Assembly: GCA_002344825.1 (NCBI GenBank) | Contig: DDUN01000038.1 | Coordinates: 21,061 to 85,060, forward strand | Reading direction: 5' to 3' | Length of the DNA stretch: 64,000 nt | Source of the DNA: Candidatus Multiplicimicrobium inquinatum | GTDB taxonomy: Bacteria > Omnitrophota > Omnitrophia > Omnitrophales > Aquincolibacteriaceae | Shown: in pieces, positions 1-64,000 of the stretch | Position numbering within the stretch: position 1 is the stretch's first letter | Layout of the letters: the number at the start of each line of letters is the position of its first letter | The notes under the pieces: generated by a model | Told to the model about the DNA's origin: nothing | What the model saw: the letters and a program-made list of their open reading frames with translations, nothing else | The model's database searches: none | Translations under genes and position numbers: made by a program

Positions 1-1067
1 AGTGAATGCCAAAGCTGGGTGGGCGGCGCGGCATCATACTCAATCGCGTACCCATAGCGAACGATTTTTGCGTTTTCTAATCCGCGAATCGAATGCACCA
101 TATTCTCCTGCACATCTTTGGGCAGGGAAGTCGAAAGGCCGTTCACATACACTTCGTCCGTGTCCAGGCCTTCCGGCTCCAAATAAATTTGATGTGAAAT
201 TTTATCGGCAAATCGCACCACTTTGTCTTCGATGGAGGGGCAATAGCGCGGACCGGTGCCGACAATGCGTCCGGCGTAAAGCGGGGAACGGTTTAAGTTG
301 TCGCGTATCAACGCGTGCGTTTCCGCGCTTGTGTGCGTGAGATAACATGAAATTTGTTTTTGCGGAATATGGGTTGTCCGGAAAGAAAAAGGACGCGGGG
401 GTTCGTCGCCTTTTTGTTCCTCGGTAACGCTCCAATCAATGCTTGGGTGCAAAAGACGCGGTGGCGTGCCGGTTTTAAAGCGCACAAGCTCAATTCCGTT
501 TTTGCGCAAAGAATCAGAAAGTCCCACGGCAGGCGGCTCATCGCGGCGGCCACCTTCATAATTGGTTTCGCCGATGTGAATCAGCCCCTGCAAAAAAGTT
601 CCGGTCGTTAAAATAACAGTGCGGCTTAAAATAATTTCGCCGTCGCCGGTTTGAATACCATAACAAACGCCGTCCTTGACCAGAAGATTTACACCCATGC
701 CCTTTTTTAAATCAATGTTGGGCGTTGTCTTCAAAGCGCGCTGCATATATTCGGAATAAAGTTTTTTATCGGCTTGCGCGCGGGGAGCCCACACCGCGGG
801 ACCCTTCGAGCGGTTCAGCATGCGGAATTGAATGCCGGTGGCATCCGTGGCGAGTCCCATTTCACCGCCGAGCGCGTCGATTTCGCGCACCATATGGCCC
901 TTGGCAAGCCCGCCAATCGCGGGATTACAGGACATGCGCCCGATGGATTCAATATCCATCGTAAGAACACAAACGGGAAATCCGGCGCGGGCAATGGAAA
1001 GAGAGGCTTCAATGCCGGCATGTCCGGCGCCGACAACGACGGCTGCGTATTCTTTGGTTGAATTCAT
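1..1067 (-). CDS. mnmG: tRNA uridine 5-carboxymethylaminomethyl modification enzyme MnmG/GidA. The 5' part is present; the gene runs off the window start.
   Basis: Minus-strand translation from the ATG (complement of 1065-1067) reads MNSTKEYAAVVVGAGHAGIEASLSIARAGFPVCVL...GIQTGDGEIILSRTVILTTG. This is the FAD-binding N-terminus and conserved core of GidA. It is absent from the ORF track because the frame is open to the window edge. Confidence 0.85.
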   Translation of the reverse strand, partial: MNSTKEYAAVVVGAGHAGIEASLSIARAGFPVCVLTMDIESIGRMSCNPAIGGLAKGHMVREIDALGGEMGLATDATGIQFRMLNRSKGPAVWAPRAQADKKLYSEYMQRALKTTPNIDLKKGMGVNLLVKDGVCYGIQTGDGEIILSRTVILTTGTFLQGLIHIGETNYEGGRRDEPPAVGLSDSLRKNGIELVRFKTGTPPRLLHPSIDWSVTEEQKGDEPPRPFSFRTTHIPQKQISCYLTHTSAETHALIRDNLNRSPLYAGRIVGTGPRYCPSIEDKVVRFADKISHQIYLEPEGLDTDEVYVNGLSTSLPKDVQENMVHSIRGLENAKIVRYGYAIEYDAAPPTQLWHS

Positions 1068-1117
1068 GTTTCTACGGCTGAGCCGTTAAGGCCGCATTCT
1101 CATTTAATTTTTGTGAT

Positions 1118-1147
1118 GCGGCAAAAGCACAAACGGCTTCGCCGTTT
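1118..1147 (-). terminator. Candidate hairpin terminator downstream of yidC on the minus strand.
   Basis: Perfect 7-bp stem AAACGGC/GCCGTTT with a 3-nt loop at 1131-1147. On the minus strand it is followed by GTGCTTTTG. It lies between the yidC stop and the mnmG start. Confidence 0.35.
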
Positions 1148-1153
1148 ACTCTA

Positions 1154-2812
1154 CTAATTGTCTCGGTCTTCGGGATGAAGTTCCGTTTGAATGCGGTTAA
1201 TAAAAACCTGCTGAAGCATGGAAAAAAGATTCTGAAAAATCCAGTACAGTACCAATCCCGAGGGAAAAGACCAGCAAATGAACCCGAAGAAAAAAGGCAT
1301 GATATTCATAATCATTTGCTGTTCGGGCATGGACATCGTTTGCGGCATCATTTTTTGATAGCCGATTTGCGAAGCAACCATCAAAAAAGGAAGAATGTTA
1401 AGCCACTCGCCCAAAAACGGAATTTTAAACGGAAGCTGCATAAATTGATCTTGTGCGGAAAGATCCTGAATCCAAAAAATAAACGGCGCGCCATGCAGTT
1501 CGATCGCTTCCGGAAGCAGGCGGAACATTCCGATTAAAATCGGCAACTGGATTAACATCGGCAAACATCCTGATATCGGGTTCACCTTGTTGCGCTTATA
1601 AAGCTCCATGATTTCTTTTTGCGCGCGCTGCGGATCCTTTTTATATTTTTCCTGAATCGCTTTTTGCTTGGGCGATAAAAGCTGCATTTTTTTCATCGAC
1701 TTTGAGCTAATCAATGTCAGCGGAGCAAAAACGAGCTTGATTAAAAAGGTTAAAAGCAAAATGTCCCAGCCGAAGTTATAGGTAAACTGATGCAAAAACT
1801 TTAAAATCAAAAGCAGCCAAACTTTTGGCGCGCCAAAAAAACCGCGCGAAAGCACTGCCTGAAAACCGTCTTCAAAGCTCTTAAGCGTTTCATAGCGCTG
1901 CGGGCCGGCATAAATTTTAAACCGGACGGTTTCCCGCGAGCCGGGAGCAACGGTTAGCGGATCAAGATGGTTAGACATCATCACTTTTCCGTCTCTCGCT
2001 TCGGCACGGGTCGAAATAATTTTTTGATCGGGGCGGACAATCAAAGCGAAATAGCTTTTAACAAGCGCCGTCCATGCCGCGGGCTCGGAAACCCAAAAAC
2101 CTTTTTTTTCGATTTTTCCAGTATTCGCTGTTTTTAGCCCATTCGCAAAAACCATGGCATCAAAATATTCTCCGGGTTTGGGGTGTCCGCCAAGTGCGTG
2201 ATAATCAGCGCCGTAAATAAACTCGAGCGGATATGTTTTTTCGCGGGCAGAAAGATTTTCAATATCGATGCTGAGCTGAAGCGCGGGAGCGTCGGAAGAA
2301 AGCTGAAATTTTTTTGTCAGGCGAAAAGCGCCCGGCTCTTCATAGGCATAAACTGCTTCGTTTTCCGTTTTGCTCATGAGCTTAAAAGTAGAATGCGTTA
2401 AATGTTCTGCCTGCCCGCGAATTGCGACAGAAAAAATCCCGGGCAAATCCATGTCTCCCTGAAAGAAAGTGGTTTGCGTTAAATGTTCTCGTTTGGACTC
2501 ACCCTTAAACTCAAGCTGTGTGAGGGTTGCGCCGCGGTCGGAAAACTCAGCGAGCATGGTTTTGGTTTCTAATTTAAAAAGCGCCGCGGCGGAGGTTGGC
2601 AGCACTTCCGCTTTTTTTGCTGAAAAAGCACCGGCTTCTTCGGTTGCTTCAGCGGGAACGGAAGCTTTTTCAGAAAAAGCGGGCTTCGCTTCTTCTGCCG
2701 CTGGAGCTGGGGCCTGCGGCGGTTTAACTAAAGCAAAATAGGTAAACAACACCAGCGCGGAAAGGGCGATGGCAAAAAAATAATTTTTTTCAAATGGCTG
2801 GTTTTGATTCAC
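1154..2812 (-). CDS. yidC: Membrane protein insertase YidC/Oxa1 family.
   Basis: 552 aa. The N-terminal TM anchor is followed by a periplasmic domain. The C-terminal region has the 5-TM YidC core (…KQKAIQEKYKKDPQRAQKEIMELYKRNKVNPISGCLPMLIQLPILIGMF…LYWIFQNLFSMLQQ). It sits in the conserved rpmH-rnpA-yidC context. Confidence 0.93.
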   Translation of the reverse strand: MNQNQPFEKNYFFAIALSALVLFTYFALVKPPQAPAPAAEEAKPAFSEKASVPAEATEEAGAFSAKKAEVLPTSAAALFKLETKTMLAEFSDRGATLTQLEFKGESKREHLTQTTFFQGDMDLPGIFSVAIRGQAEHLTHSTFKLMSKTENEAVYAYEEPGAFRLTKKFQLSSDAPALQLSIDIENLSAREKTYPLEFIYGADYHALGGHPKPGEYFDAMVFANGLKTANTGKIEKKGFWVSEPAAWTALVKSYFALIVRPDQKIISTRAEARDGKVMMSNHLDPLTVAPGSRETVRFKIYAGPQRYETLKSFEDGFQAVLSRGFFGAPKVWLLLILKFLHQFTYNFGWDILLLTFLIKLVFAPLTLISSKSMKKMQLLSPKQKAIQEKYKKDPQRAQKEIMELYKRNKVNPISGCLPMLIQLPILIGMFRLLPEAIELHGAPFIFWIQDLSAQDQFMQLPFKIPFLGEWLNILPFLMVASQIGYQKMMPQTMSMPEQQMIMNIMPFFFGFICWSFPSGLVLYWIFQNLFSMLQQVFINRIQTELHPEDRDN

Positions 2813-3191
2813 TTTTTTCTCGATAGTTAAAAATTATTTCCAACAAATCCTGCTCGAGCTCCTGATAAGAAATTTTTTTATCTACATGTCTTGCGATTAA
2901 TACGCAGGCGGTTTGCTCAGGAAGAATGCCGTATTTTTTTCTGAAAGCCTCTCGAAGCTGCCGTCGCATTCGATTTCTCGCAACCGCACGCTTTGATTTT
3001 TTGCGGCTGATCACCACCGCGAGAAAGGGCCCTTTCTCGTTTAAAAGAGGGCTTACTTTTTCGGATGGAATAAGGCGAGCTAAAAGATGTTTTCCGCGAA
3101 ACAATAATCCGTGGTCTAAAACACAGCGGATCTGCTCATCTTTGCGTAAACGCAATGTTGGCTGAGCTTCGCCCTCTGTGTGATGGATCAA
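2790..3191 (-). CDS. rnpA: Ribonuclease P protein component.
   Basis: 133 aa, basic. Contains the RNase P protein signature region …[21 protein letters not shown]…. It lies immediately downstream of rpmH and overlaps the yidC start by 23 nt. No separate yidD ORF is seen. Confidence 0.88.
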
Positions 3192-3198
3192 GCGGTTG

Positions 3199-3325
3199 TT
3201 AAACGTTTACGCCCTTTTTTCCGGCGTCGCGCGAGCGTTTTGCGTCCGTCTTTTGTGCTCTTCTTCTTGAGAAAGCCGTGCTTTCTTTTTCTGCGCCGTT
3301 TTTTCGGCTGATATGTCCGTTTCAC
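3199..3325 (-). CDS. rpmH: 50S ribosomal protein L34 with a GTG start.
   Basis: Minus-strand translation is [41 protein letters not shown] (41 codons). This is the classic very basic L34 pattern. An AGGAGG RBS lies 5 nt upstream. The ORF is not in the six-frame track because of its size and GTG start. Confidence 0.85.
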
Positions 3326-3614
3326 CCGATCCTCCTAGATATAAAATCAAAAACGAACCCGCTTGATCAACAAGGTGATTTCTGTGGGTTCGCGCCGCGG
3401 ATTATAACAAAACATACCCGAATATCCAGCCTTTTTGTTCCGCAGCAGAAAGAACACGTGTTTTTTAATTATTTTTTTGGACATTTGTCTTTGTTTTTAG
3501 GTAGAATGCGCACCTTGATTTTATTAACTTTTGCCTGTTGATAAGTTGTTTATAGTTTGTTTCTTCTATACCTACACTTATCCACAGGTTATTAAAAAGC
3601 TGTTTATAACACTC
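3326..3614. promoter_or_regulatory. AT-rich rpmH-dnaA intergenic region with DnaA boxes. It is one of two candidate oriC/dnaA-promoter regions.
   Basis: A perfect consensus DnaA box TTATCCACA lies at 3578-3586. A one-mismatch box TGTTGATAA (reverse complement TTATCAACA) lies at 3536-3544. A further degenerate box TGTTTATAA is near 3601. There is a long AT-rich run around 3460-3530. The divergent rpmH and dnaA genes flank the region. Confidence 0.55.
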
Positions 3615-4958
3615 ATGTCAGCACCGCAAACAGAATCATCGGCCTTGGTTTGGGACAAGGTTTGCGCTTGTCTTAAGCGAGAGCTAAGTGAAAGATCCTT
3701 TCAAACCTGGTTTGGCCCCATTTCAATCAGCTCCCTCGAAGGCGCATCTGTCGCCCTGGCTGTTCCCGACAGTTATTACGGAAAATGGCTTTATGAACAC
3801 TATCAAAACCTGATTGAAAGCTCTTTTCAGGATGTTTTGGGTAAAAAAATGACTGTCTCCTATCTTGTTGTAGAGAAAGCACTTATACAAGAAAAGGGCC
3901 CTTCTTTACAGCCTGCTTCCGCGGCATCGGCACGGATTGATGGAATGAATCCTAACTATACCTTTGATTCTTTTGTGATTGGTCCCGGAAATCGCTTTGC
4001 TCACGCTGCTGCCACCGCTGTAAGTGATGCTCCTGCAAAGAATTACAACCCTTTGTTTGTTTATGGTCGCGCAGGGTTGGGAAAAACCCACTTATTGCAA
4101 TCAATCGCGAACGAAGTTAAAAATAAAAATCCACGCTTTAACGTTCTTTATATGTCAAGCGAGAAGTTTGTAAATCAACTTATAACATCAATTCAAACAA
4201 AAAAAACAGGTGAGTTTCGGGCGCGCTATAGAAATTGCGATCTTCTTCTTATTGATGATATTCACTTTATTGCGGATAAAGAAGCAACTCAGGAAGAGTT
4301 TTTTCACACTTTCAATACTCTCTATGATGCGCATAAACAAATTGTTGTTTCAAGTGATCGTCCGCCAAAAGAAATTCCCGGGCTTGAAGAGAGGCTTGTT
4401 AGCCGTTTTGCGTGGGGCCTTGTCACAGATATTCAGCCGCCGGACTTTGAAACGCGCGTCGCGATTTTAAAGAAAAAAATAGAAAAGGAAACGGTCGCGG
4501 TTCCGGACGATGTTGCTTATTTTATTGCGTCTAAAATTAAATCCAATATTCGGGAGCTGGAGGGCGCGCTTATTCGCGTTGTTGCTTATTGCACGCTGAC
4601 GGGAGCGATTTTAGATGTTAAACTTGCCGAATCCGTTTTAAAAGATTCCTTTCATGAAGAGTCTCAAAAGTTTTCTATAGAGGAAGTTCAAAAGGTGGTG
4701 GCGGAGTATTTTCATATTCATGTTGCGGATTTGCGTTCAAAAACACGGACGCGTTCGGTTGTAAAACCAAGACAGTATGCGATGTTTCTTATTCGTGATA
4801 TGACAAAGTATTCTCTTCCTGAAATTGGTGATTTTTTTGGGGGAAGAGATCACACAACCGTGCTTCATGCCTGTAAAACAGTAACAAATGAGCGGTTAAA
4901 AGATCCGGAAATTGCTAAAATGTTAGAGACGCTTAAGAATATGTTGAAGAAATCTTAA
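3615..4958 (+). CDS. dnaA: Chromosomal replication initiator protein DnaA.
   Basis: The protein begins MSAPQTESSALVWDKVCACLKRELSERSFQTWFGPI…. Walker A is GRAGLGKTHLLQSIAN and Walker B is LLLIDDIHFIADK. Sensor and DNA-binding domain motifs are KPRQYAMFLIRDMTKYSLPEIG…DHTTV. The track ORF starts further upstream at 3531 (MPVDKLF…). The ATG at 3615 is chosen because it matches the DnaA N-terminus and lies downstream of the DnaA box. Confidence 0.95.
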   Translation: MSAPQTESSALVWDKVCACLKRELSERSFQTWFGPISISSLEGASVALAVPDSYYGKWLYEHYQNLIESSFQDVLGKKMTVSYLVVEKALIQEKGPSLQPASAASARIDGMNPNYTFDSFVIGPGNRFAHAAATAVSDAPAKNYNPLFVYGRAGLGKTHLLQSIANEVKNKNPRFNVLYMSSEKFVNQLITSIQTKKTGEFRARYRNCDLLLIDDIHFIADKEATQEEFFHTFNTLYDAHKQIVVSSDRPPKEIPGLEERLVSRFAWGLVTDIQPPDFETRVAILKKKIEKETVAVPDDVAYFIASKIKSNIRELEGALIRVVAYCTLTGAILDVKLAESVLKDSFHEESQKFSIEEVQKVVAEYFHIHVADLRSKTRTRSVVKPRQYAMFLIRDMTKYSLPEIGDFFGGRDHTTVLHACKTVTNERLKDPEIAKMLETLKNMLKKS

Positions 4959-5090
4959 GTTATGAACAGCTTTCTTTTATTGAAAAAGGTTACTGTTAAA
5001 AGGGTTATTGTGGTTTTCCACATTTCCACAACCCCTATTACAACGACTACTTCTTTATATAAAAATTTAGATAGGAGCAGAAGATAGTAA
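4959..5090. promoter_or_regulatory. dnaA-dnaN intergenic region with a second DnaA-box cluster. It is an alternative oriC candidate.
   Basis: Overlapping boxes TTTTCCACA (5013-5021) and ATTTCCACA (5021-5029) are present, plus TGTGG just upstream. They are flanked by AT-rich sequence (ttctttatataaaaatttagatagg) that could serve as a DNA-unwinding element. Confidence 0.45.
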
Positions 5091-6188
5091 ATGGATATAC
5101 GCATCGATAAAAACGAATTATTGTCGAAAATTTCTTTAGGGGTGAATATCAGTTCTTCAAAAGCGACAACCCTTCCTATTTTAAGCAACCTCCTACTTGA
5201 AACTAAAAAAAATAAACTTCAAATTATTGCCACAGATATGGAAGTAGGTGTTTTAACTTCTTGTAGTGCTGAAATTAAAGAAGAAGGAAGTGTGACGGCG
5301 CCGGCAAGAAAATTTTATGACATCGTGAAAGAATTATCCGACGGAGATGTGGAGATTCAAGTATCAAAAAACCACACCGTTCAAATTAAATCCGGCAAAT
5401 CCGTTTTCAAAGTGATGGGAATGGATAAAGAAGATTATCCGCAGCTTCCGGAGCCGTCACTTGAAAACGCGATTGAAATGGAACAAAACACACTTAAAGA
5501 AGCGCTCCAACTTACTTCTTTTGCCGTTTCACGCGATGAAACAAGATATGTTTTAAATGGCATTTTAGTTTCATTTAAATCAGATATTTTTCGATGTGTT
5601 GCCACAGACGGAAGACGACTTGCATATTATGAGAAAAAACTTCCGAGTAAAATAAAAAAAGATATTGAAATTATTATTCCGAGTAAAGCCGTTCATGAAT
5701 TATCTAAACTTTTAGGGTGGGACGGAACCGTTCAAATTTCTGTTTTTCAAAACAAAGTTGTTTTTTGTGTCGCGAATACTTTTTTAAGCGCCACTCTTAT
5801 TGAAGGTAAATTTCCTAATTACGAGCAGGTGATTCCAAAAGGAAAAGGAACCACCGCTGAAATTAACAGAAATGAATTATTGCAATGCTTGCGTCGTGCC
5901 GCGCTTTTAACATCGACCGAAGCACCGGCTGTAAAAGTTGATTTTTTAAAAGGGCGCGTCATGATTACCGCGCGCACACCGAATTTAGGCGAAGCAAAAG
6001 AAGAAGCGGTTAGCCGGCACGAAGGCAAAGAAATGACAATCGGATTCAACCCTGATTATTTAATGGATGTTTTAAAAAATTTAGAAACGGATAATATTGT
6101 TTTTACTTTGAGTGATGCGGATAAGCCCGGTGTTGTGGAAGGCAAAGAAGGCTATCTTTACGTTATTATGCCGATGCAAATACACTGA
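5091..6188 (+). CDS. dnaN: DNA polymerase III beta sliding clamp.
   Basis: 365 aa with a three-domain clamp pattern. The N-terminus is MDIRIDKNELLSKISLGVNISSSK…LLLETKKNKLQIIATDMEVGV and the C-terminus is …YLYVIMPMQIH. It is in the canonical position after dnaA. Confidence 0.93.
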   Translation: MDIRIDKNELLSKISLGVNISSSKATTLPILSNLLLETKKNKLQIIATDMEVGVLTSCSAEIKEEGSVTAPARKFYDIVKELSDGDVEIQVSKNHTVQIKSGKSVFKVMGMDKEDYPQLPEPSLENAIEMEQNTLKEALQLTSFAVSRDETRYVLNGILVSFKSDIFRCVATDGRRLAYYEKKLPSKIKKDIEIIIPSKAVHELSKLLGWDGTVQISVFQNKVVFCVANTFLSATLIEGKFPNYEQVIPKGKGTTAEINRNELLQCLRRAALLTSTEAPAVKVDFLKGRVMITARTPNLGEAKEEAVSRHEGKEMTIGFNPDYLMDVLKNLETDNIVFTLSDADKPGVVEGKEGYLYVIMPMQIH

Positions 6189-6231
6189 CATGTTTTCCTC
6201 TGTGCCGAAGGCACAACCGGAGACGATGTAG

Positions 6232-6516
6232 ATGGAAGAAATGAAGGGGCTTGTCGGGCGGGTTTTGGCAGGGATGGTGGACCCTGGGTCGCCGCAAAAC
6301 AAACTATCGCAGGAATGGGAAAAAGTAGCGGGAAAAAAAATCGCCGCCTTCTCCAGACCGTTTGTTTCGAAAAAGAAAATTTTGTACGTCGAAGTTTCAG
6401 ACGGGGGATATGCGTTTGAGATTCGGCAAAAATACCAAGCGTCGCTTTTAAAGCGGGCGCAGGCATTGCTCGGCGAAGAAAATATTTTAGATATTAGAAT
6501 CATTGTTCGTCCTTAA
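6232..6516 (+). CDS. Small DUF721-type protein, possibly a DciA-like helicase-operator factor.
   Basis: 94 aa. It occupies the position between dnaN and gyrB that DUF721/DciA-like ORFs typically hold in dnaA-dnaN-(recF)-gyrB loci. A GGAG RBS is present. The assignment rests on context and size, not on a strong motif. Confidence 0.45.
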   Translation: MEEMKGLVGRVLAGMVDPGSPQNKLSQEWEKVAGKKIAAFSRPFVSKKKILYVEVSDGGYAFEIRQKYQASLLKRAQALLGEENILDIRIIVRP

Positions 6517-6520
6517 CTGA

Positions 6521-8962
<2,442 letters not shown>

Positions 8963-9035
8963 GGCTCTGAGCGCACAGCGCTCAACCGCCGACGAGCAAC
9001 ACTATTTTTAAAGAATAAAGCAGAGGGTACAAAGA

Positions 9036-11513
9036 ATGGCTGACGAAAAGAATCTTTACGCGATGAATGAAAAAATCATTCCGATTGCAATCGAAGATGA
9101 AATGAAAAAATCGTACATCGATTATTCGATGTCGGTTATCGTGGGCCGTGCTTTGCCTGACGTCCGTGACGGACTCAAGCCGGTGCATCGCCGCATTTTG
9201 TTCGCGATGAACGAACTGGGCTTTGCCTATAACAAACCTTATAAAAAATCCGCGCGTATTGTGGGTGAAGTGCTCGGTAAATTTCACCCCCATGGCGATA
9301 CCGCCGTCTATGACACGCTTGTGCGTATGGTGCAGGACTTTTCTCTTCGTTATCCATTGATTGACGGACAGGGAAACTTCGGGTCCATCGACGGCGACCG
9401 CGCCGCGGCGATGCGTTATACCGAAGCGCGTTTGGCGCAAGTCTCTAACGAGCTTTTGGAAGACATCGACAAGAACACCGTTGATTTTGTTCCGAACTTT
9501 GACGAATCGCTGAAGGAGCCAACCGTGCTTCCTTCCCGTATTCCGAATTTGCTTGTGAACGGCTCCGCCGGTATTGCGGTGGGTATGGCAACGAACATTC
9601 CGCCGCATAATTTAAACGAAGTGGTCAGCGGTATTTTAGCGACCATCGAAAACCCCGATATCACCATTAAAGATTTGATGAAGCATGTGAAAGGGCCGGA
9701 CTTTCCGACCGCGGGAACGATTATGGGCCGGGACGGAATTCGCTCGGCTTATGAAACAGGTCGCGGCAAAGTTTTGATCCGCGCGAAGGCTGTGATTGAA
9801 TCAGGCCCCAAAAAAGAAGCCATCGTTATCACCGAAATTCCGTATCAGGTCAATAAAACCAATTTGATCGAATCGATCGTCGGTCTTGTTGAATCCAAAA
9901 AAGTCGAAGGCATTTCCGATATTCGCGATGAATCCGACCGTGACGGAATGCGCGTTGTTATCGAGCTGAAGCGTGACGCGAACGCTCAGGTTGTTTTGAA
10001 TCAGCTGTATAAACATACCCAAATGCAGCAGACGTTCGGCATTATTATGCTTTCGCTCGTGAAAGGGCAGCCGCGCGTTCTGAACTTGAAACAAATGATC
10101 GAATACTTCATTGATTTTCGCGTTGAAGTGATCATGAAGCGCACGAAGTTTGATCTTGAGAAAGCGGAAAAACGCGCCCATATCTTAGAGGGTTTGAAAA
10201 TCGCGGTAGATAACATCGACAAGATTATCAAGATCATCCGCGGCGCGAAAAACCCGGAAGATGCGAAAAATGAATTGATCAAACAATTCAAGCTCTCGGT
10301 GCTTCAGGCGCAGGCGATCTTAGAGTTGCAGCTCCAAAGATTAACCCAGCTTGAGCGGCATAAGATCGACGAAGAATACGCCGAGCTTCTCAAGAAAATC
10401 AGCGAATTGAAATCTATTTTGAAGAGCCGTCAAAAAGTTCTTCATATAATCAGCGAAGAATCCAAAGAGCTTGTTAAGAAAACCGGCGATGAGCGGCGCA
10501 CGCAAATTGTGGCCGCGGAAAAAGAAATCGACATCGAAGATTTGATTGTTGAAGAAGATGTTGTGATCACGCTTTCGCACGCAGGCTACATCAAGCGCAT
10601 TCCGGTTTCCTCTTACCGCAAGCAGAATCGCGGCGGCTCCGGCGTGAACGCGGCTGGCATGAAAGACGACGATGATTTCATCGAGCATTTGTTCCTTTGT
10701 TCAACGCATGAAACTATTTTGTTCTTCACTAACACGGGCCGTGTTTATTGGCGCAAGGCTTATGACATTCCGCAGGCCTCCCGTATCGCGAAGGGTAAAT
10801 CCATCGCGAATGTGTTGGCGCTGAATCCAACCGAAAAGATTCAAAGCTTCCTCAAGGTGAAAGAGTTTGATGATAAACGCTTTGTGGTCATGATTACGAA
10901 GAACGGTATTATCAAGAAGACGCGCCTTGTGCATTATTCACGTCCGCGCGCGGGCGGCGTGCAGGCGATTACGCTGCGCGACAAAGACGAGCTTGTTTCG
11001 TGCATGATTACCACCGGCGAAGACACGATTTTTATCGCGTCCCGCGAAGGTATGGCGATTCAGTTTAGCGAAAAAGACGCGCGTGAATTAGGCCGCACGG
11101 CATCCGGCGTGATGGGAATGCGCCTCGATAAAAAAGATTACGTGATCGCGGCTGAATTAACACAGCCCGAATCAACCGCGCTGACAGTTACCGAATCCGG
11201 TTACGGCAAGAAAACGTATTACAAAGAATACCGTCTTCAATCCCGCGGCGGCAAAGGTGTCATCAACGCTAATGTCACCGATAAAAACGGCAAAGTCGTG
11301 AATGTCATTACCGTAACCGAAGACGATGAAATTATCGTCATGACGGATAAGGGCATGGTTGTTCGCAGCGCGGTAAATCAGATCCGCACAACAAGCCGCA
11401 ATACTCAGGGCGTGCGTATTATCCGCCTGAAAGACGGCCATAAAGTTGTTTCCGCTGCGCGCGTGGTTGCCGGCGAAGATGACGGCGAAGCTGAGCTTGA
11501 TCTGACAAAATAA
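9036..11513 (+). CDS. gyrA: DNA gyrase subunit A.
   Basis: 825 aa. It contains …[26 protein letters not shown]… (the active-site Tyr region) and [10 protein letters not shown]. The C-terminal beta-pinwheel repeats include a GyrA-box-like QNRGGSGV. Confidence 0.97.
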
Positions 11514-11520
11514 TTTGTTC

Positions 11521-11556
11521 TGCGCCTGCGGCGCAACCATGGGGGCTTTTTATTTT
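11521..11556 (+). terminator. Possible terminator hairpin after gyrA.
   Basis: TGCGCC-TGC-GGCGCA hairpin at 11521-11535, followed 11 nt later by CTTTTTATTTT. The geometry is not ideal. Confidence 0.25.
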
Positions 11557-11610
11557 AGCTCCGGGCTTTGCTCGACCGCGGAAAAGCAATCTTAAACAGG
11601 AAAAGTTTGA

Positions 11611-11724
11611 ATGTTAGATTTAAAAAAATTACGCGAAACACCGAATATTTTTAAAACGGGCGTTGCCGCGCTGAAATATTTTGGCTCTGCGGATTCGCCG
11701 CAACCACGGAGCACATATGCTTGA
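11611..11724 (+). CDS. 37-codon upstream ORF whose first ~20 codons are a near-duplicate of the serS 5' end. It may be a leader peptide or a duplication relic.
   Basis: It translates MLDLKKLRETPNIFKTGVAALKYFGSADSPQPRSTYA*. The serS start reads MLDLKKLREAPDIYKAGVAS. Its TGA stop (11722-11724) overlaps serS codons 2-3 (ATGCTTGA). A purine-rich stretch lies upstream of its ATG. Confidence 0.4.
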   Translation: MLDLKKLRETPNIFKTGVAALKYFGSADSPQPRSTYA

Positions 11725-12997
11725 TTTGAAAAAACTCCGAGAAGCCCCTGATATCTACAAGGCAGGCGTTGCTTCCAAGTCTCCGAAAGCCGCGGAGATG
11801 ATCGATCAAATTCTTGAGTTGGATAAGGATCGCCGCAAATGGGTGGCCGAGGTGGAGGCTTTGAAAGCGGAGCGAAATAAGGCCAACGACCAAATTGCTG
11901 CCGCAAAGCGCTCCGGACAGCCCGCCGATGCGATTTTGACGGCGATGAAAGAGGCGTCCCAGAAAATCAAGGAATTTGATCAAAAAGTGGGTGATGTTGA
12001 CGCTAAAATAGGCTCAATCTTGTCCAATATCCCAAATATACCTCATAAAGACGTCCCGGTGGCACCTGGTGCAACTGGTAATAAAGTAGTTAAAACCTGG
12101 GGCGAGCCTAAAAAACTTGGCTTTGAAGGCAAAGACCATCTTGATTTGGGCAATGTCCTCGGCTGGATTTCGATGGAAACCGGCGCAAAAATTACCGGTG
12201 CCGGATTTCCGGTTTATTTTGGCGAAGGCGCGCGCCTTCAGCGCGCTTTGATTAATTTCATGCTCGATATGCATACACAAAAGCATGGGTACAAAGAAGC
12301 CTGGTCGCCCGCGATTGTAAACCGCGCGTCGATGATCGGCACGGGACAGGTTCCAAAAATGGAAGAAGATATGTATTCGCTGTATGAACCCGAGTCCGAA
12401 AAAAAGCACGGCGATTTTTTTCTGATTCCGACCGCTGAAGTTCCGATTACCAATTTTTTCCGCGACGATACTTTAACCGAAGAGCAGCTGCCGGTTTTGA
12501 TGACAGGCTACACGCCTTGCTTCCGCCGCGAAGCGGGAACTTACGGAAAAGATACGCGCGGGCTTTCACGCGTGCATCAATTTGATAAAGTCGAGCTTGT
12601 AAAAATCGCGCACCCGGACAATTCGGAGGAAGAGCTTGAAACTTTGCTGGCGAACGCGGAAGCCGTGTTGCAGGCGCTCGAATTGCCGTACCGTGTTTTG
12701 CTTTTGGGAAGCGGGGACATGAGTTTTTCTGCGGCAAAATGTTATGACCTTGAAGTTTGGGCGCCCGTAAGCCAAAAATGGTTTGAAGTTTCCAGCTGCA
12801 GTTTGTTTGGCGATTTTCAGGCGCGTCGAGCGAACATCCGCTTTCGGCGCAAAGAAAATAACAAAATTGATTTTTGCCATACCTTAAACGGTTCGGGCTT
12901 GGCTTTGCCGCGCATTGTGATCGCGCTGCTTGAAAATTTTCAAACCGCCGAAGGTAAGATCAATTTTCCCAAGGCATTGAGCAAGTATCTATCTTAA
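11717..12997 (+). CDS. serS: Serine--tRNA ligase.
   Basis: The sequence MLDLKKLREAPD…coiled-coil arm…FRREAGTYGKDTRGLSRVHQFDKVELV…TLNGSGLALPR aligns motif-for-motif with class II SerS (compare E. coli MLDPNLLRNEPD…[27 protein letters not shown]…TLNGSGLAVGR). The track ORF begins at a TTG at 11681, but the SerS N-terminus matches the ATG at 11717. Confidence 0.96.
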   Translation: MLDLKKLREAPDIYKAGVASKSPKAAEMIDQILELDKDRRKWVAEVEALKAERNKANDQIAAAKRSGQPADAILTAMKEASQKIKEFDQKVGDVDAKIGSILSNIPNIPHKDVPVAPGATGNKVVKTWGEPKKLGFEGKDHLDLGNVLGWISMETGAKITGAGFPVYFGEGARLQRALINFMLDMHTQKHGYKEAWSPAIVNRASMIGTGQVPKMEEDMYSLYEPESEKKHGDFFLIPTAEVPITNFFRDDTLTEEQLPVLMTGYTPCFRREAGTYGKDTRGLSRVHQFDKVELVKIAHPDNSEEELETLLANAEAVLQALELPYRVLLLGSGDMSFSAAKCYDLEVWAPVSQKWFEVSSCSLFGDFQARRANIRFRRKENNKIDFCHTLNGSGLALPRIVIALLENFQTAEGKINFPKALSKYLS

Positions 12998-13047
12998 TTC
13001 TTGCCACGGCAAAAACATTTTTATAAGCTAGCGCTTCGTCAAAGCTG

Positions 13048-13067
13048 AAATGACGCGCGCGTCATTT
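13048..13067 (+). terminator. Perfect 20-nt palindrome downstream of serS. It may be a terminator or a protein-binding site.
   Basis: AAATGACGCGCGCGTCATTT. There is no clean downstream T-run, so its function is uncertain. Confidence 0.3.
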
Positions 13068-13141
13068 AAAATAATACACAGCGCTGTGCCGAATCTGCTT
13101 AAAGAATAAATAGTGATTCGGCCTAACGTTTCGTTTTTCGC

Positions 13142-13233
13142 GGAGGGGTCGCATAGCCCGGCTTAGTGCGGCGGTTTGCTAAACCGCTGTGGCTCGCAAG
13201 AGCTACCGGGGGTTCAAATCCCCCCCCCTCCGC
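13142..13233 (+). tRNA. tRNA-Ser (anticodon GCT), class II with a long variable arm.
   Basis: GGAGGGG acceptor stem pairing with CCCCTCC. Anticodon stem-loop is GCGGT-TTGCTAA-ACCGC. Variable arm is GTGGCTCGCAAGAGCTAC. T-arm is GGGGGTTCAAATCCCCC. The discriminator is G. Confidence 0.85.
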
Positions 13234-13410
13234 AGTTTTATTTCCGCTCTGTGCGCATTGCGCACAACCGCTCCGGTTCCGCAAGATCAAACTGCCCTAT
13301 TGTGCTTGTCCCACACCCGCCCGGTGCGCGCACAACAATCCTCACCGTTTTTAGGAAGCATTATAAAGCGGCGGGGGGTTGCCCCCTTGAAATCTTGCAA
13401 AAATCACACT

Positions 13411-13433
13411 CATGTAATATACTGAGTTACATG
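13411..13433 (+). promoter_or_regulatory. Inverted repeat (candidate operator) overlapping a -10-like TATACT and the start codon of the methyltransferase gene.
   Basis: CATGTAA-tatactgag-TTACATG is a 7-bp perfect inverted repeat, and the final ATG is the start codon at 13431. An Rrf2-family regulator is encoded immediately downstream. Confidence 0.35.
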
Positions 13434-14069
13434 AAAGATAAAGACAACCATTCTGGCCCAGAGGGCACACACCAAAGTCATGCTGGTTCGCATGACGTTT
13501 TTGATAACGTCGAGATGTTCATAGAAAAATTCGACGGAGCAGAGCGGGATGAATGGCAAAAACCAGACGAAGTTATTAAGTCGTTTAATCTTCCCGATGA
13601 TGCTGTGGTAGTCGAAGTTGGCGCTGGTACAGGATACTTTGCGGTTCGATTGGCTCCGCAGGTAAAAAACGGAAAGGTCATCTGCTACGACCAATCCGCT
13701 AAAATGATTTCATATCTTGGAAATCGCGTGAGCGAACTGGGGCTAACGAATGTTGATGCTCGCAGCACTGGACCAGACGGCGGTCTGGAATTGGAGGAAA
13801 AAGCCAATCTCATATTTTCTGTCGATGTCTATCACCATCTAAACGACCGCGTTGCCTACTTCTCAAAAATTGCACAATATCTCAAGCCCGGCGGCGCTCT
13901 CGTCGTGATTGACCGAACAGAGGAGAAGGTAGAAGGGCAACCCACGGGGCATCGAGTGCCTAAAGAGAAAATTATAGAAGAGATGAAGGAGGCCGGTTTT
14001 GAATTGGCTACTGATTTCGATTTTTTGTTACCTGTTCAATATTATTTGGCATTTAAACGAGCCGCATAA
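13431..14069 (+). CDS. Class I SAM-dependent methyltransferase.
   Basis: 212 aa starting at MKDKDNHS…. Motif I is VVEVGAGTGYFAVRLA, an acidic post-I residue is CYDQS, and there is a motif II/III-like LIFSVDVYHH…LKPGGALVVID. The track ORF 13176..14069 would overlap the upstream tRNA and is rejected in favour of the ATG at 13431, which sits inside the palindrome and after the tRNA. Confidence 0.8.
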   Translation: MKDKDNHSGPEGTHQSHAGSHDVFDNVEMFIEKFDGAERDEWQKPDEVIKSFNLPDDAVVVEVGAGTGYFAVRLAPQVKNGKVICYDQSAKMISYLGNRVSELGLTNVDARSTGPDGGLELEEKANLIFSVDVYHHLNDRVAYFSKIAQYLKPGGALVVIDRTEEKVEGQPTGHRVPKEKIIEEMKEAGFELATDFDFLLPVQYYLAFKRAA

Positions 14070-14075
14070 GCATGT

Positions 14076-14516
14076 ATGAAAAAGAGCACTAAATTTTCAG
14101 ATGTGCTTCACATTCTCCTGCACATGGCTGGGTCCAGAAATCCAGCTAGATCGGAGACATTGGCAAAATCCGCGCAGACAAACCCTGTGGTGGTTCGCAG
14201 GATAATGGCTGGGCTTCGAGAACGAGGCTTTGTACAGTCAGAAAAAGGCCATGGTGGCGGGTGGTCGCTTTCGTGCGATCTAAAAAAAGTCACGCTGTAC
14301 GATGTGTATGACTCAATCGGCGCACCGACAATGCTTGCACTTGGGAATCGCGCCGAATCCTCAAAGTGTCTTGTTGAGAAAGCCGTGAATACTGCCACGG
14401 GTCATGCTTTTCGTGAAGCCGAGAGTCTATTGATTGCAAATTTTCGCAACACAACATTGGCAGACGTACACAGTATTATTAAAAAATACCCACGCGGCCA
14501 TGCCAAAAGAAAATAA
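14076..14516 (+). CDS. Rrf2-family (BadM/Rrf2) transcriptional regulator.
   Basis: 146 aa. The N-terminal wHTH is typical of Rrf2 (…FSDVLHILLHMAGS…ETLAKSAQTNPVVVRRIMAGLRERGFVQSEKGHGGGWSL). A single Cys region follows (SSKCLVEKAV). Confidence 0.75.
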   Translation: MKKSTKFSDVLHILLHMAGSRNPARSETLAKSAQTNPVVVRRIMAGLRERGFVQSEKGHGGGWSLSCDLKKVTLYDVYDSIGAPTMLALGNRAESSKCLVEKAVNTATGHAFREAESLLIANFRNTTLADVHSIIKKYPRGHAKRK

Positions 14517-14581
14517 CAATTATTTGATGTCATCATTGTCGGCGGAAGCTATGCGATTCTTGTGAGGTGAAAACATTGTGA

Positions 14582-14606
14582 GGAGCGAGTGGCCGACCTG
14601 AAGTGA
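14582..14606 (+). repeat. Conserved 25-mer (GGAGCGAGTGGCCGACCTGAAGTGA). This is the 3' core of repeat family X. Here it is upstream of tRNA-Ser(TGA).
   Basis: It is identical or near-identical to 19048-19070 and 22399-22423, which lie inside the tRNA-linked X elements. Confidence 0.7.
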
Positions 14607-14691
14607 TCGGCGCGACTAGCTCGAATTTCGTTCAATAGCGCTCCATTCCAGGTCTCTCCTCGAGCAATATTTTCACACAAGCACCTGCAGG

Positions 14692-14697
14692 GGTTTT
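14692..14697 (+). promoter_or_regulatory. TATAAT -10 element 22 nt upstream of tRNA-Ser(TGA).
   Basis: Consensus -10 hexamer. No convincing -35 is present. Confidence 0.3.
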
Positions 14698-14719
14698 CAG
14701 TTATAATTTTGCTCGTCGC

Positions 14720-14806
14720 GGAGAGGTGGCAGAGCGGTTGAATGCGGCAGTCTTGAAAACTGTTATACCCGCAAGGGTATCGGGGGTTCGAATCCCTCCC
14801 TCTCCG
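14720..14806 (+). tRNA. tRNA-Ser (anticodon TGA), class II.
   Basis: GGAGAGG/CCTCTCC acceptor stem. Anticodon stem-loop is GCAGT-CTTGAAA-ACTGT. Long variable arm is TATACCCGCAAGGGTATC. T-arm is GGGGGTTCGAATCCCTC. The discriminator is G. Confidence 0.85.
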
Positions 14807-14924
14807 TTCTTAAAGATGCCGGCGATGGCGGCGTTACGCTCCTTCAAATTTTTTCAACGCACATTTTCAGTGCGCCTCAAAAATTTTCGGTCGCAAGCCT
14901 TGCCCTCACCGGCATCTTTAAGAA
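14807..14924. mobile_element. MITE-like element Y, 118 bp, bounded by perfect 16-bp terminal inverted repeats. It is inserted exactly at the 3' end of tRNA-Ser(TGA).
   Basis: TTCTTAAAGATGCCGG (14807-14822) pairs with CCGGCATCTTTAAGAA (14909-14924). The interior shares a core (…CGCCTCAAAAATTTTCGGTCGCAAGCCTTGCCC…) with the second copy at 22480-22598. No coding capacity is evident. Confidence 0.5.
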
Positions 14925-15162
14925 CGAGGCTTGAAGGGATTCGAAGCAAGCCCGCGCCGACCTTATGGGAGGAAAAGCGTTTCGAGCAAAATAAGTCGAA
15001 CGCGTCAGCGGGCGGGTGGGGCTGCGCAGCGAGCTGCTGCGAGCGAAGTAGCCGAATCCCTTCAATTGAAAATTAAAAGCAAACGAGAGAGAATGCATGA
15101 GGGGGGTTAATCCCTCTTATTGCTCTATCTATTTATAAAAAGAAAAACCCAACATACATAAA

Positions 15163-15408
15163 ATGACCGACAAGCCCGAAGAAAAAATCGAAAATGGTGT
15201 CCAACCTCTTGACGCGCTACTGACCTCGCTTAATATCAAAAACAGTGATCTTGTTGCGCAATCTTCCGAGCAGCTTTCGCATAAAGTCGTGGCGAAGGCC
15301 CGCAAAGGGCGCCGCCTCACGATTAACGCAAAGCATAAAATCTTGAATGCGCTGAATGCATTTCAAAAAGAAAAAACCTATAAACTGCCCGATTTGTTCA
15401 ACTACTAA
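15163..15408 (+). CDS. Hypothetical small basic protein, 81 aa.
   Basis: Intact ORF with an upstream A-rich region and no recognisable motif. It ends just upstream of the next gene's start. Confidence 0.35.
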   Translation: MTDKPEEKIENGVQPLDALLTSLNIKNSDLVAQSSEQLSHKVVAKARKGRRLTINAKHKILNALNAFQKEKTYKLPDLFNY

Positions 15409-15418
15409 TACCAAGGAC

Positions 15419-16138
15419 ATGATGAAAAAAATTATTTTGCTCGCTGCCCTTTTTTTAATTCCCGCTTCCGCGCAGGCGTTAGATTGGGCGGGGATGCTTA
15501 AAAAGGTGTCGACATCTCAGCCCGCAACAGGGGACTCCAAAATCGCAAACGGTCTCAAAGAAGCTTTGCGTGTGGGGGCTGAAAAAGCGGTTGCGATTAC
15601 CGGTAAACAGGACGGCTACTTCAAAAACGAAGCGATTAAAATTCTTTTGCCTGAAAGACTGCGCGCCATGGAAGGCGCTTTGCGTAAAGTGGGGCTGGGC
15701 GGACAAATAGATCAGCTTGTTTTGAGCATGAACCGCGCCGCGGAAGCTGCCGCACCGCAGGCTAAAAGCATTTTTGTGAAAGCGATTTCCGAAATGACAT
15801 TCGATGATGTTCAGAAAATTTACCAAGGCGGCGACACGGCAGCGACGCAGTATTTTCAAACCAAAACTTCTCCCGAGCTGACCCGGCTTTTTAAACCCGC
15901 GGTTACCCAAAGCATGGCCGAGTACAATGTTTCCAAAATGTATCAGGGGGTTGCCGGAAAATATAACGCGTTGCCCGCAGCAAAACTTTTCCCCGCGCCG
16001 GAAGTGGAAGACTACGTTGTGAAACAGTCTTTGAGCGGTCTCTTTAAAGTTTTGGGCGATCAGGAAAAAGCGATTCGCAAAGATCCCGCCGCGCGTGTTA
16101 CCCAGCTTTTAAAGGATGTTTTTTCTCAAGCAAAATGA
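15419..16138 (+). CDS. Secreted protein of the DUF4197-like periplasmic family.
   Basis: Signal peptide MMKKIILLAALFLIPASAQA. The mature region (…IANGLKEALRVGAEKAVAITGKQDGYFKNEAIKILLPERL…) resembles DUF4197 proteins. The start is chosen at the tandem ATG at 15419 (AAGGA RBS) rather than the track start at 15356. Confidence 0.6.
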   Translation: MMKKIILLAALFLIPASAQALDWAGMLKKVSTSQPATGDSKIANGLKEALRVGAEKAVAITGKQDGYFKNEAIKILLPERLRAMEGALRKVGLGGQIDQLVLSMNRAAEAAAPQAKSIFVKAISEMTFDDVQKIYQGGDTAATQYFQTKTSPELTRLFKPAVTQSMAEYNVSKMYQGVAGKYNALPAAKLFPAPEVEDYVVKQSLSGLFKVLGDQEKAIRKDPAARVTQLLKDVFSQAK

Positions 16139-16329
16139 TCAGACTTTTGATCGTGCCGCTTTTTGTTTTTTTGCTTTGGCCCGCCTTGCTTCAGGCAGAG
16201 GAAAAAACCGGCGGGTACTTTCGTAAAGCAAAGCCTCCGGGCATTTTTGAGCGAATGAAAGAGAGCCTAAAGGAACCTTTCATTAAAAAGAAAAAAATTC
16301 AGCATCCTTATATCCGGCAAATCGATTAA
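16135..16329 (+). CDS. Hypothetical small secreted protein, 64 aa.
   Basis: The start overlaps the previous stop (ATGA). It has an N-terminal hydrophobic segment LLIVPLFVFLLWPALLQA. Confidence 0.35.
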   Translation: MIRLLIVPLFVFLLWPALLQAEEKTGGYFRKAKPPGIFERMKESLKEPFIKKKKIQHPYIRQID

Positions 16330-16370
16330 ATCCGTCCATCCGAAAGAATCAAACGTTCAACCTCAATTGA

Positions 16371-16399
16371 TTTACAGCGCAACCGGCATTCGCTATACT
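16371..16399 (+). promoter_or_regulatory. Sigma70-type promoter (TTTACA-N17-TATACT) upstream of the first coiled-coil gene.
   Basis: The hexamers have a 17-nt spacer. The -10 plus downstream leader (CTATACTCTGAATCTCTTGAAA) is ~80% identical to the promoter region at 18741-18762. Confidence 0.55.
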
Positions 16400-16502
16400 C
16401 TGAATCTCTTGAAATTTTTTTATGCGCTTCAGCAGACAGCTTGTTATTTCTGTGCCCGCGACAGTTGTTTGCCCGGAAGCCTTTTAGTCAAAGGCTGAAC
16501 GG

Positions 16503-18647
16503 ATGATAAAACCGAATTTTCCGCAGGCGCTTTTCCGCGGGCAACCCGAAAAAAAGTGGAGCTTCGTTTTTCACGAAGTTTCCGCGGAGGCACGAGCCGC
16601 TTTTTCCGCTGACCTTGCCAAAAAATATGCTTTTTCCGAAGATGAGTGCGGCGAGGTTTTAAAAAACATACCCGTTTTGTTTTTGAGCGGGCTTGTGGAA
16701 GCCACGGCACAGCAATTTATCCGGCAATGGACACTTCCGGGCGTCAAGGTTGCCTTAACGGAAGATGAGGCTGTTAAACAAAAATGCTTTCAAATCATTT
16801 GGCCTGAAGCCGCCCCTTCTCCGGATGTTGCACTGGGGAAAATCAAATCAGAAAAATACACTTCGTCACTTGACTCCGCGCCTGATTATAAAAACAGTGA
16901 CCGGGGAATTAAATTTTTAATTCAAAAGCTTGAAAGACGTGCGGCCGAACCCAAAACCGAAGCCCCTAAAGAAAATTTATCCGGCACCCCCGCGATAACG
17001 CCTCTGCCTAATCAGAAACCAATCGTGCCGCAGGTTGTTGCGGCAAGCAGCGCGCCTTTGGAGAAGCCTGTTTCGGCCGAAACGATGCAGGCGCTCAAAG
17101 ACGAACTGCAGAAGCAGTTGGAAGCGAACGAAAAACAAAAACAGATTATCGAAGCACAGGCGGCACAGCTCATAGATAAACAGGCGGAGCTTGAGCGCCT
17201 TCAGTCCCAAAAAGCAGAATCAGAAAAGCCTCCGGGTGAAGATGCTGCGGCTAAGCAGAAACTGGAAGAATTGGAAAGCGAATCAGCCCGCCTAAAACAA
17301 GAAATACAAAAAAATAGCGAGCTTTCCGCGCAAAAAGAAAGTTTTATGCGCAAAAATTTCGAAGAGCTGGAAAAAAATCTTGCAGCCGCGGAAGCCTCCA
17401 AAGTTGACATCCAAAAAGAAGCAGAAAGAAATTTGAAAGAGGCTCTTGAGGCGAAGGCCTGCGCGGAAGCGAAGCTGCAAGAACTTGAAAATGAAGCGCT
17501 CCAAAAACAAACTTCGCAGGCCTCATCCGAAATAAACGAGTCGGACGAGGGCTTGCAAGAGCAGGAAGAGGCAAAAACGAAACCCCTTCCTCCCGCGGCC
17601 CCGATTAAATCTTTGCTGAAGCAGGCGCTTCAAAAAAACAGTCAGAGCTCACCAGCCCCGATGAAATCTGTCGCGATTGAAAAAAGCCAAAATGATTTTA
17701 AAGAGAAACAAGCGGAGCTTGAGCAAGCCCTTGAGGCAGAAAAAGCTAAAGCTGCGGAAGCAGAAAAAAAATATACCCAAGCACTGGAAGATTTTAATGT
17801 GCAAAAGGAAGCGTGGCAGGAAGAAGCTAAACAGCTTGGGTTACGTAACCAAGTATTAGTAGAAAAAATGGAAAAGGAAGCGGAGGCTTTGCGAGACAGC
17901 GCGCAAGAGCTGAAAAAAAGGGCTATTTTAGCGGAAGAGGCTATGCGCAAGGCTGAACAGAGCGCAGAGGAGACAGCCCTGCGAATGAAGCAAATGACCG
18001 AGCAAGACCGCACTCCGGGTTTTGAGCAAGCGCTTGAAGCGGAGCGGTTGAGTCATGCTGATACGGAAAAAAAGTATACCGCAATGCAAGAAGAGCTTCG
18101 CTCGCAAGAAGCGAAACGGCAGGAAGAAGTTAAAGAGCTGAACCTGCGCAATCAAAAGCTGTTGGATAAATTCGAAGAGGAAAGCAATCTTTTAAAAACA
18201 AAAATAGAAGAATTGGAAAAAAGCTTGTCTTCAGCGGAAGCCATTAACCGCGAAGCCGGACAACGGCTGGAACAAGCACTGGAAGAAGAGCGCTTTAAGA
18301 CAAAAGAAGCGGAGAAAAAAAACACCGAACTTTTAGAAACGCTTAAGAGCTCTGCTGAAAAAACCGTTGCGGCGGAGCCGAATGAAAACGCAAGCGAAGA
18401 AAGCAAGCATTTGCAAAACAAACTTGCGGAAATTGAAAAGAAGTTAACGGAAAGCGAGTCTGTTCGGGAAGCGCTGGAAGCGGACAAAGAAAATGAAATC
18501 AAAGCGATGCGCGAAGCCTTGAGCGAGGTCTATGTGCATTTGTTAAGTCAGATGAAAGAAGACAATCAGAAAAAAGATTTAACTATTCAGGCGCAGGCGG
18601 CTGAACTGGAAGCGCTGCATAAAGAGCGCGGTAAAAGCGGGGCCTGA
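16503..18647 (+). CDS. Large coiled-coil protein (714 aa) with a globular N-terminal domain and three internal sequence repeats.
   Basis: Residues 1-150 are non-repetitive (…EVLKNIPVLFLSGLVEATAQQFIRQWTLPGVKVALTE…). The rest is an E/K/A/Q-rich heptad-rich sequence. Three related segments are EQALEAEKAKAAEAEKKYTQALE…, FEQALEAERLSHADTEKKYTAMQEE…LNLRNQKLL… and LEQALEEERFKTKEAEKKNTELLE…. Confidence 0.7.
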   Translation: MIKPNFPQALFRGQPEKKWSFVFHEVSAEARAAFSADLAKKYAFSEDECGEVLKNIPVLFLSGLVEATAQQFIRQWTLPGVKVALTEDEAVKQKCFQIIWPEAAPSPDVALGKIKSEKYTSSLDSAPDYKNSDRGIKFLIQKLERRAAEPKTEAPKENLSGTPAITPLPNQKPIVPQVVAASSAPLEKPVSAETMQALKDELQKQLEANEKQKQIIEAQAAQLIDKQAELERLQSQKAESEKPPGEDAAAKQKLEELESESARLKQEIQKNSELSAQKESFMRKNFEELEKNLAAAEASKVDIQKEAERNLKEALEAKACAEAKLQELENEALQKQTSQASSEINESDEGLQEQEEAKTKPLPPAAPIKSLLKQALQKNSQSSPAPMKSVAIEKSQNDFKEKQAELEQALEAEKAKAAEAEKKYTQALEDFNVQKEAWQEEAKQLGLRNQVLVEKMEKEAEALRDSAQELKKRAILAEEAMRKAEQSAEETALRMKQMTEQDRTPGFEQALEAERLSHADTEKKYTAMQEELRSQEAKRQEEVKELNLRNQKLLDKFEEESNLLKTKIEELEKSLSSAEAINREAGQRLEQALEEERFKTKEAEKKNTELLETLKSSAEKTVAAEPNENASEESKHLQNKLAEIEKKLTESESVREALEADKENEIKAMREALSEVYVHLLSQMKEDNQKKDLTIQAQAAELEALHKERGKSGA

Positions 18648-18720
18648 GATATCACGCAGAAAGCCGCCGCGGAGGACCCAAAATAGCAAAATCTCTTTCT
18701 TGTAGTGCCTTCTTCGCCGC

Positions 18721-18749
18721 TTTACAAAAGCGGTAGATTTGCCTATACT
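18721..18749 (+). promoter_or_regulatory. Sigma70-type promoter (TTTACA-N17-TATACT) upstream of tRNA-Arg.
   Basis: Same architecture and near-identical -10/leader as the promoter at 16371-16399. Confidence 0.55.
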
Positions 18750-18788
18750 CTCGACTCTTCAAAGCCGCCCCACAGAGCGGCTTTTCAT

Positions 18789-18862
18789 GCGCCCGTAGCT
18801 CAATTGGATAGAGCATCTGACTACGGATCAGAAGGTTTATGGTTCAACTCCATACGGGCGCA
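18789..18862 (+). tRNA. tRNA-Arg (anticodon ACG).
   Basis: GCGCCCG/CGGGCGC acceptor stem. D-arm is GCTCAATTGGATAGAGC. Anticodon stem-loop is TCTGA-CTACGGA-TCAGA. T-arm is TATGGTTCAACTCCATA. The discriminator is A. 74 nt. Confidence 0.85.
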
Positions 18863-19130
18863 TATTCTTTTTCTGAAAATGACCGTCTGCAGCGCACAAA
18901 TCCACTCGCCTACGCCTTGTATTCAGGTCCTTTTGAGAAAACGAATGATAAATGGATGGAGCTGAAGTGAGCCGCGCAATTTATAGGGCTTTCGCGGAAT
19001 AAGAAACAGACCTAATGTCAGATCCGCACGCAGCGAAGCCCAGGCGCGGCGAGTGGCCGACCTGAAGTGAGTGCGGCTGATTAAGCCGACATGAACAAAA
19101 GGCGCCAACTCCATACAGGCGCATATTTTT
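18863..19130. repeat. Repeat family X copy 1, about 245 bp, inserted after tRNA-Arg. It ends in a partial duplicate of the tRNA-Arg 3' end (19107-19123).
   Basis: The element shares TTTTCTGAAAA…GTCTGC, CCTTTTGAGAAAA, a GATGG…GAAGTGAGC block, a TAATGTCAGAT block and the 25-mer GGCGAGTGGCCGACCTGAAGTGA with 22179-22460. Its end is …GGCGCC followed by AACTCCATACAGGCGCATATTTTTCTG. That matches the tRNA's own 3' end plus flank (AACTCCATACGGGCGCATATTCTTTTTCTG). Confidence 0.65.
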
Positions 19131-19230
19131 CTGTTTATATCTTCTCCAGCGAATATAATTTGTTTGTGACCCATTTTTTTGAGAGCCCTTTTTTTAGACT
19201 GATTGTTTTTAAACAAAATCATTTTGTGTT

Positions 19231-21504
19231 ATGACAGAGCCGCAAAAACCTTCCGAGCCAACAGATTATTCTGACGGGCAATCCAGCTTCCAAGATCTAA
19301 CGCAGGATATTCGCCGGCTGCTATATCAACAGCAGCAAGAAACAGAAGGCGAAAGGAAAAAAAACGCAGAGTTACTGGAAATTTCTAAAAATCTTCAAAC
19401 GCTTTTAAATGAAGCGGTCTCGGATCTCGAACAAGAAAAAATCCGCCTGGCAGAAGCAAAAAGAGAGCTTGGCGGAAGCGAGCAAAGCCTTTCTGATTTT
19501 AAAGAGGCGTCGGCGAAACAAATTCGCGAAAATCTTCAGAAAATTACCGACCACGAACGCGACATAGAAGCTTTAAAAAAAGCAAAACTGGATAACGAAA
19601 AAGAAATCAAAGAAAAAACAGAGGCAATTTGCCGACTAGAAAGCAAGGCTGCGGAGCATCTCGCTGCGCTCCAATCTCAATCAAGCGAAAAAGAACGCGA
19701 GCAAGCTCAGGCTCAGGCAAAACAGCAAGAATTAGAAAACGAGCTTCGACAGACACGGCTTAAAAATGAAGCCCTCGAAAAAGAGCGCGCGGAGGCAGAT
19801 GCGAAGATAAGCCAAATTAAAGAAGCAAGCACAAAAGAAATTAGCGAGGCAAGGGAAAGATCTGCTGAACACCAAGCCTTGGCCGAAAAGCTTGCTGATG
19901 AAAACGCGCTCCTGAAAAAAGAAACTGAAAAACAAAAAGCAGCTTATGAAGCCGAGCTCGAAATTAAAAAATCAAAAATCATAGAATTGGAAAAAACAGG
20001 CGAAGATTTGCGGCTAGCCGTAGAAAATAAAGGGCGCGAGATTGACGGTGCTGTGAAAGAAAAAGCAGAGTCTCTTGCGAGCGAAAGAGCGCAAGCTCAA
20101 ATAAAGCATAAAGAGCTGCAAGACAGGCTCGACGCATTAAGCCGTGATTATGACGCGACGGCCGCAAAGTTAAAAGAAGCGGAGCAGAAAAGCGCTGTCG
20201 ACACCGGAGTTATCGAGCAGCAAAAGAGGGAGGCTGAGGAAGCAGCTTCAAACCTGGCTCAGCATCGCGAATTACAAACGCAGGCGGAAAAAAAGTTGGC
20301 GGAGCAGTCCGCGCAAAGCGAACAGCAGTTGCAAGCGCTCCGGGCTGAAAAAGAAGATTTAATCCAGAAACATAAAGAGCTGGAAGGCAAACTTGATGCC
20401 CTGAGCCGTGATTATGCCGCGGCGACCGCGAAATTAAAAGAAGCGGAGGAGGAAAGCGCCGCCGCCGCCGAAGTTATCGAGCAGCAAAAGAAGGCGGTTG
20501 CGGAAACCGCTTCAAATCTTACTCAGCAACGCGAATTAAATGCACAGGCAGAAAACAGACGGGTAGAGCAGTTGACGCAGAGCGAACGGCAACTTCAGGC
20601 ATTGCAGGGCGAAAAGGAAGATTTGGTTCGAAAGCACAAAGAGTTGCATGAGAAGCTTGAAGCGGCAACGCGTAATTTTCTGGAAACAACCGCAAAACTT
20701 ACAGAAGCGGAAGAAAAAAACAGGGTCAATTTAAATGATCTAGAAAATCAAAAAAAAGAACATGCCGAAGCGATTTCCAGGCTGGCGGAGCAACAAAATC
20801 TGAGTATTGAAAAAGAAGCGGCGGTACGCCAGCTAGCTGAAAATAAGCGCCAAATCGAAGTATTGGGCAGTGAAAAGGACGGACTCGCTCAAAAGCAAAA
20901 ATCTCTGGAGGCTAAACTGGTTGAGCTTCAGGTTAGAGAAGAAGCTTTGCGCCAAGAAAAACAGAAACAGCATGAGCTTTTGGACGAACACATTAAAAAA
21001 GAACAGGCGTTGCGCGATAAGTATTCAGCACTTGAGGCGGTTAAAAACACTATGTTTACCGGCTGGAAAGATGAGCGGGAGCGACTTGCCCAGGCAACCG
21101 CTTCCCTTACAGATCTTCAAAGCAAGCTTGTAGCGGCAGAAGAAGAAGCGAAGAAATGGAAAGAATCCGCCGCTCTTCTTCAAACACAAAATTCGAAAAC
21201 GGGAACGGAAAATAAAGTTTGGACGATCGGAGCGGAAGAAGACGGCTTGAAAAATAAAAATCAACTTCTTTCGCAGGCGCTTGATTCCGAGCGGGCGCGC
21301 GCAAAGAAAATGGAAGAGGACTTAGCGCGGTTGCGGCAGGTTATAGCGCTTGGGCAGCCGAAAGCGAGCGCGCCGGAAATAAAGTCCGCTATTTTGCCAG
21401 TAGCGCCTAAGCCGACGACAGGCAAAGACAAGGTGAATGGGTTGGAGCTCATTTTGGCGCTGGAAGATAAAAAAGAACCTCCGCAAAGCGGCAAAACAAA
21501 ATAA
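19231..21504 (+). CDS. Coiled-coil protein (757 aa) with ~88-aa tandem repeats.
   Basis: Almost entirely heptad-type and E/K/Q/A-rich. At least three tandem repeats are present: HKELQDRLDALSRDYDATAAKLKEAEQKSA…, HKELEGKLDALSRDYAAATAKLKEAEEESA… and HKELHEKLEAATRNFLETTAKLTEAEEKN…. Confidence 0.7.
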   Translation: MTEPQKPSEPTDYSDGQSSFQDLTQDIRRLLYQQQQETEGERKKNAELLEISKNLQTLLNEAVSDLEQEKIRLAEAKRELGGSEQSLSDFKEASAKQIRENLQKITDHERDIEALKKAKLDNEKEIKEKTEAICRLESKAAEHLAALQSQSSEKEREQAQAQAKQQELENELRQTRLKNEALEKERAEADAKISQIKEASTKEISEARERSAEHQALAEKLADENALLKKETEKQKAAYEAELEIKKSKIIELEKTGEDLRLAVENKGREIDGAVKEKAESLASERAQAQIKHKELQDRLDALSRDYDATAAKLKEAEQKSAVDTGVIEQQKREAEEAASNLAQHRELQTQAEKKLAEQSAQSEQQLQALRAEKEDLIQKHKELEGKLDALSRDYAAATAKLKEAEEESAAAAEVIEQQKKAVAETASNLTQQRELNAQAENRRVEQLTQSERQLQALQGEKEDLVRKHKELHEKLEAATRNFLETTAKLTEAEEKNRVNLNDLENQKKEHAEAISRLAEQQNLSIEKEAAVRQLAENKRQIEVLGSEKDGLAQKQKSLEAKLVELQVREEALRQEKQKQHELLDEHIKKEQALRDKYSALEAVKNTMFTGWKDERERLAQATASLTDLQSKLVAAEEEAKKWKESAALLQTQNSKTGTENKVWTIGAEEDGLKNKNQLLSQALDSERARAKKMEEDLARLRQVIALGQPKASAPEIKSAILPVAPKPTTGKDKVNGLELILALEDKKEPPQSGKTK

Positions 21505-21515
21505 TTTTGGATTAA

Positions 21516-22016
21516 ATGATGGAAAACATACACGAGCATTTTATGAAGGAAGCGATCAAGCAAGCGGTGATTGCTTTTGAACGCGGAGAAGTTCCCGTTG
21601 GCGCGGTCGTTGTTTATAAAAATAAAGTTATTGCGCGCGGGCACAATCAAATGGAAACCTTACATGATCCGACAGCTCACGCGGAAATGATCGCAATGAC
21701 CGCTGCTTCCGAGAAGTTATCGGAAGGGAGCGATAAACATCGCGGTTCTTTGGAAGGCTGTACGCTTTATGTCACGATGGAGCCTTGCCCGATGTGTGCT
21801 GGGGCGCTTGTGATTTCAAAATGTTCCAGCGTCGTTTATGGCGCGCGGGATGTAAAAGCCGGAGCCTGTGAAAGCTTGTACCGTATCCCGCAAGATGACC
21901 GCCTCAACCATCGCCTTGCTGTTCTGGGCGGCGTGATGGAAGAAGACGCAAAAACACTTTTGCGGGAGTTCTTTGTGACACTACGGAATAATAAAAAGAA
22001 TCTGCCGCTGAATTAG
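21516..22016 (+). CDS. tadA: tRNA adenosine(34) deaminase.
   Basis: CDA-fold zinc motifs HAEMIAM and PCPMCAGAL. The N-terminus is [17 protein letters not shown]…VPVGAVVV. 166 aa. Confidence 0.9.
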
Positions 22017-22044
22017 GCCGAAACACCCCTGCCAAGATTGGTTT

Positions 22045-22072
22045 TGAGAAATTCCATAAGATAAGCTAGTAT
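22045..22072 (+). promoter_or_regulatory. Candidate promoter TTGAGA-N16-TAGTAT upstream of tRNA-Ser(GGA).
   Basis: The hexamer spacing fits sigma70. It lies 15 nt upstream of the tRNA 5' end. Confidence 0.35.
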
Positions 22073-22086
22073 ACGCCCCTCTACGG

Positions 22087-22178
22087 GGAGAGGTCGCATA
22101 GCCTGGTCTAGTGCGCACGCCTGGAAAGTGTGTGAACCTGAAAGGGTTCCGTGGGTTCGAATCCCACCCTCTCCGCCA
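22087..22178 (+). tRNA. tRNA-Ser (anticodon GGA), class II, with CCA encoded.
   Basis: GGAGAGG/CCTCTCC acceptor stem. Anticodon stem-loop is CACGC-CTGGAAA-GTGTG (one G·U pair). Long variable arm is AACCTGAAAGGGTTCC. T-arm is GTGGGTTCGAATCCCAC. Discriminator G plus CCA. Confidence 0.8.
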
Positions 22179-22479
22179 TTTTCTGAAAAAGGGCGTCTGC
22201 TTCGCCGCGCTCTTCACTCCCTTGTGCGGCGTAGGTTTCACTACGCCTCCGCGGTCGTTTGATCGCATCTCGCATTCAACCCTTTTTGAGAAAATAGCTT
22301 TTGATAGATGGGATTCGAAGTGAGCGACGCCTTATTTTAAACTGCGCCGAATATAAATCTGACTTAATGTCAGATTTACAAGAGGCGCTTTCTTTATAAG
22401 GAGCGAGTGGCCGACCCGCAGTGATTGCCGCTGACTAAGCGGACAAGAACGAAGGGCGCCGTTAATCCCACCCTCTCCG
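22179..22479. repeat. Repeat family X copy 2, about 280 bp, after tRNA-Ser(GGA). It ends in a partial duplicate of that tRNA's 3' end (22461-22479).
   Basis: It has the same block order as copy 1 and includes the 25-mer GGAGCGAGTGGCCGACCCGCAGTGA (22399-22423). It ends …GGGCGCC followed by GTTAATCCCACCCTCTCCG, which matches the tRNA 3' end GTTCGAATCCCACCCTCTCCG. Confidence 0.65.
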
Positions 22480-22598
22480 TTCTTTATTCTGCCGGCCATG
22501 GCTGCGTTACGCTCCCTCAAATTTTCTCGACGTACACTTTTAGTACGCCTCAAAAATTTTCGGTCGCAAGCCTTGCCCTGACCGGCATCTTAAAGAAC
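22480..22598. mobile_element. MITE-like element Y copy 2, with degenerate terminal inverted repeats. It lies directly after the partial tRNA 3' duplicate.
   Basis: TTCTTTATTCTGCCGG…CCGGCATCTTAAAGAA ends. The interior is ~85% identical to 14807-14924. Confidence 0.45.
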
Positions 22599-22710
22599 GT
22601 ATGGTTCATGGGATTTGAAGTGAACCGCTCTATTATTTAGTGAAAATAAGCCCTAAGAACAAAGACGCGGCGGACCTAACTATGAATCCGTTTTTCGGCG
22701 ATGGGTTATC

Positions 22711-23193
22711 TTAGTGATGCCCACCGCAACAGGTTTGATAGCGCTCGGCTGGAATGTTTTCCATGGCCACAAAAATTCCGGCAACCTCTTTCTCTGTCAG
22801 CAGCTGATCCATGGTGGGGTAAAGAACCTGTTCTTCTTTTTGATTATGGCCGTTCAGAATTTCAAGAAGCATCTCTTCTTCGCTCTCGCTGGAAGAATCT
22901 CCCCGGCGAACTTTGTCGTGAATCCCTTCCAGGAGAGCGCCGATGCGCCGATGCTCTTCACGCATCACAAAAGTAGGTCCTCCGTCTTTTATCCCGCTTT
23001 TTTCTTCGAATAAAGGGAAAAGAACATCTTCTTCCCAAACAATATGCCGCTTAAGACCGTTGTTAAAAGATTTAAAATAAGGCTTCGCCTCTGCCATTGA
23101 TTCATATTTCTTTTTCTGAAACTGATGAAAGATGGCGTCTAGGCGGTTGTGATCTGCTTCGAAATATTGGGTAATTGTATTAGTTGTTTTCAT
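22711..23193 (-). CDS. Hemerythrin-like domain protein, possibly RIC/ScdA-like and NO/iron-centre related.
   Basis: 160 aa. Hemerythrin cation-binding His/Glu pattern is present (…DHNRLDAIF…EEDVLFPLFE…EHRRIG…HNQKEEQVLYP…). The C-terminus is CCGGHH. A GGAGGA RBS is present. It is co-oriented and probably co-transcribed with the upstream cupin gene. Confidence 0.65.
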   Translation of the reverse strand: MKTTNTITQYFEADHNRLDAIFHQFQKKKYESMAEAKPYFKSFNNGLKRHIVWEEDVLFPLFEEKSGIKDGGPTFVMREEHRRIGALLEGIHDKVRRGDSSSESEEEMLLEILNGHNQKEEQVLYPTMDQLLTEKEVAGIFVAMENIPAERYQTCCGGHH

Positions 23194-23217
23194 CGTGCTC
23201 CTCCGAAATGTTTTCTG

Positions 23218-23610
23218 TTAGGCGCCGAACGTAATTAGGAACGCACACTCTGTGCGCGCTCTCACACTGTGCAAAATACCCTTATGCAGACTCAGCATCT
23301 GCCCCGCTTTTAAGGCGACGATTTCCATGTCCGTAATAAACTCCAGCTCCCCTTCAAGAGCTTGAACGCTTATTGCATGATCCGCTTTGTGCGGCTTAAT
23401 TAGGGCGCCGCTGTGAAGCGCAATAACGACCATGCGCAATCCGAGACCCATATTTAAGGTGATGGAATTACGGTCTGTGCTTTTCCACGCTTCTTCGCTT
23501 TTGATTTTGGCGATCAACTTAGGGATTTCATAAGTTAAAATCGGCGCGTCCATGATTCTTTGTTCGCGCCTTCCTGTCTCAGTCATAGCGGACTCCTGTC
23601 TGCTCTTCAT
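23218..23610 (-). CDS. Cupin-fold domain protein.
   Basis: 130 aa. The His-rich pattern in a beta-rich context (…LHSGALIKPHKADHAISVQALEGELEF…LHKGILHSVRA…) is consistent with a cupin domain. The start may be an internal Met (MTETG… or MDAPIL…). Confidence 0.45.
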   Translation of the reverse strand: MKSRQESAMTETGRREQRIMDAPILTYEIPKLIAKIKSEEAWKSTDRNSITLNMGLGLRMVVIALHSGALIKPHKADHAISVQALEGELEFITDMEIVALKAGQMLSLHKGILHSVRARTECAFLITFGA

Positions 23611-23645
23611 TGGGCTAATACTACGAATTCACCCTTGTGTTTCTT

Positions 23646-23676
23646 AAAGATGTATTTATAATGCATGTATAAATTA
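23646..23676. promoter_or_regulatory. NsrR-type operator candidate in the divergent promoter between the cupin/hemerythrin operon and the nsrR-like gene.
   Basis: AAAGATGTATTTATAATGCATGTATAAATTA contains AAGATGTATTT. This matches the gammaproteobacterial NsrR half-site AAGATGyATTT. A partial second half (AATGCAT) follows, and a TATAAT lies inside. Confidence 0.45.
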
Positions 23677-23706
23677 CCATAATGAGAGGACATAAAAAAG
23701 GTTTTT

Positions 23707-24144
23707 ATGCAGCTTACATATTTTTCAGATTATTCCTTGCGCGTACTTATATATCTCGCCGTAAAAAAGGATAAAGCTTCCATCGCCGAAATCAGCCGAG
23801 CCTTCGGTATTTCAAAAAATCATTTGGTAAAAACCGCACAGCATTTGATAAAGCTTGGCTACATCAGCTCGATTCGCGGCAAGACAGGCGGCATTACACT
23901 GGCCAAGCCACCGAGATCCATCAATCTTGGTAAAATTATCCAACAGCTCGAACCGCATATGGATATCGTTGAGTGTTTCACCCCGCAAACGAAAACTTCT
24001 TGTGCTATTACACCCGTGTGTCGCCTCAAAAGTGTCTTTCAGGAAGCAAAGCGGGCCTTCATTTCGGCTCTGGAAAAATATTCTCTCGCAGATATTGTAC
24101 GGAATAAGGAGGCGCTTTCCCGATACATTCTGCAGCCTGCTTAG
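23707..24144 (+). CDS. nsrR: Rrf2-family regulator of NsrR/IscR type with a three-Cys cluster ligand motif.
   Basis: 145 aa. The N-terminal HTH is …YSLRVLIYLAVKKDKASIAEISRAFGISKNHLVKTAQHLIKLGYISSIRGKTGG…. The Cys arrangement is CFTPQTKTSCAITPVC (C-x9-C-x5-C). It is adjacent to NO reductase and hemerythrin-like genes. Confidence 0.7.
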   Translation: MQLTYFSDYSLRVLIYLAVKKDKASIAEISRAFGISKNHLVKTAQHLIKLGYISSIRGKTGGITLAKPPRSINLGKIIQQLEPHMDIVECFTPQTKTSCAITPVCRLKSVFQEAKRAFISALEKYSLADIVRNKEALSRYILQPA

Positions 24145-24279
24145 CTGCGGCCGGCTCCGCCTGGTTCAAAGGAAATAGGTGCTTTTTTAAATTTTAAATG
24201 TTGTTTTGGCAGACAGTAATAGATGCAATCATATAGTGCCGGGCAGAAAAATAAGAAACAAAGATCAACAGGAGAAAAC

Positions 24280-26559
24280 ATGAGTCACAAAAAGCTATGG
24301 ATTTGTTTTGCCGCAATCATCATTGTTTCTTTTTCAGTTCTGGGATACTACGGTTCAGAAATTTATCGACAAGCACCGCCCATTCCCGACCGCTTCGTCA
24401 CGACGGACGGACGGACGCTCTTCACGGGCCAAGACGTCAAAGACGGTCAGAACGCCTGGCAGTCCACCGGAGGGCATCAACTCGGAACGATCTGGGGGCA
24501 TGGGGCCTACGTCGCACCGGACTGGACAGCGGATTGGCTGCACAGGGAAGCTGAATTTATCCTCAACAATTGGGCAAGCAATGAAGGCGCTTCCGATTAT
24601 AAAGCGCTCGATGAAGAAAAGCAGGCCGCGCTCAAAGCCCGCCTTCAAAAAGAGCTGCGCACAAATTCCTACGACGCCGAATCGGACACGGTGACCGTCA
24701 GTCCCCAGCGCGCCGAGGCCATCGAAGCCAACAGCCGCTATTACGCCTCTCTTTTCATGAACGATCCTGCGATGGCCTTCGAGCGCGACGCCTACGCCAT
24801 GAAGGCAAATACAATCAAAGATCCCGAGCGCATGCGACAGTTGAATGCGTTTTTTTTCTGGGCGACCTGGGCGTGTGTTACAGAACGTCCCGGGCAAGAT
24901 ATCACGTATACGAACAACTGGCCCCCCGAAGAACTTGTCGGCAATCGCCCTGCCGCTGAACTGCTTCTTTGGACGGGCGTCAGCGTCATTCTTCTCATCG
25001 CGGGTATCGGCCTGTTGGCTTTCTATTACGCTGCAAACCGTAACAAGGAGGAGTTGCCTGAGGGAGGCTATCCTGAAAAAGATCCGCTGCTTGGCCTCAA
25101 GCCGACTCCGTCGATGATGGCGACGTTGAAATATTTCTGGGTCGTGACAGCGCTCATCGTTGTGCAGGTGCTCATGGGCGGGGTGACAGCCCACTATGGT
25201 GTGGAAGGAACGGGGCTTTATGGTATTCCTCTTTCCGAGTGGCTGCCCTACTCACTCACGCGCACCTGGCACGTACAGCTTGGAATTTTTTGGATCGCGA
25301 CATCCTGGCTCGCCACCGGCCTTTTTCTTGCACCGGCTGTTTCAGGGCATGAACCGAAATTCCAACGCCTTGGCGTTAACATGCTTTTTGGTGCACTGCT
25401 CGTCATTGTCGCCGGATCTCTCATAGGGCAGTGGTTTTCAATTATGCAAAAGCTCGGCTATGTTGAAGGATTCTGGTTCGGGCATCAGGGCTATGAATAT
25501 GTTGACCTCGGCCGTTTCTGGCAGATATTCCTTCTCGTCGGTCTTTTCCTCTGGCTCTTTCTCATGACGCGCGCGATCTGGCCCGCGTTCAAGAAAGATG
25601 CACCCAACAAACATCTTCTTGGCCTTTTCCTGATTTCGTCGGCGGCGATCGCGCTCTTCTACTCCGCCGGCCTCATGTGGGAAAGGCAAACGCATTTGGC
25701 CATCGCGGAATACTGGCGTTGGTGGGTTGTTCATCTTTGGGTGGAAGGTTTCTTCGAAGTCTTCGCCACGGTTGTCATTGCGTTTCTCTTCGTACGCATG
25801 AAACTTCTGGCCTCGCAACTTGCCACGACGGCCGTTCTTTTTTCGACGAACGTCTTTCTGCTCGGCGGCATCATCGGAACGTTTCATCACCTCTATTTCT
25901 CGGGAACGCCGACGGCGGTGCTTGCTCTCGGCGCCACCTTTAGTGCGCTGGAAGTCGTGCCGCTTGTCCTCATCGGTTTCGAGGCTTACCACAATCTCAC
26001 ACTGAGCCGCGCCACGCCGTGGATCACAGCCTACAAGTGGCCGATCTATTGTTTTATCGCGGTCGCATTTTGGAATTTGGTAGGCGCGGGCGTCTTCGGG
26101 TTTCTCATCAATCCGCCCATAGCTCTCTATTATATGCAGGGTCTGAACACGACTCCCGTCCACGCGCATACGGCACTCTTCGGTGTTTACGGAATGCTCG
26201 GCATAGGGCTTATGCTTTTCGTACTGAAGGGACTGGCTGCGCGCAACGTGTGGAAAGACCCAGTCATCAGCTTTGCCTTCTGGTCGATCAACATTGGGTT
26301 AGCGCTTATGGTGCTCCTAAGTGTCCTGCCGATCGGTCTTGCACAGGCAGTCGCGAGTCACAAGGAAGGTCTGTGGTACGCTCGCTCCATCGAGTTCACG
26401 CAAACGGGCCTTATGGATAATCTGAGATGGATGCGCGTCATTGGCGATACAATCTTCGCGGCGGGCACGCTGGCTCTGGCGTGGTTTATAATCGGACTAA
26501 AAACCGGCTGGTCTCTCAAGAAGGAAGAGGATCGAATTTTCACTTCAGAAAAGGCCTAA
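24280..26559 (+). CDS. norZ: Quinol-dependent nitric oxide reductase (qNOR, single-subunit NorZ/NorB type).
   Basis: The N-terminal TM helix plus periplasmic region (MSHKKLWICFAAIIIVSFSVLGYYGSEIYRQAPPIPDRFVTTDGRTLFTGQDVKDGQNAWQSTGGHQLGTIWGHGAYVAPDWTADWLHRE) is highly characteristic of qNOR. A 12-TM haem-copper oxidase-like core with conserved His follows. An AGGAGA RBS precedes the ATG at 24280. Confidence 0.92.
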   Translation: MSHKKLWICFAAIIIVSFSVLGYYGSEIYRQAPPIPDRFVTTDGRTLFTGQDVKDGQNAWQSTGGHQLGTIWGHGAYVAPDWTADWLHREAEFILNNWASNEGASDYKALDEEKQAALKARLQKELRTNSYDAESDTVTVSPQRAEAIEANSRYYASLFMNDPAMAFERDAYAMKANTIKDPERMRQLNAFFFWATWACVTERPGQDITYTNNWPPEELVGNRPAAELLLWTGVSVILLIAGIGLLAFYYAANRNKEELPEGGYPEKDPLLGLKPTPSMMATLKYFWVVTALIVVQVLMGGVTAHYGVEGTGLYGIPLSEWLPYSLTRTWHVQLGIFWIATSWLATGLFLAPAVSGHEPKFQRLGVNMLFGALLVIVAGSLIGQWFSIMQKLGYVEGFWFGHQGYEYVDLGRFWQIFLLVGLFLWLFLMTRAIWPAFKKDAPNKHLLGLFLISSAAIALFYSAGLMWERQTHLAIAEYWRWWVVHLWVEGFFEVFATVVIAFLFVRMKLLASQLATTAVLFSTNVFLLGGIIGTFHHLYFSGTPTAVLALGATFSALEVVPLVLIGFEAYHNLTLSRATPWITAYKWPIYCFIAVAFWNLVGAGVFGFLINPPIALYYMQGLNTTPVHAHTALFGVYGMLGIGLMLFVLKGLAARNVWKDPVISFAFWSINIGLALMVLLSVLPIGLAQAVASHKEGLWYARSIEFTQTGLMDNLRWMRVIGDTIFAAGTLALAWFIIGLKTGWSLKKEEDRIFTSEKA

Positions 26560-26590
26560 GAGTAAGTTTGATACAGACAAAGGGCCCTCA

Positions 26591-26627
26591 GTCTACGGAG
26601 TGAGGGCCTTTTTTTGCACTGACACCA
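26591..26627 (+). terminator. Rho-independent terminator after norZ.
   Basis: GGGCCCTCA-gtctacgga-gTGAGGGCC stem (8-9 bp), followed by TTTTTTT. Confidence 0.8.
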
Positions 26628-26739
26628 TTAATGCGCCTGGTTAGATCGAATATCACAAGCGACTTTTTTTGAGAAAATGGCGAAATAACAAAGCTTTTAC
26701 CGAGCTGTTTTCAACCCTCCCTTTTTCGAGCTTCCCGAT

Positions 26740-28245
26740 ATGCCCATTTCCCTATACGATAGCCGGATGAAATTTTCCAAGCAAGATACGCTTCAGCTTA
26801 AAAAACAGGGGATCTCCGTTTCTCTGGCTGCCGATCAGCTCGAGCGGCTCAAAAAAGGCTTCCCGTTTGTGCGGCTGATGAAGCCCTGCACGGCGGGTGA
26901 CGGAATTTTCCGGCTGAATACGCGCGAACAAAGAAGCGCCGAAAAGAAATTTCAGGCCGAAGTTTCCCGCAAAACCATTCTCAAATTTGTACCCGCGTCC
27001 GGAGCGGCCAGCCGCATGTTTCAGTTTTTAGAAGATGCGGATGCTAAGCATGACGCCGCGAAACAGAAATTTTTGGAAGCATTGCCGCGATTTGCTTTCT
27101 ATGCGGAGTTAGCTGCCGCTTTGAAAAAAAAGGGGCATGACATTACGGCGCTCGCCCGCAAAAAAGATCTGAAAACAATTATCAGCGCACTTTTGGAAAA
27201 AGACGACCTTGGTTACCGCGACGCGCCAAAAGGCATGATTCTTTTTCACGGCCGAGGAAAAAACGCCCGCACCGCATTTCAGGAACAACTGGATGAAGCG
27301 CGGATTTTCGCGGATAAGAAAAAAATTTCTCATTTGCATTTCACGTTGCCGCCCGCGGCACGTAAAGCTGTACGACTGCATTTAAAGCAATCCGCTCGTG
27401 GGGCAAAATTTGTTATCGGGGATTCAATTCAAAGCCCCGCATCCGAATGTCTCGCGATGGAGAAAAACGGTAAGCCGGCGCGTAATGACAAGGACAGTTT
27501 GTTGCTGCGCCCGTCCGGGCACGGGGCCTTGCTTGAAAACATCAACCGGCTTAAAGCCGACTTGATCTATGTCAAAAACATCGACAACATTTTGCCGGCC
27601 GGAAAGCGTAAAGAAGCCGACCGGTGGAAAAAAATTCTGACCGGTTTTTTCCTTTTCAAACAGGAAGAAGTTTTCCGCGCGCAGGAAATTCTCGCGCAAA
27701 AGAAAATGCAGCCGCGCGACTTGCTCTTCACGCTGGTGCTCGCGCAGGAGCTGGGCTGGGATGCCGCACATCCCGGTGCGGAGGGCTCCAGAAAATCGCT
27801 GGAACATTTTTTTAATCGTCCTTTTCGCGTCTGCGCCATGGTGCCGAATGTCGGCGAACCCGGCGGCGGCCCTTTTTGGATCAAAGATAGCCATGGGAAA
27901 GTTTCGGCACAGGTGATCGAATCAGCCGAGGTGAATCTAAAAGACAAAGCGCAGGAAAAAATTTGGCGGGCTTCGACTCATTTCAACCCCGTTGATTTTG
28001 TGTGCGGAGTTTATGATTGCCGCGGAAAGAAATATAATCTTCCGGAATTTTGCGATCCCGAGCGTGGATTGATTGCCGAAAAAAGCTATCAGGGCCGGTC
28101 TATTCGCGTGATGGAACTTCCGGGGCTTTGGAACGGCAGCATGGCCGACTGGCTTACGATTTTTGTCGAGGTGCCGGGCGTTACTTTTGCTCCGGTTAAA
28201 ACAGTTTTAGATTTACTCAGAAAAGAACATCAGGTTAAAAAGTAA
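26740..28245 (+). CDS. UDP-sugar pyrophosphorylase-like nucleotidyltransferase (UDPGP family: UGPase/UAP1-like).
   Basis: 501 aa. The P-loop-like stretch KFVPASGAASRMFQ resembles the UAP1/UGP L(x)2GxGTxM loop. The stretch LLLRPSGHGALLENINRLKADLIYVKNIDNIL resembles the P(D/S)G(H/N)G…DN(L/I) region. It abuts pgm, consistent with a Glc-6-P to Glc-1-P to UDP-Glc route. The assignment rests on motifs only. Confidence 0.45.
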   Translation: MPISLYDSRMKFSKQDTLQLKKQGISVSLAADQLERLKKGFPFVRLMKPCTAGDGIFRLNTREQRSAEKKFQAEVSRKTILKFVPASGAASRMFQFLEDADAKHDAAKQKFLEALPRFAFYAELAAALKKKGHDITALARKKDLKTIISALLEKDDLGYRDAPKGMILFHGRGKNARTAFQEQLDEARIFADKKKISHLHFTLPPAARKAVRLHLKQSARGAKFVIGDSIQSPASECLAMEKNGKPARNDKDSLLLRPSGHGALLENINRLKADLIYVKNIDNILPAGKRKEADRWKKILTGFFLFKQEEVFRAQEILAQKKMQPRDLLFTLVLAQELGWDAAHPGAEGSRKSLEHFFNRPFRVCAMVPNVGEPGGGPFWIKDSHGKVSAQVIESAEVNLKDKAQEKIWRASTHFNPVDFVCGVYDCRGKKYNLPEFCDPERGLIAEKSYQGRSIRVMELPGLWNGSMADWLTIFVEVPGVTFAPVKTVLDLLRKEHQVKK

Positions 28246-29892
28246 ATGGAAACCCAGATTCAAAAAGTAAAGACACAGCCTTTTCAGGACCAAAAGCCCG
28301 GAACCTCCGGCTTGCGTAAAAAAGTATCTGTATTCAGCCAACCGCGGTATGTCGAAAACTTTACGCAGGCAATTTTTAACGCACTGCGGGCGGGCGGGGA
28401 AACCATTGAAGGCAAAACACTTGTTGTGGGCGGAGACGGCCGTTATTACAACCGCGAGGCCATTCAGAAAATTATCCGCATAGCATCCGGCAATGGTTTT
28501 GGAACCATTCTTGTTGCGCAGAACGGAATTTTATCGACCCCGGCGGCTTCCTGCGTTATCCGCCGCCAACAAGCTTTTGGCGGAATTATTCTTTCCGCAA
28601 GCCATAATCCCGGCGGGCCCGAGGGCGATTTCGGCATGAAATATAATATTTCAACCGGCAGTTCCGCGCCTGAAAAAATCACTGAAAAAATCTATGCTGA
28701 GTCTTTGAAATTAACGGAATATCTCGAAGCACCGGTGCCTTCGGTGGATTTAACCAAGCCTGGCATGACGCGCTGGGGCAAAACCACGATCGCGGTTTTT
28801 GACGGATTAAATGATTACATCGAGTTAATGCAAAGCTTGTTTGATTTTGAAAGTATCCGTGCGCTTTTAAAATCGGGTTTTAAAATCAAATTTGACGCGA
28901 TGCACGCGGTAACCGGGCCTTACGCGAGAAAAATTTTTATCGATTTACTGGGTGCCGCGCCGGCGGATATTTTGAATGCTGCGCCCAAAGAGGATTTTGG
29001 CGGTGGGCATCCCGATCCGAATCTGGTTTATGCCGAAGAGCTTGTTCAAATTCAGTTTGGAAAAAACGCGGCTGATTTCGGCGCGGCATCCGACGGTGAC
29101 GGTGACCGGAATATGATTCTCGGAAAAAACTTTTTTGTTTCTCCCGGAGATTCCCTGGCGATGATTGCCGAACATTTATCCGCCTGCGCGCCGGGATATA
29201 AACAGGGGCTGAAGGGCGTGGCGCGCTCCATGCCCACTAGCGCAGCGGTGGACCGGGTTGCGAAAGCGCTAAATATTCCCTGCCACGAAACACCGACGGG
29301 CTGGAAGTTTTTTGGCAATTTGATGGATGCCGGGCTTTGTACAATTTGCGGCGAAGAAAGCTTTGGAACCGGCTCCGATCATGTCCGCGAAAAAGACGGA
29401 CTGTGGGCGGTTTTGGCATGGCTTTCCATTTTGGCAAAAACGCGCAAACCTGTTGAGCAAATTGCAAAGGAGCATTGGAAAAAATTTGGACGATCTTATT
29501 TTGCGCGTCACGACTATGAAGCGCTTGAAGCAGGCCCCGCGGCTGAAATGATGCGCGAAGCGGTGTTTATTTTTCCGCGTCTTGTCGAGCAGCAAATCGG
29601 CGACGGTAATGTGGTTTCAACCGATGATTTTTGTTACGAAGACCCGACCGATAAAAGCTATTCGAAAAACCAGGGACTTCGGATTTTTTTGGATAACGGC
29701 GCGCGGATTGTGATGCGCCTTTCCGGAACCGGGACACGGGGCGCCACCTTGCGGCTTTATTTTGAACGTTACTCAGCCGAAGAACTTGACCGCGATCCGG
29801 AGGAGTATTTAAAGCCGCTTTATGAATGGACGCGGCAATTTCTAAAACTCAATGAACGCTTCGGCCGCGATGAGCCGGACGTAATAACTTAA
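28246..29892 (+). CDS. pgm: Phosphoglucomutase, alpha-D-glucose-phosphate specific (PGM1-type).
   Basis: 548 aa. The active-site Ser loop is SASHNPGGPEGDFGMKYN. The N-terminus is …QKPGTSGLRKKVSVF…. The metal-binding region is DGDGDRNMILG. The sugar-binding region is GEESFGTGSDHVREKDG. Confidence 0.93.
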   Translation: METQIQKVKTQPFQDQKPGTSGLRKKVSVFSQPRYVENFTQAIFNALRAGGETIEGKTLVVGGDGRYYNREAIQKIIRIASGNGFGTILVAQNGILSTPAASCVIRRQQAFGGIILSASHNPGGPEGDFGMKYNISTGSSAPEKITEKIYAESLKLTEYLEAPVPSVDLTKPGMTRWGKTTIAVFDGLNDYIELMQSLFDFESIRALLKSGFKIKFDAMHAVTGPYARKIFIDLLGAAPADILNAAPKEDFGGGHPDPNLVYAEELVQIQFGKNAADFGAASDGDGDRNMILGKNFFVSPGDSLAMIAEHLSACAPGYKQGLKGVARSMPTSAAVDRVAKALNIPCHETPTGWKFFGNLMDAGLCTICGEESFGTGSDHVREKDGLWAVLAWLSILAKTRKPVEQIAKEHWKKFGRSYFARHDYEALEAGPAAEMMREAVFIFPRLVEQQIGDGNVVSTDDFCYEDPTDKSYSKNQGLRIFLDNGARIVMRLSGTGTRGATLRLYFERYSAEELDRDPEEYLKPLYEWTRQFLKLNERFGRDEPDVIT

Positions 29893-30000
29893 AAGTTAAA
29901 ACTAAAGAGTCAAAACCATAGCTAAAAACTTTTAAATGCCCGAGTCGTTTTGACTTTTGGGCTATTGTTTTTAGATTTAACCTTTGACCTATAACCTTTT

Positions 30001-30918
30001 ATGCAAGCGGTTGAAATTAAAAATTTAAGTAAGTTTTACGGGAAGTTCCAGGCTTTAGATCGGCTTTCATTTGAAGTGAAAGAAGGCGATTTTTTTGGTT
30101 TTCTCGGGCCCAATGGCGCGGGGAAGACCACAGCCATTCGTGTTTTGACCGGCCTCGCGAATTATACGGAAGGCGACGTTCATGTTTTTGGCCATGATGT
30201 GATTAAAGAATACCGCAAGACGCGCAGTCTTATCGGGTTGGTTCCGCAGGAGTTTAATTTCGACCCGTTTTTTTCCGCCGAATGGATTTTGCGTCTTGAG
30301 GGCGGTTATTTTGGTATGGGGCCCAAAGAAGCCAAGCAGCGCGCGGAAGAACTGCTCAAAATGCTCAACTTGTGGGAAAAACGCGACCAAGACTATAAAA
30401 AACTTTCAGGCGGAATGAAGAGGCGGCTTTTGATCGCGCGCGCTTTAATGCACCGTCCCAAGCTTCTGATTTTAGATGAGCCCACCGCGGGCGTGGACAT
30501 TGAGCTGCGTTTTGAATTGTGGGAATTTTTGCGCAAACTGAACCGCGAAGGAACCACTTTGATTTTAACAACACATTACATTGAAGAGGCGGAACAGCTT
30601 TGCGATACCATTGGTGTGATTCATGAGGGCCGCATGCTGACCGTGGAAAAGAAAAATGATCTTGTGCGCAAGATGTATCATGGTGAAATCGAACTCGAAA
30701 CCAAGCAGGCATTGGCGGAAATTCCGCAGGAGCTTTTAAGTCTCGGTGCCGCGTATGATTTTAAAACGCGGCGGTTAAAATTAATGCAGGCGAACGGTGT
30801 TTTAAATACCGCGCTTGAAATTCTTGTCGGAGCCGGCATTGAAATTGAAAAAGTGGAAGTGCGTGAGCCTAAACTCGAAGAGGCTTTTCTTAAATTAATT
30901 CGCGAGAAAAAATCATGA
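30001..30918 (+). CDS. ABC transporter ATP-binding protein (ABC-2 type).
   Basis: Walker A is GFLGPNGAGKTT. The signature is LSGGMKRRL. Walker B is LLILDEPTAGVD. The H-loop is THY. Confidence 0.92.
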   Translation: MQAVEIKNLSKFYGKFQALDRLSFEVKEGDFFGFLGPNGAGKTTAIRVLTGLANYTEGDVHVFGHDVIKEYRKTRSLIGLVPQEFNFDPFFSAEWILRLEGGYFGMGPKEAKQRAEELLKMLNLWEKRDQDYKKLSGGMKRRLLIARALMHRPKLLILDEPTAGVDIELRFELWEFLRKLNREGTTLILTTHYIEEAEQLCDTIGVIHEGRMLTVEKKNDLVRKMYHGEIELETKQALAEIPQELLSLGAAYDFKTRRLKLMQANGVLNTALEILVGAGIEIEKVEVREPKLEEAFLKLIREKKS

Positions 30919-31021
30919 GTCCCGTTAGACTTTTAAACTTCAGCGCGCGAGACGAAAAGATTTTTCTGTTTGTTTTAACAAAGAATGATTTGAAAATATT
31001 ATTTGAAGAAAGTCTAACGGG

Positions 31022-31786
31022 ATGAATCGGTTTATCGGCTTTCAAACTTTGGTCTGGCGCGAGATCGTGCGGTTTTTTACCGTTGCGATTCAAACGCTTT
31101 TACCGCCGCTTGTTTCAAGCTTTCTTTATATTTTCATTTTTGGACTCTCGCTCGGTAAGCGCATGGGCGAGCTTCACGGAGTGCCGTACCTCGAGTTTAT
31201 GTTGCCCGGCATGATTATGATGTACGTCATTGAAAGCGCATATCAGAACACGTCCAGTTCGCTTTTTATTTCTCGCTGGGCGAATTACATCGAAGAGCTG
31301 CTTGTCACCCCGCTTTCTTACACGGAGATGGTTTTCGCGATTATTTTCGGCGGGCTTGTGCGCAGCATGCTGATTGCGGCGGGTGTTTTCGGCGTCGCGT
31401 CGGTTTTTGTTAACTTGCCCTGGGCGCACCCTTTGCTTGTTTTTTATTTTTTAATTTTGGTTTCGCTGACTTTTTCATGCCTGGGAATGATTGTCGCGCT
31501 GATCGCGGAAGAATTTGAACATTTAAGCATTGCGACCACTTTTCTTATTACGCCACTGGTGTTTTTTGGCGGAGTTTTTCACTCAATTGAAATGCTGCCT
31601 GCCAAGCTTCAGGTCGTTTCTCAGTTTAATCCCATGTTTTACATGATCAACGGTTTGCGCTACAGTTTTCTTGGTGTTTCAGACGCGCCCATCGCGGGGT
31701 GTATGCTGGTTGTCGCGGCTCTTTTTATTTTATTGTTTGCCGGAACCGTACTTATGTTTCGCTCAGGATACAAATTAAGGAAATAA
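31022..31786 (+). CDS. ABC-2 family transporter permease.
   Basis: 254 aa with 6 predicted TM helices. It lies immediately downstream of the ABC ATPase, and its N-terminus MNRFIGFQTLVWREIVRFF is typical of ABC-2 permeases. Confidence 0.8.
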   Translation: MNRFIGFQTLVWREIVRFFTVAIQTLLPPLVSSFLYIFIFGLSLGKRMGELHGVPYLEFMLPGMIMMYVIESAYQNTSSSLFISRWANYIEELLVTPLSYTEMVFAIIFGGLVRSMLIAAGVFGVASVFVNLPWAHPLLVFYFLILVSLTFSCLGMIVALIAEEFEHLSIATTFLITPLVFFGGVFHSIEMLPAKLQVVSQFNPMFYMINGLRYSFLGVSDAPIAGCMLVVAALFILLFAGTVLMFRSGYKLRK

Positions 31787-31789
31787 ACC

Positions 31790-32764
31790 ATGATTCATTC
31801 TTATTTCTTTTCTACCGAAACAGGGCTCAAGCGTGATGTTACCCGCGCCGAGATGCACGCCATTCTCAAGAAAAAACAAGGCGTGCTGTGGGTTGATATG
31901 GATGAAGCCACTGACCTTGAAGATGAGCTTTTGGTTGAGATTTTTAATTTTCATGAGCTCGCGATCGAAGACGCGCTAAATGACCACTGCGGGTCTAAAC
32001 TGGATGATTACGGCGATTATCTTTTTATGAACATGGACGCGGTGACATTAAAAATGAATGAAAGCCATCAGCGCGAGCTTGTTTCCGCCGAGCTTTCCAT
32101 GTTTTTGGGTTGTAATTATGTGGTGACGTATCACAAAAAAACAATTCTCTCCATTTTGGCGGATCGGCTGGCGGTTGAAAAGAAGCCTCAAAGCCAGCTC
32201 GGCGAAGGCGCGGGCGCGCTGCTGCACACGATCATCGATCATTTGGTCGATAGCTATACGAGTGTTATTCACCAATATGAAGAGAAGGTGGATGAAATCG
32301 AAACGGAAATTTTTTCGGACGGCTCGGATTACTTAAAGAAGCTCATGAGCGTGAAACAGGATATTTTTAAATTACGGCGCGTCTTCAGCCCTCAGCGCGA
32401 TATGCTGTATTCGCTCGCGCGTTTCCGCAAATTGGTCGGCACTGAAAACGAATTCTATTTCCGCGATGTTTACGATCATTTGGCGCACATTGTTTTAATG
32501 ACCGAAGCGATTTATGAAAATCTAACCGGTATTTTGCAGGTTTATTTTTCTTACTCTTCAACCAAGCTGAATGAAGTCATGAAGCGCTTAACGGTTATGG
32601 CAACGCTGACCATGCCCGCGCTTTTGATTTTCAGTTTGTATGGGATGAATTTTGAATGGATGCCGTTTTTAAAAAGCCCCGCCGGATTTTGGATCTCACA
32701 AGCGGTTACTTTTTTTATGGCGGTGGGAATGCTGGCGTTTATGAAATACAAAAAATGGATCTAA
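31790..32764 (+). CDS. corA: CorA-family divalent cation (Mg2+/Co2+) transporter.
   Basis: 324 aa. The cytoplasmic N-domain is followed by two C-terminal TM helices with the signature YGMNFEWMP (GMN motif). Confidence 0.85.
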   Translation: MIHSYFFSTETGLKRDVTRAEMHAILKKKQGVLWVDMDEATDLEDELLVEIFNFHELAIEDALNDHCGSKLDDYGDYLFMNMDAVTLKMNESHQRELVSAELSMFLGCNYVVTYHKKTILSILADRLAVEKKPQSQLGEGAGALLHTIIDHLVDSYTSVIHQYEEKVDEIETEIFSDGSDYLKKLMSVKQDIFKLRRVFSPQRDMLYSLARFRKLVGTENEFYFRDVYDHLAHIVLMTEAIYENLTGILQVYFSYSSTKLNEVMKRLTVMATLTMPALLIFSLYGMNFEWMPFLKSPAGFWISQAVTFFMAVGMLAFMKYKKWI

Positions 32765-32804
32765 AAACCGCACCAAAAAGCTTATCTGCGGCGTTGCGCG
32801 CTGC

Positions 32805-32885
32805 GCTTCCTTGTGCGGCGTATTTTTCTCATACGCCTCCGCGGGCGCTTGCGCGCGCCTTGCATCTAAACCTTTTGATGCGGCT
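32805..32885. repeat. Repeat family X fragment (5' module only) in the corA-rlmN intergenic region.
   Basis: CCTTGTGCGGCGTA…TACGCCTCCGCGG…GCATCT…AACCTTTTGATG matches 22225-22300 of X copy 2. It includes the conserved GGCGTA/TACGCC hairpin. Confidence 0.55.
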
Positions 32886-32892
32886 TTAAAAT

Positions 32893-33951
32893 ATGGAAAC
32901 GAATTTAAAGCCTACTTTATACGGGATGAGCGTGCAGGAGCTGCAGGAAGCAGTGAAAGCCATCGGTTTGCCCGCCTTCCGCGGGGTTCAGCTGGGTGAC
33001 TGGATTTATAAGAAAAATGTTTTAGAGTGGAGCGAGATCAAAAATTTTTCTAAGGTCGATCTTGAGAAGCTGGCCGCGCATTATGACTTGCGCTCACTCG
33101 ACGGCTCCGAAGCATCTTTTTCCAAAGGCCTTGAATCCACCAAAGGGCTTTTTAAGGCCCGCGACGGGCACTTTTTAGAAAGCGTTTTGATTTCGCAAAG
33201 GGATCGCCAAACCGTTTGTCTTTCCACGCAAATGGGCTGCAAAATGGCCTGTTCTTTCTGTGCGAGCGGCAAAGCCAAGTTTTTGCGCAATTTGACCGCG
33301 GGAGAAATTGTTGAGCAGGTTGCGTGGATTCAGCGTAAGACAGAAAAGCGTGTTTCCAATATTGTTTTTATGGGAATGGGCGAGCCACTTGATAATTTTG
33401 ATGCAACCATGAAGGCTATCGAAATTCTCATCGCGGAGTGGGGCTTTCAGCTCGGCGGAAGACGCGTCACCGTGTCAACTTCCGGTATTACTCCCAAAAT
33501 TATTGAATTTGTGGAACGTGTTGACGGGCGCGTGCGGCTTTCGGTTTCACTCCATTCATCCAAGCCCGAGGTGCGCGATGAGCTGATGCCGATTAACCGA
33601 AAATATAATATCGATAACCTGATACAAACGCTTACGGAGATTCACGGCAAACTCAAGCGAGAGGTCACATTTGAATATACGTTGATTGAGAATATTAATG
33701 ACACCGAAGAAGAAGCGCGGGGCGTCGCAAAAATTTCTGTACCTTTGAATGCGAAGGTGAATTTAATTCCTTACAATCCCATTCGTGAAATGGCCGCGGT
33801 TTACAAGACACCGTCCAAGGAACGCATTGAAAGATTCACTAAAATTTTGATGGATGCCGGCATTCACGTGACTCTGCGCAAAACCGCCGGACGTGAAATT
33901 GATGCTGCCTGCGGACAGCTCAGGCTCGACCGCGAGCAGGTTAAAGGTTAA
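32893..33951 (+). CDS. rlmN: Dual-specificity 23S rRNA/tRNA adenine C2 methyltransferase, radical SAM.
   Basis: 352 aa. The radical-SAM cluster motif is CKMACSFCASG. The GMGEPL motif is present. The conserved C-terminal Cys is in IDAACGQL. Confidence 0.93.
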   Translation: METNLKPTLYGMSVQELQEAVKAIGLPAFRGVQLGDWIYKKNVLEWSEIKNFSKVDLEKLAAHYDLRSLDGSEASFSKGLESTKGLFKARDGHFLESVLISQRDRQTVCLSTQMGCKMACSFCASGKAKFLRNLTAGEIVEQVAWIQRKTEKRVSNIVFMGMGEPLDNFDATMKAIEILIAEWGFQLGGRRVTVSTSGITPKIIEFVERVDGRVRLSVSLHSSKPEVRDELMPINRKYNIDNLIQTLTEIHGKLKREVTFEYTLIENINDTEEEARGVAKISVPLNAKVNLIPYNPIREMAAVYKTPSKERIERFTKILMDAGIHVTLRKTAGREIDAACGQLRLDREQVKG

Positions 33952-33953
33952 AG

Positions 33954-34397
33954 CTAAAAGGTTGAAACCATAGGCTTGGAGCCACTAGGTTCTTTTTTTC
34001 CGCGCAGTGTAAGAATGCTGGCTCCAAGCATTCTGCATAAGCTGCTATTTTCTTGTAGCAAGCTTTCCATGCAGGCCGGATCTACTTTCTTAGAATCTCT
34101 CAATAAGCATAGCCAGTATTCGCTTTCGTTGGCAGATTTTAATGCATACGAAAAAAAATTAGCAAAATCTCGTTTTGAGCTACTTCCTTTTGCCTCAATA
34201 ATATTTGCACCAATTGAAGTTGCTGACCGCAATAATTGCTTTGCAATGATCTGAGCGGCAAAATCTTTTTGTAAAATTTCTAAAAAGCGAATGATTCTAA
34301 TCGAAAAAGTATAGCTTTTTTCCTGTAATAAGGTTTTGGCTTTTGGGCCATGGCTTTGACCTTTAGCCTTTAAGTTTTGGGCTGATTGTGCTTCCAT
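33954..34397 (-). CDS. Four-helix-bundle protein (TIGR02436 / 23S rRNA intervening-sequence protein family).
   Basis: The core …IRFLEILQKDFAAQIIAKQLLRSATSIGANIIEAKGSSSKRDFANFFSYALKSANESEYWLCLL… is the hallmark of this family. The annotated ATG overlaps the upstream gene by 28 nt, so the true start may be internal. Confidence 0.75.
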   Translation of the reverse strand: MEAQSAQNLKAKGQSHGPKAKTLLQEKSYTFSIRIIRFLEILQKDFAAQIIAKQLLRSATSIGANIIEAKGSSSKRDFANFFSYALKSANESEYWLCLLRDSKKVDPACMESLLQENSSLCRMLGASILTLRGKKEPSGSKPMVSTF

Positions 34398-36034
34398 ATT
34401 TCCTCCAATTCAGGGTTTGCGTTGTAAATTCTTTCTAACTGTTTCGAAAGATATCCATCCGTTAACGCATCAATGAGCGCGGTCAATTCATCCAGCCTAA
34501 GCAAGCGGTCCCAATGAGATTTTTCATCCTCCGCGGGCGCATAAACGATCTCAGCTTGCAGGCGGCGGCGTTCATAAAAAAGACGCGTGGCTTCTGAAAG
34601 CAAATCGTTTCTTTGGTCTACCATCAGTTTTGAGCGCGAATCAATTGACGTTTGGCTGGAGCTGAAAATAAAATTCCCCAAATCCCATGAGAATCCGATA
34701 TCGGCTCCTCGGTCTCTGTCCCACGGACCGTCAATGAAGCGGTCGGGGTCGTTCGTGCCGGCGCGATCCAGGTCAATGTTGTTGGATGTTCCCCAGTCTT
34801 TTCCCGCGGAAACATTGGGCAGTAAGGCCGCAACGCGCGATTGCGCCTGCCAGCGTTTGATTTTTCCGTTGCCGGTATCGGAGTAACGAATGACTCTTTT
34901 GTGAATGTCACGTGCGGAGGGCTCGAGCCGGATGAGCTTATTGAAAACAAGTGCATTCTCAGCGCGGATTGGTTCGGAAGAAGATTTTGCAACCCACTTC
35001 CAAAGACCTTCTGCTGTAACCGCGAGCAAGGCGTCCGAAGCTTTCAAATGGAGCGTTGAAAAAACATGTGTTTTTGCAAGTCCGTCATTTTGAATTTGCC
35101 ACTTGCCGTCGGAGTTGTTGAAAATAAAGAATCCATCTTCGCCAAGGCCGATCAATTGTTTCGTCTTAAAATTCCACGCAAGGCGCTTCGGAAGAGCGTT
35201 GCGCAGTCCCGAGCCGGAGAGCGGCTGCCAATCTAAACCGTTGCGGCTTTGATAAACGCCTTTGGATGTGGCTAGATAGAAGCTTTCCTCTGTTTCGATA
35301 AAATCAAAGAAAGTTTGTTGCGAAGCCAGTGCCCCCTCATCTTCAAACTCTTTAGGGAGATCATCCGTCTCGCTTCCGGTTTGATCAAAGTCAAAAACTT
35401 TTAACACGGTTTGCACGGAGTCATCCCCCGCAAGACGCCAGTCTCCGTTAGCCGAAAAGAAAAGACCGATGGAGCTTTCGGCAATTAAAAAAACAGGCAA
35501 AGAATCCGCAAGCTCGGAATGCTTGCGCCAAGCCGAAGTATCTTTTTGTGTCGACCATAGCCCGCGCGCGGTTCCAATCCACCAAGTGTCTTTTCCCGCA
35601 AAAAAAGTAAGCGGAGCTTTTTCTTCATCGCGGCTTTCATAAATGCGTTTGGCATTGCGCGTTTGAGCAGTCCATTCAAAGACCGATTGTTTTGTTTGAA
35701 TCCAAAGACTTTGATGCGATTCGGAAGAAGCGGAGATCCGCGCAATTTTATCCTGCGAATGAGACAGTGAAAAGACAGTTTGCCAGTGGCCGCTTTCATT
35801 TTTAAAAACAGCATGAGGAGTTGCCGCGTAATAGTCAGGGTCTGAATTAGGCACGGACGCTAAATCAATTGCCGCTTCTGTGGAAGGCAATCCGGAAACT
35901 TTTTCCCAGGCCGGAAATCCGGACCCGGGCAAGGTAAGCAATAGCACCAATGCGATCCATTTCCACTTTTGGGAACCGGGAAGGGGTTTGACTCTGGTGC
36001 TTGGAGCGTCATAATAAAAGTGATTCATATGCAA
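34370..36034 (-). CDS. Secreted hypothetical protein (554 aa), possibly with a beta-propeller or BNR-like repeat fold.
   Basis: An N-terminal signal/TM segment is present (WKWIALVLLLTLPGSGFPA). W/G/D-rich repeats follow (…KDTWWIGTARGLWST…, …SKGVYQSRNGLDWQPL…, …GLWKWVA…). The C-terminal ~150 aa are charged. No catalytic motif was recognised. Confidence 0.5.
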   Translation of the reverse strand: MHMNHFYYDAPSTRVKPLPGSQKWKWIALVLLLTLPGSGFPAWEKVSGLPSTEAAIDLASVPNSDPDYYAATPHAVFKNESGHWQTVFSLSHSQDKIARISASSESHQSLWIQTKQSVFEWTAQTRNAKRIYESRDEEKAPLTFFAGKDTWWIGTARGLWSTQKDTSAWRKHSELADSLPVFLIAESSIGLFFSANGDWRLAGDDSVQTVLKVFDFDQTGSETDDLPKEFEDEGALASQQTFFDFIETEESFYLATSKGVYQSRNGLDWQPLSGSGLRNALPKRLAWNFKTKQLIGLGEDGFFIFNNSDGKWQIQNDGLAKTHVFSTLHLKASDALLAVTAEGLWKWVAKSSSEPIRAENALVFNKLIRLEPSARDIHKRVIRYSDTGNGKIKRWQAQSRVAALLPNVSAGKDWGTSNNIDLDRAGTNDPDRFIDGPWDRDRGADIGFSWDLGNFIFSSSQTSIDSRSKLMVDQRNDLLSEATRLFYERRRLQAEIVYAPAEDEKSHWDRLLRLDELTALIDALTDGYLSKQLERIYNANPELEEIWKHNQPKT

Positions 36035-36201
36035 GAAATGTATGCTAATTATAAATATATGTCAACTAAAAAATGATTAATTATTATATTTAAGGATTTT
36101 CATCTGGGCCGGGTTGAAATAGAGGGGTTTAACAGGCACATTTCTAAGAACATTTAATAAGTTCAACTTCGGGCATAAAGCAATCTTAAAAGTAAGGATA
36201 G

Positions 36202-39200
36202 TTGATGGGACGGCATCAGCAGTTCTTAAAATTTGTGGCCACAGCTGTCATCATGTGTCTTTTGGCGCAGGATGCGGCGGTGGCATTGCCATCGCAGACT
36301 ACAGACTACAGACCACAGACCACAGACTCTGCGGAAACTCCCGGAGTTGAGGGATCGCATCTCCGGGAGTTGGGCTGGTTAAGCACAAAAAACCTTGGAA
36401 CGATTGATGAAGAGTTCCAAGGCACGAACGGTAAAAGCATTACCTTCATTCTCGATGCCCACGACTCTCTCGACGCGCAAAAGAATATTGTCCGAATTAT
36501 TCAACGGGCAACAGCCTCAGGCCGGGTTCGAACCGTCTTCGAAGAAGGTTATGAGGACGAGCTCAATACGGATGAATGGTTTGGCGATATCCAAGATGAT
36601 CAAATTCGCCGCAAAGTTGCTTACTATTATTTGGATCAACTTAAAATTGGCGCAGCAGAGTTTGCGCATATTAATCGGCAGAGCCGATTAGGACAAAGAA
36701 CAAAGGACAAAAAACAAAGCACCGATTGGCAATTAGTCGGCGCGGACGACAAACAAGCTTATCTTGAAAACGTGCGCGCTTTCGGTGACTCTGAAAAAGT
36801 CCGCGCGAAAATCCTGCGTGACACGCAAGCCATTCAGCGCGAACTGAAAGCTGTAGGCGCTAAGCAGCTTACGCCCGAAGCTCAAAAGTGGATTGCCGAT
36901 TATCAGCGCTTCCATGAGCATGCGCTTCCTCTGCTTGATTATTTAAATCGCTGGCTTAAATTTATTCCCCAAGAAGCTTGCCCGCTTTTACGCCGTATTT
37001 TGTCCGCCGCGCAAGATTTAGAACTTGCGCGCAGTATTCAACGGATCCGCGCCGCAGAAGTTTTAATTGAAATCAAACAATTCGAATCCTCACTGGAAGC
37101 GCATTTTTTTGAAGAAAGACAAACCGCCGAGATTTGGCAAGCACAGAAAACCATGGGTTCCGTTGAAAAATTGACTAATCTTAAAATTTCAAGTCATGAG
37201 CTGGATGAGCTTAAGCAGAATTTGAAAATGTGGGATACGGAAAGCCTTGCGCCCTTGCTTGCTCGCGCGAAGAAAAATCCTGTCGTGCTTTCCAAACGCT
37301 GGGAAACACTCATTCAAGACGCGCTGAAATTTTATGAGCTTGCGCATAAAAGAGATATGGCGGTGGAGAGAGCTCTTTTAAGTTGGAACAACTCCTCGGC
37401 TCCGCTCAGGGCAAGCGAACAAGAGCCAAAGGACAAAGAAGCGGTTTTGGTGTTCGGCGGTTTTCACCGCGAGGGAATTACCGAAATTTTGCGGCGCAAC
37501 GGATTTTCTTATACGGTTGTCATTCCTAAAATCACCGATTTTTCCAAGCGTCACCAATTGCTTTATCGCGAAGCTATGAGCGTTGGACCACGGGGCTCGG
37601 GCCACGGAGCCCGCCAAATGGTTCAAGCCGCGCGTCCGCTTTCAGGTTTTTATGATCACGGCTTTCGTTATGAAATTCCGCTTGTGGCGGCTCTCGCAAA
37701 AGAAAATCCAAAGCTAGATCAAAGAAGCTTTGCCTTGCTTGTCGAAAGAACACTTTTAGAAAAAAGTTCAACAACCGTGGCGCGTGGAGTTAATGGCGAG
37801 AATCTGAGCCGTCCCTCGGCTTCTCCCAACACGCGCCGCCTTTTGTTTTCAGCTCGCTCCGAATCTCGAAAAAAAGCAGAGAAGGTTCTCGATTATGAAG
37901 AAATTGATTTTGGGACTAAAAATCGTTTTTTAAAGAAAGCTTTGTCCACCTACTTAACTCCCAAGGTGTTTGAAACGGGCGGATTCATTTATAAATGGTT
38001 CGGGATCCAATATTTCATTTTTTTACTTAATCAATTTGACCGTCAAAAAATTCTACCGCGGTTACCCGTAAGCCTTTCCACCCCGCTTACGGATTCAAAG
38101 CCCGAAGAAGAAATTTCTGTCTCGGGACGAATCAAAATGGGATCTGCTTTAGAGATTATGCATCTCGCGGCATTTTTTATCATATTGGCTTTAGCCTCTA
38201 TGGAGCATTTAAGTGCAGATAATTTTGGAGCCACGTTATTGCATTTGGGAAATGTAATTGCAAATGTGTACCCCATTTTTGTTCAACGCTATGTTCGGGC
38301 AAGACTATGGCCTCGATATATTCAGATAAAAGAAAATGAAACCAACCGTTCCGAAGCCCGCGCGGGAACAGCCAAGAAGGAAACGGTGATTCGGAGCCCC
38401 GAAGTGCTGCGCCTTGCTTTGGGAAAATTCAATATTTTAAATTCCGGCGCACTGCATGAGTTGTTTTCTTCTCAACAAACAAGCCTGCAAAAGCTTACAA
38501 AAGCTGAGCGGGACCTTTTAAGGCGTATAGCGCTAATAAGAGACTCAACGAAAAAAGTTATGCGTAAAGAGAAGGGTGAGAATGAATTTCATGGGCCCTT
38601 TGCTCCTGCAAACGTGAGCCAGGTGATGACGGTTTTGAAGCATCTTGGAGCAAAACAGGGCGAAAAAATAATGGATCTGGGTCACGGCGAAGGGAGCGTG
38701 CTTTTTGGTGCGGCGGCGCTGTTTGGTCTTCAGGGTCTTGGCGGGGAGCTGAATTCCTATCTTTACAGGAAAAGTGCCGCGATTCAAGCGGAGCTGGTTG
38801 ATGCCGGGATTTTAGACGCGGGCGCCGTCGAGCTTAGAAAAGAAAACTTTAATCAGCTTGATCTTCGAACTGCTGATTATGTTTTCTTTTTTTCATTCGG
38901 AGGAAAAGTTGATCAGGAGAAGCTCTTGCGAGAGTTAAAGCCCGGCGCCAAATTCATTCTTTTGGGACTTAAAAACACCAATTGGGAGCAGGAGGAATTA
39001 ACCGGCTACTCTGATTTTTCAAAATTATTGGAAAACGGGCAGTTTGAACTTGTGCGATTTCCGGAACTGAGAACTTGGGTTTTCACAAAGCGGTCCGCGC
39101 GTTCCGAAATGCGCGAAGCAACTCGCGCGCAGATTTTGGAAATTTTAAGGAATTTCGAGCAGTTTCGTGAAAATATAAAAGTCAGCGAGCCTGTTGTGTG

Positions 39201-42200
39201 GGATTTAGAGGGGGTTGAATTAAACCGCGCACGGCCGCTGTTGGTGCTTCCTGATATTCATGGCGACCTGGAAGGCATGCTCGCCATGCTTTATTTCAGC
39301 GGCGTGATTGACCGCGAGGGCTTACCGACGGGCAGCGCGGATGTGATTCAGCTGGGAGATGTTATTAACGGGCGCGAGCAATGGTTTGAAGCGGATGATT
39401 ACCTGCGTTTTTTACAGCAAGAATTTGAGGAACGGGGACTTAGTCTGATTCGCCTGGCGGGCAACCACGACGTAAAAGTTTTGAAAGCCTTTGATCGCAA
39501 GAAATATTTTTTGGAATGGGTTTATGGCCCGTCCGAACGGCAGTTAAGCGGGTTGCGGGAATTTTTTCAGCAGTATTTATGGAAAAACCCGGGCAAACAA
39601 GGCCGGCAACTATTAAGAAAAAAGTTTACTTCCGTCGGTCTGCCGCTTCATATTTATTTTATTTTGGAAAAAGCGCGGGATTTTTATCAGGCAGTTAAAA
39701 ACGATATTCAAACCGGAAAAATCAAAGCGGCGGCAAGATTCGGCAATCTTTTTGTCACACATGCCGGATTGTCCCCGGCCGCGATGGAAGAGGAGTCCCT
39801 CGGTGCGGATTTTGATGAGAAAGCGGACGTTCTCAATCGGGCTTTTCAAGCATGGCTTTTAAAAGAAAGCAAGCCAAAGCAAGATGAGAGAACTGCAGAC
39901 GACGAAACAGTCGATGAACGCATCAAAATCATTCTGAAAAAAGCTCTCGGAATGAAAACAGCCGAAGGATTTAAAAAATCAAGCGTTTGGCAATTGACAG
40001 GGCATCGTCCTAAACGGCATAAACGCGTGAGCTCTGATGAGCGAATGATTTCCGCCGACTTTGATTTAGCGCGCCGCTTTGAAGTCTCCGAAGACGATCC
40101 TGTTTATCCGCGCATTTTATTTTTGAAGGAAAACCAGTTAATCGAGCAGGAAATTAAATTACCGCGCTTTGAAAGTCCGCCTTCGCCTGCAGATGACGGG
40201 GAAACATTGAAAGAAGAGTTTGTTGCCCGTTTTTCAACCGAAGAATTAAAAGAGTTTGAAATAAAGCCTGTCTCCCGAATTCGACTGATTAATTTGATTC
40301 AGGCCGCGATTAGCCAAAGCGGTGTATTAGAAAGCGCGTCCATCCAAAACGACTCCGTTTTTGTGAGAGTCATTGAGACAGCCGCCCACGGGGAAAGCAG
40401 CATTACGTTGCCCGCGCAAAATTATCATATTGGGGGGTATCATTCGACACTGGCAGAAGCTTATTTACAGCAAAACTATTTGGCGGGCGATGAGTTTTTG
40501 AACACGGTGCACGCGATTGAAGTTTGGCGCCGCTCCGAGGCGCGTTATTTGGAAGCGGAAAAAATTTACTTTGACAGCCCTGAATTTTTGAGCGCTACGC
40601 ATTATTTTAATGAAGCCGTCATTGTGCGAGACGAAGCCGGGACCATTCAGCCTATGGACTGGAACAAACTCATCACAATTTATGAAAGACTGCGGGGCGA
40701 TGATGTCAATGCCGAGTATACAGATGAAGATCGGCAGCTGAGGCTTTCGCATGAAAATGAGCCGTGGGCTCGGGAATGGCTTCAAAATATAAACCGGCAG
40801 GATTTAACTGGCGACGAAGCGCTTAATTTAGGAGTGAAAATCTACCGCGATAGCAGCGAAGGCGATGGCAGAAATCAGATGTTTGTAAAAAAAGCGGGCT
40901 TTGACCGGGTTCGCCCCCCCAAAAAAGCAGGAGCTTATTTTGAGCGGCACCCTGCCGATGGGCACCATGGTTTGGCTTGGTTTTTAATGAATTTTTTCTT
41001 GATGCGCAATGGATACGCTCCTTTTTATTTTAAGAATGAGAAAGAGTATTTGAAAATTCCGATCGACTATTACAACCGTGATGAAGGCGCGGCTCGTTTG
41101 CGTCAGCTTCTCCGCGAAAGAGTTTTTTCAGAAAACAAAGGCAACCGTTCCGAAGCGCGGACAAGCGATGAAATCGGGCTCCAACAAATTAAAAATACGG
41201 AAATTGCTTTGACGCCGCGCGCGTTTCACGGCCGAAATTGGCTTCGCTATCCGTGGATGACCACAAGAAAAAAAGTTTGGGAAGTTTTCGGGCTGCCCGA
41301 CCCGCGCGATGCAAAACCGGCGCAGCAAAAAACATCGCGCGACATCACCTTTATTAAACGCAAAAGTGACCGTCATCCGGTTTGGGTGATTTTAGAAAAA
41401 GACAAAGTCCGCTTCGAAGAAAAATTTGCAAGAGAATTACTTATGCTGCGCGGCAAAGCCCGTTCCGAATCTCGAAACGACCCCAAAAAACAGGCGGCGG
41501 AGTTTTCAAAAAAAGCGAATGCCATTATCAAAGCACGGGGCAATTTAGAAGAAGCCGCGCGGCTGGCGGAAGAAGCCATCGAACTTGATTATACAAATGC
41601 ATTTGCGCATGTGGCGCTTATTCAGGCGCGGCGGGGGCTGGGTCAGTATAAAGACGCGCTTGAAGCATTTATCTCAGCAGAGCGGGATATTCCCGATAAC
41701 CAATACGTGCGCGCAATGTTTCCGGGTATTTTAAATTCTTTCGCGGCTCAATCAGCGGAGCAAAATCGGCTTGATGATGCCATAGACACTTTCCGAAAAA
41801 TTTTTCCGGATACGCCGGAAGAACTTCAAGAAAGCGTTAAGTTAACGGCTATGCGGGCGCGTGAAGCCTTAGCGTATCAAGCCATTGAAAGAGGCGATTT
41901 TGGAAAAGCGCTTCAAATAGCCGAGCAAATCAATCAGATTTTACCTAGCAATCAAACAACAGATCTTATTTTAGCGACAGCATTTATTCATCAAGGCCAG
42001 CCCGGGCGCGCAGAAGCACAGCTTGATTTCTCGCGCAGAAAATTTTTAGCGCGGAATCCCCGAAGTTATTTAATTAAAGCTTTGAGCGCGGCACATAAAC
42101 TTCGGCCGAATGAAGCGAAGGCAATATTAAATGAAGCTCAAGACGTATTTTCAGCTGAGAAAAGCATTGTGGGGGTGATTCAAAAGCACTCGAAGCTGAT

Positions 42201-45200
42201 TGAAGCCGGCGCGGATGTTGGCGAATTACTTAATCAAGTAAATCGAGATCCCGTGCTTGCTGCGCGCGAAGAAAGAATTATTGCCGGAGTTTCTCGCTCC
42301 GAATCGCGCCGGCGCTCTCAAGATGAGGGAGAAAAAATTTTAAAACTCCATACGCTTTATATGGATGTGATGCGCAGAAAAGCAAATGCGTGGAAAGATG
42401 GAGCTGAAAAAGTAGAAAGCGCGGGTTTTTTAGTTACGGACGTTGGCTATTATCCGATTGATACGGACAACGAATTCGAACACTTGCTGGCGATTTTCCC
42501 CAAAATTCGTGATAAGACAAATTTTAATCAACCCCTTCGCTTTCTTGATTTAGGATCAGGCGCCGGCAAGCTTTTGATACAAGTGCTAATGCTGGACGCC
42601 CATCTTAATGGAGTTGGCATCGAATATGATCAGGCGCTTTATGAAGTTTCTTTAGACCTCGCTGAAGAAGCCGCAAAACAAAAACTTATTTCTCGTGAGC
42701 GCGCGCATTTTTTAAAAGGGGACTTTTCTGTCCCTGAATTTGAAAAAGAAATTTCTTCCGCGGACGTTCTTTTTCATTATCAGGCAAGCTCATTTGACCC
42801 CGCGCTGCTTGAACAAGCATTGATTCGCTCGATGCGCCCAGGAGCCAAGCTTTTAGTATACGGGTCATCTCGTGATTATTTCCCAAAACTATCGGCGCGC
42901 GCTGGTTTTGAACGGGCGTTTGATGAGACAGCGCGAGTGACAACTTATAAAAGAAATTTCATGCCGCGCGAGCCCATCTCTTATCAAGATACAGCCGTTG
43001 TTTTTGTGCATACCGCGGGCATGGGGGATCACTCACTGCCTTTGGCGCTGGATAACCGGCGTGTGATTAAAGATGCCGTGAAAGCCATGCAAAATTTAGG
43101 CGGCAAAGAACTTGAATTTTATATTGACGGTCATCCGAGCTATTTGCCGCCGCGACCCGATCGCATTCGTTCCCGACAAGAAAACACAGCCGCGCTGACT
43201 TCGCCCTTTAGCTACGATTTTGATCCTGTCCGCAATCTGCGAAGATTTGTTATGGCTGGGGGAGAGTGTGAAGCTTGTTTTCAAGCCGCGCTCACTTCGC
43301 TATTGGAAGAAAGCAGCGGGCAAGCAGCACCGAAAGAAATCCATTTAGCCGCGGATGCTGTGTACCAAGTTGTTCCGGTCCCAGATGAAGATGATCTTCG
43401 CGGAGTGCTCCATGAATCAAAAGCTGTTTCCAGCGAGCAGGTTTTTGACATGGCAGCCAAAACGTTGGCTCGAAACAGATTTACTTCGATCGGCAAAATT
43501 TCTCGAGCTGAAAACTTTTTGACCCAAGGCACATTCTCAGAAAGCTCCCAGGTTGTTGTTTGGGACAATTATCGTGAAATGATTGATTGGATTCGTGCCG
43601 ATCAAAAGAGATCTGAGGCGAGAGCCAATTTCAAAGCTGTTTGGAAAAGTGCGACAACCGCGGATGGCCAAATGCGGATGGCTTTGGGCTTGTTGCGCCG
43701 TGTCGAGCAATCACGAAAAACGCGCGGCTTAGATCTTCCGGACAAGCTAACTGAAATTTTAAAAAATGCGGATGAAATCGGCGTCGGACCGCATGCGCAG
43801 CTGAACAATACCATTGCTCTTTTGCGTATTTTAGGAATTCACGTCGCTTTTAAATTGATCCCCGGCCTTGGAACGGTAGGCGCGGCGGGATTGGGGATGA
43901 TGGCGCTGAGTGGGCCTTGGTTTTTTGCGGGCCTTTCTCTTTTTATGCTGCAGGGTTTTTTGCGCGCGGCAACCACCGCGTGGTTCTTAACGGGAACGCA
44001 ATTGCCCGCAAAAACAGGGCTGGCTTTTCTATCGGCAATTCCGGCGCTCGGAATTTTGGCGGTTCCGGTTTATATGCTTGCTTTAAAAGATCAGCGCGGG
44101 CTGGGTTTCGCTATTTTAGATTACTTTTGGAATTCCGCTTGGGACAAACTTCTTTTTCCATCATTGATGGCTTTAGGAGCGGGACTTTTTTGGGTATTGC
44201 GTTGGGGAGTGAATCTGGGAGTCTTTGCTTTAATAACAGCGGCTTCTGTTATTTTTTTTACTGGGTCAAAATACATGGAATGGCGTGATCAGGGACGGAC
44301 TGTCTTGCAAAAAACAGTTGAAGCTGTTTCGGTGATAGGCGCGCTTGCCGGCTTTGGGGCAACGATCTTCTATTTTGGATTTTTCAGTCTGGCGACACTT
44401 TTTGTTTTTACCGCAATGGCTGTTCTTTTTAAGGGACTGCAAATATTTTTTGATTTTCGAGAGCGGCTTTTCCGTAAATCTTTGAGAGAGCCCGGCTCGC
44501 CCGCAGCGGCTGAGAAAAAAGAGGGCGATTTTAAAAACCGCTCAGAAGAGCGAAGCGCATTAGAGATTTTTGATGAAGCGGCGGACAATTTATTAGCTTA
44601 TCCAAAAGCGCTTCTTCATTCACGCGGCTTAGAGCCCTATCTGGATGCGTTCGACCGCGAGCATTATGCCTGGGATGAAACGCATCAGCATTGGGCGTCG
44701 AAAGACTTTCATCCGACGATTACGGGCGCGAAGCGGCTTATTTTAGGGTCTTGGGAAGATATTCGGCGCGCCTCGCCTGGTGAACACGCGCGCATGAAAA
44801 ATTTTGTCGCCATTCGTTTAAACACAACAGAAGGAGCGCGCAGTTTTTATGCTTTTGATGACCACGGCTGGTCGCTTCAGGCTTATGCCGAGGCGCATTG
44901 GCGCGGAGAAATTCCGGCGCTCGGCAACACACAGATATTTATAGACAAGCACGGTGATGATCGAAAAGTACGTGACGGGCAATATTACGCGGAAAGGTTT
45001 ACCGCGATACTCCGTCAGGATGCCGGAACGAACAATAATATCGAATTTGATATGGGCGGTTTTAATAACACGCTTTGGTCTTCGGGGTTTATTCCGAAAG
45101 AAAATCATCATCGATATCATGCCCGCATGAGCTGGCTCAAGGAAATGATGATCGGTTTTCCAAACAATCGGGCTGTTTTGCTGAATGTCGATACGGACGT

Positions 45201-48200
45201 GACAGAGTTTATCGTGGGTGATTGGGGGAACGAAATGCCGCTTGGTTTGGGAGAAGAGGATTTTGAGTCGCTTGCCGTTGATTTAACCAATTTACGCGAT
45301 CAATACGGCTTGACTCCGCTTACGGCGCATTTCACCACAACGCATTTTGAAAATGAAAATTTGGCAGATTTTTCTTTGCATTCAAACCGCATTCAATACG
45401 GCGACACCGAGCTTGCGCGTTTTCTTGCCCGCATCGCTCCGTTTATTTATTTTGTGAAAGATCAGCCCGTCGAATTGCGCGATCAGGCGATTGCGCAAGC
45501 GGCGCAAGAACATGCCGCGCAATGGAAGCAGGATTTTGGCGCTAAATTTAACCGTTCCGAAATGCGGGCGGAAATCATTTTTCCCGATGCGCAAAAAGTG
45601 AAAGATGTTTTTGAGAAAGCGGAGGGATCCGCGGTGCTTTCAGAGGAAGACCTTGAAACTGCTGTTCAACAAGCTGTGGCGGAAAGCCGTGCGTGGCTTG
45701 CCGACCGTGTTAAACAAGAAACGCCCGAAAGCGAAAGACGGGCCATCGCGCTTCAGGCCGCTGAAGAAAAAATTGACGAAAGAACTTTGTATTTAGAGCC
45801 CGAGCATTGCGGTCAGCAATGCGGTTTTTCTTCGGGGGATGTCAGAGACAGACTGTATTCTCTTTTGGGGGCGAAGGTCAAAATTCGGCGTATTCAGGCT
45901 AAAGATGGCTTTGGTGTTGCGCAAAGCCAAAAACACCTTCTAACACTTATATCGTTGCCGGACAAATCCAAAATTTTCCTTATAGATTTAACTTTCGCGC
46001 AGTTTATGGATCGAAAGAACAGCCCCTCTCCTTACATTGGGATGCAATTAAAAAGCAATGCGCCCGATCAGCTGAATACGCTTTTACGCCGCGGCTATGT
46101 CGATTTAACCGAGAACAAAGACTTTTTAACGCAATACGCTCAATCTTTTCTATCTGAGGCGGAGGATGATGACGCGCATTATCCTTTAGAGCATTTTCCC
46201 GCTGAGTATATTGCTGATCACACCGATTTGATTTCACAGCCCATGAGTGATTTTATAAATATTCCGGCAACCGCCGAAGAGAATTTCAAAAAATCTTTGG
46301 AAGAGCGCGGAACAAAATTTCTCATTTTAGCAAAAGAGCGGCGTGAAAGAATTTGGAGGGGATTTTTAAGCTTTTACCGGAATAGCGCAGGGCAGCAAAG
46401 CAATTTAAAAACAGAGGATGGCCGGTTTTTTGAATTTAGCGCGCGCTCCGAAATGCGGAATGATGAAGTGGGCAACCCTTTTTTCGTAATGGTTCACGGG
46501 GAATCGCGATATTGGCAAAAATTAGAAAGCGAGGGTTATTTTTCAGAAGAAGACAGGTCTTTGATCTTTGACGCCGTGGATGGATTAATTCGTCCCGATG
46601 CTTCAATTTTAGATTTAATGTCAGGCAGAAAAATTAGCTTTTCAAAAAAGCAGCGAAATATCACCGCCCTTGGATTGACGGAAGCTATTCTGCGCCAAAA
46701 TAAAATCGACGGAAAGATCGATAATTTTGATGTGCAGGACCTAAACCGTAACTCTCAACTACCTTACGCTGATAAAGCATTTGATAGCGTGGTGATTTCT
46801 TTTGGCATCATGTATCTGACGCAGCCGGCGGAGGTTTTGAAGGAAGTGCGCCGTATTTTGAAGCCGGGGGGCAACTTGATCGTGATTTACGCCGAAGATT
46901 CCTGGGCAAGTTCTTCCGCGGTTGCTTTATGGAACCAACCAGGATTATTCCGCTATCGGGGAAGCCGTATTTATGGGCCGCCGTTTCTTTCGGATGATCA
47001 CCAGGAATTCAGTCAATTTTATGGCCAAAGCGATGTTTTAAACTTTTATCTGCGCGGCGCAGGCTTTGAAATTACGGAGCGAAAAAGAGTTTTTGGAAAA
47101 AAAGACACGCGGGTTGTTGGTTCTGAAATGTTTGCTGAGATGGAAACGCAGAATATTTACCAAATTGTTTCTTCCGGCTCGTCCGCGCGATCTGAAGCGC
47201 GGCTGGATGAGTTGCTGGATAAAAACCGCCGCAATGCGGATGAATGGAAAGAAACGATTCGTCTTATTAAAGCCACTTTGCCCTTGGCCGAGGAAGTGAC
47301 CCCTAGGATGATTGTTGAAGCACCGGCGGCAAAAGGAAAATTGCGTTATCAGACTTTAGTTATGGCGGTTCATCAAACCGGAGGAGATTATGCGAGCTTT
47401 GGACTTGATGCGGAGGAAAAAAACTCAATTTCTGAAAAAGAAACCAAAATCAAAGCGGCAGCTCGAGCTCTTCTAGCCGAAAAGAAAAGCCCAAGTCCTG
47501 AGGCCGTTTTGAGTTATCTTCAAAAACCAGCACATTTCTTTAAAGGGTTAGATGAAGGCGCGCTAAAAAAGTTAGGGCTTGTTTTTCCTGAAAAGAAAAA
47601 GACGGCGGATGAAAAATACATGCCTATTTTAGAAGCGCTTGTCCAAGCAGGAGAAAAATTCGAAACGGTTCGTGAGATTGCTATCGCGGCCGCAGGCGTT
47701 CCTGAGAGCTACGTGAAAGAGCTTGGCGCACCTAAGCTTACTGCTATGGGACTTCTCACAGGGGGAACAAACCCATATGAAAAACTTTCGCAAAGATTTC
47801 GAGTTGCTCGCCAAGCTAAAATTAATGCAGCGCAGGCTAGAAAAACCCCCGTACGAACAATTGCCGAGCTGTCTGAAAGCACAGGTATTCCAGCCACAAC
47901 TTTAGCGAAATATACCGCGCAGCAGTTAGAAGAGCTTGGTTACATTCCGCGCCCCGTCAAGCTTGAGCGCGCGGTAAAAGCTTTGCTAGTTGAAAATCCC
48001 GGGCAAATTATTTCTTATGAAGTATTGGCTCAGAAAATAACTGAAATGGGCCTTGAAGATCTGAAGCCAGAGCAGCTGCGCGAATGGAATGCTTATCAAA
48101 AGCCGCCTTTTACCGCACAGCCCGGCTGGAGGAAGCGTTTCGAGCCGATCATGAAAGCCGTTGAAGTACTTGGAACGAATGATAGCGAATTAGACTTATT

Positions 48201-51200
48201 TTTTAAGAACTCACTTGGCGTCCAAACCGTCTGGATTTGGCAGATTGAATACTTTGTGGCTAAAGCGGCGGATATTTTAAAACAAAACCCTTATTTTCGA
48301 AGTAGATGGAATGAACAAACAGGAAAAGATTTTACCGCCGCGGTGATGCGCGCGCATACGGTTACAGAACCGGAAAAAGCCGAGCTACAACAGATATCCG
48401 CTAAAGACGCGGCTTTAAAATGGCTTGTTGCCACCGGCGGCGCAGAAACACTTAAACCGGCTGGGCCCGTTTCTACGATTCAAATTTCTTTGGAAGGCTT
48501 TTCCGAAAACGGTCAAACCTTGTATGAAAAGTATGAGTATGAAAAAACAAACGGCCTGAGTGCTGAGATGCTTGTTGAGCAGCTTGGTTTTTCGGATCAG
48601 CCCGGAGCAAAAAGAAGGCTGACGGATATTAAACAGGTTTTAATTGATGGCATTGATCAAGGCCGGTCTTGGCATAAAATCGGTTTGTCTTCCCGGACGA
48701 GCGCCTTAGTTATTAGGCATAAAAACTATCAAAGGCCGCAAGCCTCTCTTGCCGAAAGCAAAACAAGCTTGAATGTCGAAAAAACCTCTGTTCCGAGAAG
48801 GGAATTAAAAACAAAACCATCTCCGTCTCGTGCTACGGGTCGCCGCGATGCCCGATATTGGACCATTGCCATGCTTTCTGCCGCTCAGCGTCTTGAGGCC
48901 GATAAATTCTTTGACGTGGCTGAGAAAGCGATTCAAGCAATGAGGCAAGAAGGCGTTCGCAAAGATTATCTAACAAGTTTTACGCGTGTTTTTGATAAGC
49001 ACGCTCGGCAAATGGATCTGCTTAGTCAGGAACCCGAAGATCGAGAAGCTTATCAGCGGTATCAGTTGATTTTAAAGTTAATAGGAGAGCTTCAAGCTTC
49101 TGCGCGCTCCGAAACCCGTTCGGTTCCCGCGGAACAATATTTTATTGTTGGGGATATTACCCGCGCGGATTTGATATGGTCGGAATCCGCGATGGGCTTA
49201 CCTGAAAGCGATGATCCTGAAAAATCAAAGCGCCTTTTAGCCATTCGTGATGCATGGAATTATTTGCGGCCGATTCAGCGTGAAATCATTCGGCAAAGAC
49301 ATGGAATGAGCCAACACAAATCGACGGATTGGAAAAGTATCGCAAATCGGATAAATCGACACAAGGTTGGCATTATTCAGCTTCACACACGCACACTTGA
49401 ACAACTTCAAAGCTTAGAAAATGGCGCAATGGCATTGTTTCAAGACACAGGTATTCCGTCCAAACATCTTCAAGAAGCTTTTAATTTGTTTTCAGGCAAG
49501 CCGCTTCATCAGTTAATTTTAAAATTAGAATACGGCTTGGATGGTATTCCGCGAGAAGAAGATGACACAGCCATCGCCAAGATTTTAAAAGAAAAAGTAA
49601 GCGCTGAACTCGATCGTGGGCAAGTCGCTGACCTCAGAAAACATCTGCTGAAGCAACTGAAAGTCTTGGCGGTAGAAAAGGGATGGACCGATCTTGAAAT
49701 CATGCAAAAAAGAAAACGAAAGAAAGCTGCGCCAAAGTGGACAGAAGCTGAGCTTGAAAAATTTATGCGCGAAAGATCCGATGAAGGACTTGCGGCCAGA
49801 GGCGGAGTTATTGATGGTGGTTTTGAGTATGTATATAACTTAATGAGAGCTAGGCATGGAACATGGGAAGCCGCCCTTCGATTTTACGGAAGAAATCCCG
49901 AAGCAATCCGTTTGCGCTCCGCCTTGCCAAACCGGCTGGATGAAGCTGCCGCCTTACAAGCAGCGGCAATCTCTTCGGTGAAAGCACAGCCAGCGACAGC
50001 TCTGGAAACGCCTGTCGTTGCGCCCGCCATAGAAACAATAATTTTAATGGAAGAAGAATATTTTTATATTCAAGATCTTATTTCTCGCGGAATAACTTTG
50101 GCAGAAATGGTGCGCAGATCCGACGGGCATCATCTTCGCCCGATTTTTGCAGCGATTATGGGAATCATCAAAGTCACTGCGCCGATTTTTGAAAAATATT
50201 CAAATTTTGAAAATCGAGAAACCGCGCTCAAAGTTTTCAATGACCTCAAAGAAATTGAACTTCGAATTCAAAAATTGCCGTCGATTCCGGAACCGGATTT
50301 GCCGAGGCATCGCCCAGTCTCTGCCGTGCCCGCTACGGCGCCTCAACCCGTTGTTTCGCCGGTACCGCTTTCGTCCCATGACAAATTAGCGCAAGATTTT
50401 CAGAATGGTTTGCGTACTATCCTGAATGCCTTGGAGAGCTTTCAAAGCCGCTCAATTCATAATCAGGAAGGATTTGACCGCTTTAAAGGAGAGCTTGCCG
50501 GTTTCCGCGACCGTTTCGACAAAATTAAAAAAGCACTTGAAGAAGAACCGGGTTTAGCAAGCCGCTACGCGCAGATTCAAACGCAGTTGCGGCTTTTTGA
50601 AAATGCTTTGCGCGAACCCGAAGCCAAATTAAAAACAGCCAAGACTCGTTTTGAGGGCGGTGCAGTTGCTCGCAAATCGGCGCTATCTGTGCCGCCATTG
50701 AATCGGCCTCGGCCTTCAGTTTCGAATGTTGCGGCCGCTGAGAGAAAGCATGGGCACGGACACTATGCGCGGGCAAAGCGTTTAGAAAAAAACGAAAAGC
50801 CGGCACAGACAAATGATTGGCGCACAGCATTAATTAAAACCGGAAAAACGAAAGAGGCGCTGGAAGAAGATTTACTTAATTTGGAAGAGCTCTTGTCTCA
50901 AGAGCCTCAGGATATTTCCGCGACGGAGAAGCCCCGCATTGTCCGACTGGCAGAAACCCAACAAGCATGGCTTCGTATTTTAGCGGCGCTTTTTCTGCCT
51001 TCAGAAAAGCCGCGCGCGGAGCTAAGCAAGGCTGCCAAAGAATTTGAGCTGCTTTTTAATCAGGATGCGCAGATTACGCGCGACAAACACCGCATGTTAA
51101 TGGCGGACCCGCGTTATCAGGCTTATGATGCCGCAGTGTCGCGTCTCAACGATGCTTCAAAAACAAGACTTGTTCCCGCAGGCAAATCGGTAAACGGCGC

Positions 51201-52665
51201 GGATCTTTTTACGTTAAGCATGGCAGAGATCATTGCCACCTCATTTTGGGATAAGCATGATCGTGATATTGCGCGCTCCGAAATGCGGGACCCTCAAAAA
51301 GCGGCCGAAGATATTTTTAATAATTTCTTTCTGGATCCTGTTTCACGGAAAAAACTTGTAACCACGCACCTAACCATTCGTACGATCGGGGAAGATCGCG
51401 GCCTCGACCCAGAAGATGTCGGGTTGTGGCTTTTGGAGTGGGATTTTGCGCGAGCCCTTGTTTTACAGCAGCTTGTCAGCAACCTGAATGGAATTCAAAA
51501 AACATCTCCCGAAAGACTTGAAAGCGCGCTTGATTTGGATTTGGCTTATTCGCAAGTCATGGAGCTTGCGGGAGGGCCTCAATATCGGCAAATTTTGAAT
51601 TTTTTCCACGACAGCGAAGAGCTTCCGATCGACTTTGGAAGGAAAGTCGATGAGGCTATTTCCGGAGTTAAAGCGGACGTCGCAGAAGTGCATGCTTCGC
51701 AGGGTTCTCAGGAGTTAATTTGGCGGCTTCGGAATGATGCGAATGACTACAAGCGGTACCTGGATTACATTACGGGCATTGTGGAGAAGGAGAATTTTTG
51801 GAAATTTGACCTTGAGCTTGAGAGGTTAGAGTGGCAGCAAAGCGTGTTTTTTCGGTCAGAGGCACGGTATCAGCAGATTTTGAACTCAGCGCTCAAACGA
51901 GTAAGTCCGGATCAAGCGGCTGAATCGTTGATGGAAATCGAATTCGAATTGTCGGTCCAGGAAGAAGAAAAATTGGACTCGGAATTAAAAGAGCTCGCGA
52001 TTTATTTTGCTGAACAAGGTGATTTAGAAAAAGCCGCCGTGATGTTTTGGCTGATTAAAGATGACAGCGTTGCGGCAAGTCTTACGCAAGAAACAAAAGG
52101 CCTTGAAAATCTTGGAAGACAGCGGGAGGCGCTTATCTCGTCCAATGCCCAGCACTTAATGCTTAGCGCAAATCGAACGGCAAGCGTTGAGCGGTCAGCG
52201 TTGAACGGTCCGAAGGCACGAATTTTAATCAGCCGCGAAGAGCTTGTCAAAATGTCAGAAGAAAACTTTTTGGCTTTTTACAAATTTTTCTATCAAAACC
52301 AAGAGTTGGAGCTGTCCGTCTACAGCTCCGGCTCAAAAAATCCAGAAGAGGAAACGCGTGTCGGCTTGCTTGAGGCCGTCCCCTCGGCAAAAACCGGCCG
52401 CGTTTCTTTCTTCCTGGACCTGTCTTCCGCGGCGCAAGGCGGGGAAGCGATTGAGTTTTCTTCTGTGCCGGGGACAAAAACAGTGCGTGGTAAAAAGATC
52501 GCCGCAGCGGATATTCGCACAGTCGAAGGCATGGCATCCGGATTTTTAGCCGCCATGGGTATGGAATATACCGAAGAGAAAGGCTTTGTCCGCGTGACGA
52601 ACGGGGTCGAAATCAGCCGCTTTTTTGAATTCTTGTCTTGGCAAGTCTTTGCGGCCTCGGCGTAA
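36202..52665 (+). CDS. Giant multidomain protein, 5487 aa (16.46-kb single ORF). It has a signal peptide, a Tiki/TraB-like N-domain, two DOT1-like methyltransferase folds, a PPP-type phosphatase, a Fic-like motif, TPRs, an internal TM bundle and a class I methyltransferase. It is punctuated by R-S-E-x-R motifs.
   Basis: One uninterrupted reading frame with an AAGGA RBS. The signal peptide is MMGRHQQFLKFVATAVIMCLLAQDAAVA. Motifs are read directly from the translation; see the findings for each. There are no stops in 16.4 kb, and codon usage is like the neighbouring genes. Confidence 0.75.
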   Translation: MMGRHQQFLKFVATAVIMCLLAQDAAVALPSQTTDYRPQTTDSAETPGVEGSHLRELGWLSTKNLGTIDEEFQGTNGKSITFILDAHDSLDAQKNIVRIIQRATASGRVRTVFEEGYEDELNTDEWFGDIQDDQIRRKVAYYYLDQLKIGAAEFAHINRQSRLGQRTKDKKQSTDWQLVGADDKQAYLENVRAFGDSEKVRAKILRDTQAIQRELKAVGAKQLTPEAQKWIADYQRFHEHALPLLDYLNRWLKFIPQEACPLLRRILSAAQDLELARSIQRIRAAEVLIEIKQFESSLEAHFFEERQTAEIWQAQKTMGSVEKLTNLKISSHELDELKQNLKMWDTESLAPLLARAKKNPVVLSKRWETLIQDALKFYELAHKRDMAVERALLSWNNSSAPLRASEQEPKDKEAVLVFGGFHREGITEILRRNGFSYTVVIPKITDFSKRHQLLYREAMSVGPRGSGHGARQMVQAARPLSGFYDHGFRYEIPLVAALAKENPKLDQRSFALLVERTLLEKSSTTVARGVNGENLSRPSASPNTRRLLFSARSESRKKAEKVLDYEEIDFGTKNRFLKKALSTYLTPKVFETGGFIYKWFGIQYFIFLLNQFDRQKILPRLPVSLSTPLTDSKPEEEISVSGRIKMGSALEIMHLAAFFIILALASMEHLSADNFGATLLHLGNVIANVYPIFVQRYVRARLWPRYIQIKENETNRSEARAGTAKKETVIRSPEVLRLALGKFNILNSGALHELFSSQQTSLQKLTKAERDLLRRIALIRDSTKKVMRKEKGENEFHGPFAPANVSQVMTVLKHLGAKQGEKIMDLGHGEGSVLFGAAALFGLQGLGGELNSYLYRKSAAIQAELVDAGILDAGAVELRKENFNQLDLRTADYVFFFSFGGKVDQEKLLRELKPGAKFILLGLKNTNWEQEELTGYSDFSKLLENGQFELVRFPELRTWVFTKRSARSEMREATRAQILEILRNFEQFRENIKVSEPVVWDLEGVELNRARPLLVLPDIHGDLEGMLAMLYFSGVIDREGLPTGSADVIQLGDVINGREQWFEADDYLRFLQQEFEERGLSLIRLAGNHDVKVLKAFDRKKYFLEWVYGPSERQLSGLREFFQQYLWKNPGKQGRQLLRKKFTSVGLPLHIYFILEKARDFYQAVKNDIQTGKIKAAARFGNLFVTHAGLSPAAMEEESLGADFDEKADVLNRAFQAWLLKESKPKQDERTADDETVDERIKIILKKALGMKTAEGFKKSSVWQLTGHRPKRHKRVSSDERMISADFDLARRFEVSEDDPVYPRILFLKENQLIEQEIKLPRFESPPSPADDGETLKEEFVARFSTEELKEFEIKPVSRIRLINLIQAAISQSGVLESASIQNDSVFVRVIETAAHGESSITLPAQNYHIGGYHSTLAEAYLQQNYLAGDEFLNTVHAIEVWRRSEARYLEAEKIYFDSPEFLSATHYFNEAVIVRDEAGTIQPMDWNKLITIYERLRGDDVNAEYTDEDRQLRLSHENEPWAREWLQNINRQDLTGDEALNLGVKIYRDSSEGDGRNQMFVKKAGFDRVRPPKKAGAYFERHPADGHHGLAWFLMNFFLMRNGYAPFYFKNEKEYLKIPIDYYNRDEGAARLRQLLRERVFSENKGNRSEARTSDEIGLQQIKNTEIALTPRAFHGRNWLRYPWMTTRKKVWEVFGLPDPRDAKPAQQKTSRDITFIKRKSDRHPVWVILEKDKVRFEEKFARELLMLRGKARSESRNDPKKQAAEFSKKANAIIKARGNLEEAARLAEEAIELDYTNAFAHVALIQARRGLGQYKDALEAFISAERDIPDNQYVRAMFPGILNSFAAQSAEQNRLDDAIDTFRKIFPDTPEELQESVKLTAMRAREALAYQAIERGDFGKALQIAEQINQILPSNQTTDLILATAFIHQGQPGRAEAQLDFSRRKFLARNPRSYLIKALSAAHKLRPNEAKAILNEAQDVFSAEKSIVGVIQKHSKLIEAGADVGELLNQVNRDPVLAAREERIIAGVSRSESRRRSQDEGEKILKLHTLYMDVMRRKANAWKDGAEKVESAGFLVTDVGYYPIDTDNEFEHLLAIFPKIRDKTNFNQPLRFLDLGSGAGKLLIQVLMLDAHLNGVGIEYDQALYEVSLDLAEEAAKQKLISRERAHFLKGDFSVPEFEKEISSADVLFHYQASSFDPALLEQALIRSMRPGAKLLVYGSSRDYFPKLSARAGFERAFDETARVTTYKRNFMPREPISYQDTAVVFVHTAGMGDHSLPLALDNRRVIKDAVKAMQNLGGKELEFYIDGHPSYLPPRPDRIRSRQENTAALTSPFSYDFDPVRNLRRFVMAGGECEACFQAALTSLLEESSGQAAPKEIHLAADAVYQVVPVPDEDDLRGVLHESKAVSSEQVFDMAAKTLARNRFTSIGKISRAENFLTQGTFSESSQVVVWDNYREMIDWIRADQKRSEARANFKAVWKSATTADGQMRMALGLLRRVEQSRKTRGLDLPDKLTEILKNADEIGVGPHAQLNNTIALLRILGIHVAFKLIPGLGTVGAAGLGMMALSGPWFFAGLSLFMLQGFLRAATTAWFLTGTQLPAKTGLAFLSAIPALGILAVPVYMLALKDQRGLGFAILDYFWNSAWDKLLFPSLMALGAGLFWVLRWGVNLGVFALITAASVIFFTGSKYMEWRDQGRTVLQKTVEAVSVIGALAGFGATIFYFGFFSLATLFVFTAMAVLFKGLQIFFDFRERLFRKSLREPGSPAAAEKKEGDFKNRSEERSALEIFDEAADNLLAYPKALLHSRGLEPYLDAFDREHYAWDETHQHWASKDFHPTITGAKRLILGSWEDIRRASPGEHARMKNFVAIRLNTTEGARSFYAFDDHGWSLQAYAEAHWRGEIPALGNTQIFIDKHGDDRKVRDGQYYAERFTAILRQDAGTNNNIEFDMGGFNNTLWSSGFIPKENHHRYHARMSWLKEMMIGFPNNRAVLLNVDTDVTEFIVGDWGNEMPLGLGEEDFESLAVDLTNLRDQYGLTPLTAHFTTTHFENENLADFSLHSNRIQYGDTELARFLARIAPFIYFVKDQPVELRDQAIAQAAQEHAAQWKQDFGAKFNRSEMRAEIIFPDAQKVKDVFEKAEGSAVLSEEDLETAVQQAVAESRAWLADRVKQETPESERRAIALQAAEEKIDERTLYLEPEHCGQQCGFSSGDVRDRLYSLLGAKVKIRRIQAKDGFGVAQSQKHLLTLISLPDKSKIFLIDLTFAQFMDRKNSPSPYIGMQLKSNAPDQLNTLLRRGYVDLTENKDFLTQYAQSFLSEAEDDDAHYPLEHFPAEYIADHTDLISQPMSDFINIPATAEENFKKSLEERGTKFLILAKERRERIWRGFLSFYRNSAGQQSNLKTEDGRFFEFSARSEMRNDEVGNPFFVMVHGESRYWQKLESEGYFSEEDRSLIFDAVDGLIRPDASILDLMSGRKISFSKKQRNITALGLTEAILRQNKIDGKIDNFDVQDLNRNSQLPYADKAFDSVVISFGIMYLTQPAEVLKEVRRILKPGGNLIVIYAEDSWASSSAVALWNQPGLFRYRGSRIYGPPFLSDDHQEFSQFYGQSDVLNFYLRGAGFEITERKRVFGKKDTRVVGSEMFAEMETQNIYQIVSSGSSARSEARLDELLDKNRRNADEWKETIRLIKATLPLAEEVTPRMIVEAPAAKGKLRYQTLVMAVHQTGGDYASFGLDAEEKNSISEKETKIKAAARALLAEKKSPSPEAVLSYLQKPAHFFKGLDEGALKKLGLVFPEKKKTADEKYMPILEALVQAGEKFETVREIAIAAAGVPESYVKELGAPKLTAMGLLTGGTNPYEKLSQRFRVARQAKINAAQARKTPVRTIAELSESTGIPATTLAKYTAQQLEELGYIPRPVKLERAVKALLVENPGQIISYEVLAQKITEMGLEDLKPEQLREWNAYQKPPFTAQPGWRKRFEPIMKAVEVLGTNDSELDLFFKNSLGVQTVWIWQIEYFVAKAADILKQNPYFRSRWNEQTGKDFTAAVMRAHTVTEPEKAELQQISAKDAALKWLVATGGAETLKPAGPVSTIQISLEGFSENGQTLYEKYEYEKTNGLSAEMLVEQLGFSDQPGAKRRLTDIKQVLIDGIDQGRSWHKIGLSSRTSALVIRHKNYQRPQASLAESKTSLNVEKTSVPRRELKTKPSPSRATGRRDARYWTIAMLSAAQRLEADKFFDVAEKAIQAMRQEGVRKDYLTSFTRVFDKHARQMDLLSQEPEDREAYQRYQLILKLIGELQASARSETRSVPAEQYFIVGDITRADLIWSESAMGLPESDDPEKSKRLLAIRDAWNYLRPIQREIIRQRHGMSQHKSTDWKSIANRINRHKVGIIQLHTRTLEQLQSLENGAMALFQDTGIPSKHLQEAFNLFSGKPLHQLILKLEYGLDGIPREEDDTAIAKILKEKVSAELDRGQVADLRKHLLKQLKVLAVEKGWTDLEIMQKRKRKKAAPKWTEAELEKFMRERSDEGLAARGGVIDGGFEYVYNLMRARHGTWEAALRFYGRNPEAIRLRSALPNRLDEAAALQAAAISSVKAQPATALETPVVAPAIETIILMEEEYFYIQDLISRGITLAEMVRRSDGHHLRPIFAAIMGIIKVTAPIFEKYSNFENRETALKVFNDLKEIELRIQKLPSIPEPDLPRHRPVSAVPATAPQPVVSPVPLSSHDKLAQDFQNGLRTILNALESFQSRSIHNQEGFDRFKGELAGFRDRFDKIKKALEEEPGLASRYAQIQTQLRLFENALREPEAKLKTAKTRFEGGAVARKSALSVPPLNRPRPSVSNVAAAERKHGHGHYARAKRLEKNEKPAQTNDWRTALIKTGKTKEALEEDLLNLEELLSQEPQDISATEKPRIVRLAETQQAWLRILAALFLPSEKPRAELSKAAKEFELLFNQDAQITRDKHRMLMADPRYQAYDAAVSRLNDASKTRLVPAGKSVNGADLFTLSMAEIIATSFWDKHDRDIARSEMRDPQKAAEDIFNNFFLDPVSRKKLVTTHLTIRTIGEDRGLDPEDVGLWLLEWDFARALVLQQLVSNLNGIQKTSPERLESALDLDLAYSQVMELAGGPQYRQILNFFHDSEELPIDFGRKVDEAISGVKADVAEVHASQGSQELIWRLRNDANDYKRYLDYITGIVEKENFWKFDLELERLEWQQSVFFRSEARYQQILNSALKRVSPDQAAESLMEIEFELSVQEEEKLDSELKELAIYFAEQGDLEKAAVMFWLIKDDSVAASLTQETKGLENLGRQREALISSNAQHLMLSANRTASVERSALNGPKARILISREELVKMSEENFLAFYKFFYQNQELELSVYSSGSKNPEEETRVGLLEAVPSAKTGRVSFFLDLSSAAQGGEAIEFSSVPGTKTVRGKKIAAADIRTVEGMASGFLAAMGMEYTEEKGFVRVTNGVEISRFFEFLSWQVFAASA

Positions 52666-52672
52666 AGGCTTC

Positions 52673-52701
52673 TTGTCCGCCCGTCTTTCACCTTATATAA
52701 T
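52673..52701 (+). promoter_or_regulatory. Candidate sigma70 promoter TTGTCC-N17-TATAAT for ychF.
   Basis: Exact 17-nt spacer and a consensus -10. It lies 37 nt upstream of the ychF ATG. Confidence 0.45.
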
Positions 52702-52737
52702 GCGCGCTCTTTCAGCCAAATTTTTTTAGGGAGTTTT

Positions 52738-53835
52738 ATGGGGTTTAAGTGCGGTATCGTCGGTTTGCCCAATGTCGGCAAATCCACTATTTTTAATGCA
52801 ATCAATAAAGAGTCGCGCGCGCAGGCGGCGAATTATCCATTTTGCACCATCGAGCCCAATAAGGGCATTGTTCCTGTTCCCGACAATCGCTTGGAAACAC
52901 TTACCAAATTAATTAAACCGCAAAGCAAGGTTCCGACTACGGTTGAGTTTTATGATATCGCCGGATTGGTGAAAGGCGCGGCGGAAGGCGAAGGGCTCGG
53001 CAATAAATTCTTAACCCATATCCGCGAGGTCGAAGCCATCATGCATGTGGTGCGTTGTTTCGAAGACGCGAACATTTTGCATGTTTCCGGCAGCGTGAAC
53101 CCCGCGCGCGACGTAGAAGTGATTGACACCGAGCTTTGCTTAAAAGATCTTGAAACCATCGGCACGCGTTTTACCAAGAATGAAAAGCTCGCGCGCAGCG
53201 GTGATAAAGAAGCTTTGGCGATTCAGCCCACTTTGGACAAAATTAAAAAAGCGCTTGAGGCCGGTACGCCTTTGCGCAAAATCGGTCTTACCGAAGATGA
53301 AAAGTTTACGGTAAAGGAATGCAGCTTTCTGACTTTGAAGCCCGTGTTTTATTGCGCGAATGTCGCTGAGGGTGATTTGCCTAACGGCGGACCGCTTGTG
53401 AATGAAGTGCGCAAAATTGCGGATGCCGAAGGCGCGAAGGTCGTTGTGATCTCGGGCAAAGTTGAATCAGAAATTATCGAGCTTTCCGAAGATGAACAAA
53501 AGAGTTTCCTCGAAGCGCTTGGACTTGAAGAGCCCGGCATGCATAAATTGATTCGTTGCGGCTACGAAACTTTGAATCTCATTACTTATTTAACCGCCGG
53601 TGAAAAAGAAGTGCGCGCCTGGACAATTATGCGCGGCATGACCGCACCGCAAGCCGCGGGCGTAATTCACAGCGATTTTGAACGCGGTTTTATCCGCGCG
53701 GAAGTGATGAGTTATGAAGACCTGGTTGCTTGCGGATCTGAAAAGGCCGTTAAGGAAAAAGGCCTCCTCCGCGTCGAAGGCAAAGAATACGTCGTCAAGG
53801 ATGGCGATGTTATGTTGTTTCGATTCTCAGTGTAG
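52738..53835 (+). CDS. ychF: Redox-regulated ATPase YchF (Obg-family GTPase/ATPase).
   Basis: G1 is GIVGLPNVGKSTIFNA. G3 is DIAGLVKGA. The YchF-specific coiled-coil and TGS domains are present (…VVKDGDVMLFRF). 365 aa. Confidence 0.95.
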   Translation: MGFKCGIVGLPNVGKSTIFNAINKESRAQAANYPFCTIEPNKGIVPVPDNRLETLTKLIKPQSKVPTTVEFYDIAGLVKGAAEGEGLGNKFLTHIREVEAIMHVVRCFEDANILHVSGSVNPARDVEVIDTELCLKDLETIGTRFTKNEKLARSGDKEALAIQPTLDKIKKALEAGTPLRKIGLTEDEKFTVKECSFLTLKPVFYCANVAEGDLPNGGPLVNEVRKIADAEGAKVVVISGKVESEIIELSEDEQKSFLEALGLEEPGMHKLIRCGYETLNLITYLTAGEKEVRAWTIMRGMTAPQAAGVIHSDFERGFIRAEVMSYEDLVACGSEKAVKEKGLLRVEGKEYVVKDGDVMLFRFSV

Positions 53836-54109
53836 AGCAAAGGCAAAGAGTTAAAGCTTGGCATGTAAGTCCTGAGACCTTCGATATTGCTCAGGGTAAA
53901 CCAGTCGAAGAGCGATGTTGTTTCCTTCTGCTTTTTAGTTTTCCTACCCACCGCGGGAGCAAGTTAGCGCGTATTTTAAATATAACTATTAAGATCAATT
54001 CTAATCAAATTTGACTAATAGTATAGTTGCCTCACCAACTTATTTGTTTTTTTTTACCACTTAATGTAATCTTTGCAAACTAATTTAGATTTTAAAAAGG
54101 AGAGAATGA

Positions 54110-57100
54110 ATGAAATTTAATATGCGCAAAATTTTTACCAATATTTTCATTCTTATCTTCCTAATTAACTCCGTCTTCCCCGCCCAAGCCCAATTTGTAA
54201 GGACAGAGCCAAAAGCTAAAACTTTCAGCGGAGTTGCTTTTCAAGCTATTTCTGTGCCCGAAAGTTTGGCTTTTAAGGATAAGAGCTTCCGCGGCAAAAA
54301 ACGCGAAGCGCTTTGGATTTTAAATGATGCCCATGCGGTTCCTTCCGCGCAGGAATCGATTTCACAAACGTTGCAGTATTTACAAAAAGAGGCCGGACTC
54401 AATTTTGTGGGAGTTGAAGGCGCGACAGGTTATTTTGAAACCACGCTTTTGCGTGCTTTTCCTGATTCTGAAAAACTGGAACAAAGCGTACGTGAGCTTT
54501 GGGGAAAAGGGGAAATTTCAGGCGCGACTTTGGCGGCTCTCACGAGCGGAAAGCATGCGCGTTATTTTGGAGTTGAAACATCCGGACTTTATGAACAAGG
54601 GTTAAGAAATTATTTTACCGCGAAGAAAACAGCGCCGGCGCATCAAGAAAAACTTAACGCAATACAGGCTCAAATAAGAGAGCTCAAGCAAAAATTATTT
54701 TCGAAGGAGCTGCGGCGATTTGACGATTTGCGCTTGGAGATGAAAACAAACTCTGCGCAAAGCTTGCCTCTCATTTTAGATTTGGCTTCGCGCGAGATCG
54801 CTGATGATATCAGCCAAAATTTTCAGCATCTTTTTGCGCTTGCCCAAGAGCTGAAAGGGAAACACGAAGTTTCATCCGAGGCTTTGTCGGTGTGGAGCCG
54901 CGAAATCGGGCTTAAGATTAAATCTCAAGCGGAACAGAAAAAATGGTCTGAAAAAGAGCAGGCGTGGCAAACCGGGAATTTTTCGGACGCCCAGTTCGCG
55001 GCTTTTGCGTTTCAGTTTTGCCGAGAGCAAGGCTGGGCTCCGCGAATTCCGGAAGAATTACAAGTTTTGGCCCGACGCGGTGAAACTCTTGCGCGCATGC
55101 GATCCAAAGTTTTTGTCCGGGAGTGGGAGCAGCTCCTGGTTCGGCTTGAAGTGGCTTTTGCAAAAAACCAGATAGAACGAGACCTAATGGTTTTAACGCA
55201 TCAAGCTGAACTTTTAAGCGACTGGCTTCGTTTAGAGCTTTCAAGTGAGGGTTGGAAACGGGCCGTAAAGCCATTCTCTTTTGTTTCCGACTCAAAAATG
55301 AAATTGCTTTCCGCGGACTTAGAAAGTCTGCGCCAACAGCTGGCGGCGTCCGATCTCGCCCGCTTTTATGAAAATGCTGAAGCGCGGGAAAAAGATTTGA
55401 TTGAAAACACACTGAAGCAAATGCGCCGTGAAGGACAAACAACCGGAGTTTTAATTGCGGGCGGTTTTCATACGGAAGGTTTAGCAAACAAGCTCGAGCA
55501 GCGGGATATTTCGTATTCGGTTTTAACGCCAGCCATCGCGGAGCTTCCTGCTGAGAGCCGCTACGATGCGCTTATGCACGGCGATGTCTCGTGGAAAAAT
55601 TACTTGCGCGCCGAGAACAAACAAATTCAGCTGTATGAATCTTTCGCGCGCGCTATGACGCATCAGCTGCTGGATTTGGAAAAACAACAAAAAGACCCGA
55701 TACGCATTCTCGCAAATTATAAAGCTTGGCGTGAACATTTAATTCGCGGTATTCACGCGGCTGACGCGAAAAGGAATTTACAAGCGCTGGCGCTTTTGGA
55801 TGAAATTGTTCTCGAGGCTATTTATCCGGATGAATACGCGCCGCTTAAACAAAACTGGAAAAAAACTTTTTCTAAAATATGGCCTGTTTTAACGAGACTT
55901 AAAAAAATCGGAAAACTTAGCGCGCCCTCTGCCGGCCCGGCGTTCTCCGGAGCGACAGCGATGTTTGCTTTGGGCAATCCCTTGGTGCCGGAGGCTCCTG
56001 TTATTGCGATGCCTGGGGTGGAAGCGCCCACCACTTCTCCCGCGGTATTCCCAAGCGAAACCACCGCGCCGACTTTGCCGCGATCCGAAATGCGTGTGAT
56101 GTCGCCGTTGATGGCACATATAAAAGAAGGCACAACGGATTTATTTTTTGTTCACGCCGCCGTTTCTTCTTTGTTAGACAAGCTGACCGAACGGCATGAA
56201 ACGGAACCCGTTTCTTTCGAAAATATTCGCGATCATTATCGTTGGAAATATTCAGAGCGATATAAGCGCCTCACCGAAAAAGGATTTGTGCCCGCTTTGG
56301 GTCTTCAAATGGAGCTTGCCGATGAACTTTTAAGCAACGCTCTTAATGCTCTTTCCGAAGGCGAGGCGAGCCTTTTTATAAAAAATGAAAAGGGATATTT
56401 TCCGCGCAATCCGCGGGCTTTGGCAATTAAAGGAGACCACGCGGCTTATATTCGCCGTGATTTGATCCGAGCGATTGAAGTCGGCGGCAATGGTTTTAAA
56501 ACGGTTATTCAGGATTATGTGCGGAACGCGAATGAAAGTGAATTTTTGAATCCCATCGAGGGGAAGTGGCCGATTCTTAAGGCTGTGTTGCTTTTAGAAA
56601 AAAGACAAAGAGAAAAACTGCTTCGCTTGCTTTTGGAAGAGAAGACCTTCACCAATCTGCCGCTTGTGCAATCTATGATTCTTATGCTGCAAGCCGATGA
56701 TTCCCTCGGCTGGCTTCGTCAGCAGATAATTGAGAGCATTCAAAAAAAGCAAGGGGCTGTTTCTGTTCCGACAAAAAATAAAAATTTAAAGATATTCGCG
56801 TTTGTTTCAAAAAACAGTGTTCGTTTTGTTTTGATTAAAAACGCTTCCGGAAAAATTATTGATACGGGCGTAGAAAATCTTGGAATGGCGGATCAGGGAG
56901 TTGTTTTAGCTGATTTGTTCAGAGGGGGATTAAAACTTGAAGACGTTAACGTGCTTGAAGTTCGTAATGCGGTTACCAATGCGTTTTACAGCGCCTATGC
57001 CGTCAGCGGTATGATCCGCAACGGGCTCTCGGTTTTTATTCCCGCAGAAACAAATGAAGAGTGGCAGGTTTTGGATTTCGTCCATCGATCCGAGACGCGG

Positions 57101-60100
57101 CTAAGAAAAGAAAACGGATTTGTGAACGTGAAAGATTTTCCGTTTCTTTCAAATCATACGGTTTATAGCCGTCAATTTGAGGCCGGTTTGCCGCGGCATT
57201 TGCTTGAAAAAATCGAAAGCGCGGCCTTAACAGGAGAAGATCAGCTGGTCAAAGAATTTGGGATTTCGAAAGAACTTGCGGCCGCGCTTGTTGCGCAAGT
57301 TAATTTAACCGGCGGGCTGGGCGCGTTAATGCCGGATTTATTCGAAGCCTGGGAAGCGAATGCCATGCCGGTGACAGGCATTCATCCGCTTTGGAATTGG
57401 ATCAAGAACCGCCCTGAAAAAGCTCTGGGCAAGGATGGCAGCCGGCTTCCGCTTGGGAATATGGTAAAGCAGCACATGGAAGATACGGGAATTCATTTCG
57501 AAGTCGCCCTTCCGATCACACAGCGGTATCGTTCTTACGCTCAAAATAGCCGCGCGCGCGAGCTTTTAACCGCGGCCGGGCATAAGCAAATTTTTGTGCG
57601 CATTTATAAGACATACTCTCATTTTCAAAATGCGCCCCAATACTATCTCGATTCGTATTACGTTGAAAACGGCAAAGAGGTTCCGGTTTTCGGCGAAGTT
57701 TATGACGATGACAATGCTCTGCGAGATTTTCATATGGCTGTTTTTAGCCAGGCCAGCCAAACGCTGATTCAAAAACTTGAAGGTAAGGGTGACCCTGAAG
57801 ACATTGTTTTATTGGATCACGAGGTGTTTACGAGCATTCCCGCAGCGCGTCTTAACAGCGCCAAGCTCGCAACTTTGAACCACACGGTTTTTCGTCCGGG
57901 GTTGTATGAGCCCTCTGAGAGCTCGTATGAATTATTGGGTTTCCCGGAATGGCTGCGAGGCACGATTGCGCATGACGGCAAAATCAGTATCGCGGATTAC
58001 ACGGCCGAAGCTTATGACCTCTTGACGGGCGTTGGTTTGGTGGAGCATGTCCCGGCATTGCATACCAATATTTTCCGCTGGGGCTGGCAGAAGCTGCGCG
58101 GATTTTTTGACGGCAAGCGGCGCAGTACCAATGGGGTTTATCTCCCGCGCTGGCAATCGCATCCGCGTCGTAAGCTGATAGAAGATTATAAAAAGAGGCT
58201 TAATATTCCAGTGCCAAAATTCGGGTTGCCCGTTGAAGCCTCCGACCATGATTTTTTTATTGAGCTTGATAAGAAAAAAAATGCGGCGCTAAAAAAAGAC
58301 TTTATTTTAAAAAATGAAGCGGTGGGCGCTTCCGATGCCGCCGAGCTTTTGATTTGGCTTTATGAAAAGCACGGCTTCGAATGGCTTAAGGACTCTTTGG
58401 GCGCGTTTATCGAAAAAGGAAATGTCGCAAATTTAATCGCGGACCTCAACGGAATGCGCGCAAATTTGAATGACATGATCGGAAAAGAGGCATCAGCTGA
58501 CAAACAGTGGGAGGCCTTTTTTAGACAGCGCGGAAAACTTATTCATGCCTTGCTTCAAGATCCGATCGGAGCGAATGTCCGGCGCCAGGTCCCTTATAAA
58601 GGACCGGATAAATATGTGGAAGTTTTAAACAGCTTTTTGACGTTGGCGAAAGCTCAAACCGGAAAGAGCTTTGATCAGGGGGCTCTTTTTCAAAGAATCA
58701 AAGGGCAGGTTGAAAAAGGCGACTTTGGCGATCCTGAATTTCAGGATTTGCGGGCGGCGCTTAAAAACTCGGCAATTAGTCAGGAAATACGTGAGCAAAT
58801 GGCGCGCGTGATTATTGGCGGGCGTACTTTTGACATGGGCGCGCATGAGCGCTTTTTGTATATCCGCTTTATGGCGAATTTGCTTGGTCTTGAAAGCCGG
58901 TTTGCTACGGTTGAAAATTATAATTATCACGAGGCGCGATTAATTTTTAAAGGCGCGCAAGCCGGCATTATGCTTTCGGATGAAATTTTGGAAGCTTCTG
59001 CCACCAGTATGGAAAAAGCGCAAACCAATATGGCCGAGGTGATCGGTGTTTTTGGCGGAGCGGTTCCTGAAATTTGGATCATTCGCAGTACGCAAACGGG
59101 TGAAATCAAAGAGGTTTTAGACAAAGATAGTGATCCCGCGATGACGCATAATGAACTGCGGGAAAAACTTAAAAGCGGGGAGTGGGAGATTTTGAATGGT
59201 ATTTTGGTGGAATACCAGGATGGTTCCAGGAGTGAACAAATCGGCGGGTTGCGCAGGCCTTCCGCGGCCAGCTTGGTGGCGGCGCTGAAACAATTGCGCG
59301 CGTCACGCGGCAACCCCGAAACCCGTCATCAACGCATGTATGACACTTTGGCCTCGTCGTGGAAAGTAGACATGGTTACAAGCCAGGCTCAGGCCCACGC
59401 GTATTTACTGGAGGGCATGCTTAAAATCAAAGCAGATCAAAAAGCATTGCTTGGGAAAACAAAAGCCGCAGATGAAGATTTTAAGCACATCGCTTCCGCC
59501 GGAGTTTTTAACTGGAATGTTCAGCGCGAAAATCTGCATCCTTTTTATCGTGGCGGCATGCTTGGTTTTGTGAGCGCTTTCCGCTGGTTAAAAAGCTGGC
59601 AAAAACCGCATCAAAATTCATCGGACGGCATGGCTTCACGGGGCGAAGACGCGCTGGCGGCGATTCAATTTCACGCGGCAAACGGGGATGTTTTTGAATA
59701 CTTGCTCAAGAATCTTGCGCCGCTTTCGGGCGGCGTCGAGCCTTTGCGCGAGCGTATTCGAGTTTTGCAGGAGCAGGCAAAAAAAGCGGAGAAAGAACGT
59801 GTGCGCGTCGCGTTAAATCTCGAAGCGCTCGAGCTTGTGGATCAGTTTTTTGTAAAAACGGCCGGCGAATGGCTGGAAGAATATGTTGCGGATACAACAT
59901 CGCCGGAAAGACGGCAAGCTTTGCGTGAAGTTTTAGAAAAATCCGCTTTTGTGGAAGAGCATAAAAACAAACCGCAACAGCCATGGGCGGAATATATCGC
60001 GCGTTATCTGGATCATCATCCTTTGGCAACCCCGCTTGAAACTTCCGATACTCGTGTGCGCTCCTTTGTTTTTGCAAAATCAGATCAGCCGATTTTAATT

Positions 60101-61930
60101 AACCTGAGTGTGAACGCGGCATCTTCCGAAGAAAAGGATGCGGCCGGAAAAACCATCCGCAAAGCGCGCGCGACGGTTTATTTGAATGAGTCAGCCGCAA
60201 AGATTTTGGGCGGCGAAAGCTTTGGAAAGCAGGAGCTTTATCGTGTGACAGAGCCGGCACGGGAAATTGATTATAAATTGCATACCGCGGTGGAACTGCA
60301 AGATGCTTTGGGAGTTGGAATTCCGATGCCGCTTGGCGTTGAGGTTTTGGCTTGGCGCCCCGCGCAGGCTGAGCTTGCGGGTGTTTTTCAGCGCGCTTTT
60401 CAGGCAAAAAGTTTTTCTGATGCCGTGAACACGCTTTCGCAGCGCGTTCAGGACGCGGCTAGCTCGCATACCGCCGATGATTTCTCGAGGTTCTCAGCGA
60501 ACGGGGAAGCGAAGGAGGCTTTTTTAAGAGAGTTAGCAGATTTAGCGAGTCTTGATCCCCGCTCCGCCGAGCACCTTTTTACGCAAGACGGGCGCAAAGC
60601 CGTGATGGCCTTTATTTTAATGACGCATCCTGAACTTTTAGATTCCGTCAAGCAATGGCATCGTGATTTTTACGCAAAGCTACAAATTTTGCGCTCGGAA
60701 AACCCGGATTTTTTTAATAGCCGCTCGTCTGTGCGCGTGATTAACTCATCCCGCAACGGGACTTTGGTGTTAGCGCGCCAAGACGGGAATGGAAATTTAT
60801 TGTTTGCTTCGCTGCTTTTCTATGTGAGCCAACGGGAGATTAACTTTGACGGCAAAGTAAACACAACTTTAAGCGGCTTGGAAGGACTGCTTGTCAGATC
60901 ACCTTATAAGATTACGGATGGGCTTACCAGACAGATTTATGGAGAGCGTTCCGATTTGCTTAGCTCCTGGGTCAACCGCATTCCGTTTAATGACCGCTCT
61001 CAGTTTTTGATTCTCGAGCCGGTCAAGCGATCTGAGTTCCGCGGTTTAGCGGAATCGCAGCAACGTTCCGAAGTCGTAACTGAAGGACGCATGGAGGCAA
61101 AAGGGGAAAGTTTCTTGGTTGCCGCGATTAGATTTATGGGTTTTGCTTTTAACCCGGGCCGGGCCGCGTGGGCGGAAGAAGTTTTGCACCCTGTTTACGC
61201 CGCGGGAATTTTGGCGAGAACGCATCCTGAACATTTTGTTCCGGCTTTAATTTTGTCTTCAAACGGAGAGTGGATGACGCCTCATCAAGAAAACCGTTCT
61301 GAAGCGAGGCTTTGGGATCAGCTGGGGGCGTTTGCTTCTAAGCATTTTGAAGCGCATCCGAATACACCGCTTCATTTAGGATTTACGGTTCTTTATGATG
61401 AATCGCTGGATGAAATGTTATTGGCGTACGCTGAAAAAATAAATATGCTTCAAAAAGAGAACGATCGGGGATCGCTCATTAAGAATCGTTTGACAGTCTT
61501 TTTGGCGCCGAATCAAAAGATGTCCGAAAATTTTTCTCGGCAGGCGCCAAAACTTGGAATTGTTTCGAAGCAGCTCAGCGCCGGTAAAGAAGCGGCGCAA
61601 ATCGTTTCTTTTTTGAAAACGGAATCCGCGCGATCTGTTTTTGCTTATGGGTTTGAAGCCTTTAATCTTTCGGATCAGGAGTTGGGCGGTTTGCGCCCGC
61701 TCATTGTGGTCAGCGCTTTTTCACCCGAAGCCACTTTTAATCCTGCGGTTATGTTGAATTTGGCCACGGCTTCAGAGGGAAGCATTACCGCCGACGTGAT
61801 TCAACGGGTGTTTGTCGGGTATCAGCAATTTGTTCGTTTAACCAACGGATCACTTGCTTTGTTGGAAAATATTTTGAAAGACAAACTCCTCGAGCTTCAG
61901 GTAAAACAGCTTATTTCCTCGATGGCGTAA
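54110..61930 (+). CDS. Giant multidomain protein, 2606 aa. It has a signal peptide, an N-domain paralogous to the 36202 giant, and a central GT35 alpha-glucan phosphorylase-like region. It also carries R-S-E-x-R motifs.
   Basis: AAAGGAGAG RBS. The signal peptide is MKFNMRKIFTNIFILIFLINSVFPAQAQ. N-domain motifs are ILNDAHAVPSAQESI…VGVEGATGYFE and LIAGGFHTEGLANKLEQRDISYSVLTPAI (compare ILDAHDSLDAQKNI…FEEGYE and VFGGFHREGITEILRRNGFSYTVVIPKI in giant 1). GT35-like motifs appear in order: IVLLDHEVFTSIPAARL, ATLNHTVFRPGLYEP, VPALHTNIF, STNGVYLPRWQ, EILEASATSMEK, GVFGGAVPEI. Confidence 0.75.
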   Translation: MKFNMRKIFTNIFILIFLINSVFPAQAQFVRTEPKAKTFSGVAFQAISVPESLAFKDKSFRGKKREALWILNDAHAVPSAQESISQTLQYLQKEAGLNFVGVEGATGYFETTLLRAFPDSEKLEQSVRELWGKGEISGATLAALTSGKHARYFGVETSGLYEQGLRNYFTAKKTAPAHQEKLNAIQAQIRELKQKLFSKELRRFDDLRLEMKTNSAQSLPLILDLASREIADDISQNFQHLFALAQELKGKHEVSSEALSVWSREIGLKIKSQAEQKKWSEKEQAWQTGNFSDAQFAAFAFQFCREQGWAPRIPEELQVLARRGETLARMRSKVFVREWEQLLVRLEVAFAKNQIERDLMVLTHQAELLSDWLRLELSSEGWKRAVKPFSFVSDSKMKLLSADLESLRQQLAASDLARFYENAEAREKDLIENTLKQMRREGQTTGVLIAGGFHTEGLANKLEQRDISYSVLTPAIAELPAESRYDALMHGDVSWKNYLRAENKQIQLYESFARAMTHQLLDLEKQQKDPIRILANYKAWREHLIRGIHAADAKRNLQALALLDEIVLEAIYPDEYAPLKQNWKKTFSKIWPVLTRLKKIGKLSAPSAGPAFSGATAMFALGNPLVPEAPVIAMPGVEAPTTSPAVFPSETTAPTLPRSEMRVMSPLMAHIKEGTTDLFFVHAAVSSLLDKLTERHETEPVSFENIRDHYRWKYSERYKRLTEKGFVPALGLQMELADELLSNALNALSEGEASLFIKNEKGYFPRNPRALAIKGDHAAYIRRDLIRAIEVGGNGFKTVIQDYVRNANESEFLNPIEGKWPILKAVLLLEKRQREKLLRLLLEEKTFTNLPLVQSMILMLQADDSLGWLRQQIIESIQKKQGAVSVPTKNKNLKIFAFVSKNSVRFVLIKNASGKIIDTGVENLGMADQGVVLADLFRGGLKLEDVNVLEVRNAVTNAFYSAYAVSGMIRNGLSVFIPAETNEEWQVLDFVHRSETRLRKENGFVNVKDFPFLSNHTVYSRQFEAGLPRHLLEKIESAALTGEDQLVKEFGISKELAAALVAQVNLTGGLGALMPDLFEAWEANAMPVTGIHPLWNWIKNRPEKALGKDGSRLPLGNMVKQHMEDTGIHFEVALPITQRYRSYAQNSRARELLTAAGHKQIFVRIYKTYSHFQNAPQYYLDSYYVENGKEVPVFGEVYDDDNALRDFHMAVFSQASQTLIQKLEGKGDPEDIVLLDHEVFTSIPAARLNSAKLATLNHTVFRPGLYEPSESSYELLGFPEWLRGTIAHDGKISIADYTAEAYDLLTGVGLVEHVPALHTNIFRWGWQKLRGFFDGKRRSTNGVYLPRWQSHPRRKLIEDYKKRLNIPVPKFGLPVEASDHDFFIELDKKKNAALKKDFILKNEAVGASDAAELLIWLYEKHGFEWLKDSLGAFIEKGNVANLIADLNGMRANLNDMIGKEASADKQWEAFFRQRGKLIHALLQDPIGANVRRQVPYKGPDKYVEVLNSFLTLAKAQTGKSFDQGALFQRIKGQVEKGDFGDPEFQDLRAALKNSAISQEIREQMARVIIGGRTFDMGAHERFLYIRFMANLLGLESRFATVENYNYHEARLIFKGAQAGIMLSDEILEASATSMEKAQTNMAEVIGVFGGAVPEIWIIRSTQTGEIKEVLDKDSDPAMTHNELREKLKSGEWEILNGILVEYQDGSRSEQIGGLRRPSAASLVAALKQLRASRGNPETRHQRMYDTLASSWKVDMVTSQAQAHAYLLEGMLKIKADQKALLGKTKAADEDFKHIASAGVFNWNVQRENLHPFYRGGMLGFVSAFRWLKSWQKPHQNSSDGMASRGEDALAAIQFHAANGDVFEYLLKNLAPLSGGVEPLRERIRVLQEQAKKAEKERVRVALNLEALELVDQFFVKTAGEWLEEYVADTTSPERRQALREVLEKSAFVEEHKNKPQQPWAEYIARYLDHHPLATPLETSDTRVRSFVFAKSDQPILINLSVNAASSEEKDAAGKTIRKARATVYLNESAAKILGGESFGKQELYRVTEPAREIDYKLHTAVELQDALGVGIPMPLGVEVLAWRPAQAELAGVFQRAFQAKSFSDAVNTLSQRVQDAASSHTADDFSRFSANGEAKEAFLRELADLASLDPRSAEHLFTQDGRKAVMAFILMTHPELLDSVKQWHRDFYAKLQILRSENPDFFNSRSSVRVINSSRNGTLVLARQDGNGNLLFASLLFYVSQREINFDGKVNTTLSGLEGLLVRSPYKITDGLTRQIYGERSDLLSSWVNRIPFNDRSQFLILEPVKRSEFRGLAESQQRSEVVTEGRMEAKGESFLVAAIRFMGFAFNPGRAAWAEEVLHPVYAAGILARTHPEHFVPALILSSNGEWMTPHQENRSEARLWDQLGAFASKHFEAHPNTPLHLGFTVLYDESLDEMLLAYAEKINMLQKENDRGSLIKNRLTVFLAPNQKMSENFSRQAPKLGIVSKQLSAGKEAAQIVSFLKTESARSVFAYGFEAFNLSDQELGGLRPLIVVSAFSPEATFNPAVMLNLATASEGSITADVIQRVFVGYQQFVRLTNGSLALLENILKDKLLELQVKQLISSMA

Positions 61931-62016
61931 AGGCTGTTTCCATGTACTTTGCCCGCACTCATATCGGGGATGACTGTCTCCGATATGGCGTGGGGATGGT
62001 CTTTGGTCTCTAGTCT

Positions 62017-62709
62017 GTGCTAATATTCTCCATGTCAAATTTTCTTTATAAAGTGAAAAAGGATTTCCGCGGATGCATCGAGCGTGATCCCGCCGCGCAG
62101 ACTTCTTTCGGCTGGCTCGAAGTTCTTTTGCTTTGCCCCGGCTTTCATGCTGTTTTGCTTTACCGTATCGCGCATGTGATTCATTCTTGGGGAGTTCCCG
62201 TTTTGCCGCGGTTGCTTTCTCAGCTCGGCCGGTTTTTTACCGGAGTTGAGATTCATTCCGGCGCGAAAATCGGCGCGGGGCTTTTTATTGATCATGGCAT
62301 GGGTGTTGTCATCGGCGAGACTTCTGAGATCGGTGAAAACGTGACTCTTTATCAAGGCGTGACCTTAGGCGGCACCGGTAATGAACGCGGTAAGCGGCAC
62401 CCTACTTTGGGAGATCATGTTGTGGTGGGCGCCGGCGCGAAAGTTTTGGGAAATATCCGCATAGGTAATTCAGTAAAAGTCGGAGCCGGTTCGGTTGTCG
62501 TTCATCCCGTGCCGGACAATTGCACCGTGGTGGGCGTTCCGGCTGAAATCGTAAGAAAAGAAGGCAAAAAAGTCGCGTGCATTGATCTGGAGCATGGTGA
62601 TTTGCCTGATCCCGTTCGTGAACTTAAAAATCGCGTTCGCGCGCTTCAAAAAGAAATTGAAACGCTCGAGGCTTGCCTCAAGGCTCAGTCTGATAAAACC
62701 GAAGCTTAG
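62017..62709 (+). CDS. cysE: Serine O-acetyltransferase.
   Basis: The N-terminal SATase helical domain (…DPAAQTSFGWLEVLLLCPGFHAVLLYRIAHVIHSWGV…) is followed by left-handed beta-helix hexapeptide repeats (…GAKIGAGLFIDHGMGVVIGETSEIGENVTLYQGVTLGG…). Confidence 0.88.
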   Translation: MLIFSMSNFLYKVKKDFRGCIERDPAAQTSFGWLEVLLLCPGFHAVLLYRIAHVIHSWGVPVLPRLLSQLGRFFTGVEIHSGAKIGAGLFIDHGMGVVIGETSEIGENVTLYQGVTLGGTGNERGKRHPTLGDHVVVGAGAKVLGNIRIGNSVKVGAGSVVVHPVPDNCTVVGVPAEIVRKEGKKVACIDLEHGDLPDPVRELKNRVRALQKEIETLEACLKAQSDKTEA

Positions 62710-62846
62710 CGCGGTGAGACTTTTTTCACTTTGTTATTTAGATAAGATGAACCGAAAATGAAACGGGCCGTTCTTGCGGAAGCATTTGTGTCCGTGTTAT
62801 TTTTTATTTAGGACTTATACTAAATATCGATCGAGCAAGAGAGGCG

Positions 62847-63338
62847 TTGATGACGATGGCGACAAGGTCGGGAAGTAAGGGGTTTACGCTTGTTGAAATT
62901 ATCATTGTTCTCGCTGTTTTAGGATTGCTTGTGACTATTGCCTTGCCTGCGCTTTTGCGCAATCGCGTGATCGCGAATGAATCCGCTGCCAAAGCGAATT
63001 TGCAAACTTTTGCCGGAGCAATGGAATCGTACCGAGCCGCTCAACCGACTCCGGCCTATCCCAATGATATGAGTGATTTGACCGCCGCCACGCCGCCTTA
63101 TCTTGATACGACCTGGGGCGCGGGAACAACTCTTACGAAGAGCGGGTATAATTTGACTTATGTGCGAACCGGAGACGCGATTTACGCCTTAATTGCCGAG
63201 CCCAGTGAAGTTGCCGTTACCGGCAACAACTCTTTTTGCGTGGATGAATCCGCGCTTATTTGGACCTCAGAAACCTCGGCCGGTGCTTTTACGAGCTCTC
63301 CCTGTTCCGGCGGCACCGGCGCGGTAACTATTTCCTAA
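62847..63338 (+). CDS. Prepilin-type N-terminal cleavage/methylation domain protein (type IV pilin or T2SS pseudopilin).
   Basis: The class III signal is GSKGFTLVEIIIVLAVLGLLVTIALP (G-F-T-L-V-E). A C-terminal Cys pair is present (…FCVDES…SPCSGG). Confidence 0.8.
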   Translation: MMTMATRSGSKGFTLVEIIIVLAVLGLLVTIALPALLRNRVIANESAAKANLQTFAGAMESYRAAQPTPAYPNDMSDLTAATPPYLDTTWGAGTTLTKSGYNLTYVRTGDAIYALIAEPSEVAVTGNNSFCVDESALIWTSETSAGAFTSSPCSGGTGAVTIS

Positions 63339-63344
63339 TTTTTT

Positions 63345-63761
63345 ATGACGGCTAAATATTTTTCTTATTCTGACGGAGGCGCGCGCGGTAATCCCGGACC
63401 CGCGGCAATCGGTGTTTTGATTTGCGATGAAAAAGGTACAGCGATTTTTGAGCAAGGGGAAACCATCGGCGACAACACAAACAATGTTGCGGAGTATCAG
63501 GCGGTGATCAAGGCATTGCAAACCGCCGAAGATCTCGGAGCGCATGAAATTGTGCATCATATGGATAGCGAGCTTGTAACCAAGCAATTGCGCGGAGAGT
63601 ATCGCCTGAAAGCGGAGCATCTTCGCCCTTTTTTTCTCAAAGTCAAAGAGCTTGAAAAAAAATTTAAAAAAATCACTTATATTCATGTTCCGCGTGAGCA
63701 CCCGCAAATGCGGAGAGCCGACCGGCAAGTCAACCGTGCTTTGGATGAGGCGGGCTTTTAA
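63345..63761 (+). CDS. rnhA: Ribonuclease HI-family protein.
   Basis: The RNase H catalytic pattern is present (SDGGARGNPGPAAIG…NNVAEYQAVIKAL…HHMDSELVTKQL…REHPQMRRADRQVNRAL). 138 aa. Confidence 0.75.
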   Translation: MTAKYFSYSDGGARGNPGPAAIGVLICDEKGTAIFEQGETIGDNTNNVAEYQAVIKALQTAEDLGAHEIVHHMDSELVTKQLRGEYRLKAEHLRPFFLKVKELEKKFKKITYIHVPREHPQMRRADRQVNRALDEAGF

Positions 63762-63892
63762 ATGAGCACCCAACTTACACGACTAAAAGAAGTGTAAGTT
63801 GCGCGTGCGAATTTATCCCGAGCGAACGACTTGTGGTGAGCATGGTCGAACCAAGTGAGTCGAGGGATCGGCAAGTTTAAAAAGGAAATGTG

Positions 63893-64000
63893 ATGCAAAT
63901 CATCTGGATTGCTTTGATCGGGATTTTCGGCGGCATCATGAGCGGGCTTTTGGGCGTGGGGGGCGGACTTATTTTTGTGCCGCTCATGACTTTCTTTTTG
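63893..64000 (+). CDS. TauE/SafE-family (sulfite exporter TauE/SafE, TSUP) membrane transporter. Only the N-terminal fragment is in the window.
   Basis: MQIIWIALIGIFGGIMSGLLGVGGGLIFVPLMTFF carries the GxGGG…VP motif of the first TauE-family (TSUP) repeat. The ORF continues beyond 64000. Confidence 0.55.
   Translation, partial: MQIIWIALIGIFGGIMSGLLGVGGGLIFVPLMTFFL

Follow-up and report, generated by a model that had tools for sequence, protein, structure and literature searches.

A tandemly duplicated serS start in Omnitrophota and its upstream open reading frame, a candidate for translational coupling

In the 64,000-nt stretch of Candidatus Multiplicimicrobium inquinatum DNA analysed here (the window), the start of serS occurs twice in tandem. 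Nucleotides 11611–11667 and 11717–11773, both on the forward strand, repeat with a period of 106 nt and are identical at 40 of 57 nucleotides and 15 of 19 amino acids; the initial annotation, which had drawn attention to the repeat, was exact in its coordinates. When the 400 nt upstream were shuffled 2000 times, no ungapped match exceeded 31/57. The repeat is real and lies far beyond chance, and no other gene start in the window has an upstream copy of this kind. This copy opens a 37-codon upstream open reading frame (uORF) whose stop overlaps serS codons 2 and 3. Judged from sequence, we lean, though not strongly, towards a uORF that was born by duplication and has been kept for translational coupling to serS.

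The uORF (11611–11724, forward strand) runs from an ATG at 11611 to a TGA at 11722–11724 and encodes the peptide MLDLKKLRETPNIFKTGVAALKYFGSADSPQPRSTYA. Its first part, 11611–11670, is the first copy of serS codons 1–19/20 (repeat family D1). Its tail, codons 20–37, is encoded by the spacer at 11668–11716, which consists of the duplicated gyrA 3' end and intergenic region and is homologous to 11514–11542 (repeat family D3). A Shine-Dalgarno (SD) sequence, AGGA at 11598–11601, lies 9 nt from the uORF ATG and represents the ancestral serS ribosome-binding site. The serS gene itself (11717–12997, forward strand; 426 aa; Pfam Seryl_tRNA_N and tRNA-synt_2b) takes its first 57 nt from the second repeat copy, and has its own SD, GGAG at 11708–11711, 5 nt from the ATG. 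The two ATGs are 106 nt apart, or 3n+1, and the serS Leu-Asp codons CTT GAT contain TGA in the uORF frame, so that the frame opened by the upstream copy is 37 codons long. The resulting start/stop spacing is −8, and the coupling geometry that had been proposed for this overlap is borne out. Upstream lies gyrA (9036–11513, forward strand; Pfam DNA_topoisoIV and DNA_gyraseA_C), whose final codons (..GAGCTTGATCTGACAAAATAA) are similar to the beginning of both serS and the duplicated unit (repeat families D3 and D4). Directly 3' of serS is a gene for tRNA-Ser(GCU) (13142–13233, forward strand; ARAGORN and Rfam).

The list of six-frame ORFs merges an extension initiated at TTG 11681 with serS, as had been observed; this TTG was rejected as the start, the Pfam N-terminal domain (Seryl_tRNA_N) aligning from residue 1 of the ATG at 11717. 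In the serS frame, TGA 11672–11674 closes everything further upstream. Read from ATG 11717, the SerRS N-terminus is M-LDLKKLREAPDIYK, the APDIYKAGVAS form; the upstream copy gives ETPNIFKTGVAS.

The duplicated unit comprises the terminal bases of gyrA, a hairpin element of the intercistronic region, an SD sequence, and serS codons 1–19/20; the junction reads GTTGCCGCGCTGAAA. By ancestry, the copied stretch was probably 20 codons, since outgroup serS genes have Ala19-Ala20 where the upstream copy reads GCC GCG. Residue 20 also dates the event. The upstream copy has the outgroup state, Ala, whereas serS encodes Ser in the window clade, in L003, and in the single-copy relative L002, so the duplication is older than that group. 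In L002, the single copy has the look of a duplication that collapsed by recombination, within GGTGTTGC. The initial annotation held that the upstream copy uses AT-richer synonymous codons; this is true of the window (codon GC 0.33 upstream and 0.46 downstream) but not of L162 and L003 (0.46 upstream in each, against 0.46 and 0.44). A BLAST search of the window, 176 loci, phages, and plasmids found no copies of the 106-nt unit beyond this site in five loci, and the only part of it that recurs is the internal hairpin motif. A multi-copy mobile insertion (a MITE- or REP-like cassette) was rejected because no further copies of the unit were found; it is present once in the window, with no phage or plasmid match. 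A diversity-generating retroelement, with a downstream template repeat and an upstream variable repeat, was also set aside: the differences between the copies are not limited to A positions.

Four other Omnitrophota assemblies (L001, L003, L161, and L162) share the identical structure, with 37 codons and a 106-nt period throughout and the same −8 overlap, ATGCTTGA, in all five genomes. SerRS of the window is 95–97% identical in amino acids to that of L001, L161, and L162, and the gene calls of L161 and L162 include the uORF. In all five duplicated genomes an AGG(A/T)A motif precedes the uORF by the same distance, as it also does serS in single-copy relatives. The initial annotation had looked to relatives for conservation of the upstream copy: it is kept as an ORF in these four, but is missing from about ten others at a similar distance, L002 among them, which have a single-copy serS start. 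The loss in L002 and the absence from these relatives indicate that the duplication is dispensable. A peptide search with a padded uORF query returned two clusters only, P0121 and P0122; a metagenome scan with SerRS found nothing above 69% identity and no further duplicated genomes.

Among the duplicated genomes, synonymous divergence (dS) of serS is 0.85–2.0, and the uORF start codon and open frame are kept in five of five. In a neutral simulation this outcome has P = 2e-4, or 5e-3 at half the rate, for n = 5 genomes and on the assumption, common to all the selection arguments, that the duplication descended vertically. By this comparison the uORF is held open by selection. Its two parts behave differently. 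Codons 1–19 have pN 0.097 and pS 0.577 (pN/pS 0.17, with pS at background level), and their variable columns fall 7/4/11 by codon position. The variable positions (10, 12, 13, 14, and 16) are those that vary in genuine SerRS N-termini. L003 carries a radical change, L4Q, at a SerRS position that is otherwise invariant. In the tail, pN/pS is about 1 at low divergence; there is no peptide constraint. The second 106-nt unit is nearly invariant in nucleotides, with 97% identity among four genomes and 91% to L003, while synonymous sites flanking it are saturated. Its differences (3–4 versus 9) scale with the non-synonymous divergence (dN) of serS. A sharp 3' boundary of conservation at codon 19/20 is upheld only in part: third-position conservation passes from 19/19 to 11/20 to 5/20, and gyrA, which has no duplication, is likewise frozen at synonymous sites over its first 40 codons and has a comparable 5' gradient.

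The observations above establish the anatomy, the homology, the conservation, and the selection signatures; that the uORF undergoes translation, and that serS relies on it for expression, we infer. The coupling model would run as follows. A 106-bp tandem duplication in an ancestor of a small Omnitrophota clade made the downstream copy the working serS start, the upstream copy retaining the ancestral ribosome-binding site and ATG. Ribosomes would load at the old start, 11611, and translate the uORF through the hairpin element and the serS SD; in passing they would melt a predicted helix between the 5' flank of the element, GCUCU, and the serS SD, GGAG. Termination would occur at the −8 overlap, 5 nt past the serS AUG. 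Thereafter serS could be translated by reinitiating ribosomes, by new ribosomes on the exposed SD, or by both. (In single-copy relatives, a terminating gyrA ribosome would do the same job at the element.) If true, this would be a bacterial uORF born in one step from partial tandem duplication of a gene's own start, with the old ribosome-binding site put to new use in feeding ribosomes to the gene of an essential aminoacyl-tRNA synthetase. The suggestion of a duplication relic that retained coupling is in this respect supported and taken beyond "relic": four more genomes share the geometry, the ancestral SD and ATG, and the selection.

Known coupled pairs offer a close parallel. Enriched classes of stop/start overlap are −1, −4, and −8, with NTGNNTGA among three enriched motifs (PMC12548453). 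As in coupled overlapping ORF pairs and uORFs such as trpE-trpD and MS2 coat-lysis (PMC12548453, PMC6728339), the two serS frames are co-directional with a −8 overlap (ATGCTTGA, containing NTGNNTGA), the upstream frame has a functional-looking ribosome-binding site and start codon, and ribosomes on the upstream frame would have to traverse the predicted pairing partner of the downstream SD. They differ in that the uORF here copies serS codons 1–19/20 and then reads through a duplicated intergenic element, and in that coupling here is a prediction. Local minimum-free-energy folds pair the serS SD, GGAG, with the uORF-internal CUCU (11685–11688) in five of five genomes (−11.2 to −16.4 kcal/mol), and this structure is also the centroid in L161, L162, and L003. 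In stability the predicted structures do not surpass shuffled sequences (z from +0.8 to −1.2), and the serS SD is only slightly less accessible with the duplication than in single-copy relatives (0.37 versus 0.48). Neither 11590–11790 nor 11665–11780 folds into more structure than shuffles do, and the frozen unit is therefore not accounted for by a large structured RNA. A long-range helix between the spacer and serS codons 7–13 was dropped, as substitutions in L003 disrupt its pairing. Several further points temper the coupling model. The serS gene has its own canonical SD (GGAG at 5 nt), and coupling may therefore be unneeded; coupling accounts for the open frame, not for the amino acid-level constraint on codons 1–19; the uORF tail is free of peptide constraint; and the duplication is dispensable.

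The plainest alternative is a tolerated relic: a neutral scar in which the uORF is perhaps translated incidentally but has no function, serS using its own SD. The canonical SD is consistent with this, as are the unconstrained tail (pN/pS about 1), the L4Q change in L003, the insignificant RNA structure, and the patchy record of a duplication that collapsed in L002 and is missing in many relatives. We nevertheless consider it unlikely, since the ATG, SD, 106-nt period, and open frame have been kept in five genomes at dS of at least 0.85 (neutral P 2e-4 to 5e-3) and codons 1–19 have pN/pS of 0.17, whereas the neighbouring gyrA-uORF spacer gathers indels freely and varies from 53 to 105 nt. The amino acid-level constraint on codons 1–19, which vary where genuine SerRS N-termini vary, could instead mean that the 37-aa product, or its first 19 residues copying the SerRS N-terminal helix, is a functional microprotein, with SerRS or tRNA-Ser as one possible target. 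This is improbable: the tail is unconstrained; the 37-aa peptide has no Pfam match; pN of 0.097 in the upstream copy, about four times the 0.026 of serS codons 20–60 in the same genomes, indicates relaxed constraint; and L002 lost the duplication with no obvious consequence. A further proposal inverts the history, making the second 106-nt unit a recent, horizontally spread cassette that inserted past serS codon 19 with its own SD, ATG, and 19 codons, so that the upstream copy was the real serS start until recently. The near-identity of the unit amid saturated flanking synonymous sites would fit, as would its patchy occurrence across the tree, spacer-hairpin changes that break pairs instead of compensating, and a unit that appears recoded relative to all relatives (third-position matches 2.7/10 in codons 11–20); the upstream copy also has an excess pN (about 0.07) roughly equal to the divergence of the unit (about 0.06). 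Yet the unit is single-copy and confined to this site, matches no phage or plasmid, and has no recombinase or endonuclease gene nearby; its spacer shares homology with the gyrA-serS intergenic element native to the clade; the contrast of upstream Ala20 with the Ser20 of the window clade, L003, and L002 speaks for an old event passed on vertically; the differences within the unit scale with serS dN; and gyrA is similarly frozen over its first 40 codons with no duplication. We regard the cassette as quite improbable. Displaced gene ends are familiar from integration sites, as at icd with prophage e14 or phage 21, and there too a functional, synonymously different gene end sits beside a displaced homologous copy. 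At serS, however, the copies are 49 nt apart, the spacer is homologous to a host intergenic region, the locus lacks an integrase or mobile element, and the duplication affects the 5' end of the gene.

Two regulatory or decoding alternatives were raised by the initial annotation, and neither fares well. Leader peptides are known from aminoacyl-tRNA synthetase and amino-acid operons (the pheST leader, trpL, hisL), and the serS uORF likewise is a short ORF immediately 5' of an aminoacyl-tRNA synthetase gene, on one transcript, with three conserved Ser codons (26, 29, and 34). A leader that senses Ser or tRNA-Ser by attenuation or ribosome stalling is nonetheless barely credible. Unlike the known leaders, the uORF has neither a run of cognate codons nor a terminator/antiterminator pair, and its stop overlaps the serS start with no attenuator after it. 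The Ser codons are scattered and non-adjacent, make up 8% of the ORF, and are confined to the unconstrained tail, codons 1–25 having none; they are conserved because the hairpin and SD nucleotides are. No terminator-like hairpin with a U-tract lies between the uORF and serS (one weak match; 5 versus 4.6 expected in shuffles), a promoter and terminator scan gave the same counts as shuffles, and RNA folds of the uORF-serS region contain no terminator/antiterminator pair of the kind that had been envisaged. An Rfam cmscan of 11300–13400 (E ≤ 10) placed only the tRNA-Ser gene above its gathering score, with no T-box or other family. ARAGORN and Rfam found no tRNA-like fold of the thrS operator type in 11500–11780, although weak mimicry is possible. 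Recoding, by which ribosomes from 11611 would make SerRS through either a +1 shift at GCU UGA U or a 106-nt bypass, is very improbable. In its favour, codons 1–19 are under SerRS-type purifying selection that is absent from the tail, and the +1 frame at UGA U reads GAU, serS codon 3. The longer N-terminus by −1 frameshift that had been suggested fails, as a +1 shift is required. The +1 frameshift of prfB uses a re-pairing P-site codon, an SD-like stimulator 3 nt upstream, and an in-frame stop. At the uORF stop the in-frame UGA is present, but the P-site GCU would become CUU in the +1 frame, making re-pairing impossible, and the SD lies 9 nt from the P-site codon instead of 3 nt. In the bypass route, the upstream copy would still encode the SerRS N-terminus, with take-off at GGC-GUU-GCC and landing 106 nt downstream at GGC GUU GCU. 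The nucleotide-frozen block spans the upstream to the downstream GGYGTTGC, and matching GGY GTT GCN ends both copies in five of five genomes, though take-off and landing codons match trivially because of the duplication. The T4 gene 60 bypass is defined by a stop directly after the take-off codon and a take-off stem-loop (PMC7026636). The serS arrangement resembles it (PMC7026636; bioRxiv 10.1101/2022.08.31.505936) in being a short conserved insert in an essential gene, with matching flanking codons, a hairpin, and an SD-like sequence. But the putative take-off codon has no stop after it (GCG CTG AAA comes next); the candidate take-off hairpin, 11659–11698, is broken in L161 and hence not conserved; the gap of 106 nt is twice the known 50 nt (PMC7026636), the longest bypass known; and the insert holds a complete start site, a perfect SD-ATG that trivially explains SerRS synthesis and leaves bypass unneeded. 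Such a bypass strains belief, even though, if true, it would explain together the selection on codons 1–19, the unconstrained tail, and the frozen block. An orphaned N-terminus under amino acid constraint, beside a frozen and recoded second copy, could point to something less ordinary.

The hairpin element that the coupling model invokes belongs to a family located after dnaN, gyrB, gyrA, and tRNA-Ser; its pattern has 3 occurrences against an expected 0.21, and additional copies were identified besides. Copy 1 (11514–11540, forward strand; TTTGTTC-TGCGCC-tgc-GGCGCA-ACC) lies directly past the gyrA stop, as does the element in single-copy relatives, and shares 76% identity across 29 nt with the spacer copy (D3). 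The latter, copy 3 (11681–11707, forward strand; TTGGCTC-TGCGG-attcg-CCGCA-ACCAC), lies within the uORF and has the 5' flank GCTCT at 11684–11688. A degenerate second hairpin (TTTTAGCTC-CGGGC-ttt-GCTCG-ACCGCGG) occupies 11551–11580 (forward strand) in the gyrA-uORF spacer, and this two-hairpin architecture is also present in L161 and L002. Across the family, compensatory changes are found in 7 of 9 pairs. Analogous outer helices that occlude an SD are predicted at dnaN→dciA, and at gyrA→serS of L176 and L163. In these models, there appears to be an undescribed two-tier hairpin that occludes the SD of the next cistron throughout the dnaN-dciA-gyrB-gyrA-serS operon of these Omnitrophota. It could provide a sequence-level handle on translational coupling in a phylum without cultured model organisms. 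In L163, an independent uORF of 20 codons begins 1 nt past the gyrA stop, crosses the element, and likewise ends in ATGCTTGA.

The plus strand of the window encodes dnaA, dnaN, dciA, gyrB, gyrA (9036-11513), serS, and tRNA-Ser(GCU). The true serS start is the ATG at 11717: the alignment to the Pfam Seryl_tRNA_N profile begins with residue 1 of the 426-residue seryl-tRNA synthetase (SerRS) read from there. As the initial annotation recognized, the serS 5' end is duplicated: its first 57 nt recur 106 nt upstream, at 11611-11667, with 40/57 nucleotides and 15/19 amino acids identical (2000 shuffles reached 31/57 at most). serS is the only gene in the window whose start is repeated upstream in this way. 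A 37-codon ORF (uORF; 11611-11724, + strand) starts at the upstream copy; its TGA, also as first described, lies within ATGCTTGA at the serS start, a -8 overlap. Two further details required correction: the AT-richer codons of the upstream copy are particular to the window genome and not a general trait, and passage from the uORF frame to the serS frame requires a +1 rather than a -1 shift. Because a TGA at 11672-11674 closes the serS frame, only the final 47 nt of the uORF could take part in a fusion with serS. Downstream of serS, three tRNA-Ser genes fall in the next 10 kb: 13142-13233 (GCU; 145 nt past the serS stop), 14719-14807 (UGA), and 22087-22178 (GGA).

SerRS places the window in Candidatus Omnitrophota; the loci for comparison were gathered by a single scan of a genome collection, a single protein search, and look-ups of twelve contigs. 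Conservation of the uORF in relatives, proposed earlier as a check, is partial: four assemblies share the structure, and about ten relatives (81-93% identity) have a single serS start. The four comprise loci L001, L161, and L162 (95-97% SerRS identity) and L003 (89%); all four keep the uORF length of 37 codons, a spacing of exactly 106 nt from ATG to ATG, and the same overlap. Unlike this fixed period, the gyrA-uORF spacer varies from 53 to 105 nt. Gene callers annotated the 37-residue ORF in L161 and L162, and in the protein collection its peptide falls into two clusters. The uORF is thus real, conserved, and duplication-born, and it overlaps an essential aminoacyl-tRNA synthetase gene.

The 49-nt spacer between the copies holds a hairpin flanked by GCTCTG...CAACC and matches, over 29 nt, the sequence directly after the gyrA stop (76% identity; repeat family D3). 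From this resemblance, the repeated unit consists of: the gyrA 3' end; the intercistronic hairpin element; a Shine-Dalgarno (SD) site; and serS codons 1-19/20. The gyrA 3' end itself (..GAGCTTGATCTGACAAAATAA, peptide ELDLTK*; 11482-11513) resembles the serS SD and start (ATGCTTGATTTGAAAAAA, MLDLKK; 11706-11734), with 72% identity over 29 nt, and the (E/Q)L(D/E)L tail is kept in Omnitrophota GyrA. This likeness may have been a microhomology source for repeated duplications here.

The SerRS tree groups the window with L161, L162, and L001 in one clade and makes L003 and single-copy L002 sisters; the other relatives form a near-polytomy. The upstream copy runs on as GCC GCG (Ala19-Ala20), the outgroup serS state (GVAAKS); serS proper presently has Ser20. 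Ala20 persists in the upstream copy, but L002, L003, and the window clade have Ser20 in common, so the duplication predates the group that they make up. The single serS of L002 (2539-2720) is upstream-like through its first 18 codons and downstream-like at codon 19 (GCT) and Ser20, the expected outcome if recombination between the repeats, within GGTGTTGC, had collapsed the duplication.

Among duplicated genomes, serS dS is 0.85-2.0. Upstream codons 2-19 have a pS of 0.577, about equal to background (0.598), with a pN of 0.097 (ratio 0.17) and 7/4/11 variable columns by codon position; the residues that change (10, 12, 13, 14, and 16) are also the variable ones in genuine SerRS N-termini. The start codon and 19 open codons are kept in 5/5 genomes (P = 2e-4 when neutral evolution is simulated along a tree scaled to serS dS; P = 5e-3 at half rate). 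An AGG(A/T)A SD, the same as the serS SD of single-copy relatives, precedes the uORF in 5/5 genomes. The tail (codons 20-37) has a pN/pS of about 1, low divergence, and no coding signature. The uORF is therefore maintained, yet only its N-terminal half behaves like protein.

The second unit is nearly frozen at the nucleotide level: the spacer plus serS codons 1-19 are 97% identical among four genomes and 91% identical to L003. Across the four close genomes, invariant third positions number 19/19 in serS codons 1-19 (P about 2e-8), 11/20 in codons 20-39, and 5/20 in codons 40-59, with a fraction of 0.395 in codons 60-426. This freeze is absent from the serS 5' end of single-copy relatives (about 5/10 third-position matches). 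Compared with them, the downstream copy (11717-11773) falls below background (2.7/10 in codons 11-20) and looks, by its codons, recoded after duplication, possibly lowering repeat identity. The gyrA 5' end shows a comparable freeze: codons 1-40 (9036-9155), taken in tens, match at 10, 9, 10, and 9 third positions between the window, L001, and L003 (background 0.64) and, more weakly, at 7, 7, 7, and 7 against single-copy L176. Strong nucleotide constraint at true gene starts thus seems to be a trait of these genomes. Recent horizontal spread may account for the frozen unit instead: two spacer-hairpin mutations (window and L003) disrupt pairs without compensation, and the upstream copy's excess pN is close to the divergence of the unit (about 0.06). 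Four observations favour vertical descent: the Ala20/Ser20 pattern, a unit divergence that scales with serS dN, the presence of the unit as a single copy, and the absence of any phage or plasmid match.

The hairpin element recurs on the plus strand only: after dnaN (6198-6230), gyrB (8965-8990), gyrA (11514-11540, motif at 11518; degenerate copy 11551-11580, motif at 11559), and tRNA-Ser (13247-13272), and in the spacer (11681-11707, motif at 11685). The exact pattern has 3 matches in the window against 0.21 expected, relatives carry the motif at the same positions, and an alignment of 19 copies reveals compensatory changes in 7/9 pairs. The family has no Rfam counterpart; the element is undescribed. 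Its form is ATTTTTGCTCTG, a 4-7 bp stem, and CAACCGC, found also in L161-L176; copies lie directly 3' of stop codons or tRNA ends in the dnaN-dciA-gyrB-gyrA-serS-tRNA-Ser cluster.

Large-scale folding around the uORF and serS gave no structure beyond shuffles. In the local minimum-energy fold of the spacer, the serS SD (GGAG, 11708-11711) is predicted to pair with CUCU (11685-11688) in the element's 5' flank. This pairing is predicted in 5/5 genomes (-11.2 to -16.4 kcal/mol; the centroid in three), and the 5' strand of its helix coincides with uORF codons 25-26. The predicted design has two tiers, a covarying inner hairpin within an outer helix formed by a pyrimidine-rich flank and the next gene's SD. 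It also occurs at dnaN-dciA in the window and gyrA-serS in L176 and L163, where the flank lies 4-10 nt past the upstream stop codon. Coupled genes are enriched in three classes of overlap, the -8 spacing among them, and RNA unfolding and reinitiation are both accepted coupling models (PMC12548453). L163 (1446-1508) has a 20-codon ORF (MLDLQIFFALGFAQSRGCNA) that starts 1 nt past the gyrA stop, opens with the first four serS codons, runs through the element, and terminates in the same ATGCTTGA overlap with serS; it reads as a second architecture of serS-start-derived uORF. The predicted SD pairing, the two-tier recurrence, the L163 ORF, and the -8 class together suggest an SD-occluding coupling device. 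The terminating gyrA ribosome would open the element in single-copy genomes; in duplicated genomes, a ribosome translating the uORF would do so, then terminate on the serS start. This step is inferred; the z-scores of the structures are weak, and a good SD already precedes serS.

The uORF is most likely a translational-coupling relay, which retains the coupling, and the duplication origin, of an earlier proposal that it is a relic. The retention statistics speak against a pure relic, but only if descent was vertical. If the product were a functional microprotein, the amino-acid constraint would be explained; nothing else supports this reading, and the peptide has no Pfam hit. The suggested leader peptide sensing serine or tRNA-Ser lacks both of its defining features: the uORF has just three Ser codons, dispersed and all in its tail, and neither a terminator/antiterminator pair nor an attenuator was found. 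Bypass or a +1 frameshift joining the upstream copy to SerRS would elegantly explain the SerRS-like constraint; against it, no stop follows the take-off codon, the take-off hairpin is not conserved, a re-pairing codon and correct SD spacing are lacking, and the SD-ATG within the "gap" makes recoding unnecessary.

Two unexplained evolutionary signatures and an undescribed hairpin element raise the interest of this locus. In L001 (2918-2986), besides the 37-codon uORF, ATGTTAGAAG... adjoins the gyrA stop (TAAATG), and from it a 22-codon ORF extends over the first hairpin element. The arrangement suggests a chain of short ORFs from gyrA to serS.

Follow-up and report, generated by a model that had tools for sequence, protein, structure and literature searches.

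The 3' end of tRNA-Arg(ACG) occurs twice at this locus of the window (the whole 64-kb stretch of DNA that was analysed), once in the gene itself and once downstream, and this raises the question of whether the DNA between the two copies was inserted by an integrase. The original prediction took this to be the case, describing an intact tRNA, a repeat element of about 245 bp and a one-mismatch copy of the 3' half of the tRNA with its flank as an att-like scar. The parts of the locus are as follows.

18789..18862, + strand: intact tRNA-Arg(ACG), called by ARAGORN and Rfam tRNA (68.7 bits)
18846..18875, + strand: repeat copy 1, AACTCCATACGGGCGCATATTCTTTTTCTG, tRNA-Arg positions 57-73 and 13 nt of trailer
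18868..18941, + strand: H, a long hairpin with ends TTTTCTGAAAA...TTTTGAGAAAA, an independent intergenic repeat outside X
18952-19106, + strand: element X at tRNA-Arg in its proper extent, a full copy
18956..18966, + strand: anti-arm of Arg X, ATGGAGCTGAA, reverse complement of tRNA-Arg 54-64 with one mismatch; 5' strand of closing helix P1
18964..19106, + strand: X core, GAAGUGAGCC...GGCGCC, a three-way junction
18971-18977/19044-19050, + strand: P2, helix of the three-way junction
19054-19063/19100-19107, + strand: P4 arm, helix of the three-way junction
19071-19093, + strand: P3 hairpin, with tandem G.A on its flanks
19049-19070, + strand: invariant stretch GCGAGUGGCCGACCUGAAGUGA in the core of Arg X
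19107..19133, + strand: repeat copy 2 (DR), tRNA-Arg positions 57-73 with G67>A, and trailer

The repeated 3' end of tRNA-Arg(ACG)

Both ARAGORN and Rfam, whose end calls vary by 1 nt (18788/9-18862/3), place an intact tRNA-Arg(ACG) ahead of the insert, with T54 of the T-loop at 18843 and the discriminator A73 at 18862. The predicted copy of its 3' half is borne out by alignment and by shuffling: AACTCCATACGGGCGCATATT (18846-18866) reappears at 19107-19127 with one mismatch and has no further match in 64 kb, and none of 100 dinucleotide shuffles produced a repeat match of this type. The single mismatch falls within the tRNA-derived part (19107-19123 against tRNA-Arg positions 57-73), and over their whole lengths the copies at 18846-18875 and 19107-19133 differ by this G>A and a 3-nt CTT indel. 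Given that the repeat starts at T-loop position 57 and extends beyond the discriminator into the trailer, it represents a duplication, at the DNA level, of the 3' segment of the gene.

The 245 bp between the copies does not form the single repeat element that had been predicted. It consists of two unrelated repeats, H (18868-18941) and the element X of about 150 nt (18952-19106), of which X is indeed itself repeated. Relatives of H lie at 22176-22300 and 32785-32876 of the window and at five of the compared loci (L002, L008, L011, L022 and L023); several have no X as neighbour, some, such as the copy at 32785-32876, are not associated with a tRNA, and the H region carries a 42-nt indel relative to the orthologous tRNA-Arg locus.

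X is a conserved RNA fold

The X insert is a conserved, covarying RNA fold. RNAalifold of nine short copies gave P2, P2a, P4 and P3, with compensatory changes in 12 of the 25 pairs, and among 31 CM-aligned copies double changes were found at 20 of 25. In the same 31 copies 96.6% of the pairing cells were occupied by pairs, compared with 77.7% after shuffling (none of 500 shuffles was as high), and pairing dropped to 35-38% with the partners slid; furthermore, a switch between CCU/AGG and CCC/GGG was consistent in 22 of 22 copies. Within the X family G.U and A.C were counted 37 and 3 times respectively, which assigns the fold to the tRNA-sense strand, as RNA. A 5S-rRNA-like reading, prompted by the same helix order, the size of about 115 nt and the GAAGUGA motif, was dropped because no Rfam 5S match was obtained even at E up to 10.

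The fold also accounts for the repeat that had been called att-like: it is the 3' strand of the closing helix of X and pairs with an antisense copy that the original prediction had missed. This helix, P1, measures 6-12 bp in 22 of 22 copies, and in Arg X the DR continues past it as a single-stranded tail that has the sequence of the acceptor 3' strand. X at tRNA-Arg is retained at the orthologous site of a relative (84% identity in TadA) that has the same genes on either side, the conserved motifs being identical between the two and the loops changed. A decayed island remnant, as had been suggested for the insert, is at odds with a conserved covarying fold that is retained at an orthologous locus, but the insert is, as was also proposed, small and non-autonomous.

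In total, three tRNAs of the window are occupied by X, and there are two remnants. Beyond tRNA-Arg these are:

22305..22479, + strand: second full X, subtype B (bounds also given as 22305-22472), after tRNA-Ser(GGA) (22087-22178) and an H copy (22179-22300); anti-arm TGGGATTCGAA, DR AATCCCACCCTCTCCG at 22464-22479
22480-22599, + strand: Y, a hairpin element directly after the Ser(GGA) DR
after Y, to 22640, + strand: truncated older X' (anti-arm and GAAGTGAACCGC) at tRNA-Ser(GGA)
14931..15065, + strand: divergent X'', behind tRNA-Ser(TGA) (14719-14807) and Y (14807-14926), CM score 30.5 bits, E 1e-6; anti-arm AGGGATTCGAA, DR GAATCCCT
14554..14652, + strand: X remnant, 3' half only with a decayed DR, upstream of tRNA-Ser(TGA)

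The DR at tRNA-Ser(GGA) is an exact copy of the 3' end of that tRNA (16/16), and the order of units there is tRNA-H-X-DR-Y-truncated X', in which the Y and X' unit (22480..22640) is homologous to the unit behind tRNA-Ser(TGA). In X'' of the latter, P4 has been swapped for a compensatory GGCUGC/GUAGCC.

A family of elements behind tRNA genes

The X family comprises about 30 copies, from the three window loci, Omnitrophota MAGs and metagenome contigs. An exact 20-22-nt core motif was seen behind tRNAs only, at eight Omnitrophota MAG loci, one 'Planctomycetales' MAG locus and about 15 metagenome contigs, and the tRNAs bearing X are those for Met, Thr, Ala, Glu, Arg, Leu, Gly, Val, Lys, Asn, Tyr, Asp and Ser. 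All share one layout, which runs from the tRNA through a short spacer, an anti-arm and the three-way-junction core to a sense copy of the tRNA; the anti-arm is the reverse complement of the T-loop, T-stem and acceptor 3' strand of its own tRNA, and the sense copy extends from tRNA position 56/57 to 73 or further. In 25 of 27 full copies X starts 7-170 nt past the tRNA 3' end on the tRNA strand, with spacers down to 7 nt at the short-type loci. The element is present in multiple copies per genome, at differing tRNA operons and with tandem units: the MAG GFS_12873 has at least five, at Ala, Leu, Arg-CCG, Arg-ACG and Ser-GGA.

Both arms match the local tRNA. The median exact match to the own tRNA is 11 nt for the anti-arm and 10 nt for the DR, and 0 to the tRNAs of other loci; CCA is present in the DR only if the tRNA gene encodes it. 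At two loci (L004 and L009) the tRNA stem contains G.U pairs while the anti-arm is Watson-Crick throughout, indicating that the anti-arm is a templated complement and not a copy of the 5' strand of the T-stem. The cores of X group by genome, and the arms track the local tRNA. At another locus (L029) X breaks off after AGTGA at DNA with two small ORFs; a Cas1 Pfam match there (E 0.002, below the cut-off) was judged spurious.

Rfam at the gathering threshold matched tRNAs alone in the entire window, and at E up to 10 (8.6 kb, 200 nt of X and a short-type copy as queries) it returned tRNAs, noise and a weak match to RtT. This last match gave the lead to the tRNA-linked repeats (TLRs) of E. coli. 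A search of viral contigs gave one chance match to the exact core, within a coding sequence, and nothing for a looser core with gaps. Topic and core-string searches of the literature found no such element described in Omnitrophota, and X is best explained as a member of a previously undescribed Omnitrophota family of tRNA-linked structured RNA elements.

Possible insertion by site-specific recombination

X elements are stacked in tandem, and they are gained and lost. Stacked units occur at L009, L010, L006 and the tRNA-Ser(GGA) of the window; X is present at tRNA-Lys(UUU) and tRNA-Gly(UCC) in some of the more distant lineages and absent from them in others, and the sole close relative compared (L011) has X at both tRNA-Arg(ACG) and tRNA-Ser(GGA). 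The DR includes trailer sequence, with 24-45 nt in L014, L010 and L009 and 27-30 nt at tRNA-Arg of the window. This raises the possibility that X is a tiny circle or decayed island that was inserted into a tRNA gene by a tyrosine or serine recombinase acting in trans, with the crossover in the T-loop, so that a replacement tRNA 3' end was brought in and the original one was left as attR. A direct repeat that starts in the T-loop and includes the trailer is the geometry expected of a Campbell-type insertion, stacking at tRNA-Ser(GGA) places the older unit displaced downstream, as such insertion would, and the differing presence of X between lineages is compatible with it. X thereby resembles the prophages, ICEs, islands and integrase-less derivatives that integrate at tRNA genes, which are likewise bracketed by a direct repeat of the tRNA 3' segment from the T-loop, leave the upstream tRNA intact and stack in tandem at one tRNA.

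However, insertion of this kind is unlikely, and the reasons are of two sorts. First, a tyrosine or serine integrase was found neither in the scanned ORFs of the window nor as a recurrent gene at about 25 X loci. Pfam scans of 26 window ORFs (those of at least 170 aa, two giant ORFs aside) turned up neither an integrase nor a transposase or RT, and the window, with dnaA as neighbour, belongs to the core chromosome; when the ORFs of the roughly 25 loci were clustered, no recombinase recurred and the recurrent genes were syntenic housekeeping genes only. One pair of records (L016/L024) has an X without a tRNA, in an island-like stretch with Mrr and MNT/HepT genes and with a tyrosine integrase 4.3 kb off, which would favour the recombinase, but a phmmer search with the L016 integrase against the ORFs of all loci matched nothing else. 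Second, a covarying fold with a G.U strand asymmetry is unexpected for protein-binding arm sites, an antisense arm matched to the tRNA is foreign to attP sites, cores cluster by genome and arms by local tRNA, and the E. coli TLRs share the layout and have no known integrase. Unlike the integrative elements of tRNA genes, the X insert is about 110-250 bp and without integrase, and it is an orthologously retained, covarying RNA fold with an extra antisense copy of the target. Of the predicted att scar there remain the true duplicate of the 3' end with its trailer, the stacking and the variable presence, and not the recombinase; in practical terms, a small insert with a duplicated tRNA 3' end does not by itself amount to an integrase footprint.

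Possible readings as catalytic RNA, intron or guide RNA

Another alternative would place the activity in the RNA. The three-way junction could be a small ribozyme that cuts or joins at the boundary between core and DR, where P4 meets P1, with the anti-arm as a substrate guide for the tRNA T-arm, making X a mobile or processing element that is aimed at T-loops at the RNA level. Hammerhead-type ribozymes cleave at the position that corresponds to the P4/P1 junction on the 3' strand, and it is exactly at this junction, on the 3' strand, that the conserved core of X gives way to tRNA-derived sequence. The core further has invariant junction nucleotides and tandem G.A motifs, and the arms are exact templated complements of the tRNA. 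In common with the hammerhead and other small three-way-junction ribozymes, X has purine-rich conserved junction strands, G.A pairs that extend a helix and a variable outer helix set by the flanking sequence.

The core nucleotides of X differ from those of the hammerhead type, and a catalytic X is, on balance, distinctly improbable. Where the hammerhead core has CUGANGA and GAA, the junction strands of X read GAAGUGA and GAG, and the Y of CCYG is base-paired, which leaves no free core base. No Rfam ribozyme matched a 200-nt query at E up to 10, and the covariance models for hammerhead, twister, pistol, hatchet, HDV-like and hairpin ribozymes gave no match to X at that limit. Moreover, there is no RT nearby, no tRNA interrupted by X was found, and the extension of the DR into the unprocessed trailer indicates copying from the gene and not from a mature or cleaved tRNA. 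Two narrower readings were rejected. When upstream sequence was spliced to the DR, as for X being an intron or insertion within a tRNA, ARAGORN reported only the upstream tRNAs that were already intact; and taking CUGAAGUGA...GAAC for a hammerhead is contradicted by the covariation of its Y with a distant R and by the strands, which at this point form a two-way and not a three-way junction. We see only a slight chance that the three-way junction constitutes a small ribozyme of a new type, or the RNA subunit of an unknown RNP, which acts at the boundary of core and tRNA-derived 3' strand while the anti-arm binds the T-arm and acceptor 3' strand. If it were so, TLRs, those of E. coli included, would belong to, or be the remains of, a class of RNA-level elements directed at tRNA T-loops, for the purpose of mobility or of exchange or repair of tRNA 3' halves.

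Since X contains both a sense and an antisense copy of its target, and since its scaffold is followed by a 3' segment of 17-18 nt identical to a genomic target beside the TTC of the T-loop, it might also be viewed as a scaffold like an omega-RNA, crRNA or bridge RNA, in which the DR (the 3' 17-18 nt), the anti-arm or both select tRNA genes as the target of a TnpB/Cas12-like nuclease or IS110-type recombinase. This is very improbable: the candidate guide is base-paired to the anti-arm in P1 and has decayed freely in its distal portion, the two 'guides' cover nearly the same sequence, unlike the half-sites of a bridge RNA, no TnpB, Cas12, IscB or IS110 gene was present in the scanned window ORFs or recurrent in the loci, and no Rfam guide-RNA family matched.

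A model for X

The best reading, which we regard as reasonably probable, is that X is a passenger RNA of tRNA operons whose closing helix and tail mimic a tRNA 3' end and which has spread by recombination at that end. X would be read through from the tRNA promoter, on the tRNA strand. At tRNA-Arg the only promoter-like site on the + strand ahead of X is:

18721..18749, + strand: promoter-like site TTTACA-17-TATACT, about 40 nt upstream of tRNA-Arg

and from tRNA-Arg to the end of X no promoter-like or terminator-like site was found on this strand. The transcript would fold into the three-way junction, with P1 formed by the anti-arm and the DR, and P1 together with the single-stranded tail (acceptor 3' strand, discriminator and the same trailer) would imitate the 3' end of the neighbouring tRNA. 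Through this mimicry the enzymes that cut and trim tRNA 3' ends may also free and delimit X as a discrete, stable RNA. If X has a cellular role, the invariant junction and the G.A-rich internal loops would be its working part, probably a platform for docking protein or RNA and less likely a catalytic centre.

Some copies fit such a passenger RNA less well. At L007, L028 and the Ser-GGA copy of L011 a good intrinsic terminator lies between tRNA and X, so that read-through would be limited there. The tail and outer P1 have decayed in L006, L007, L020 and L028 and in the Arg copies of both genomes, which suggests that selection on the tRNA-end mimic is weak or intermittent. Furthermore, given that a processing mimic need not equal the upstream tRNA, the identity may reflect origin alone.

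At the DNA level, recombination within the tRNA 3' segment may have duplicated and stacked a unit of tRNA 3' segment, spacer and X and carried it from one tRNA gene to another. The anti-arm may be kept exact by template-switch correction of a quasi-palindrome whose other half is the adjacent tRNA 3' end or the DR. We infer this route because such mutational mechanisms are known.

Comparison with known tRNA-linked and tRNA-derived RNAs

The tRNA-linked repeats of E. coli have been known since 1978 (Egan & Landy 1978; Rudd 1999). To our knowledge they have no accepted function or origin and are treated as an enterobacterial curiosity. They are the RtT RNA of Rfam (RF00391), with rttR in the tyrT operon and RrA/B/F behind 5S rRNA. 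The consensus outer helix of RtT, GgGaaGG with CCuuCcC, is an anti-arm against a DR, and in our own scan both arms were detected in the tyr, arg and lys TLRs of E. coli. In E. coli 22 TLRs are spread over 10 tRNA or rRNA operons, and the last 18-19 nt of each reproduce exactly the 3' terminus of the tRNA or 5S that precedes it. They form part of the operon transcript, from which they are processed, and it has been suggested that the repeat serves as a processing signal for RNase E; they have been assigned no function and are, as far as known, not products of an integrase (PMC8144298).

In its layout X is the architectural counterpart of these repeats. As in the TLRs, it lies directly 3' of a tRNA in the same orientation, its final 17-19 nt equal the 3' end of the upstream tRNA from T-loop position 57-59, it is closed by an upstream antisense arm paired with this repeat, its core recurs in different tRNA operons, each time with arms that correspond to the tRNA next to it, and it occurs as 1-5 tandem units per locus with no associated mobility gene. 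The two differ in host (Omnitrophota for X, Enterobacteria for the TLRs) and in the size of the core (95-150 nt against about 55-110). X differs further in its fold, a three-way junction that includes a long P4-P3 rod, and in its anti-arm, which exceeds that of the TLRs in length and exactness (up to 15 nt, including the complement of the T-loop); in addition, CCA is not always part of the X repeat.

Homology between the two is not demonstrable from sequence. RtT (RF00391) scores 133-138 bits on four E. coli tyrT units and 13.7 bits on X (E = 3.1, against a gathering threshold of 45), with the helices out of register. In the opposite direction, the Omnitrophota CM has the four E. coli tyr TLR units as its top matches, at only 6-11 bits, and did not find the arg and lys TLRs. 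Part of the tyr TLR score comes from tRNA-derived flanks in the CM. As neither sequence nor CM similarity is significant, the likeness may come from common descent or from convergence.

X may also be set beside the small RNAs from spacers and trailers of tRNA operons, such as 3'ETS-leuZ of E. coli, since it would likewise come from a tRNA precursor and be freed by tRNA-processing nucleases. RNAs of this type are unique trailer sequences that act as sponges; unlike them, X has a repeat family, a copy of the tRNA 3' end, an antisense arm and a conserved core of several helices. The design of the TLRs is now seen in a distant, uncultured phylum, with a core that is larger, much better conserved and strongly covarying, so that a chance product of operon duplication is an improbable explanation of the layout. 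The X family thereby provides a second, independent data set in which tRNA-linked repeats can be compared, and its copies are concrete RNAs for tests of processing, protein partners or catalysis.

Duplication of the tRNA-Arg 3' end and its genomic setting

The 3' half of tRNA-Arg(ACG) is duplicated together with its downstream flank, as the original prediction held: the 21-mer AACTCCATACGGGCGCATATT at 18846-18866 recurs with one mismatch at 19107-19127, and has no further match elsewhere in the window or in 100 shuffles. Including the trailer, the repeat comprises 18846-18875 and 19107-19133, starting in the T-loop at tRNA position 57 and spanning the 3' strands of T-stem and acceptor, the discriminator and then the trailer. 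The predicted single insert of ~245 bp resolves instead into two unrelated repeats, a long hairpin (H) and the tRNA-linked element proper (X). Further copies in the window were sought with a profile and a covariance model.

Features of the window
1154-11513, replication-origin gene cluster: yidC (minus strand), dnaA, dnaN, gyrB, gyrA, then serS
14554-14652, X 3' remnant
14807-14926 and 22480-22599, Y, a 120-nt element with 25-nt terminal inverted repeats (CGTTCTTAAAGATGCCGG...)
14931-15065, divergent X behind tRNA-Ser(TGA)
18789-18862, tRNA-Arg(ACG), intact; ARAGORN and Rfam concur
18868-18941, H, between tRNA-Arg and X
18952-19106, X behind tRNA-Arg(ACG)
19231-21504, coiled-coil ORF, 757 aa, with a tandem 264-nt repeat (75% identical) at 20104-20631
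21516-22016, TadA-like tRNA adenosine deaminase gene, 2.6 kb from tRNA-Arg(ACG)
22179-22300 and 32785-32876, further H copies
22305-22472, second full X, behind tRNA-Ser(GGA)
about 22600-22640, truncated X copy
36202-52665 and 54110-61930, giant ORFs of 5487 and 2606 aa; related ORFs in L017 and L022 (L numbers denote fetched loci)

Given that the window begins at the origin gene cluster, with the tRNAs following serS, the tRNA/X cluster lies in the origin-proximal core chromosome. Beyond the tRNAs are an Rrf2 regulator, coiled-coil proteins, the TadA-like deaminase, NorB and the two giant ORFs. tRNA-Arg(ACG) is presumably the substrate of this deaminase, and the linkage of the two genes is also kept in L011 (Omnitrophota MAG GFS_12873), where the homologue of the 757-aa coiled-coil ORF is far longer, at 1943 aa. 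The sole promoter-like site preceding X is upstream of tRNA-Arg, with no terminator-like site between it and X.

H is an intergenic repeat distinct from X, 75-125 nt long with the ends TTTTCTGAAAA...TTTTGAGAAAA, found with or without a tRNA nearby: the copy at 32785-32876 lies between two protein genes, and several related contigs also have copies apart from tRNAs (H occurs in L002, L008, L011, L022 and L023). At tRNA-Arg it differs from the orthologous locus by a 42-nt indel. In these genomes H resembles an element of the REP/MITE type; at two window loci it was inserted between tRNA and X. The two Y copies of the window are 88-90% identical to each other, and both lie directly 3' of the tRNA-Ser 3' end or its duplicate and 5' of an X.

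A family of elements matched to their tRNAs

The invariant 22-mer GCGAGTGGCCGACCNNNAGTGA retrieved 10 loci from species-representative genomes (8 Candidatus Omnitrophota MAGs and 1 'Planctomycetales' MAG, whose locus is syntenic with an Omnitrophota contig) and 18 metagenome contigs, and nothing real from viral contigs. The tRNAs preceding X are those for Met, Thr, Ala, Glu, Arg, Leu, Gly, Val, Lys, Asn, Tyr, Asp and Ser. With the exception of four chance matches inside coding DNA, every copy follows one plan: tRNA, spacer, antisense arm, GAAGUGA, core and sense tRNA copy. The spacer is 7-35 nt in short-type loci and elsewhere holds a hairpin or terminator, or an H or Y repeat. A weak covariance-model match at 63747-63821 (19.7 bits, E 0.002) lies in intergenic DNA that contains GAGCGAACG and GAACCAAGTGAG motifs and lacks a nearby tRNA; it could be a chance match or a degenerate relative.

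The antisense arm is the exact reverse complement of its own tRNA from T54 to position 64-68 (to 72 in L017), and the sense copy begins at position 56/57, after the GGCGCC that terminates the core. The median exact match to the own tRNA is 11 nt for the arm and 10 nt for the sense repeat, and 0 to the tRNAs of other loci; paired together they form a helix, P1, of 6-12 bp in 22/22 copies. In L004 and L009 the T-stem of the tRNA contains G.U pairs, yet the arm is fully Watson-Crick to the 3' strand; the arm is a templated complement, not a copy of the T-stem 5' strand. The copy in L016/L024 retains a matched P1 although no tRNA lies within 9 kb upstream, and X is therefore a self-contained unit.

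Some copies have unusual surroundings. That of L016 3717-9910 (= L024) lies in an island-like stretch, preceded by genes for a tyrosine integrase and an Mrr restriction endonuclease with two unknown ORFs between them, and followed by an MNT/HepT toxin-antitoxin pair. In L029 (855-1420) the X behind tRNA-Asn breaks off directly after ...GGGAGTGA, at the P3 position, where foreign DNA carrying a pair of short overlapping ORFs (77 and 72 aa) interrupts it, and in L028 a hairpin insertion of ~60 nt splits the tRNA 3'-end duplicate behind tRNA-Glu (GAATCCCCT|...|TAGGGACGCCA).

Fold of X

The consensus fold that RNAalifold predicts from nine short copies is a three-way junction. From 5' to 3', P1 is followed by joining GAAGU and G.A/A.G, by P2 enclosing the 6-bp hairpin P2a, by a joining G and by P4 (UGGC-c-G-a-CCY paired with RGG-C-GCC-R57), beyond which come a 3x3 loop GRA/GNA, G-C and U-A pairs, a tandem G.A and the hairpin P3. 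Standard pairs occupy 96.6% of cells in 31 model-aligned copies against 77.7% when shuffled (0/500 shuffles reach it), pairing falls to 35-38% when partners are slid by 1-3 columns, and 20/25 pairs show double, compensatory changes, in an alignment that, being fitted to the model, is biased toward the structure. The unfitted MAFFT/RNAalifold result nevertheless agrees, as does inspection by eye of the P4 switch, consistent in 22/22 copies (12 with CCU..AGG, 10 with CCC..GGG). For the X at tRNA-Arg, P2, P4 and P3 emerge from free energy alone (z = -2.3). G.U pairs outnumber A.C pairs by 37 to 3 (21 to 3 excluding the U-R57 pair), and the structure is therefore that of the tRNA-sense strand, as a transcript would have. 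Invariant in the consensus of 27 copies are GAGC, GCGAGUGGCCGAC, AGuGA, GA and GGCGCC. X is a multi-copy, covarying RNA fold on the tRNA strand, and the 3' part of the neighbouring tRNA supplies the sequence of its closing helix and tail.

The tRNA-derived sequence starts exactly at the end of the P4 3' strand. This coincidence of the core-repeat boundary with the three-way junction makes a ribozyme working there an attractive alternative; the fold, however, fits no known ribozyme core and the repeat includes unprocessed trailer. Given that the 'guide' is base-paired and no effector is present, X is unlikely to act as the guide RNA of a nuclease or recombinase.

Orthology and turnover

The window and L011 share the order DUF4197 gene, tRNA-Arg, X, coiled-coil gene and tadA, with TadA 84% identical, and the tRNA-H-X-repeat arrangement is orthologous throughout, with identical conserved motifs and changed loops. 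The cores of the two Arg orthologues are 86% identical, those of paralogues within GFS_12873 75-86%. At tRNA-Ser(GGA) the core subtype differs between the two genomes and an odd GUU junction is common to both; at tRNA-Lys(UUU) and tRNA-Gly(UCC), X is present in some lineages and absent in others.

The sense repeat often runs beyond the discriminator position N73 into the trailer (24-45 nt in L014, L010 and L009), so its template was the gene and not mature tRNA. Stacking of units also occurs: tRNA-Ser(GGA) is followed by H, X, repeat, Y and a truncated X, the last three being homologous to the tRNA-Ser(TGA) 3' end, Y and divergent X. A second, decaying unit is present in L009 and L010, and in L006 a second X lies between a decayed tRNA-Leu copy (5') and an intact tRNA-Leu (3'). 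X has been duplicated together with the tRNA 3' part, and no mobility gene is local. Given the trailer copying, stacking and lineage-specific presence, the sequences argue that the tRNA 3' segment, spacer and X are duplicated and turned over as a unit at the DNA level through exchanges within the tRNA 3' segment.

Direct repeat and stacking would be accounted for by the integrase-made att scar of the original prediction. This reading is improbable: it leaves the fold, the antisense arm and the E. coli precedent unexplained, as well as the lack of a recombinase; among 26 window ORFs (a set without the two giant ORFs), none matched an integrase, a transposase or a reverse transcriptase in Pfam. 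X is real, and of more interest than an att scar.

Proposed working and comparison with E. coli tRNA-linked repeats

By analogy with TLR/RttR/RrB, and given the missing promoter and short spacers, X is probably transcribed within the tRNA precursor, where P1, tail and trailer would offer the tRNA 3' maturation nucleases a second, equivalent site; X would therefore be freed as a discrete RNA. Its functional surface would be the invariant junction and G.A-rich loops, possibly loop-E or K-turn-like platforms. Terminators between tRNA and X in some loci are a weak point of processing from a precursor, as are the decayed tail and outer P1 of several copies for mimicry of a tRNA end. Exchange between the direct repeats, whether by gene conversion or unequal crossing-over, may keep the sense repeat tRNA-like. 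The arm and the neighbouring tRNA 3' end, or the duplicate of that end, make up a quasi-palindrome; such sequences are known to mutate by intramolecular template switching, which could bring the arm to exact complementarity. In agreement with this proposal, the arm in L021 and L004 fits the selected tRNA better than it fits the drifting repeat.

Rfam RtT RNA matches X weakly (13.7 bits, below threshold), a lead to the tRNA-linked repeats (TLRs) of E. coli. In E. coli K-12, 22 TLRs are spread over ten tRNA or rRNA operons, 1-5 per locus, and the last 18-19 nt of every one match the upstream tRNA or 5S rRNA 3' end exactly; three (RrA/B/F) arise by processing of the rRNA transcript and are bound by Hfq and CsrA, recognition of the repeat by RNase E was proposed by the authors, and no function has been assigned (PMC8144298). 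The operons compared included tyrT, serV-arg and lys-val (L030-L033). In the outer helix of the RtT consensus, GgGaaGG/CCuuCcC, the copy of the tRNA 3' end pairs with an antisense arm, as in P1 of X. A scan located such an arm, together with the repeat, in the E. coli units tyr (GGGGAAGGAT), arg (GGGAGGAT) and lys (GTGaAGGAT); the core that TLR units share between their tRNA-specific arms is AACGTTGC-N4-GCAACGGCCCGAAGGGCGAG-hairpin-AGT. The short lys units, of ~72 nt, allow a cloverleaf-like drawing in which P1 and three hairpins meet at a four-way junction. On the tyr units the X covariance model reaches no more than 6-11 bits, partly from tRNA-like flanks, and it does not match the arg or lys units; a sequence relationship is not demonstrable. 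No comparable element in Omnitrophota is described in the literature searched. X and TLR have the same architecture, and among elements of the tRNA-linked-repeat kind X is a new, well-structured variant.

Follow-up and report, generated by a model that had tools for sequence, protein, structure and literature searches.

A small folded, non-coding element behind tRNA genes of Omnitrophota and Planctomycetes, among them Candidatus Multiplicimicrobium inquinatum, appears to be a novel type of tRNA-specific insertion element

Folded single-stranded recombination sites are represented by the attC sites of integrons and by the attP(+) hairpin of the CTX phage (XerCD). For tRNA genes, the recognised signature of integration is a regenerated tRNA together with a displaced 3′ fragment in direct orientation (the Islander principle, PMC4383910, where the sublocation classes of Williams 2002 are also cited), and crossover within the T-loop is known for integrases such as Ms6 (PMC1762012). 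The element described here, X, resembles Islander-type islands and Ms6 in being inserted in the T-loop region and in supplying a new tRNA 3′ end (PMC4383910, PMC1762012). It also resembles Islander-type islands in that the old 3′ end forms the far-side direct repeat, with a block of identity extending to the tRNA 3′ end, and in the occurrence of tandem arrays at one tRNA. Whereas such islands are kilobases long and carry an integrase and cargo, the X units measure 110–280 nt and have neither. Moreover, unlike in these islands, a covarying three-way junction spans the crossover point, an internal antisense copy of the target is present, and units occur at about half the tRNAs of the fetched loci. 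This small, protein-less, tightly folded element, which lies behind many tRNA genes of Omnitrophota and Planctomycetes, matches no described family of RNA or mobile element and has the appearance of a novel type of insertion element specific for tRNA genes.

The window, the whole stretch of 64,000 nt analysed here, contains the gene for tRNA-Ser(GGA) at 22087–22178 on the forward strand (identified by ARAGORN and from its sequence, with an Rfam tRNA score of 50.9 bits), preceded by a promoter-like site at 22044–22072. The T-loop TTC occupies 22156–22158, the junction between C56 and R57 falls between 22158 and 22159, and the functional, 'regenerated' 3′ part of the tRNA (part A) covers 22159–22178. 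The second window copy of the element, X2, follows directly at 22179–22460 and ends in GGCGCC (22455–22460). Its spacer S (22179–22300, forward strand) is a palindromic module of about 120 nt, TTTTCTGAAAAAGGG...CCCTTTTTGAGAAAA, belonging to a dispersed hairpin-repeat family (nhmmer match at 22180–22297, E 8e-24); it has a minimum-free-energy hairpin of -44 kcal/mol and shares 74–78% identity with a solo copy at 32775–32876. The antisense arm GATGGGATTCGAA (22307–22319, forward strand) is the reverse complement of T54–N66 of tRNA-Ser(GGA) with one mismatch in 13, against five for the best upstream control. In the fold, TGGGATT of the arm and 22464–22470 form helix P1, and GAA of the arm is complementary to the T-loop TTC.

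The conserved core K of X2 (about 140 nt, 22317–22460, forward strand) is delimited by a covariance model, the fold and covariation. It starts with the junction strand GAAGUGA, followed by helix P2 (22324–22402) with a CUGAC-UUAAU-GUCAG tip, the 22-mer GCGAGTGGCCGACCCGCAGTGA (22403–22424), the covarying hairpin P3c (22425–22446) and, 3′ of P3c, the terminal GAACGAAGGGCGCC (22447–22460). Helix P3a is formed by GGCCGACCC (22409–22417) paired with GGGCGCC (22454–22460). The covariance model matches 22306–22473 with 47.5 bits (E 9e-9). The displaced partial 3′ end of tRNA-Ser(GGA), A′, is GTTAATCCCACCCTCTCCG at 22461–22479 on the forward strand and provides the 3′ strand of P1. Its last 16 nt are identical (16/16) to 22160–22175 of the tRNA; the coordinates and this identity confirm the order of tRNA-Ser(GGA), X, partial tRNA 3′ copy and Y given in the original prediction, all of whose statements on the sequence proved correct. 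The junction of X2 is a variant with TT inserted after R57, which is also present in L010-Ser, L017, L020 and L022.

Downstream of A′ lies Y2 (22480–22602, forward strand), the palindromic spacer of an older unit. It is 88% identical to Y1, the corresponding spacer at tRNA-Ser(TGA) (nhmmer E 3e-25), and the identity of 88% to the sequence directly 3′ of tRNA-Ser(TGA) extends over 136 nt. The remnant of the older unit (22608–22689, forward strand) consists of an antisense arm, a decayed and shortened core and a third tRNA-end fragment, GAATCC, at 22684–22689. Within it, 22608–22625 comprises the arm ATGGGATTTGAA (22608–22619) and GAAGTGAAC, with a motif match at 22610–22625. The homology of the Y2 unit to the Y1 unit fades past the antisense arm, and the covariance-model search of the window returned no match for 22608–22689. 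A nested or successive array, with the newer X2 adjoining the tRNA and the older Y2 unit pushed downstream, is supported, as predicted; X and Y are, however, not two types of element. Y had been regarded as a MITE-like, tRNA-targeted element of its own, but it represents the spacer belonging to an older unit of the same type that has decayed, and its repeat also occurs away from tRNA 3′ ends. A 4.2-kb hemerythrin/Rrf2/NorB block lies 3′ of the X2/Y2 array; its far end contains no tRNA fragment.

A single family of palindromic repeats, which the original prediction had not recognised, includes the 5′ third of X and Y (nhmmer E 1e-12 to 1e-26). By nhmmer, the module has ten copies in the window and six loci, each a long imperfect palindrome, in contexts that include one solo intergenic position, sites upstream of tRNAs and one position on the opposite strand. 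Away from tRNA 3′ ends, it is found in L022, L023 and L007 and, in the window, at 32773–32888 (forward strand, nhmmer E 8e-23), where it lies between two ORFs with neither a tRNA nor a core. Y is a copy of this dispersed palindromic repeat, which often serves as the spacer between tRNA and core; the spacer module alone is a MITE- or REP-like dispersed repeat.

The window contains two further units. The unit X1 at tRNA-Arg(ACG) (18788–19133, forward strand; covariance model 61.5 bits, E 4e-12) is composed of the tRNA (18788–18863), a palindromic spacer (18864–18946), the antisense arm GGATGGAGCTGAA (18954–18966), a core extending to GGCGCC (19101–19106), and the displaced 3′ end with trailer AACTCCATACAGGCGCATATTTTTCTG (19107–19133). 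The unit at tRNA-Ser(TGA) (14719–15063, forward strand) is complete and divergent: the tRNA (14719–14807) is followed by the Y1 spacer (14808–14928), the antisense arm GAAGGGATTCGAA (14933–14945, one mismatch in 13), a divergent core extending to GTAGCC (15048–15053) and the displaced fragment GAATCCCTTC (15054–15063). Y had correctly been placed directly after this tRNA; the complete core there (14932–15064; 41.2 bits, E 3e-7) had been missed. The Y-type spacers stand at two Ser tRNAs whose 3′ ends differ by one base, and both antisense arms carry the base that fits their own tRNA, an observation in favour of movement from one tRNA to another. Two further sites had been listed as copies of X. 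One, 32805–32885, contains only the palindromic module. The other, 14582–14610, belongs to a core fragment without arms (14585–14642, forward strand, a repeat-family match) that retains the 22-mer and half of P3c, lacks the GGCGCC end and was not picked up by the covariance-model search of the window; this fragment is a relic.

The same architecture is found 3′ of at least 17 tRNA species at 21 loci from Omnitrophota, Planctomycetales and metagenomes. Among the genuine loci with the 22-mer, 21 of 25 have a same-strand tRNA 70–280 nt upstream, with at least 17 anticodons represented. Every unit contains an antisense copy of the T-arm of its cognate tRNA, a feature that the original prediction had missed; arm and tRNA differ at 0–3 of 13 positions in most units and at 4 in two, whereas the best matches of the upstream controls typically have 4–6 mismatches (2–3 in a few). 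In full copies with a canonical core the junction is always GGCGCC followed by R57, and divergent copies end in GTAGCC or GGCGGT. In all copies R57 is the first position of the direct repeat, which in most cases extends as far as the tRNA 3′ end and measures 7–195 nt, with a mode of 17–22 nt. A target-site duplication by staggered nicks fits the variable repeat length and an easy change of tRNA. It was set aside, as repeats reaching just to the tRNA 3′ end are the most frequent and X2 and Y2 have different spacers.

With only three to four copies in the window, all within 8 kb, chance similarity or a local segmental duplication in this genome might be considered. The likelihood of this is negligible: the 22-mer GCGAGTGGCCGACCNGNAGTGA occurs three times in the window against 0.01 expected, and 25 genuine copies exist in other genomes and metagenomes, with arms matched to their own tRNA. 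A local segmental duplication, which the original prediction had named as the case against it, is excluded because the architecture recurs at at least 17 different tRNAs in many genomes. The other such case, a few copies without further covariation, is contradicted by the 25 copies elsewhere and by the doubly changed pairs described below.

The core forms a three-way junction with strong covariation: pairing holds in 94.5% of the cells, and double changes are present at 29 of 33 pairs. These values were not attained in any of 500 shuffles, and slid controls are 34–46% paired. The P3a pair, for example, is U-A in 13 copies, C-G in 12 and U-G in one. The X1 hairpin GUG-CGGCU-GAUUA-AGCCG-ACAU (19071–19092) and the X2 hairpin UUG-CCGCU-GACUA-AGCGG-ACAA (22425–22446) differ by a true compensatory change, as had been proposed, and homologues elsewhere keep the pairing (CCGC/GCGG, CGGC/GCCG, CUUGC/GCAAG, CAGC/GCUG). 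The proposed constraint on this hairpin holds structurally, the hairpin being the helix tip in a three-way junction with family-wide covariation. In addition, X has 36 nt of strongly conserved sequence, and in P3a a C and an A form conserved single-base bulges. Purines predominate in the internal loops (GUGA/GAGU, GA/GA, GNA/GNA) and in the junction strands GAAGUGA and GAGU; readings of the GA motifs as box C/D-like guides or kink-turns, though suggestive, were set aside. The folding energy of X2 gives z = -5.6 for both strands, so that thermodynamics is uninformative on the strand; the choice of strand for the fold rests only on the counts of G.U versus A.C (26 to 13) and on the purine-rich loops.

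In single-stranded form, be it RNA or the + DNA strand, the antisense arm and the sense copy of the tRNA end pair as P1, and the core forms P2 and P3. The boundary between GGCGCC and R57 lies exactly where P3 stacks on P1, opposite GAA, the sole unpaired bases of the junction.

Our leading explanation, put forward tentatively, is that X is a non-autonomous, non-coding, T-loop-specific integrative element moved by a putative enzyme encoded elsewhere. The inserted unit would begin with a duplicate of the tRNA segment that runs from position 57 in the T-loop to the 3′ end; this duplicate would become the working 3′ end of the gene, followed by the variable hairpin spacer, the antisense segment from T54 to about N65 and the core ending in GGCGCC. 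It would be inserted between C56 and R57 of the T-loop; because the unit sits there, the original tRNA 3′ end is displaced downstream as a partial copy. An intact tRNA and a displaced 3′ fragment bound the element in each unit. We infer site-specific recombination as the mode of insertion, with the enzyme supplied in trans and the fold as its substrate. Strand exchange with the T-loop, in a tRNA gene that the element matches, would be carried out by a site-specific recombinase encoded elsewhere, and the fold may act as a recognition and recombination module that presents the target T-arm as a helix beside the crossover point. Repeated insertion at one tRNA would push older units outward to decay, Y2 being a probable example.

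Decay of distal units and turnover between relatives are both observed. A second, degenerate unit is present in L008, L009 and L023, in L005 a pseudo-tRNA-Leu with a decayed core stands beside an intact duplicate, and L034 has a solo copy within a defence island. The tRNA-Ser(GGA) gene is identical in three genomes (the window, L010 and L033) in different surroundings. In the window it is followed by X2 and the Y2 remnant, and in L010 by a core of a different subtype and a short terminator hairpin. The gene of L033, reached through an orthologue of the 757-aa neighbour (its only relative), is element-free and inverted.

Several observations stand against mobility. No gene for a recombinase, transposase or reverse transcriptase lies in or beside any unit, and viral contigs, phages and plasmids yielded nothing similar. 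No near-identical copies exist within a genome; because of this, and of core-to-core identities of 56–86%, there is no sign of a recent burst of movement. A tRNA 3′ end carried along by the element should make a shift to another tRNA difficult, yet at least 17 tRNAs harbour it. Between the units of L008 and L009, identity is 100% in the duplicated 3′ end and spacer but 65–75% in the cores, which the mobile-element reading leaves unexplained. Moreover, compensatory changes distinguish copies that occupy the same tRNA in different genomes (L008 versus L014; window X1 versus L010), which suggests selection in place, as expected of a functional RNA.

The core with its arms might be a host-retained structured non-coding RNA, transcribed together with the tRNA and involved in tRNA biology, the duplicated end being only a scar of its origin. 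Its role may be precursor processing, a ribonucleoprotein scaffold or folding control, the antisense arm pairing alternatively with the T-arm of the tRNA itself or with the downstream decoy. This reading, which we consider possible but rather unlikely, agrees with the position of the element, always on the tRNA strand and inside tRNA operons (Thr-X-Tyr-X-Gly in L003), with promoter-like sites upstream of the tRNAs, with the absence of any called terminator from tRNA to core in the window, and with spacers as short as 8–11 nt (L013, L003). The strong sequence conservation across two phyla, the RNA-like purine-rich loops and the retention of the unit adjoining the tRNA while distal units decay point in the same direction. 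Within P1, the displaced copy differs from the tRNA by C to U opposite G at four of six differing positions, which preserves the pair. However, the element is missing from about half the tRNAs of these loci and from the identical tRNA-Ser(GGA) of L033, and both core subtype and spacer vary at the same tRNA between relatives. Spacers resembling strong terminators (L006, L010-Ser, L028), a solo copy without a tRNA (L034) and the lack of any known RNA family or function that fits also argue against it.

The units may instead be scars of integrase-encoding islands or prophages, stripped of cargo, functionless and with attL and attR side by side. The size of a lambda-type attP is close to that of the units, and one copy, the solo copy of L034, lies in or at the edge of a 10-kb defence island, with no tRNA within 19 kb. 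A large serine recombinase is encoded at the far end of that island. Furthermore, the regenerated tRNA and displaced fragment constitute the signature of islands (PMC4383910). We nevertheless judge this origin very improbable. Independent deletion to the same minimal unit at 17 or more tRNAs in many genomes is implausible, double-stranded protein-binding arms would not give 29 of 33 doubly changed pairs, and an island scar has no need for an antisense copy of its target. In addition, none of the 27 full copies has an integrase in or beside it, as a tyrosine-integrase island would. The units share no conserved ORF. The integrase of the L024/L034 island was considered as an autonomous partner and rejected: it belongs to a very widespread, highly conserved XerD-like family located among restriction-modification genes, and tblastn of the L024 integrase against the other loci and the window gave no relatives.

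Read as an integrative element, X has parallels in attC and the CTX attP(+) site. In each, an inverted pair of target-like sequences folds so that one strand presents a duplex copy of the target, the variable helices conserve structure over sequence, and single-base bulges are present. The integrated order of X (target 5′ part, sense copy, antisense copy, structured spacer, target 3′ part) is that expected of a single-strand exchange with a folded circle. X differs from both in its third helix, in its 36 nt of strong conservation and in its target, the tRNA T-loop instead of attI or dif. It also lacks the R″/R′ consensus of attC (RYYYAAC / GTTRRRY), its arms reading ...ATTCGAA and GAATCC / GTTAATCC, and its neighbourhood consists of tRNA operons and housekeeping genes. 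MITEs and ICE-derived CIMEs are likewise short, non-coding, presumably mobilised in trans and multicopy within a genome; X, in contrast, has no transposase-type terminal inverted repeats and no duplication of fixed length, and is strictly specific for the tRNA T-loop. Its arms copy the target itself, its repeats vary from 7 to 195 nt, and a parent IS did not come to light. The insertion site of IS91 adjoins GTTC, which is also the T-loop sequence preceding the junction; IS91-type rolling-circle transposition was set aside as a lead only. Ends of the IS200/IS605 type, as in PATE derivatives, were set aside because the left and right hairpins differ, the left one (the spacer) being variable and unlike P3c.

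X may also belong to a new class of nucleic-acid-programmed mobile elements in which the three-way-junction module itself sets the specificity and is possibly the catalyst. Its arms would read both strands of the T-arm, with the free GAA as a toehold for the universal TTC, and the element would be spliced into arm-matched tRNAs by a putative partner or by ribozyme activity at the boundary of GGCGCC and R57. This programmed reading, which we regard as less probable yet worth retaining, would explain how one core colonised at least 17 tRNAs. The IS110 bridge RNA and the IS200/IS605 omega-RNA with TnpB or IscB similarly place a structured, non-coding, target-matching module at the end of the element, where a conserved scaffold is immediately followed by a 3′-terminal stretch of about 17 nt identical to the target. 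In X, however, the target-matching segments pair with each other and do not lie in open loops, a putative 'guide' would fit the functional tRNA gene already in place as well, and there is no Rfam match. No ORF adjoins the units, and no IS110, TnpA, TnpB or IscB gene was seen near them in the inspected loci.

In topology the junction also resembles the type I hammerhead: two of its helices are closed and the third is open, the phosphate position is similar, and tandem G.A pairs stack on the middle helix. It is conceivable, though doubtful, that X is a small self-cleaving or self-ligating ribozyme cutting between GGCGCC and R57. Such cleavage would serve in transcript processing or in an exchange of tRNA 3′ halves at the RNA level. 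The site would lie between the 3′ strands of a closed and the open helix, opposite the conserved purine-rich junction strands and at an invariant position relative to the three helices, and C always precedes it. Stem II of the hammerhead is flanked by U7-G8-A9 and G12-A13; P2 is similarly flanked by UGA and GA(G). HDV-like 'theta' ribozymes of gut phages, moreover, are placed directly beside tRNAs. On the other side, the resemblance is one of topology only. The catalytic core (CUGANGA ... GAAA with a cleavage triplet) is not conserved: C3-U4-G5-A6 and the A15.1-U16.1 pair are absent, the strand reading G-A-A-G. The junction nucleotides are fully paired on both sides, unlike known cleavage sites. 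No hammerhead covariance-model match was obtained, and an Rfam search at E ≤ 5 over 12500–23500 gave weak spurious matches only, with no ribozyme family among them.

Wider searches returned no counterpart of X. Rfam 15 at the gathering threshold reported only tRNAs, and blastn against plasmids and phages found no match. Two patterns applied to viral contigs gave one chance match and then none, and literature searches retrieved no description of miniature or structured elements linked to tRNAs.

If mobile, these units would be the smallest tRNA-gene-specific integrative elements known, and the first in which a folded nucleic-acid module carries antisense and sense copies of the target as conserved content. 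Such mobility would point to base-pair-programmed choice of site at the T-loop, among the most conserved sequences in biology, and would bear on the role of tRNA genes as insertion hot spots. It would also be of interest for genome engineering, because the landing site would be programmable and the host gene repaired upon insertion. If X is a host RNA, it would represent a class of RNA that is new, widespread in the PVC group and supported by covariation, coupled both physically and by sequence to individual tRNAs. Under either reading, the partial tRNA copies and pseudo-tRNAs of these phyla find an explanation, and their annotation is affected.

The window contains four tRNA genes, all located by ARAGORN on the + strand: tRNA-Ser(GCT) (13142-13233), tRNA-Ser(TGA) (14719-14807), tRNA-Arg(ACG) (18788-18863) and tRNA-Ser(GGA) (22087-22178). 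X2, the element copy directly 3' of tRNA-Ser(GGA), spans 282 nt (22179-22460) and terminates with GGCGCC. It is followed by GTTAATCCCACCCTCTCCG, the final 16 nt of which exactly repeat the 3' end of tRNA-Ser(GGA), and then by Y2, a palindrome of ~120 nt sharing 88% identity with the sequence directly behind tRNA-Ser(TGA). The order of tRNA, X, partial tRNA 3' copy and Y given in the original prediction is thus confirmed. With 0.01 occurrences expected, the 22-mer GCGAGTGGCCGACCNGNAGTGA is found at three places in the window, and the hairpin on its 3' side carries the compensatory exchange that had been predicted, with CGGCU/AGCCG in X1 (the copy behind tRNA-Arg(ACG)) and CCGCU/AGCGG in X2. Chance and local duplication are both excluded as the origin of the window copies.

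Each copy contains, ~10 nt ahead of its conserved part, a 12-13-nt antisense arm, which is the reverse complement of the preceding tRNA's T-loop and T-stem 3' strand. The X2 arm is GATGGGATTCGAA, where a perfect complement to tRNA-Ser(GGA) would be GGTGGGATTCGAA; the X1 arm is GGATGGAGCTGAA, against GTATGGAGTTGAA for tRNA-Arg(ACG); and the arm after Y1, the palindrome behind tRNA-Ser(TGA), is GAAGGGATTCGAA, against GGAGGGATTCGAA for that tRNA. The arm ATGGGATTTGAA after Y2 fits tRNA-Ser(GGA); the single position distinguishing the two Ser tRNAs is A in the arm after Y1 and T in the arm after Y2. In most units the arm shows 0-3 mismatches in 13 to its own tRNA, with four in two units (L006 and L018, loci from outside the window), whereas the best match for element-free tRNAs has 4-6 mismatches and upstream controls typically have 4-6, with 2-3 in four cases. 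X is therefore a composite of palindromic spacer, antisense arm and conserved core. Y, originally proposed as a second element, combines a palindromic spacer of the same family with an antisense arm that belongs to another unit.

An nhmmer profile built from the five window palindromes recovers all five with E values of 5e-12 to 3e-26, and also matches copies in six other loci; one of these copies is in the opposite orientation, and some do not lie at a tRNA 3' end. The palindrome is therefore a dispersed hairpin repeat in its own right, frequently found in the spacer position. This ~115-nt family, dispersed in Omnitrophota genomes, combines a conserved central hairpin (ACGYAC...GTRCGCCTC) with terminal inverted repeats that vary, and its copies occur both as spacers behind tRNAs and elsewhere (window 32773-32888; L022 1044-1154 on the - strand; L023 4664-4770; L007 2098-2200).

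Exact matches to the 22-mer among 185,579 species genomes mark ten loci, composed of eight from Candidatus Omnitrophota, one from Planctomycetales and one chance match within a coding region of Ilumatobacter; metagenomes add 19 further loci. Because only perfect 22-mers are picked up in this way, the family extends further than these loci indicate. A tRNA lies 70-280 nt upstream on the same strand in 21 of the 25 genuine copies; two of the other four are cut by contig ends, and two are one solo sequence seen twice. The element-bearing tRNAs are Met, Thr(TGT), Thr(CGT), Tyr, Ala(GGC), Ala(CGC), Glu, Arg(CCG), Arg(ACG), Leu(TAG), Leu(CAG), Gly(TCC), Val, Asp, Lys, Asn, Ser(GGA) and Ser(TGA). Every unit consists of the tRNA, a spacer of 8-190 nt (usually a hairpin), the antisense arm, GAAG(N)GAGCC, a helix, GCGAGUGGCCGACCYGNAGUGA, a further helix, GAACGNARGGCGCC and a sense tRNA copy starting exactly at T-loop position R57. 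This copy usually extends to the tRNA 3' end (17-22 nt), with a range of 7 to 195 nt. A sub-variant with TT inserted after R57 (GGCGCC-R-TT-A58...) is found in X2, the Ser unit of L010, L017, L020 and L022.

Single-sequence folds, RNAalifold on nine short forms and the covariance model derived from them all agree on a three-way junction. P1 is formed by the antisense arm and the sense copy, and P2 is a variable helix extended by non-canonical GUGA/GAGU pairs. At the base of P3, the conserved GGCCGACCY pairs with RGGCGCC, leaving a bulged C and a bulged A, while the upper part comprises a GNA/GNA loop, G-C and U-A pairs, tandem G.A pairs and then the predicted hairpin. GAA, the sole unpaired bases of the junction, is complementary to the T-loop TTC, and the GGCGCC|R57 boundary is the exact point at which P3 stacks on P1. 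A type I hammerhead has this same topology, which would suit a small ribozyme cleaving at this boundary, but the hammerhead catalytic nucleotides are missing and none of the ribozyme models scores; we consider this explanation improbable.

At E < 1e-3, the covariance model finds 27 full-length copies. Its window matches are 18953-19117, 22306-22473 and 14932-15064 (E 3e-7), the last showing that tRNA-Ser(TGA) has a complete, divergent unit. A weak match at 63748-63858 (15.6 bits, E 0.5), which has no neighbouring tRNA, is probably noise. In the 27-sequence alignment, which was fitted to the covariance model itself, standard pairs occupy 94.5% of cells versus 74% in shuffles and 34-46% with slid partners, 29 of 33 pairs are changed on both sides, and the P3a Y:R pair is U-A 13 times, C-G 12 times and U-G once. 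None of 500 shuffles reaches any pairing or covariation measure. Part of the P1 covariation arises automatically, since a single tRNA is the source of both arms. The hairpin originally proposed to be constrained lies within this family-wide covarying fold. G.U pairs exceed A.C pairs (26 vs 13) and the + strand has purine-rich loops, so the strand that folds is probably the tRNA-sense one; folding energies do not separate the two strands.

Site-specific tRNA-gene integration is conventionally recognised by an intact tRNA with a directly oriented, displaced 3' fragment (PMC4383910), and crossover in the T-loop is documented (PMC1762012). The units are therefore read as integrated element copies, and we tentatively suggest that the element is miniature, non-coding and T-loop-specific. 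It would supply its own tRNA 3' end and spacer, and the folded module spanning the crossover point would be its conserved content. The order of target 5' part, sense copy, spacer, antisense copy, structured core and target 3' part would be the expected product of strand exchange between the tRNA gene and a folded single-stranded circle. Integron attC sites and the CTX attP(+) hairpin offer a parallel in principle. The main weakness of the integrative reading is that no mobilising enzyme is encoded in or beside any unit. A categorically new insertion, base-pair-programmed or self-catalysed, appears unlikely. Scars of ordinary islands would leave both the covariation and the antisense arm unexplained, and this origin is highly improbable.

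The units are placed within tRNA operons and conserved in place, their GA motifs are RNA-like, the displaced arm shows C-to-U changes opposite G, and no terminator is predicted between tRNA and core in the window, as might be expected of a host-retained RNA co-transcribed with the tRNA. However, tRNA occupancy is patchy, a solo copy exists and units turn over at one and the same tRNA, so that such an RNA is doubtful. Three genomes share an identical tRNA-Ser(GGA) gene. In the relative GCA_003535755.1 (L033) it has no element, and the tRNA and its promoter are inverted; in L010 it carries a unit of another core subtype with a short terminator-like spacer and a displaced copy of only 10 nt; in the window it carries X2 and the Y2 remnant. 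In this window array, the unit adjoining the tRNA is intact, the Y2 unit keeps its spacer and antisense arm with a decayed and shortened core, and a third GAATCC fragment lies behind it. A second, degenerate unit is also present in L008, L009 and L023. At L005 (466-842), a pseudo-tRNA-Leu (5' part with an anticodon-arm insertion) leads at its T-loop into a hairpin plus decayed core (578-738); behind these come a degenerate 3' fragment and, directly, an intact duplicate tRNA-Leu(CAA) (755-842), which seems to have replaced the element-bearing copy. The solo core, with intact tRNA-Asn-type arms and a GC of 0.72 (L034 3571-3740 on the - strand, identical to L016 9059-9228 and L024), has no tRNA within 19 kb. 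It is located immediately upstream of a MntA/HepT toxin-antitoxin pair, in a ~10-kb defence island that also encodes Mrr, a type IIG restriction-modification enzyme, a XerD-like integrase and a large serine recombinase.

A core fragment at window 14585-14642 (22-mer and half hairpin), armless, without a preceding tRNA and 110 nt upstream of tRNA-Ser(TGA), is probably the relic of a lost unit. In L028 (~1040-1120, - strand), a displaced tRNA-Glu 3' fragment is interrupted after its first 9 nt by ~60 nt of inserted sequence that forms a hairpin, behind which the rest of the tRNA-Glu end (TTAGGGACGCCA) follows. At the two-unit loci L008 (5893-6010) and L009 (2481-2560), the duplicated tRNA 3' end and spacer are 100% identical between units (40-43 nt), while core similarity is just 65-75%, or part of the core is deleted; this uneven divergence is explained by neither simple tandem integration nor uniform decay.

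The surroundings were also compared, window 22711-26559 against L033 2403-2670. L033 has the order tadA, tRNA-Ser(GGA) and DUF4301-PGM-ABC-ABC2-CorA, and the latter genes recur at window 26740-32764. Between the X2/Y2 array and DUF4301, the window has a 4.2-kb block of hemerythrin, a 130-aa ORF, Rrf2 and a NorB-like oxidase, with no tRNA fragment at its far end. Between tRNA-Arg and tadA, a 757-aa ORF contains a 264-nt tandem duplication (20104-20631, 75% identity), and its protein has a single detectable relative in a 5.8-billion-protein collection. Two giant + strand ORFs of 5487 aa (36202-52665) and 2606 aa (54110-61930) are of a kind typical of Omnitrophota.

Cores inside one genome are just 56-86% identical, and where different genomes carry copies at the same tRNA (L008/L014; window X1/L010), the differences between them are compensatory; both observations count against recent mobility, and the latter therefore points to long-term selection on the fold. 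No account of the element was found in the searchable literature, and it shows the defining features of no Rfam family, nor those of MITEs, integron attC sites, hammerheads or IS110 bridge-RNA elements. Set against IS200/IS605 derivatives, the spacer hairpin varies and does not resemble that of P3, and the inspected loci carry no tnpA or tnpB. The tRNA-gene integrative elements are closest in their way of working, but their defining internal integrase is absent here. We rate the element as tRNA-gene integration of a non-autonomous, structured kind that carries complementarity to its target.
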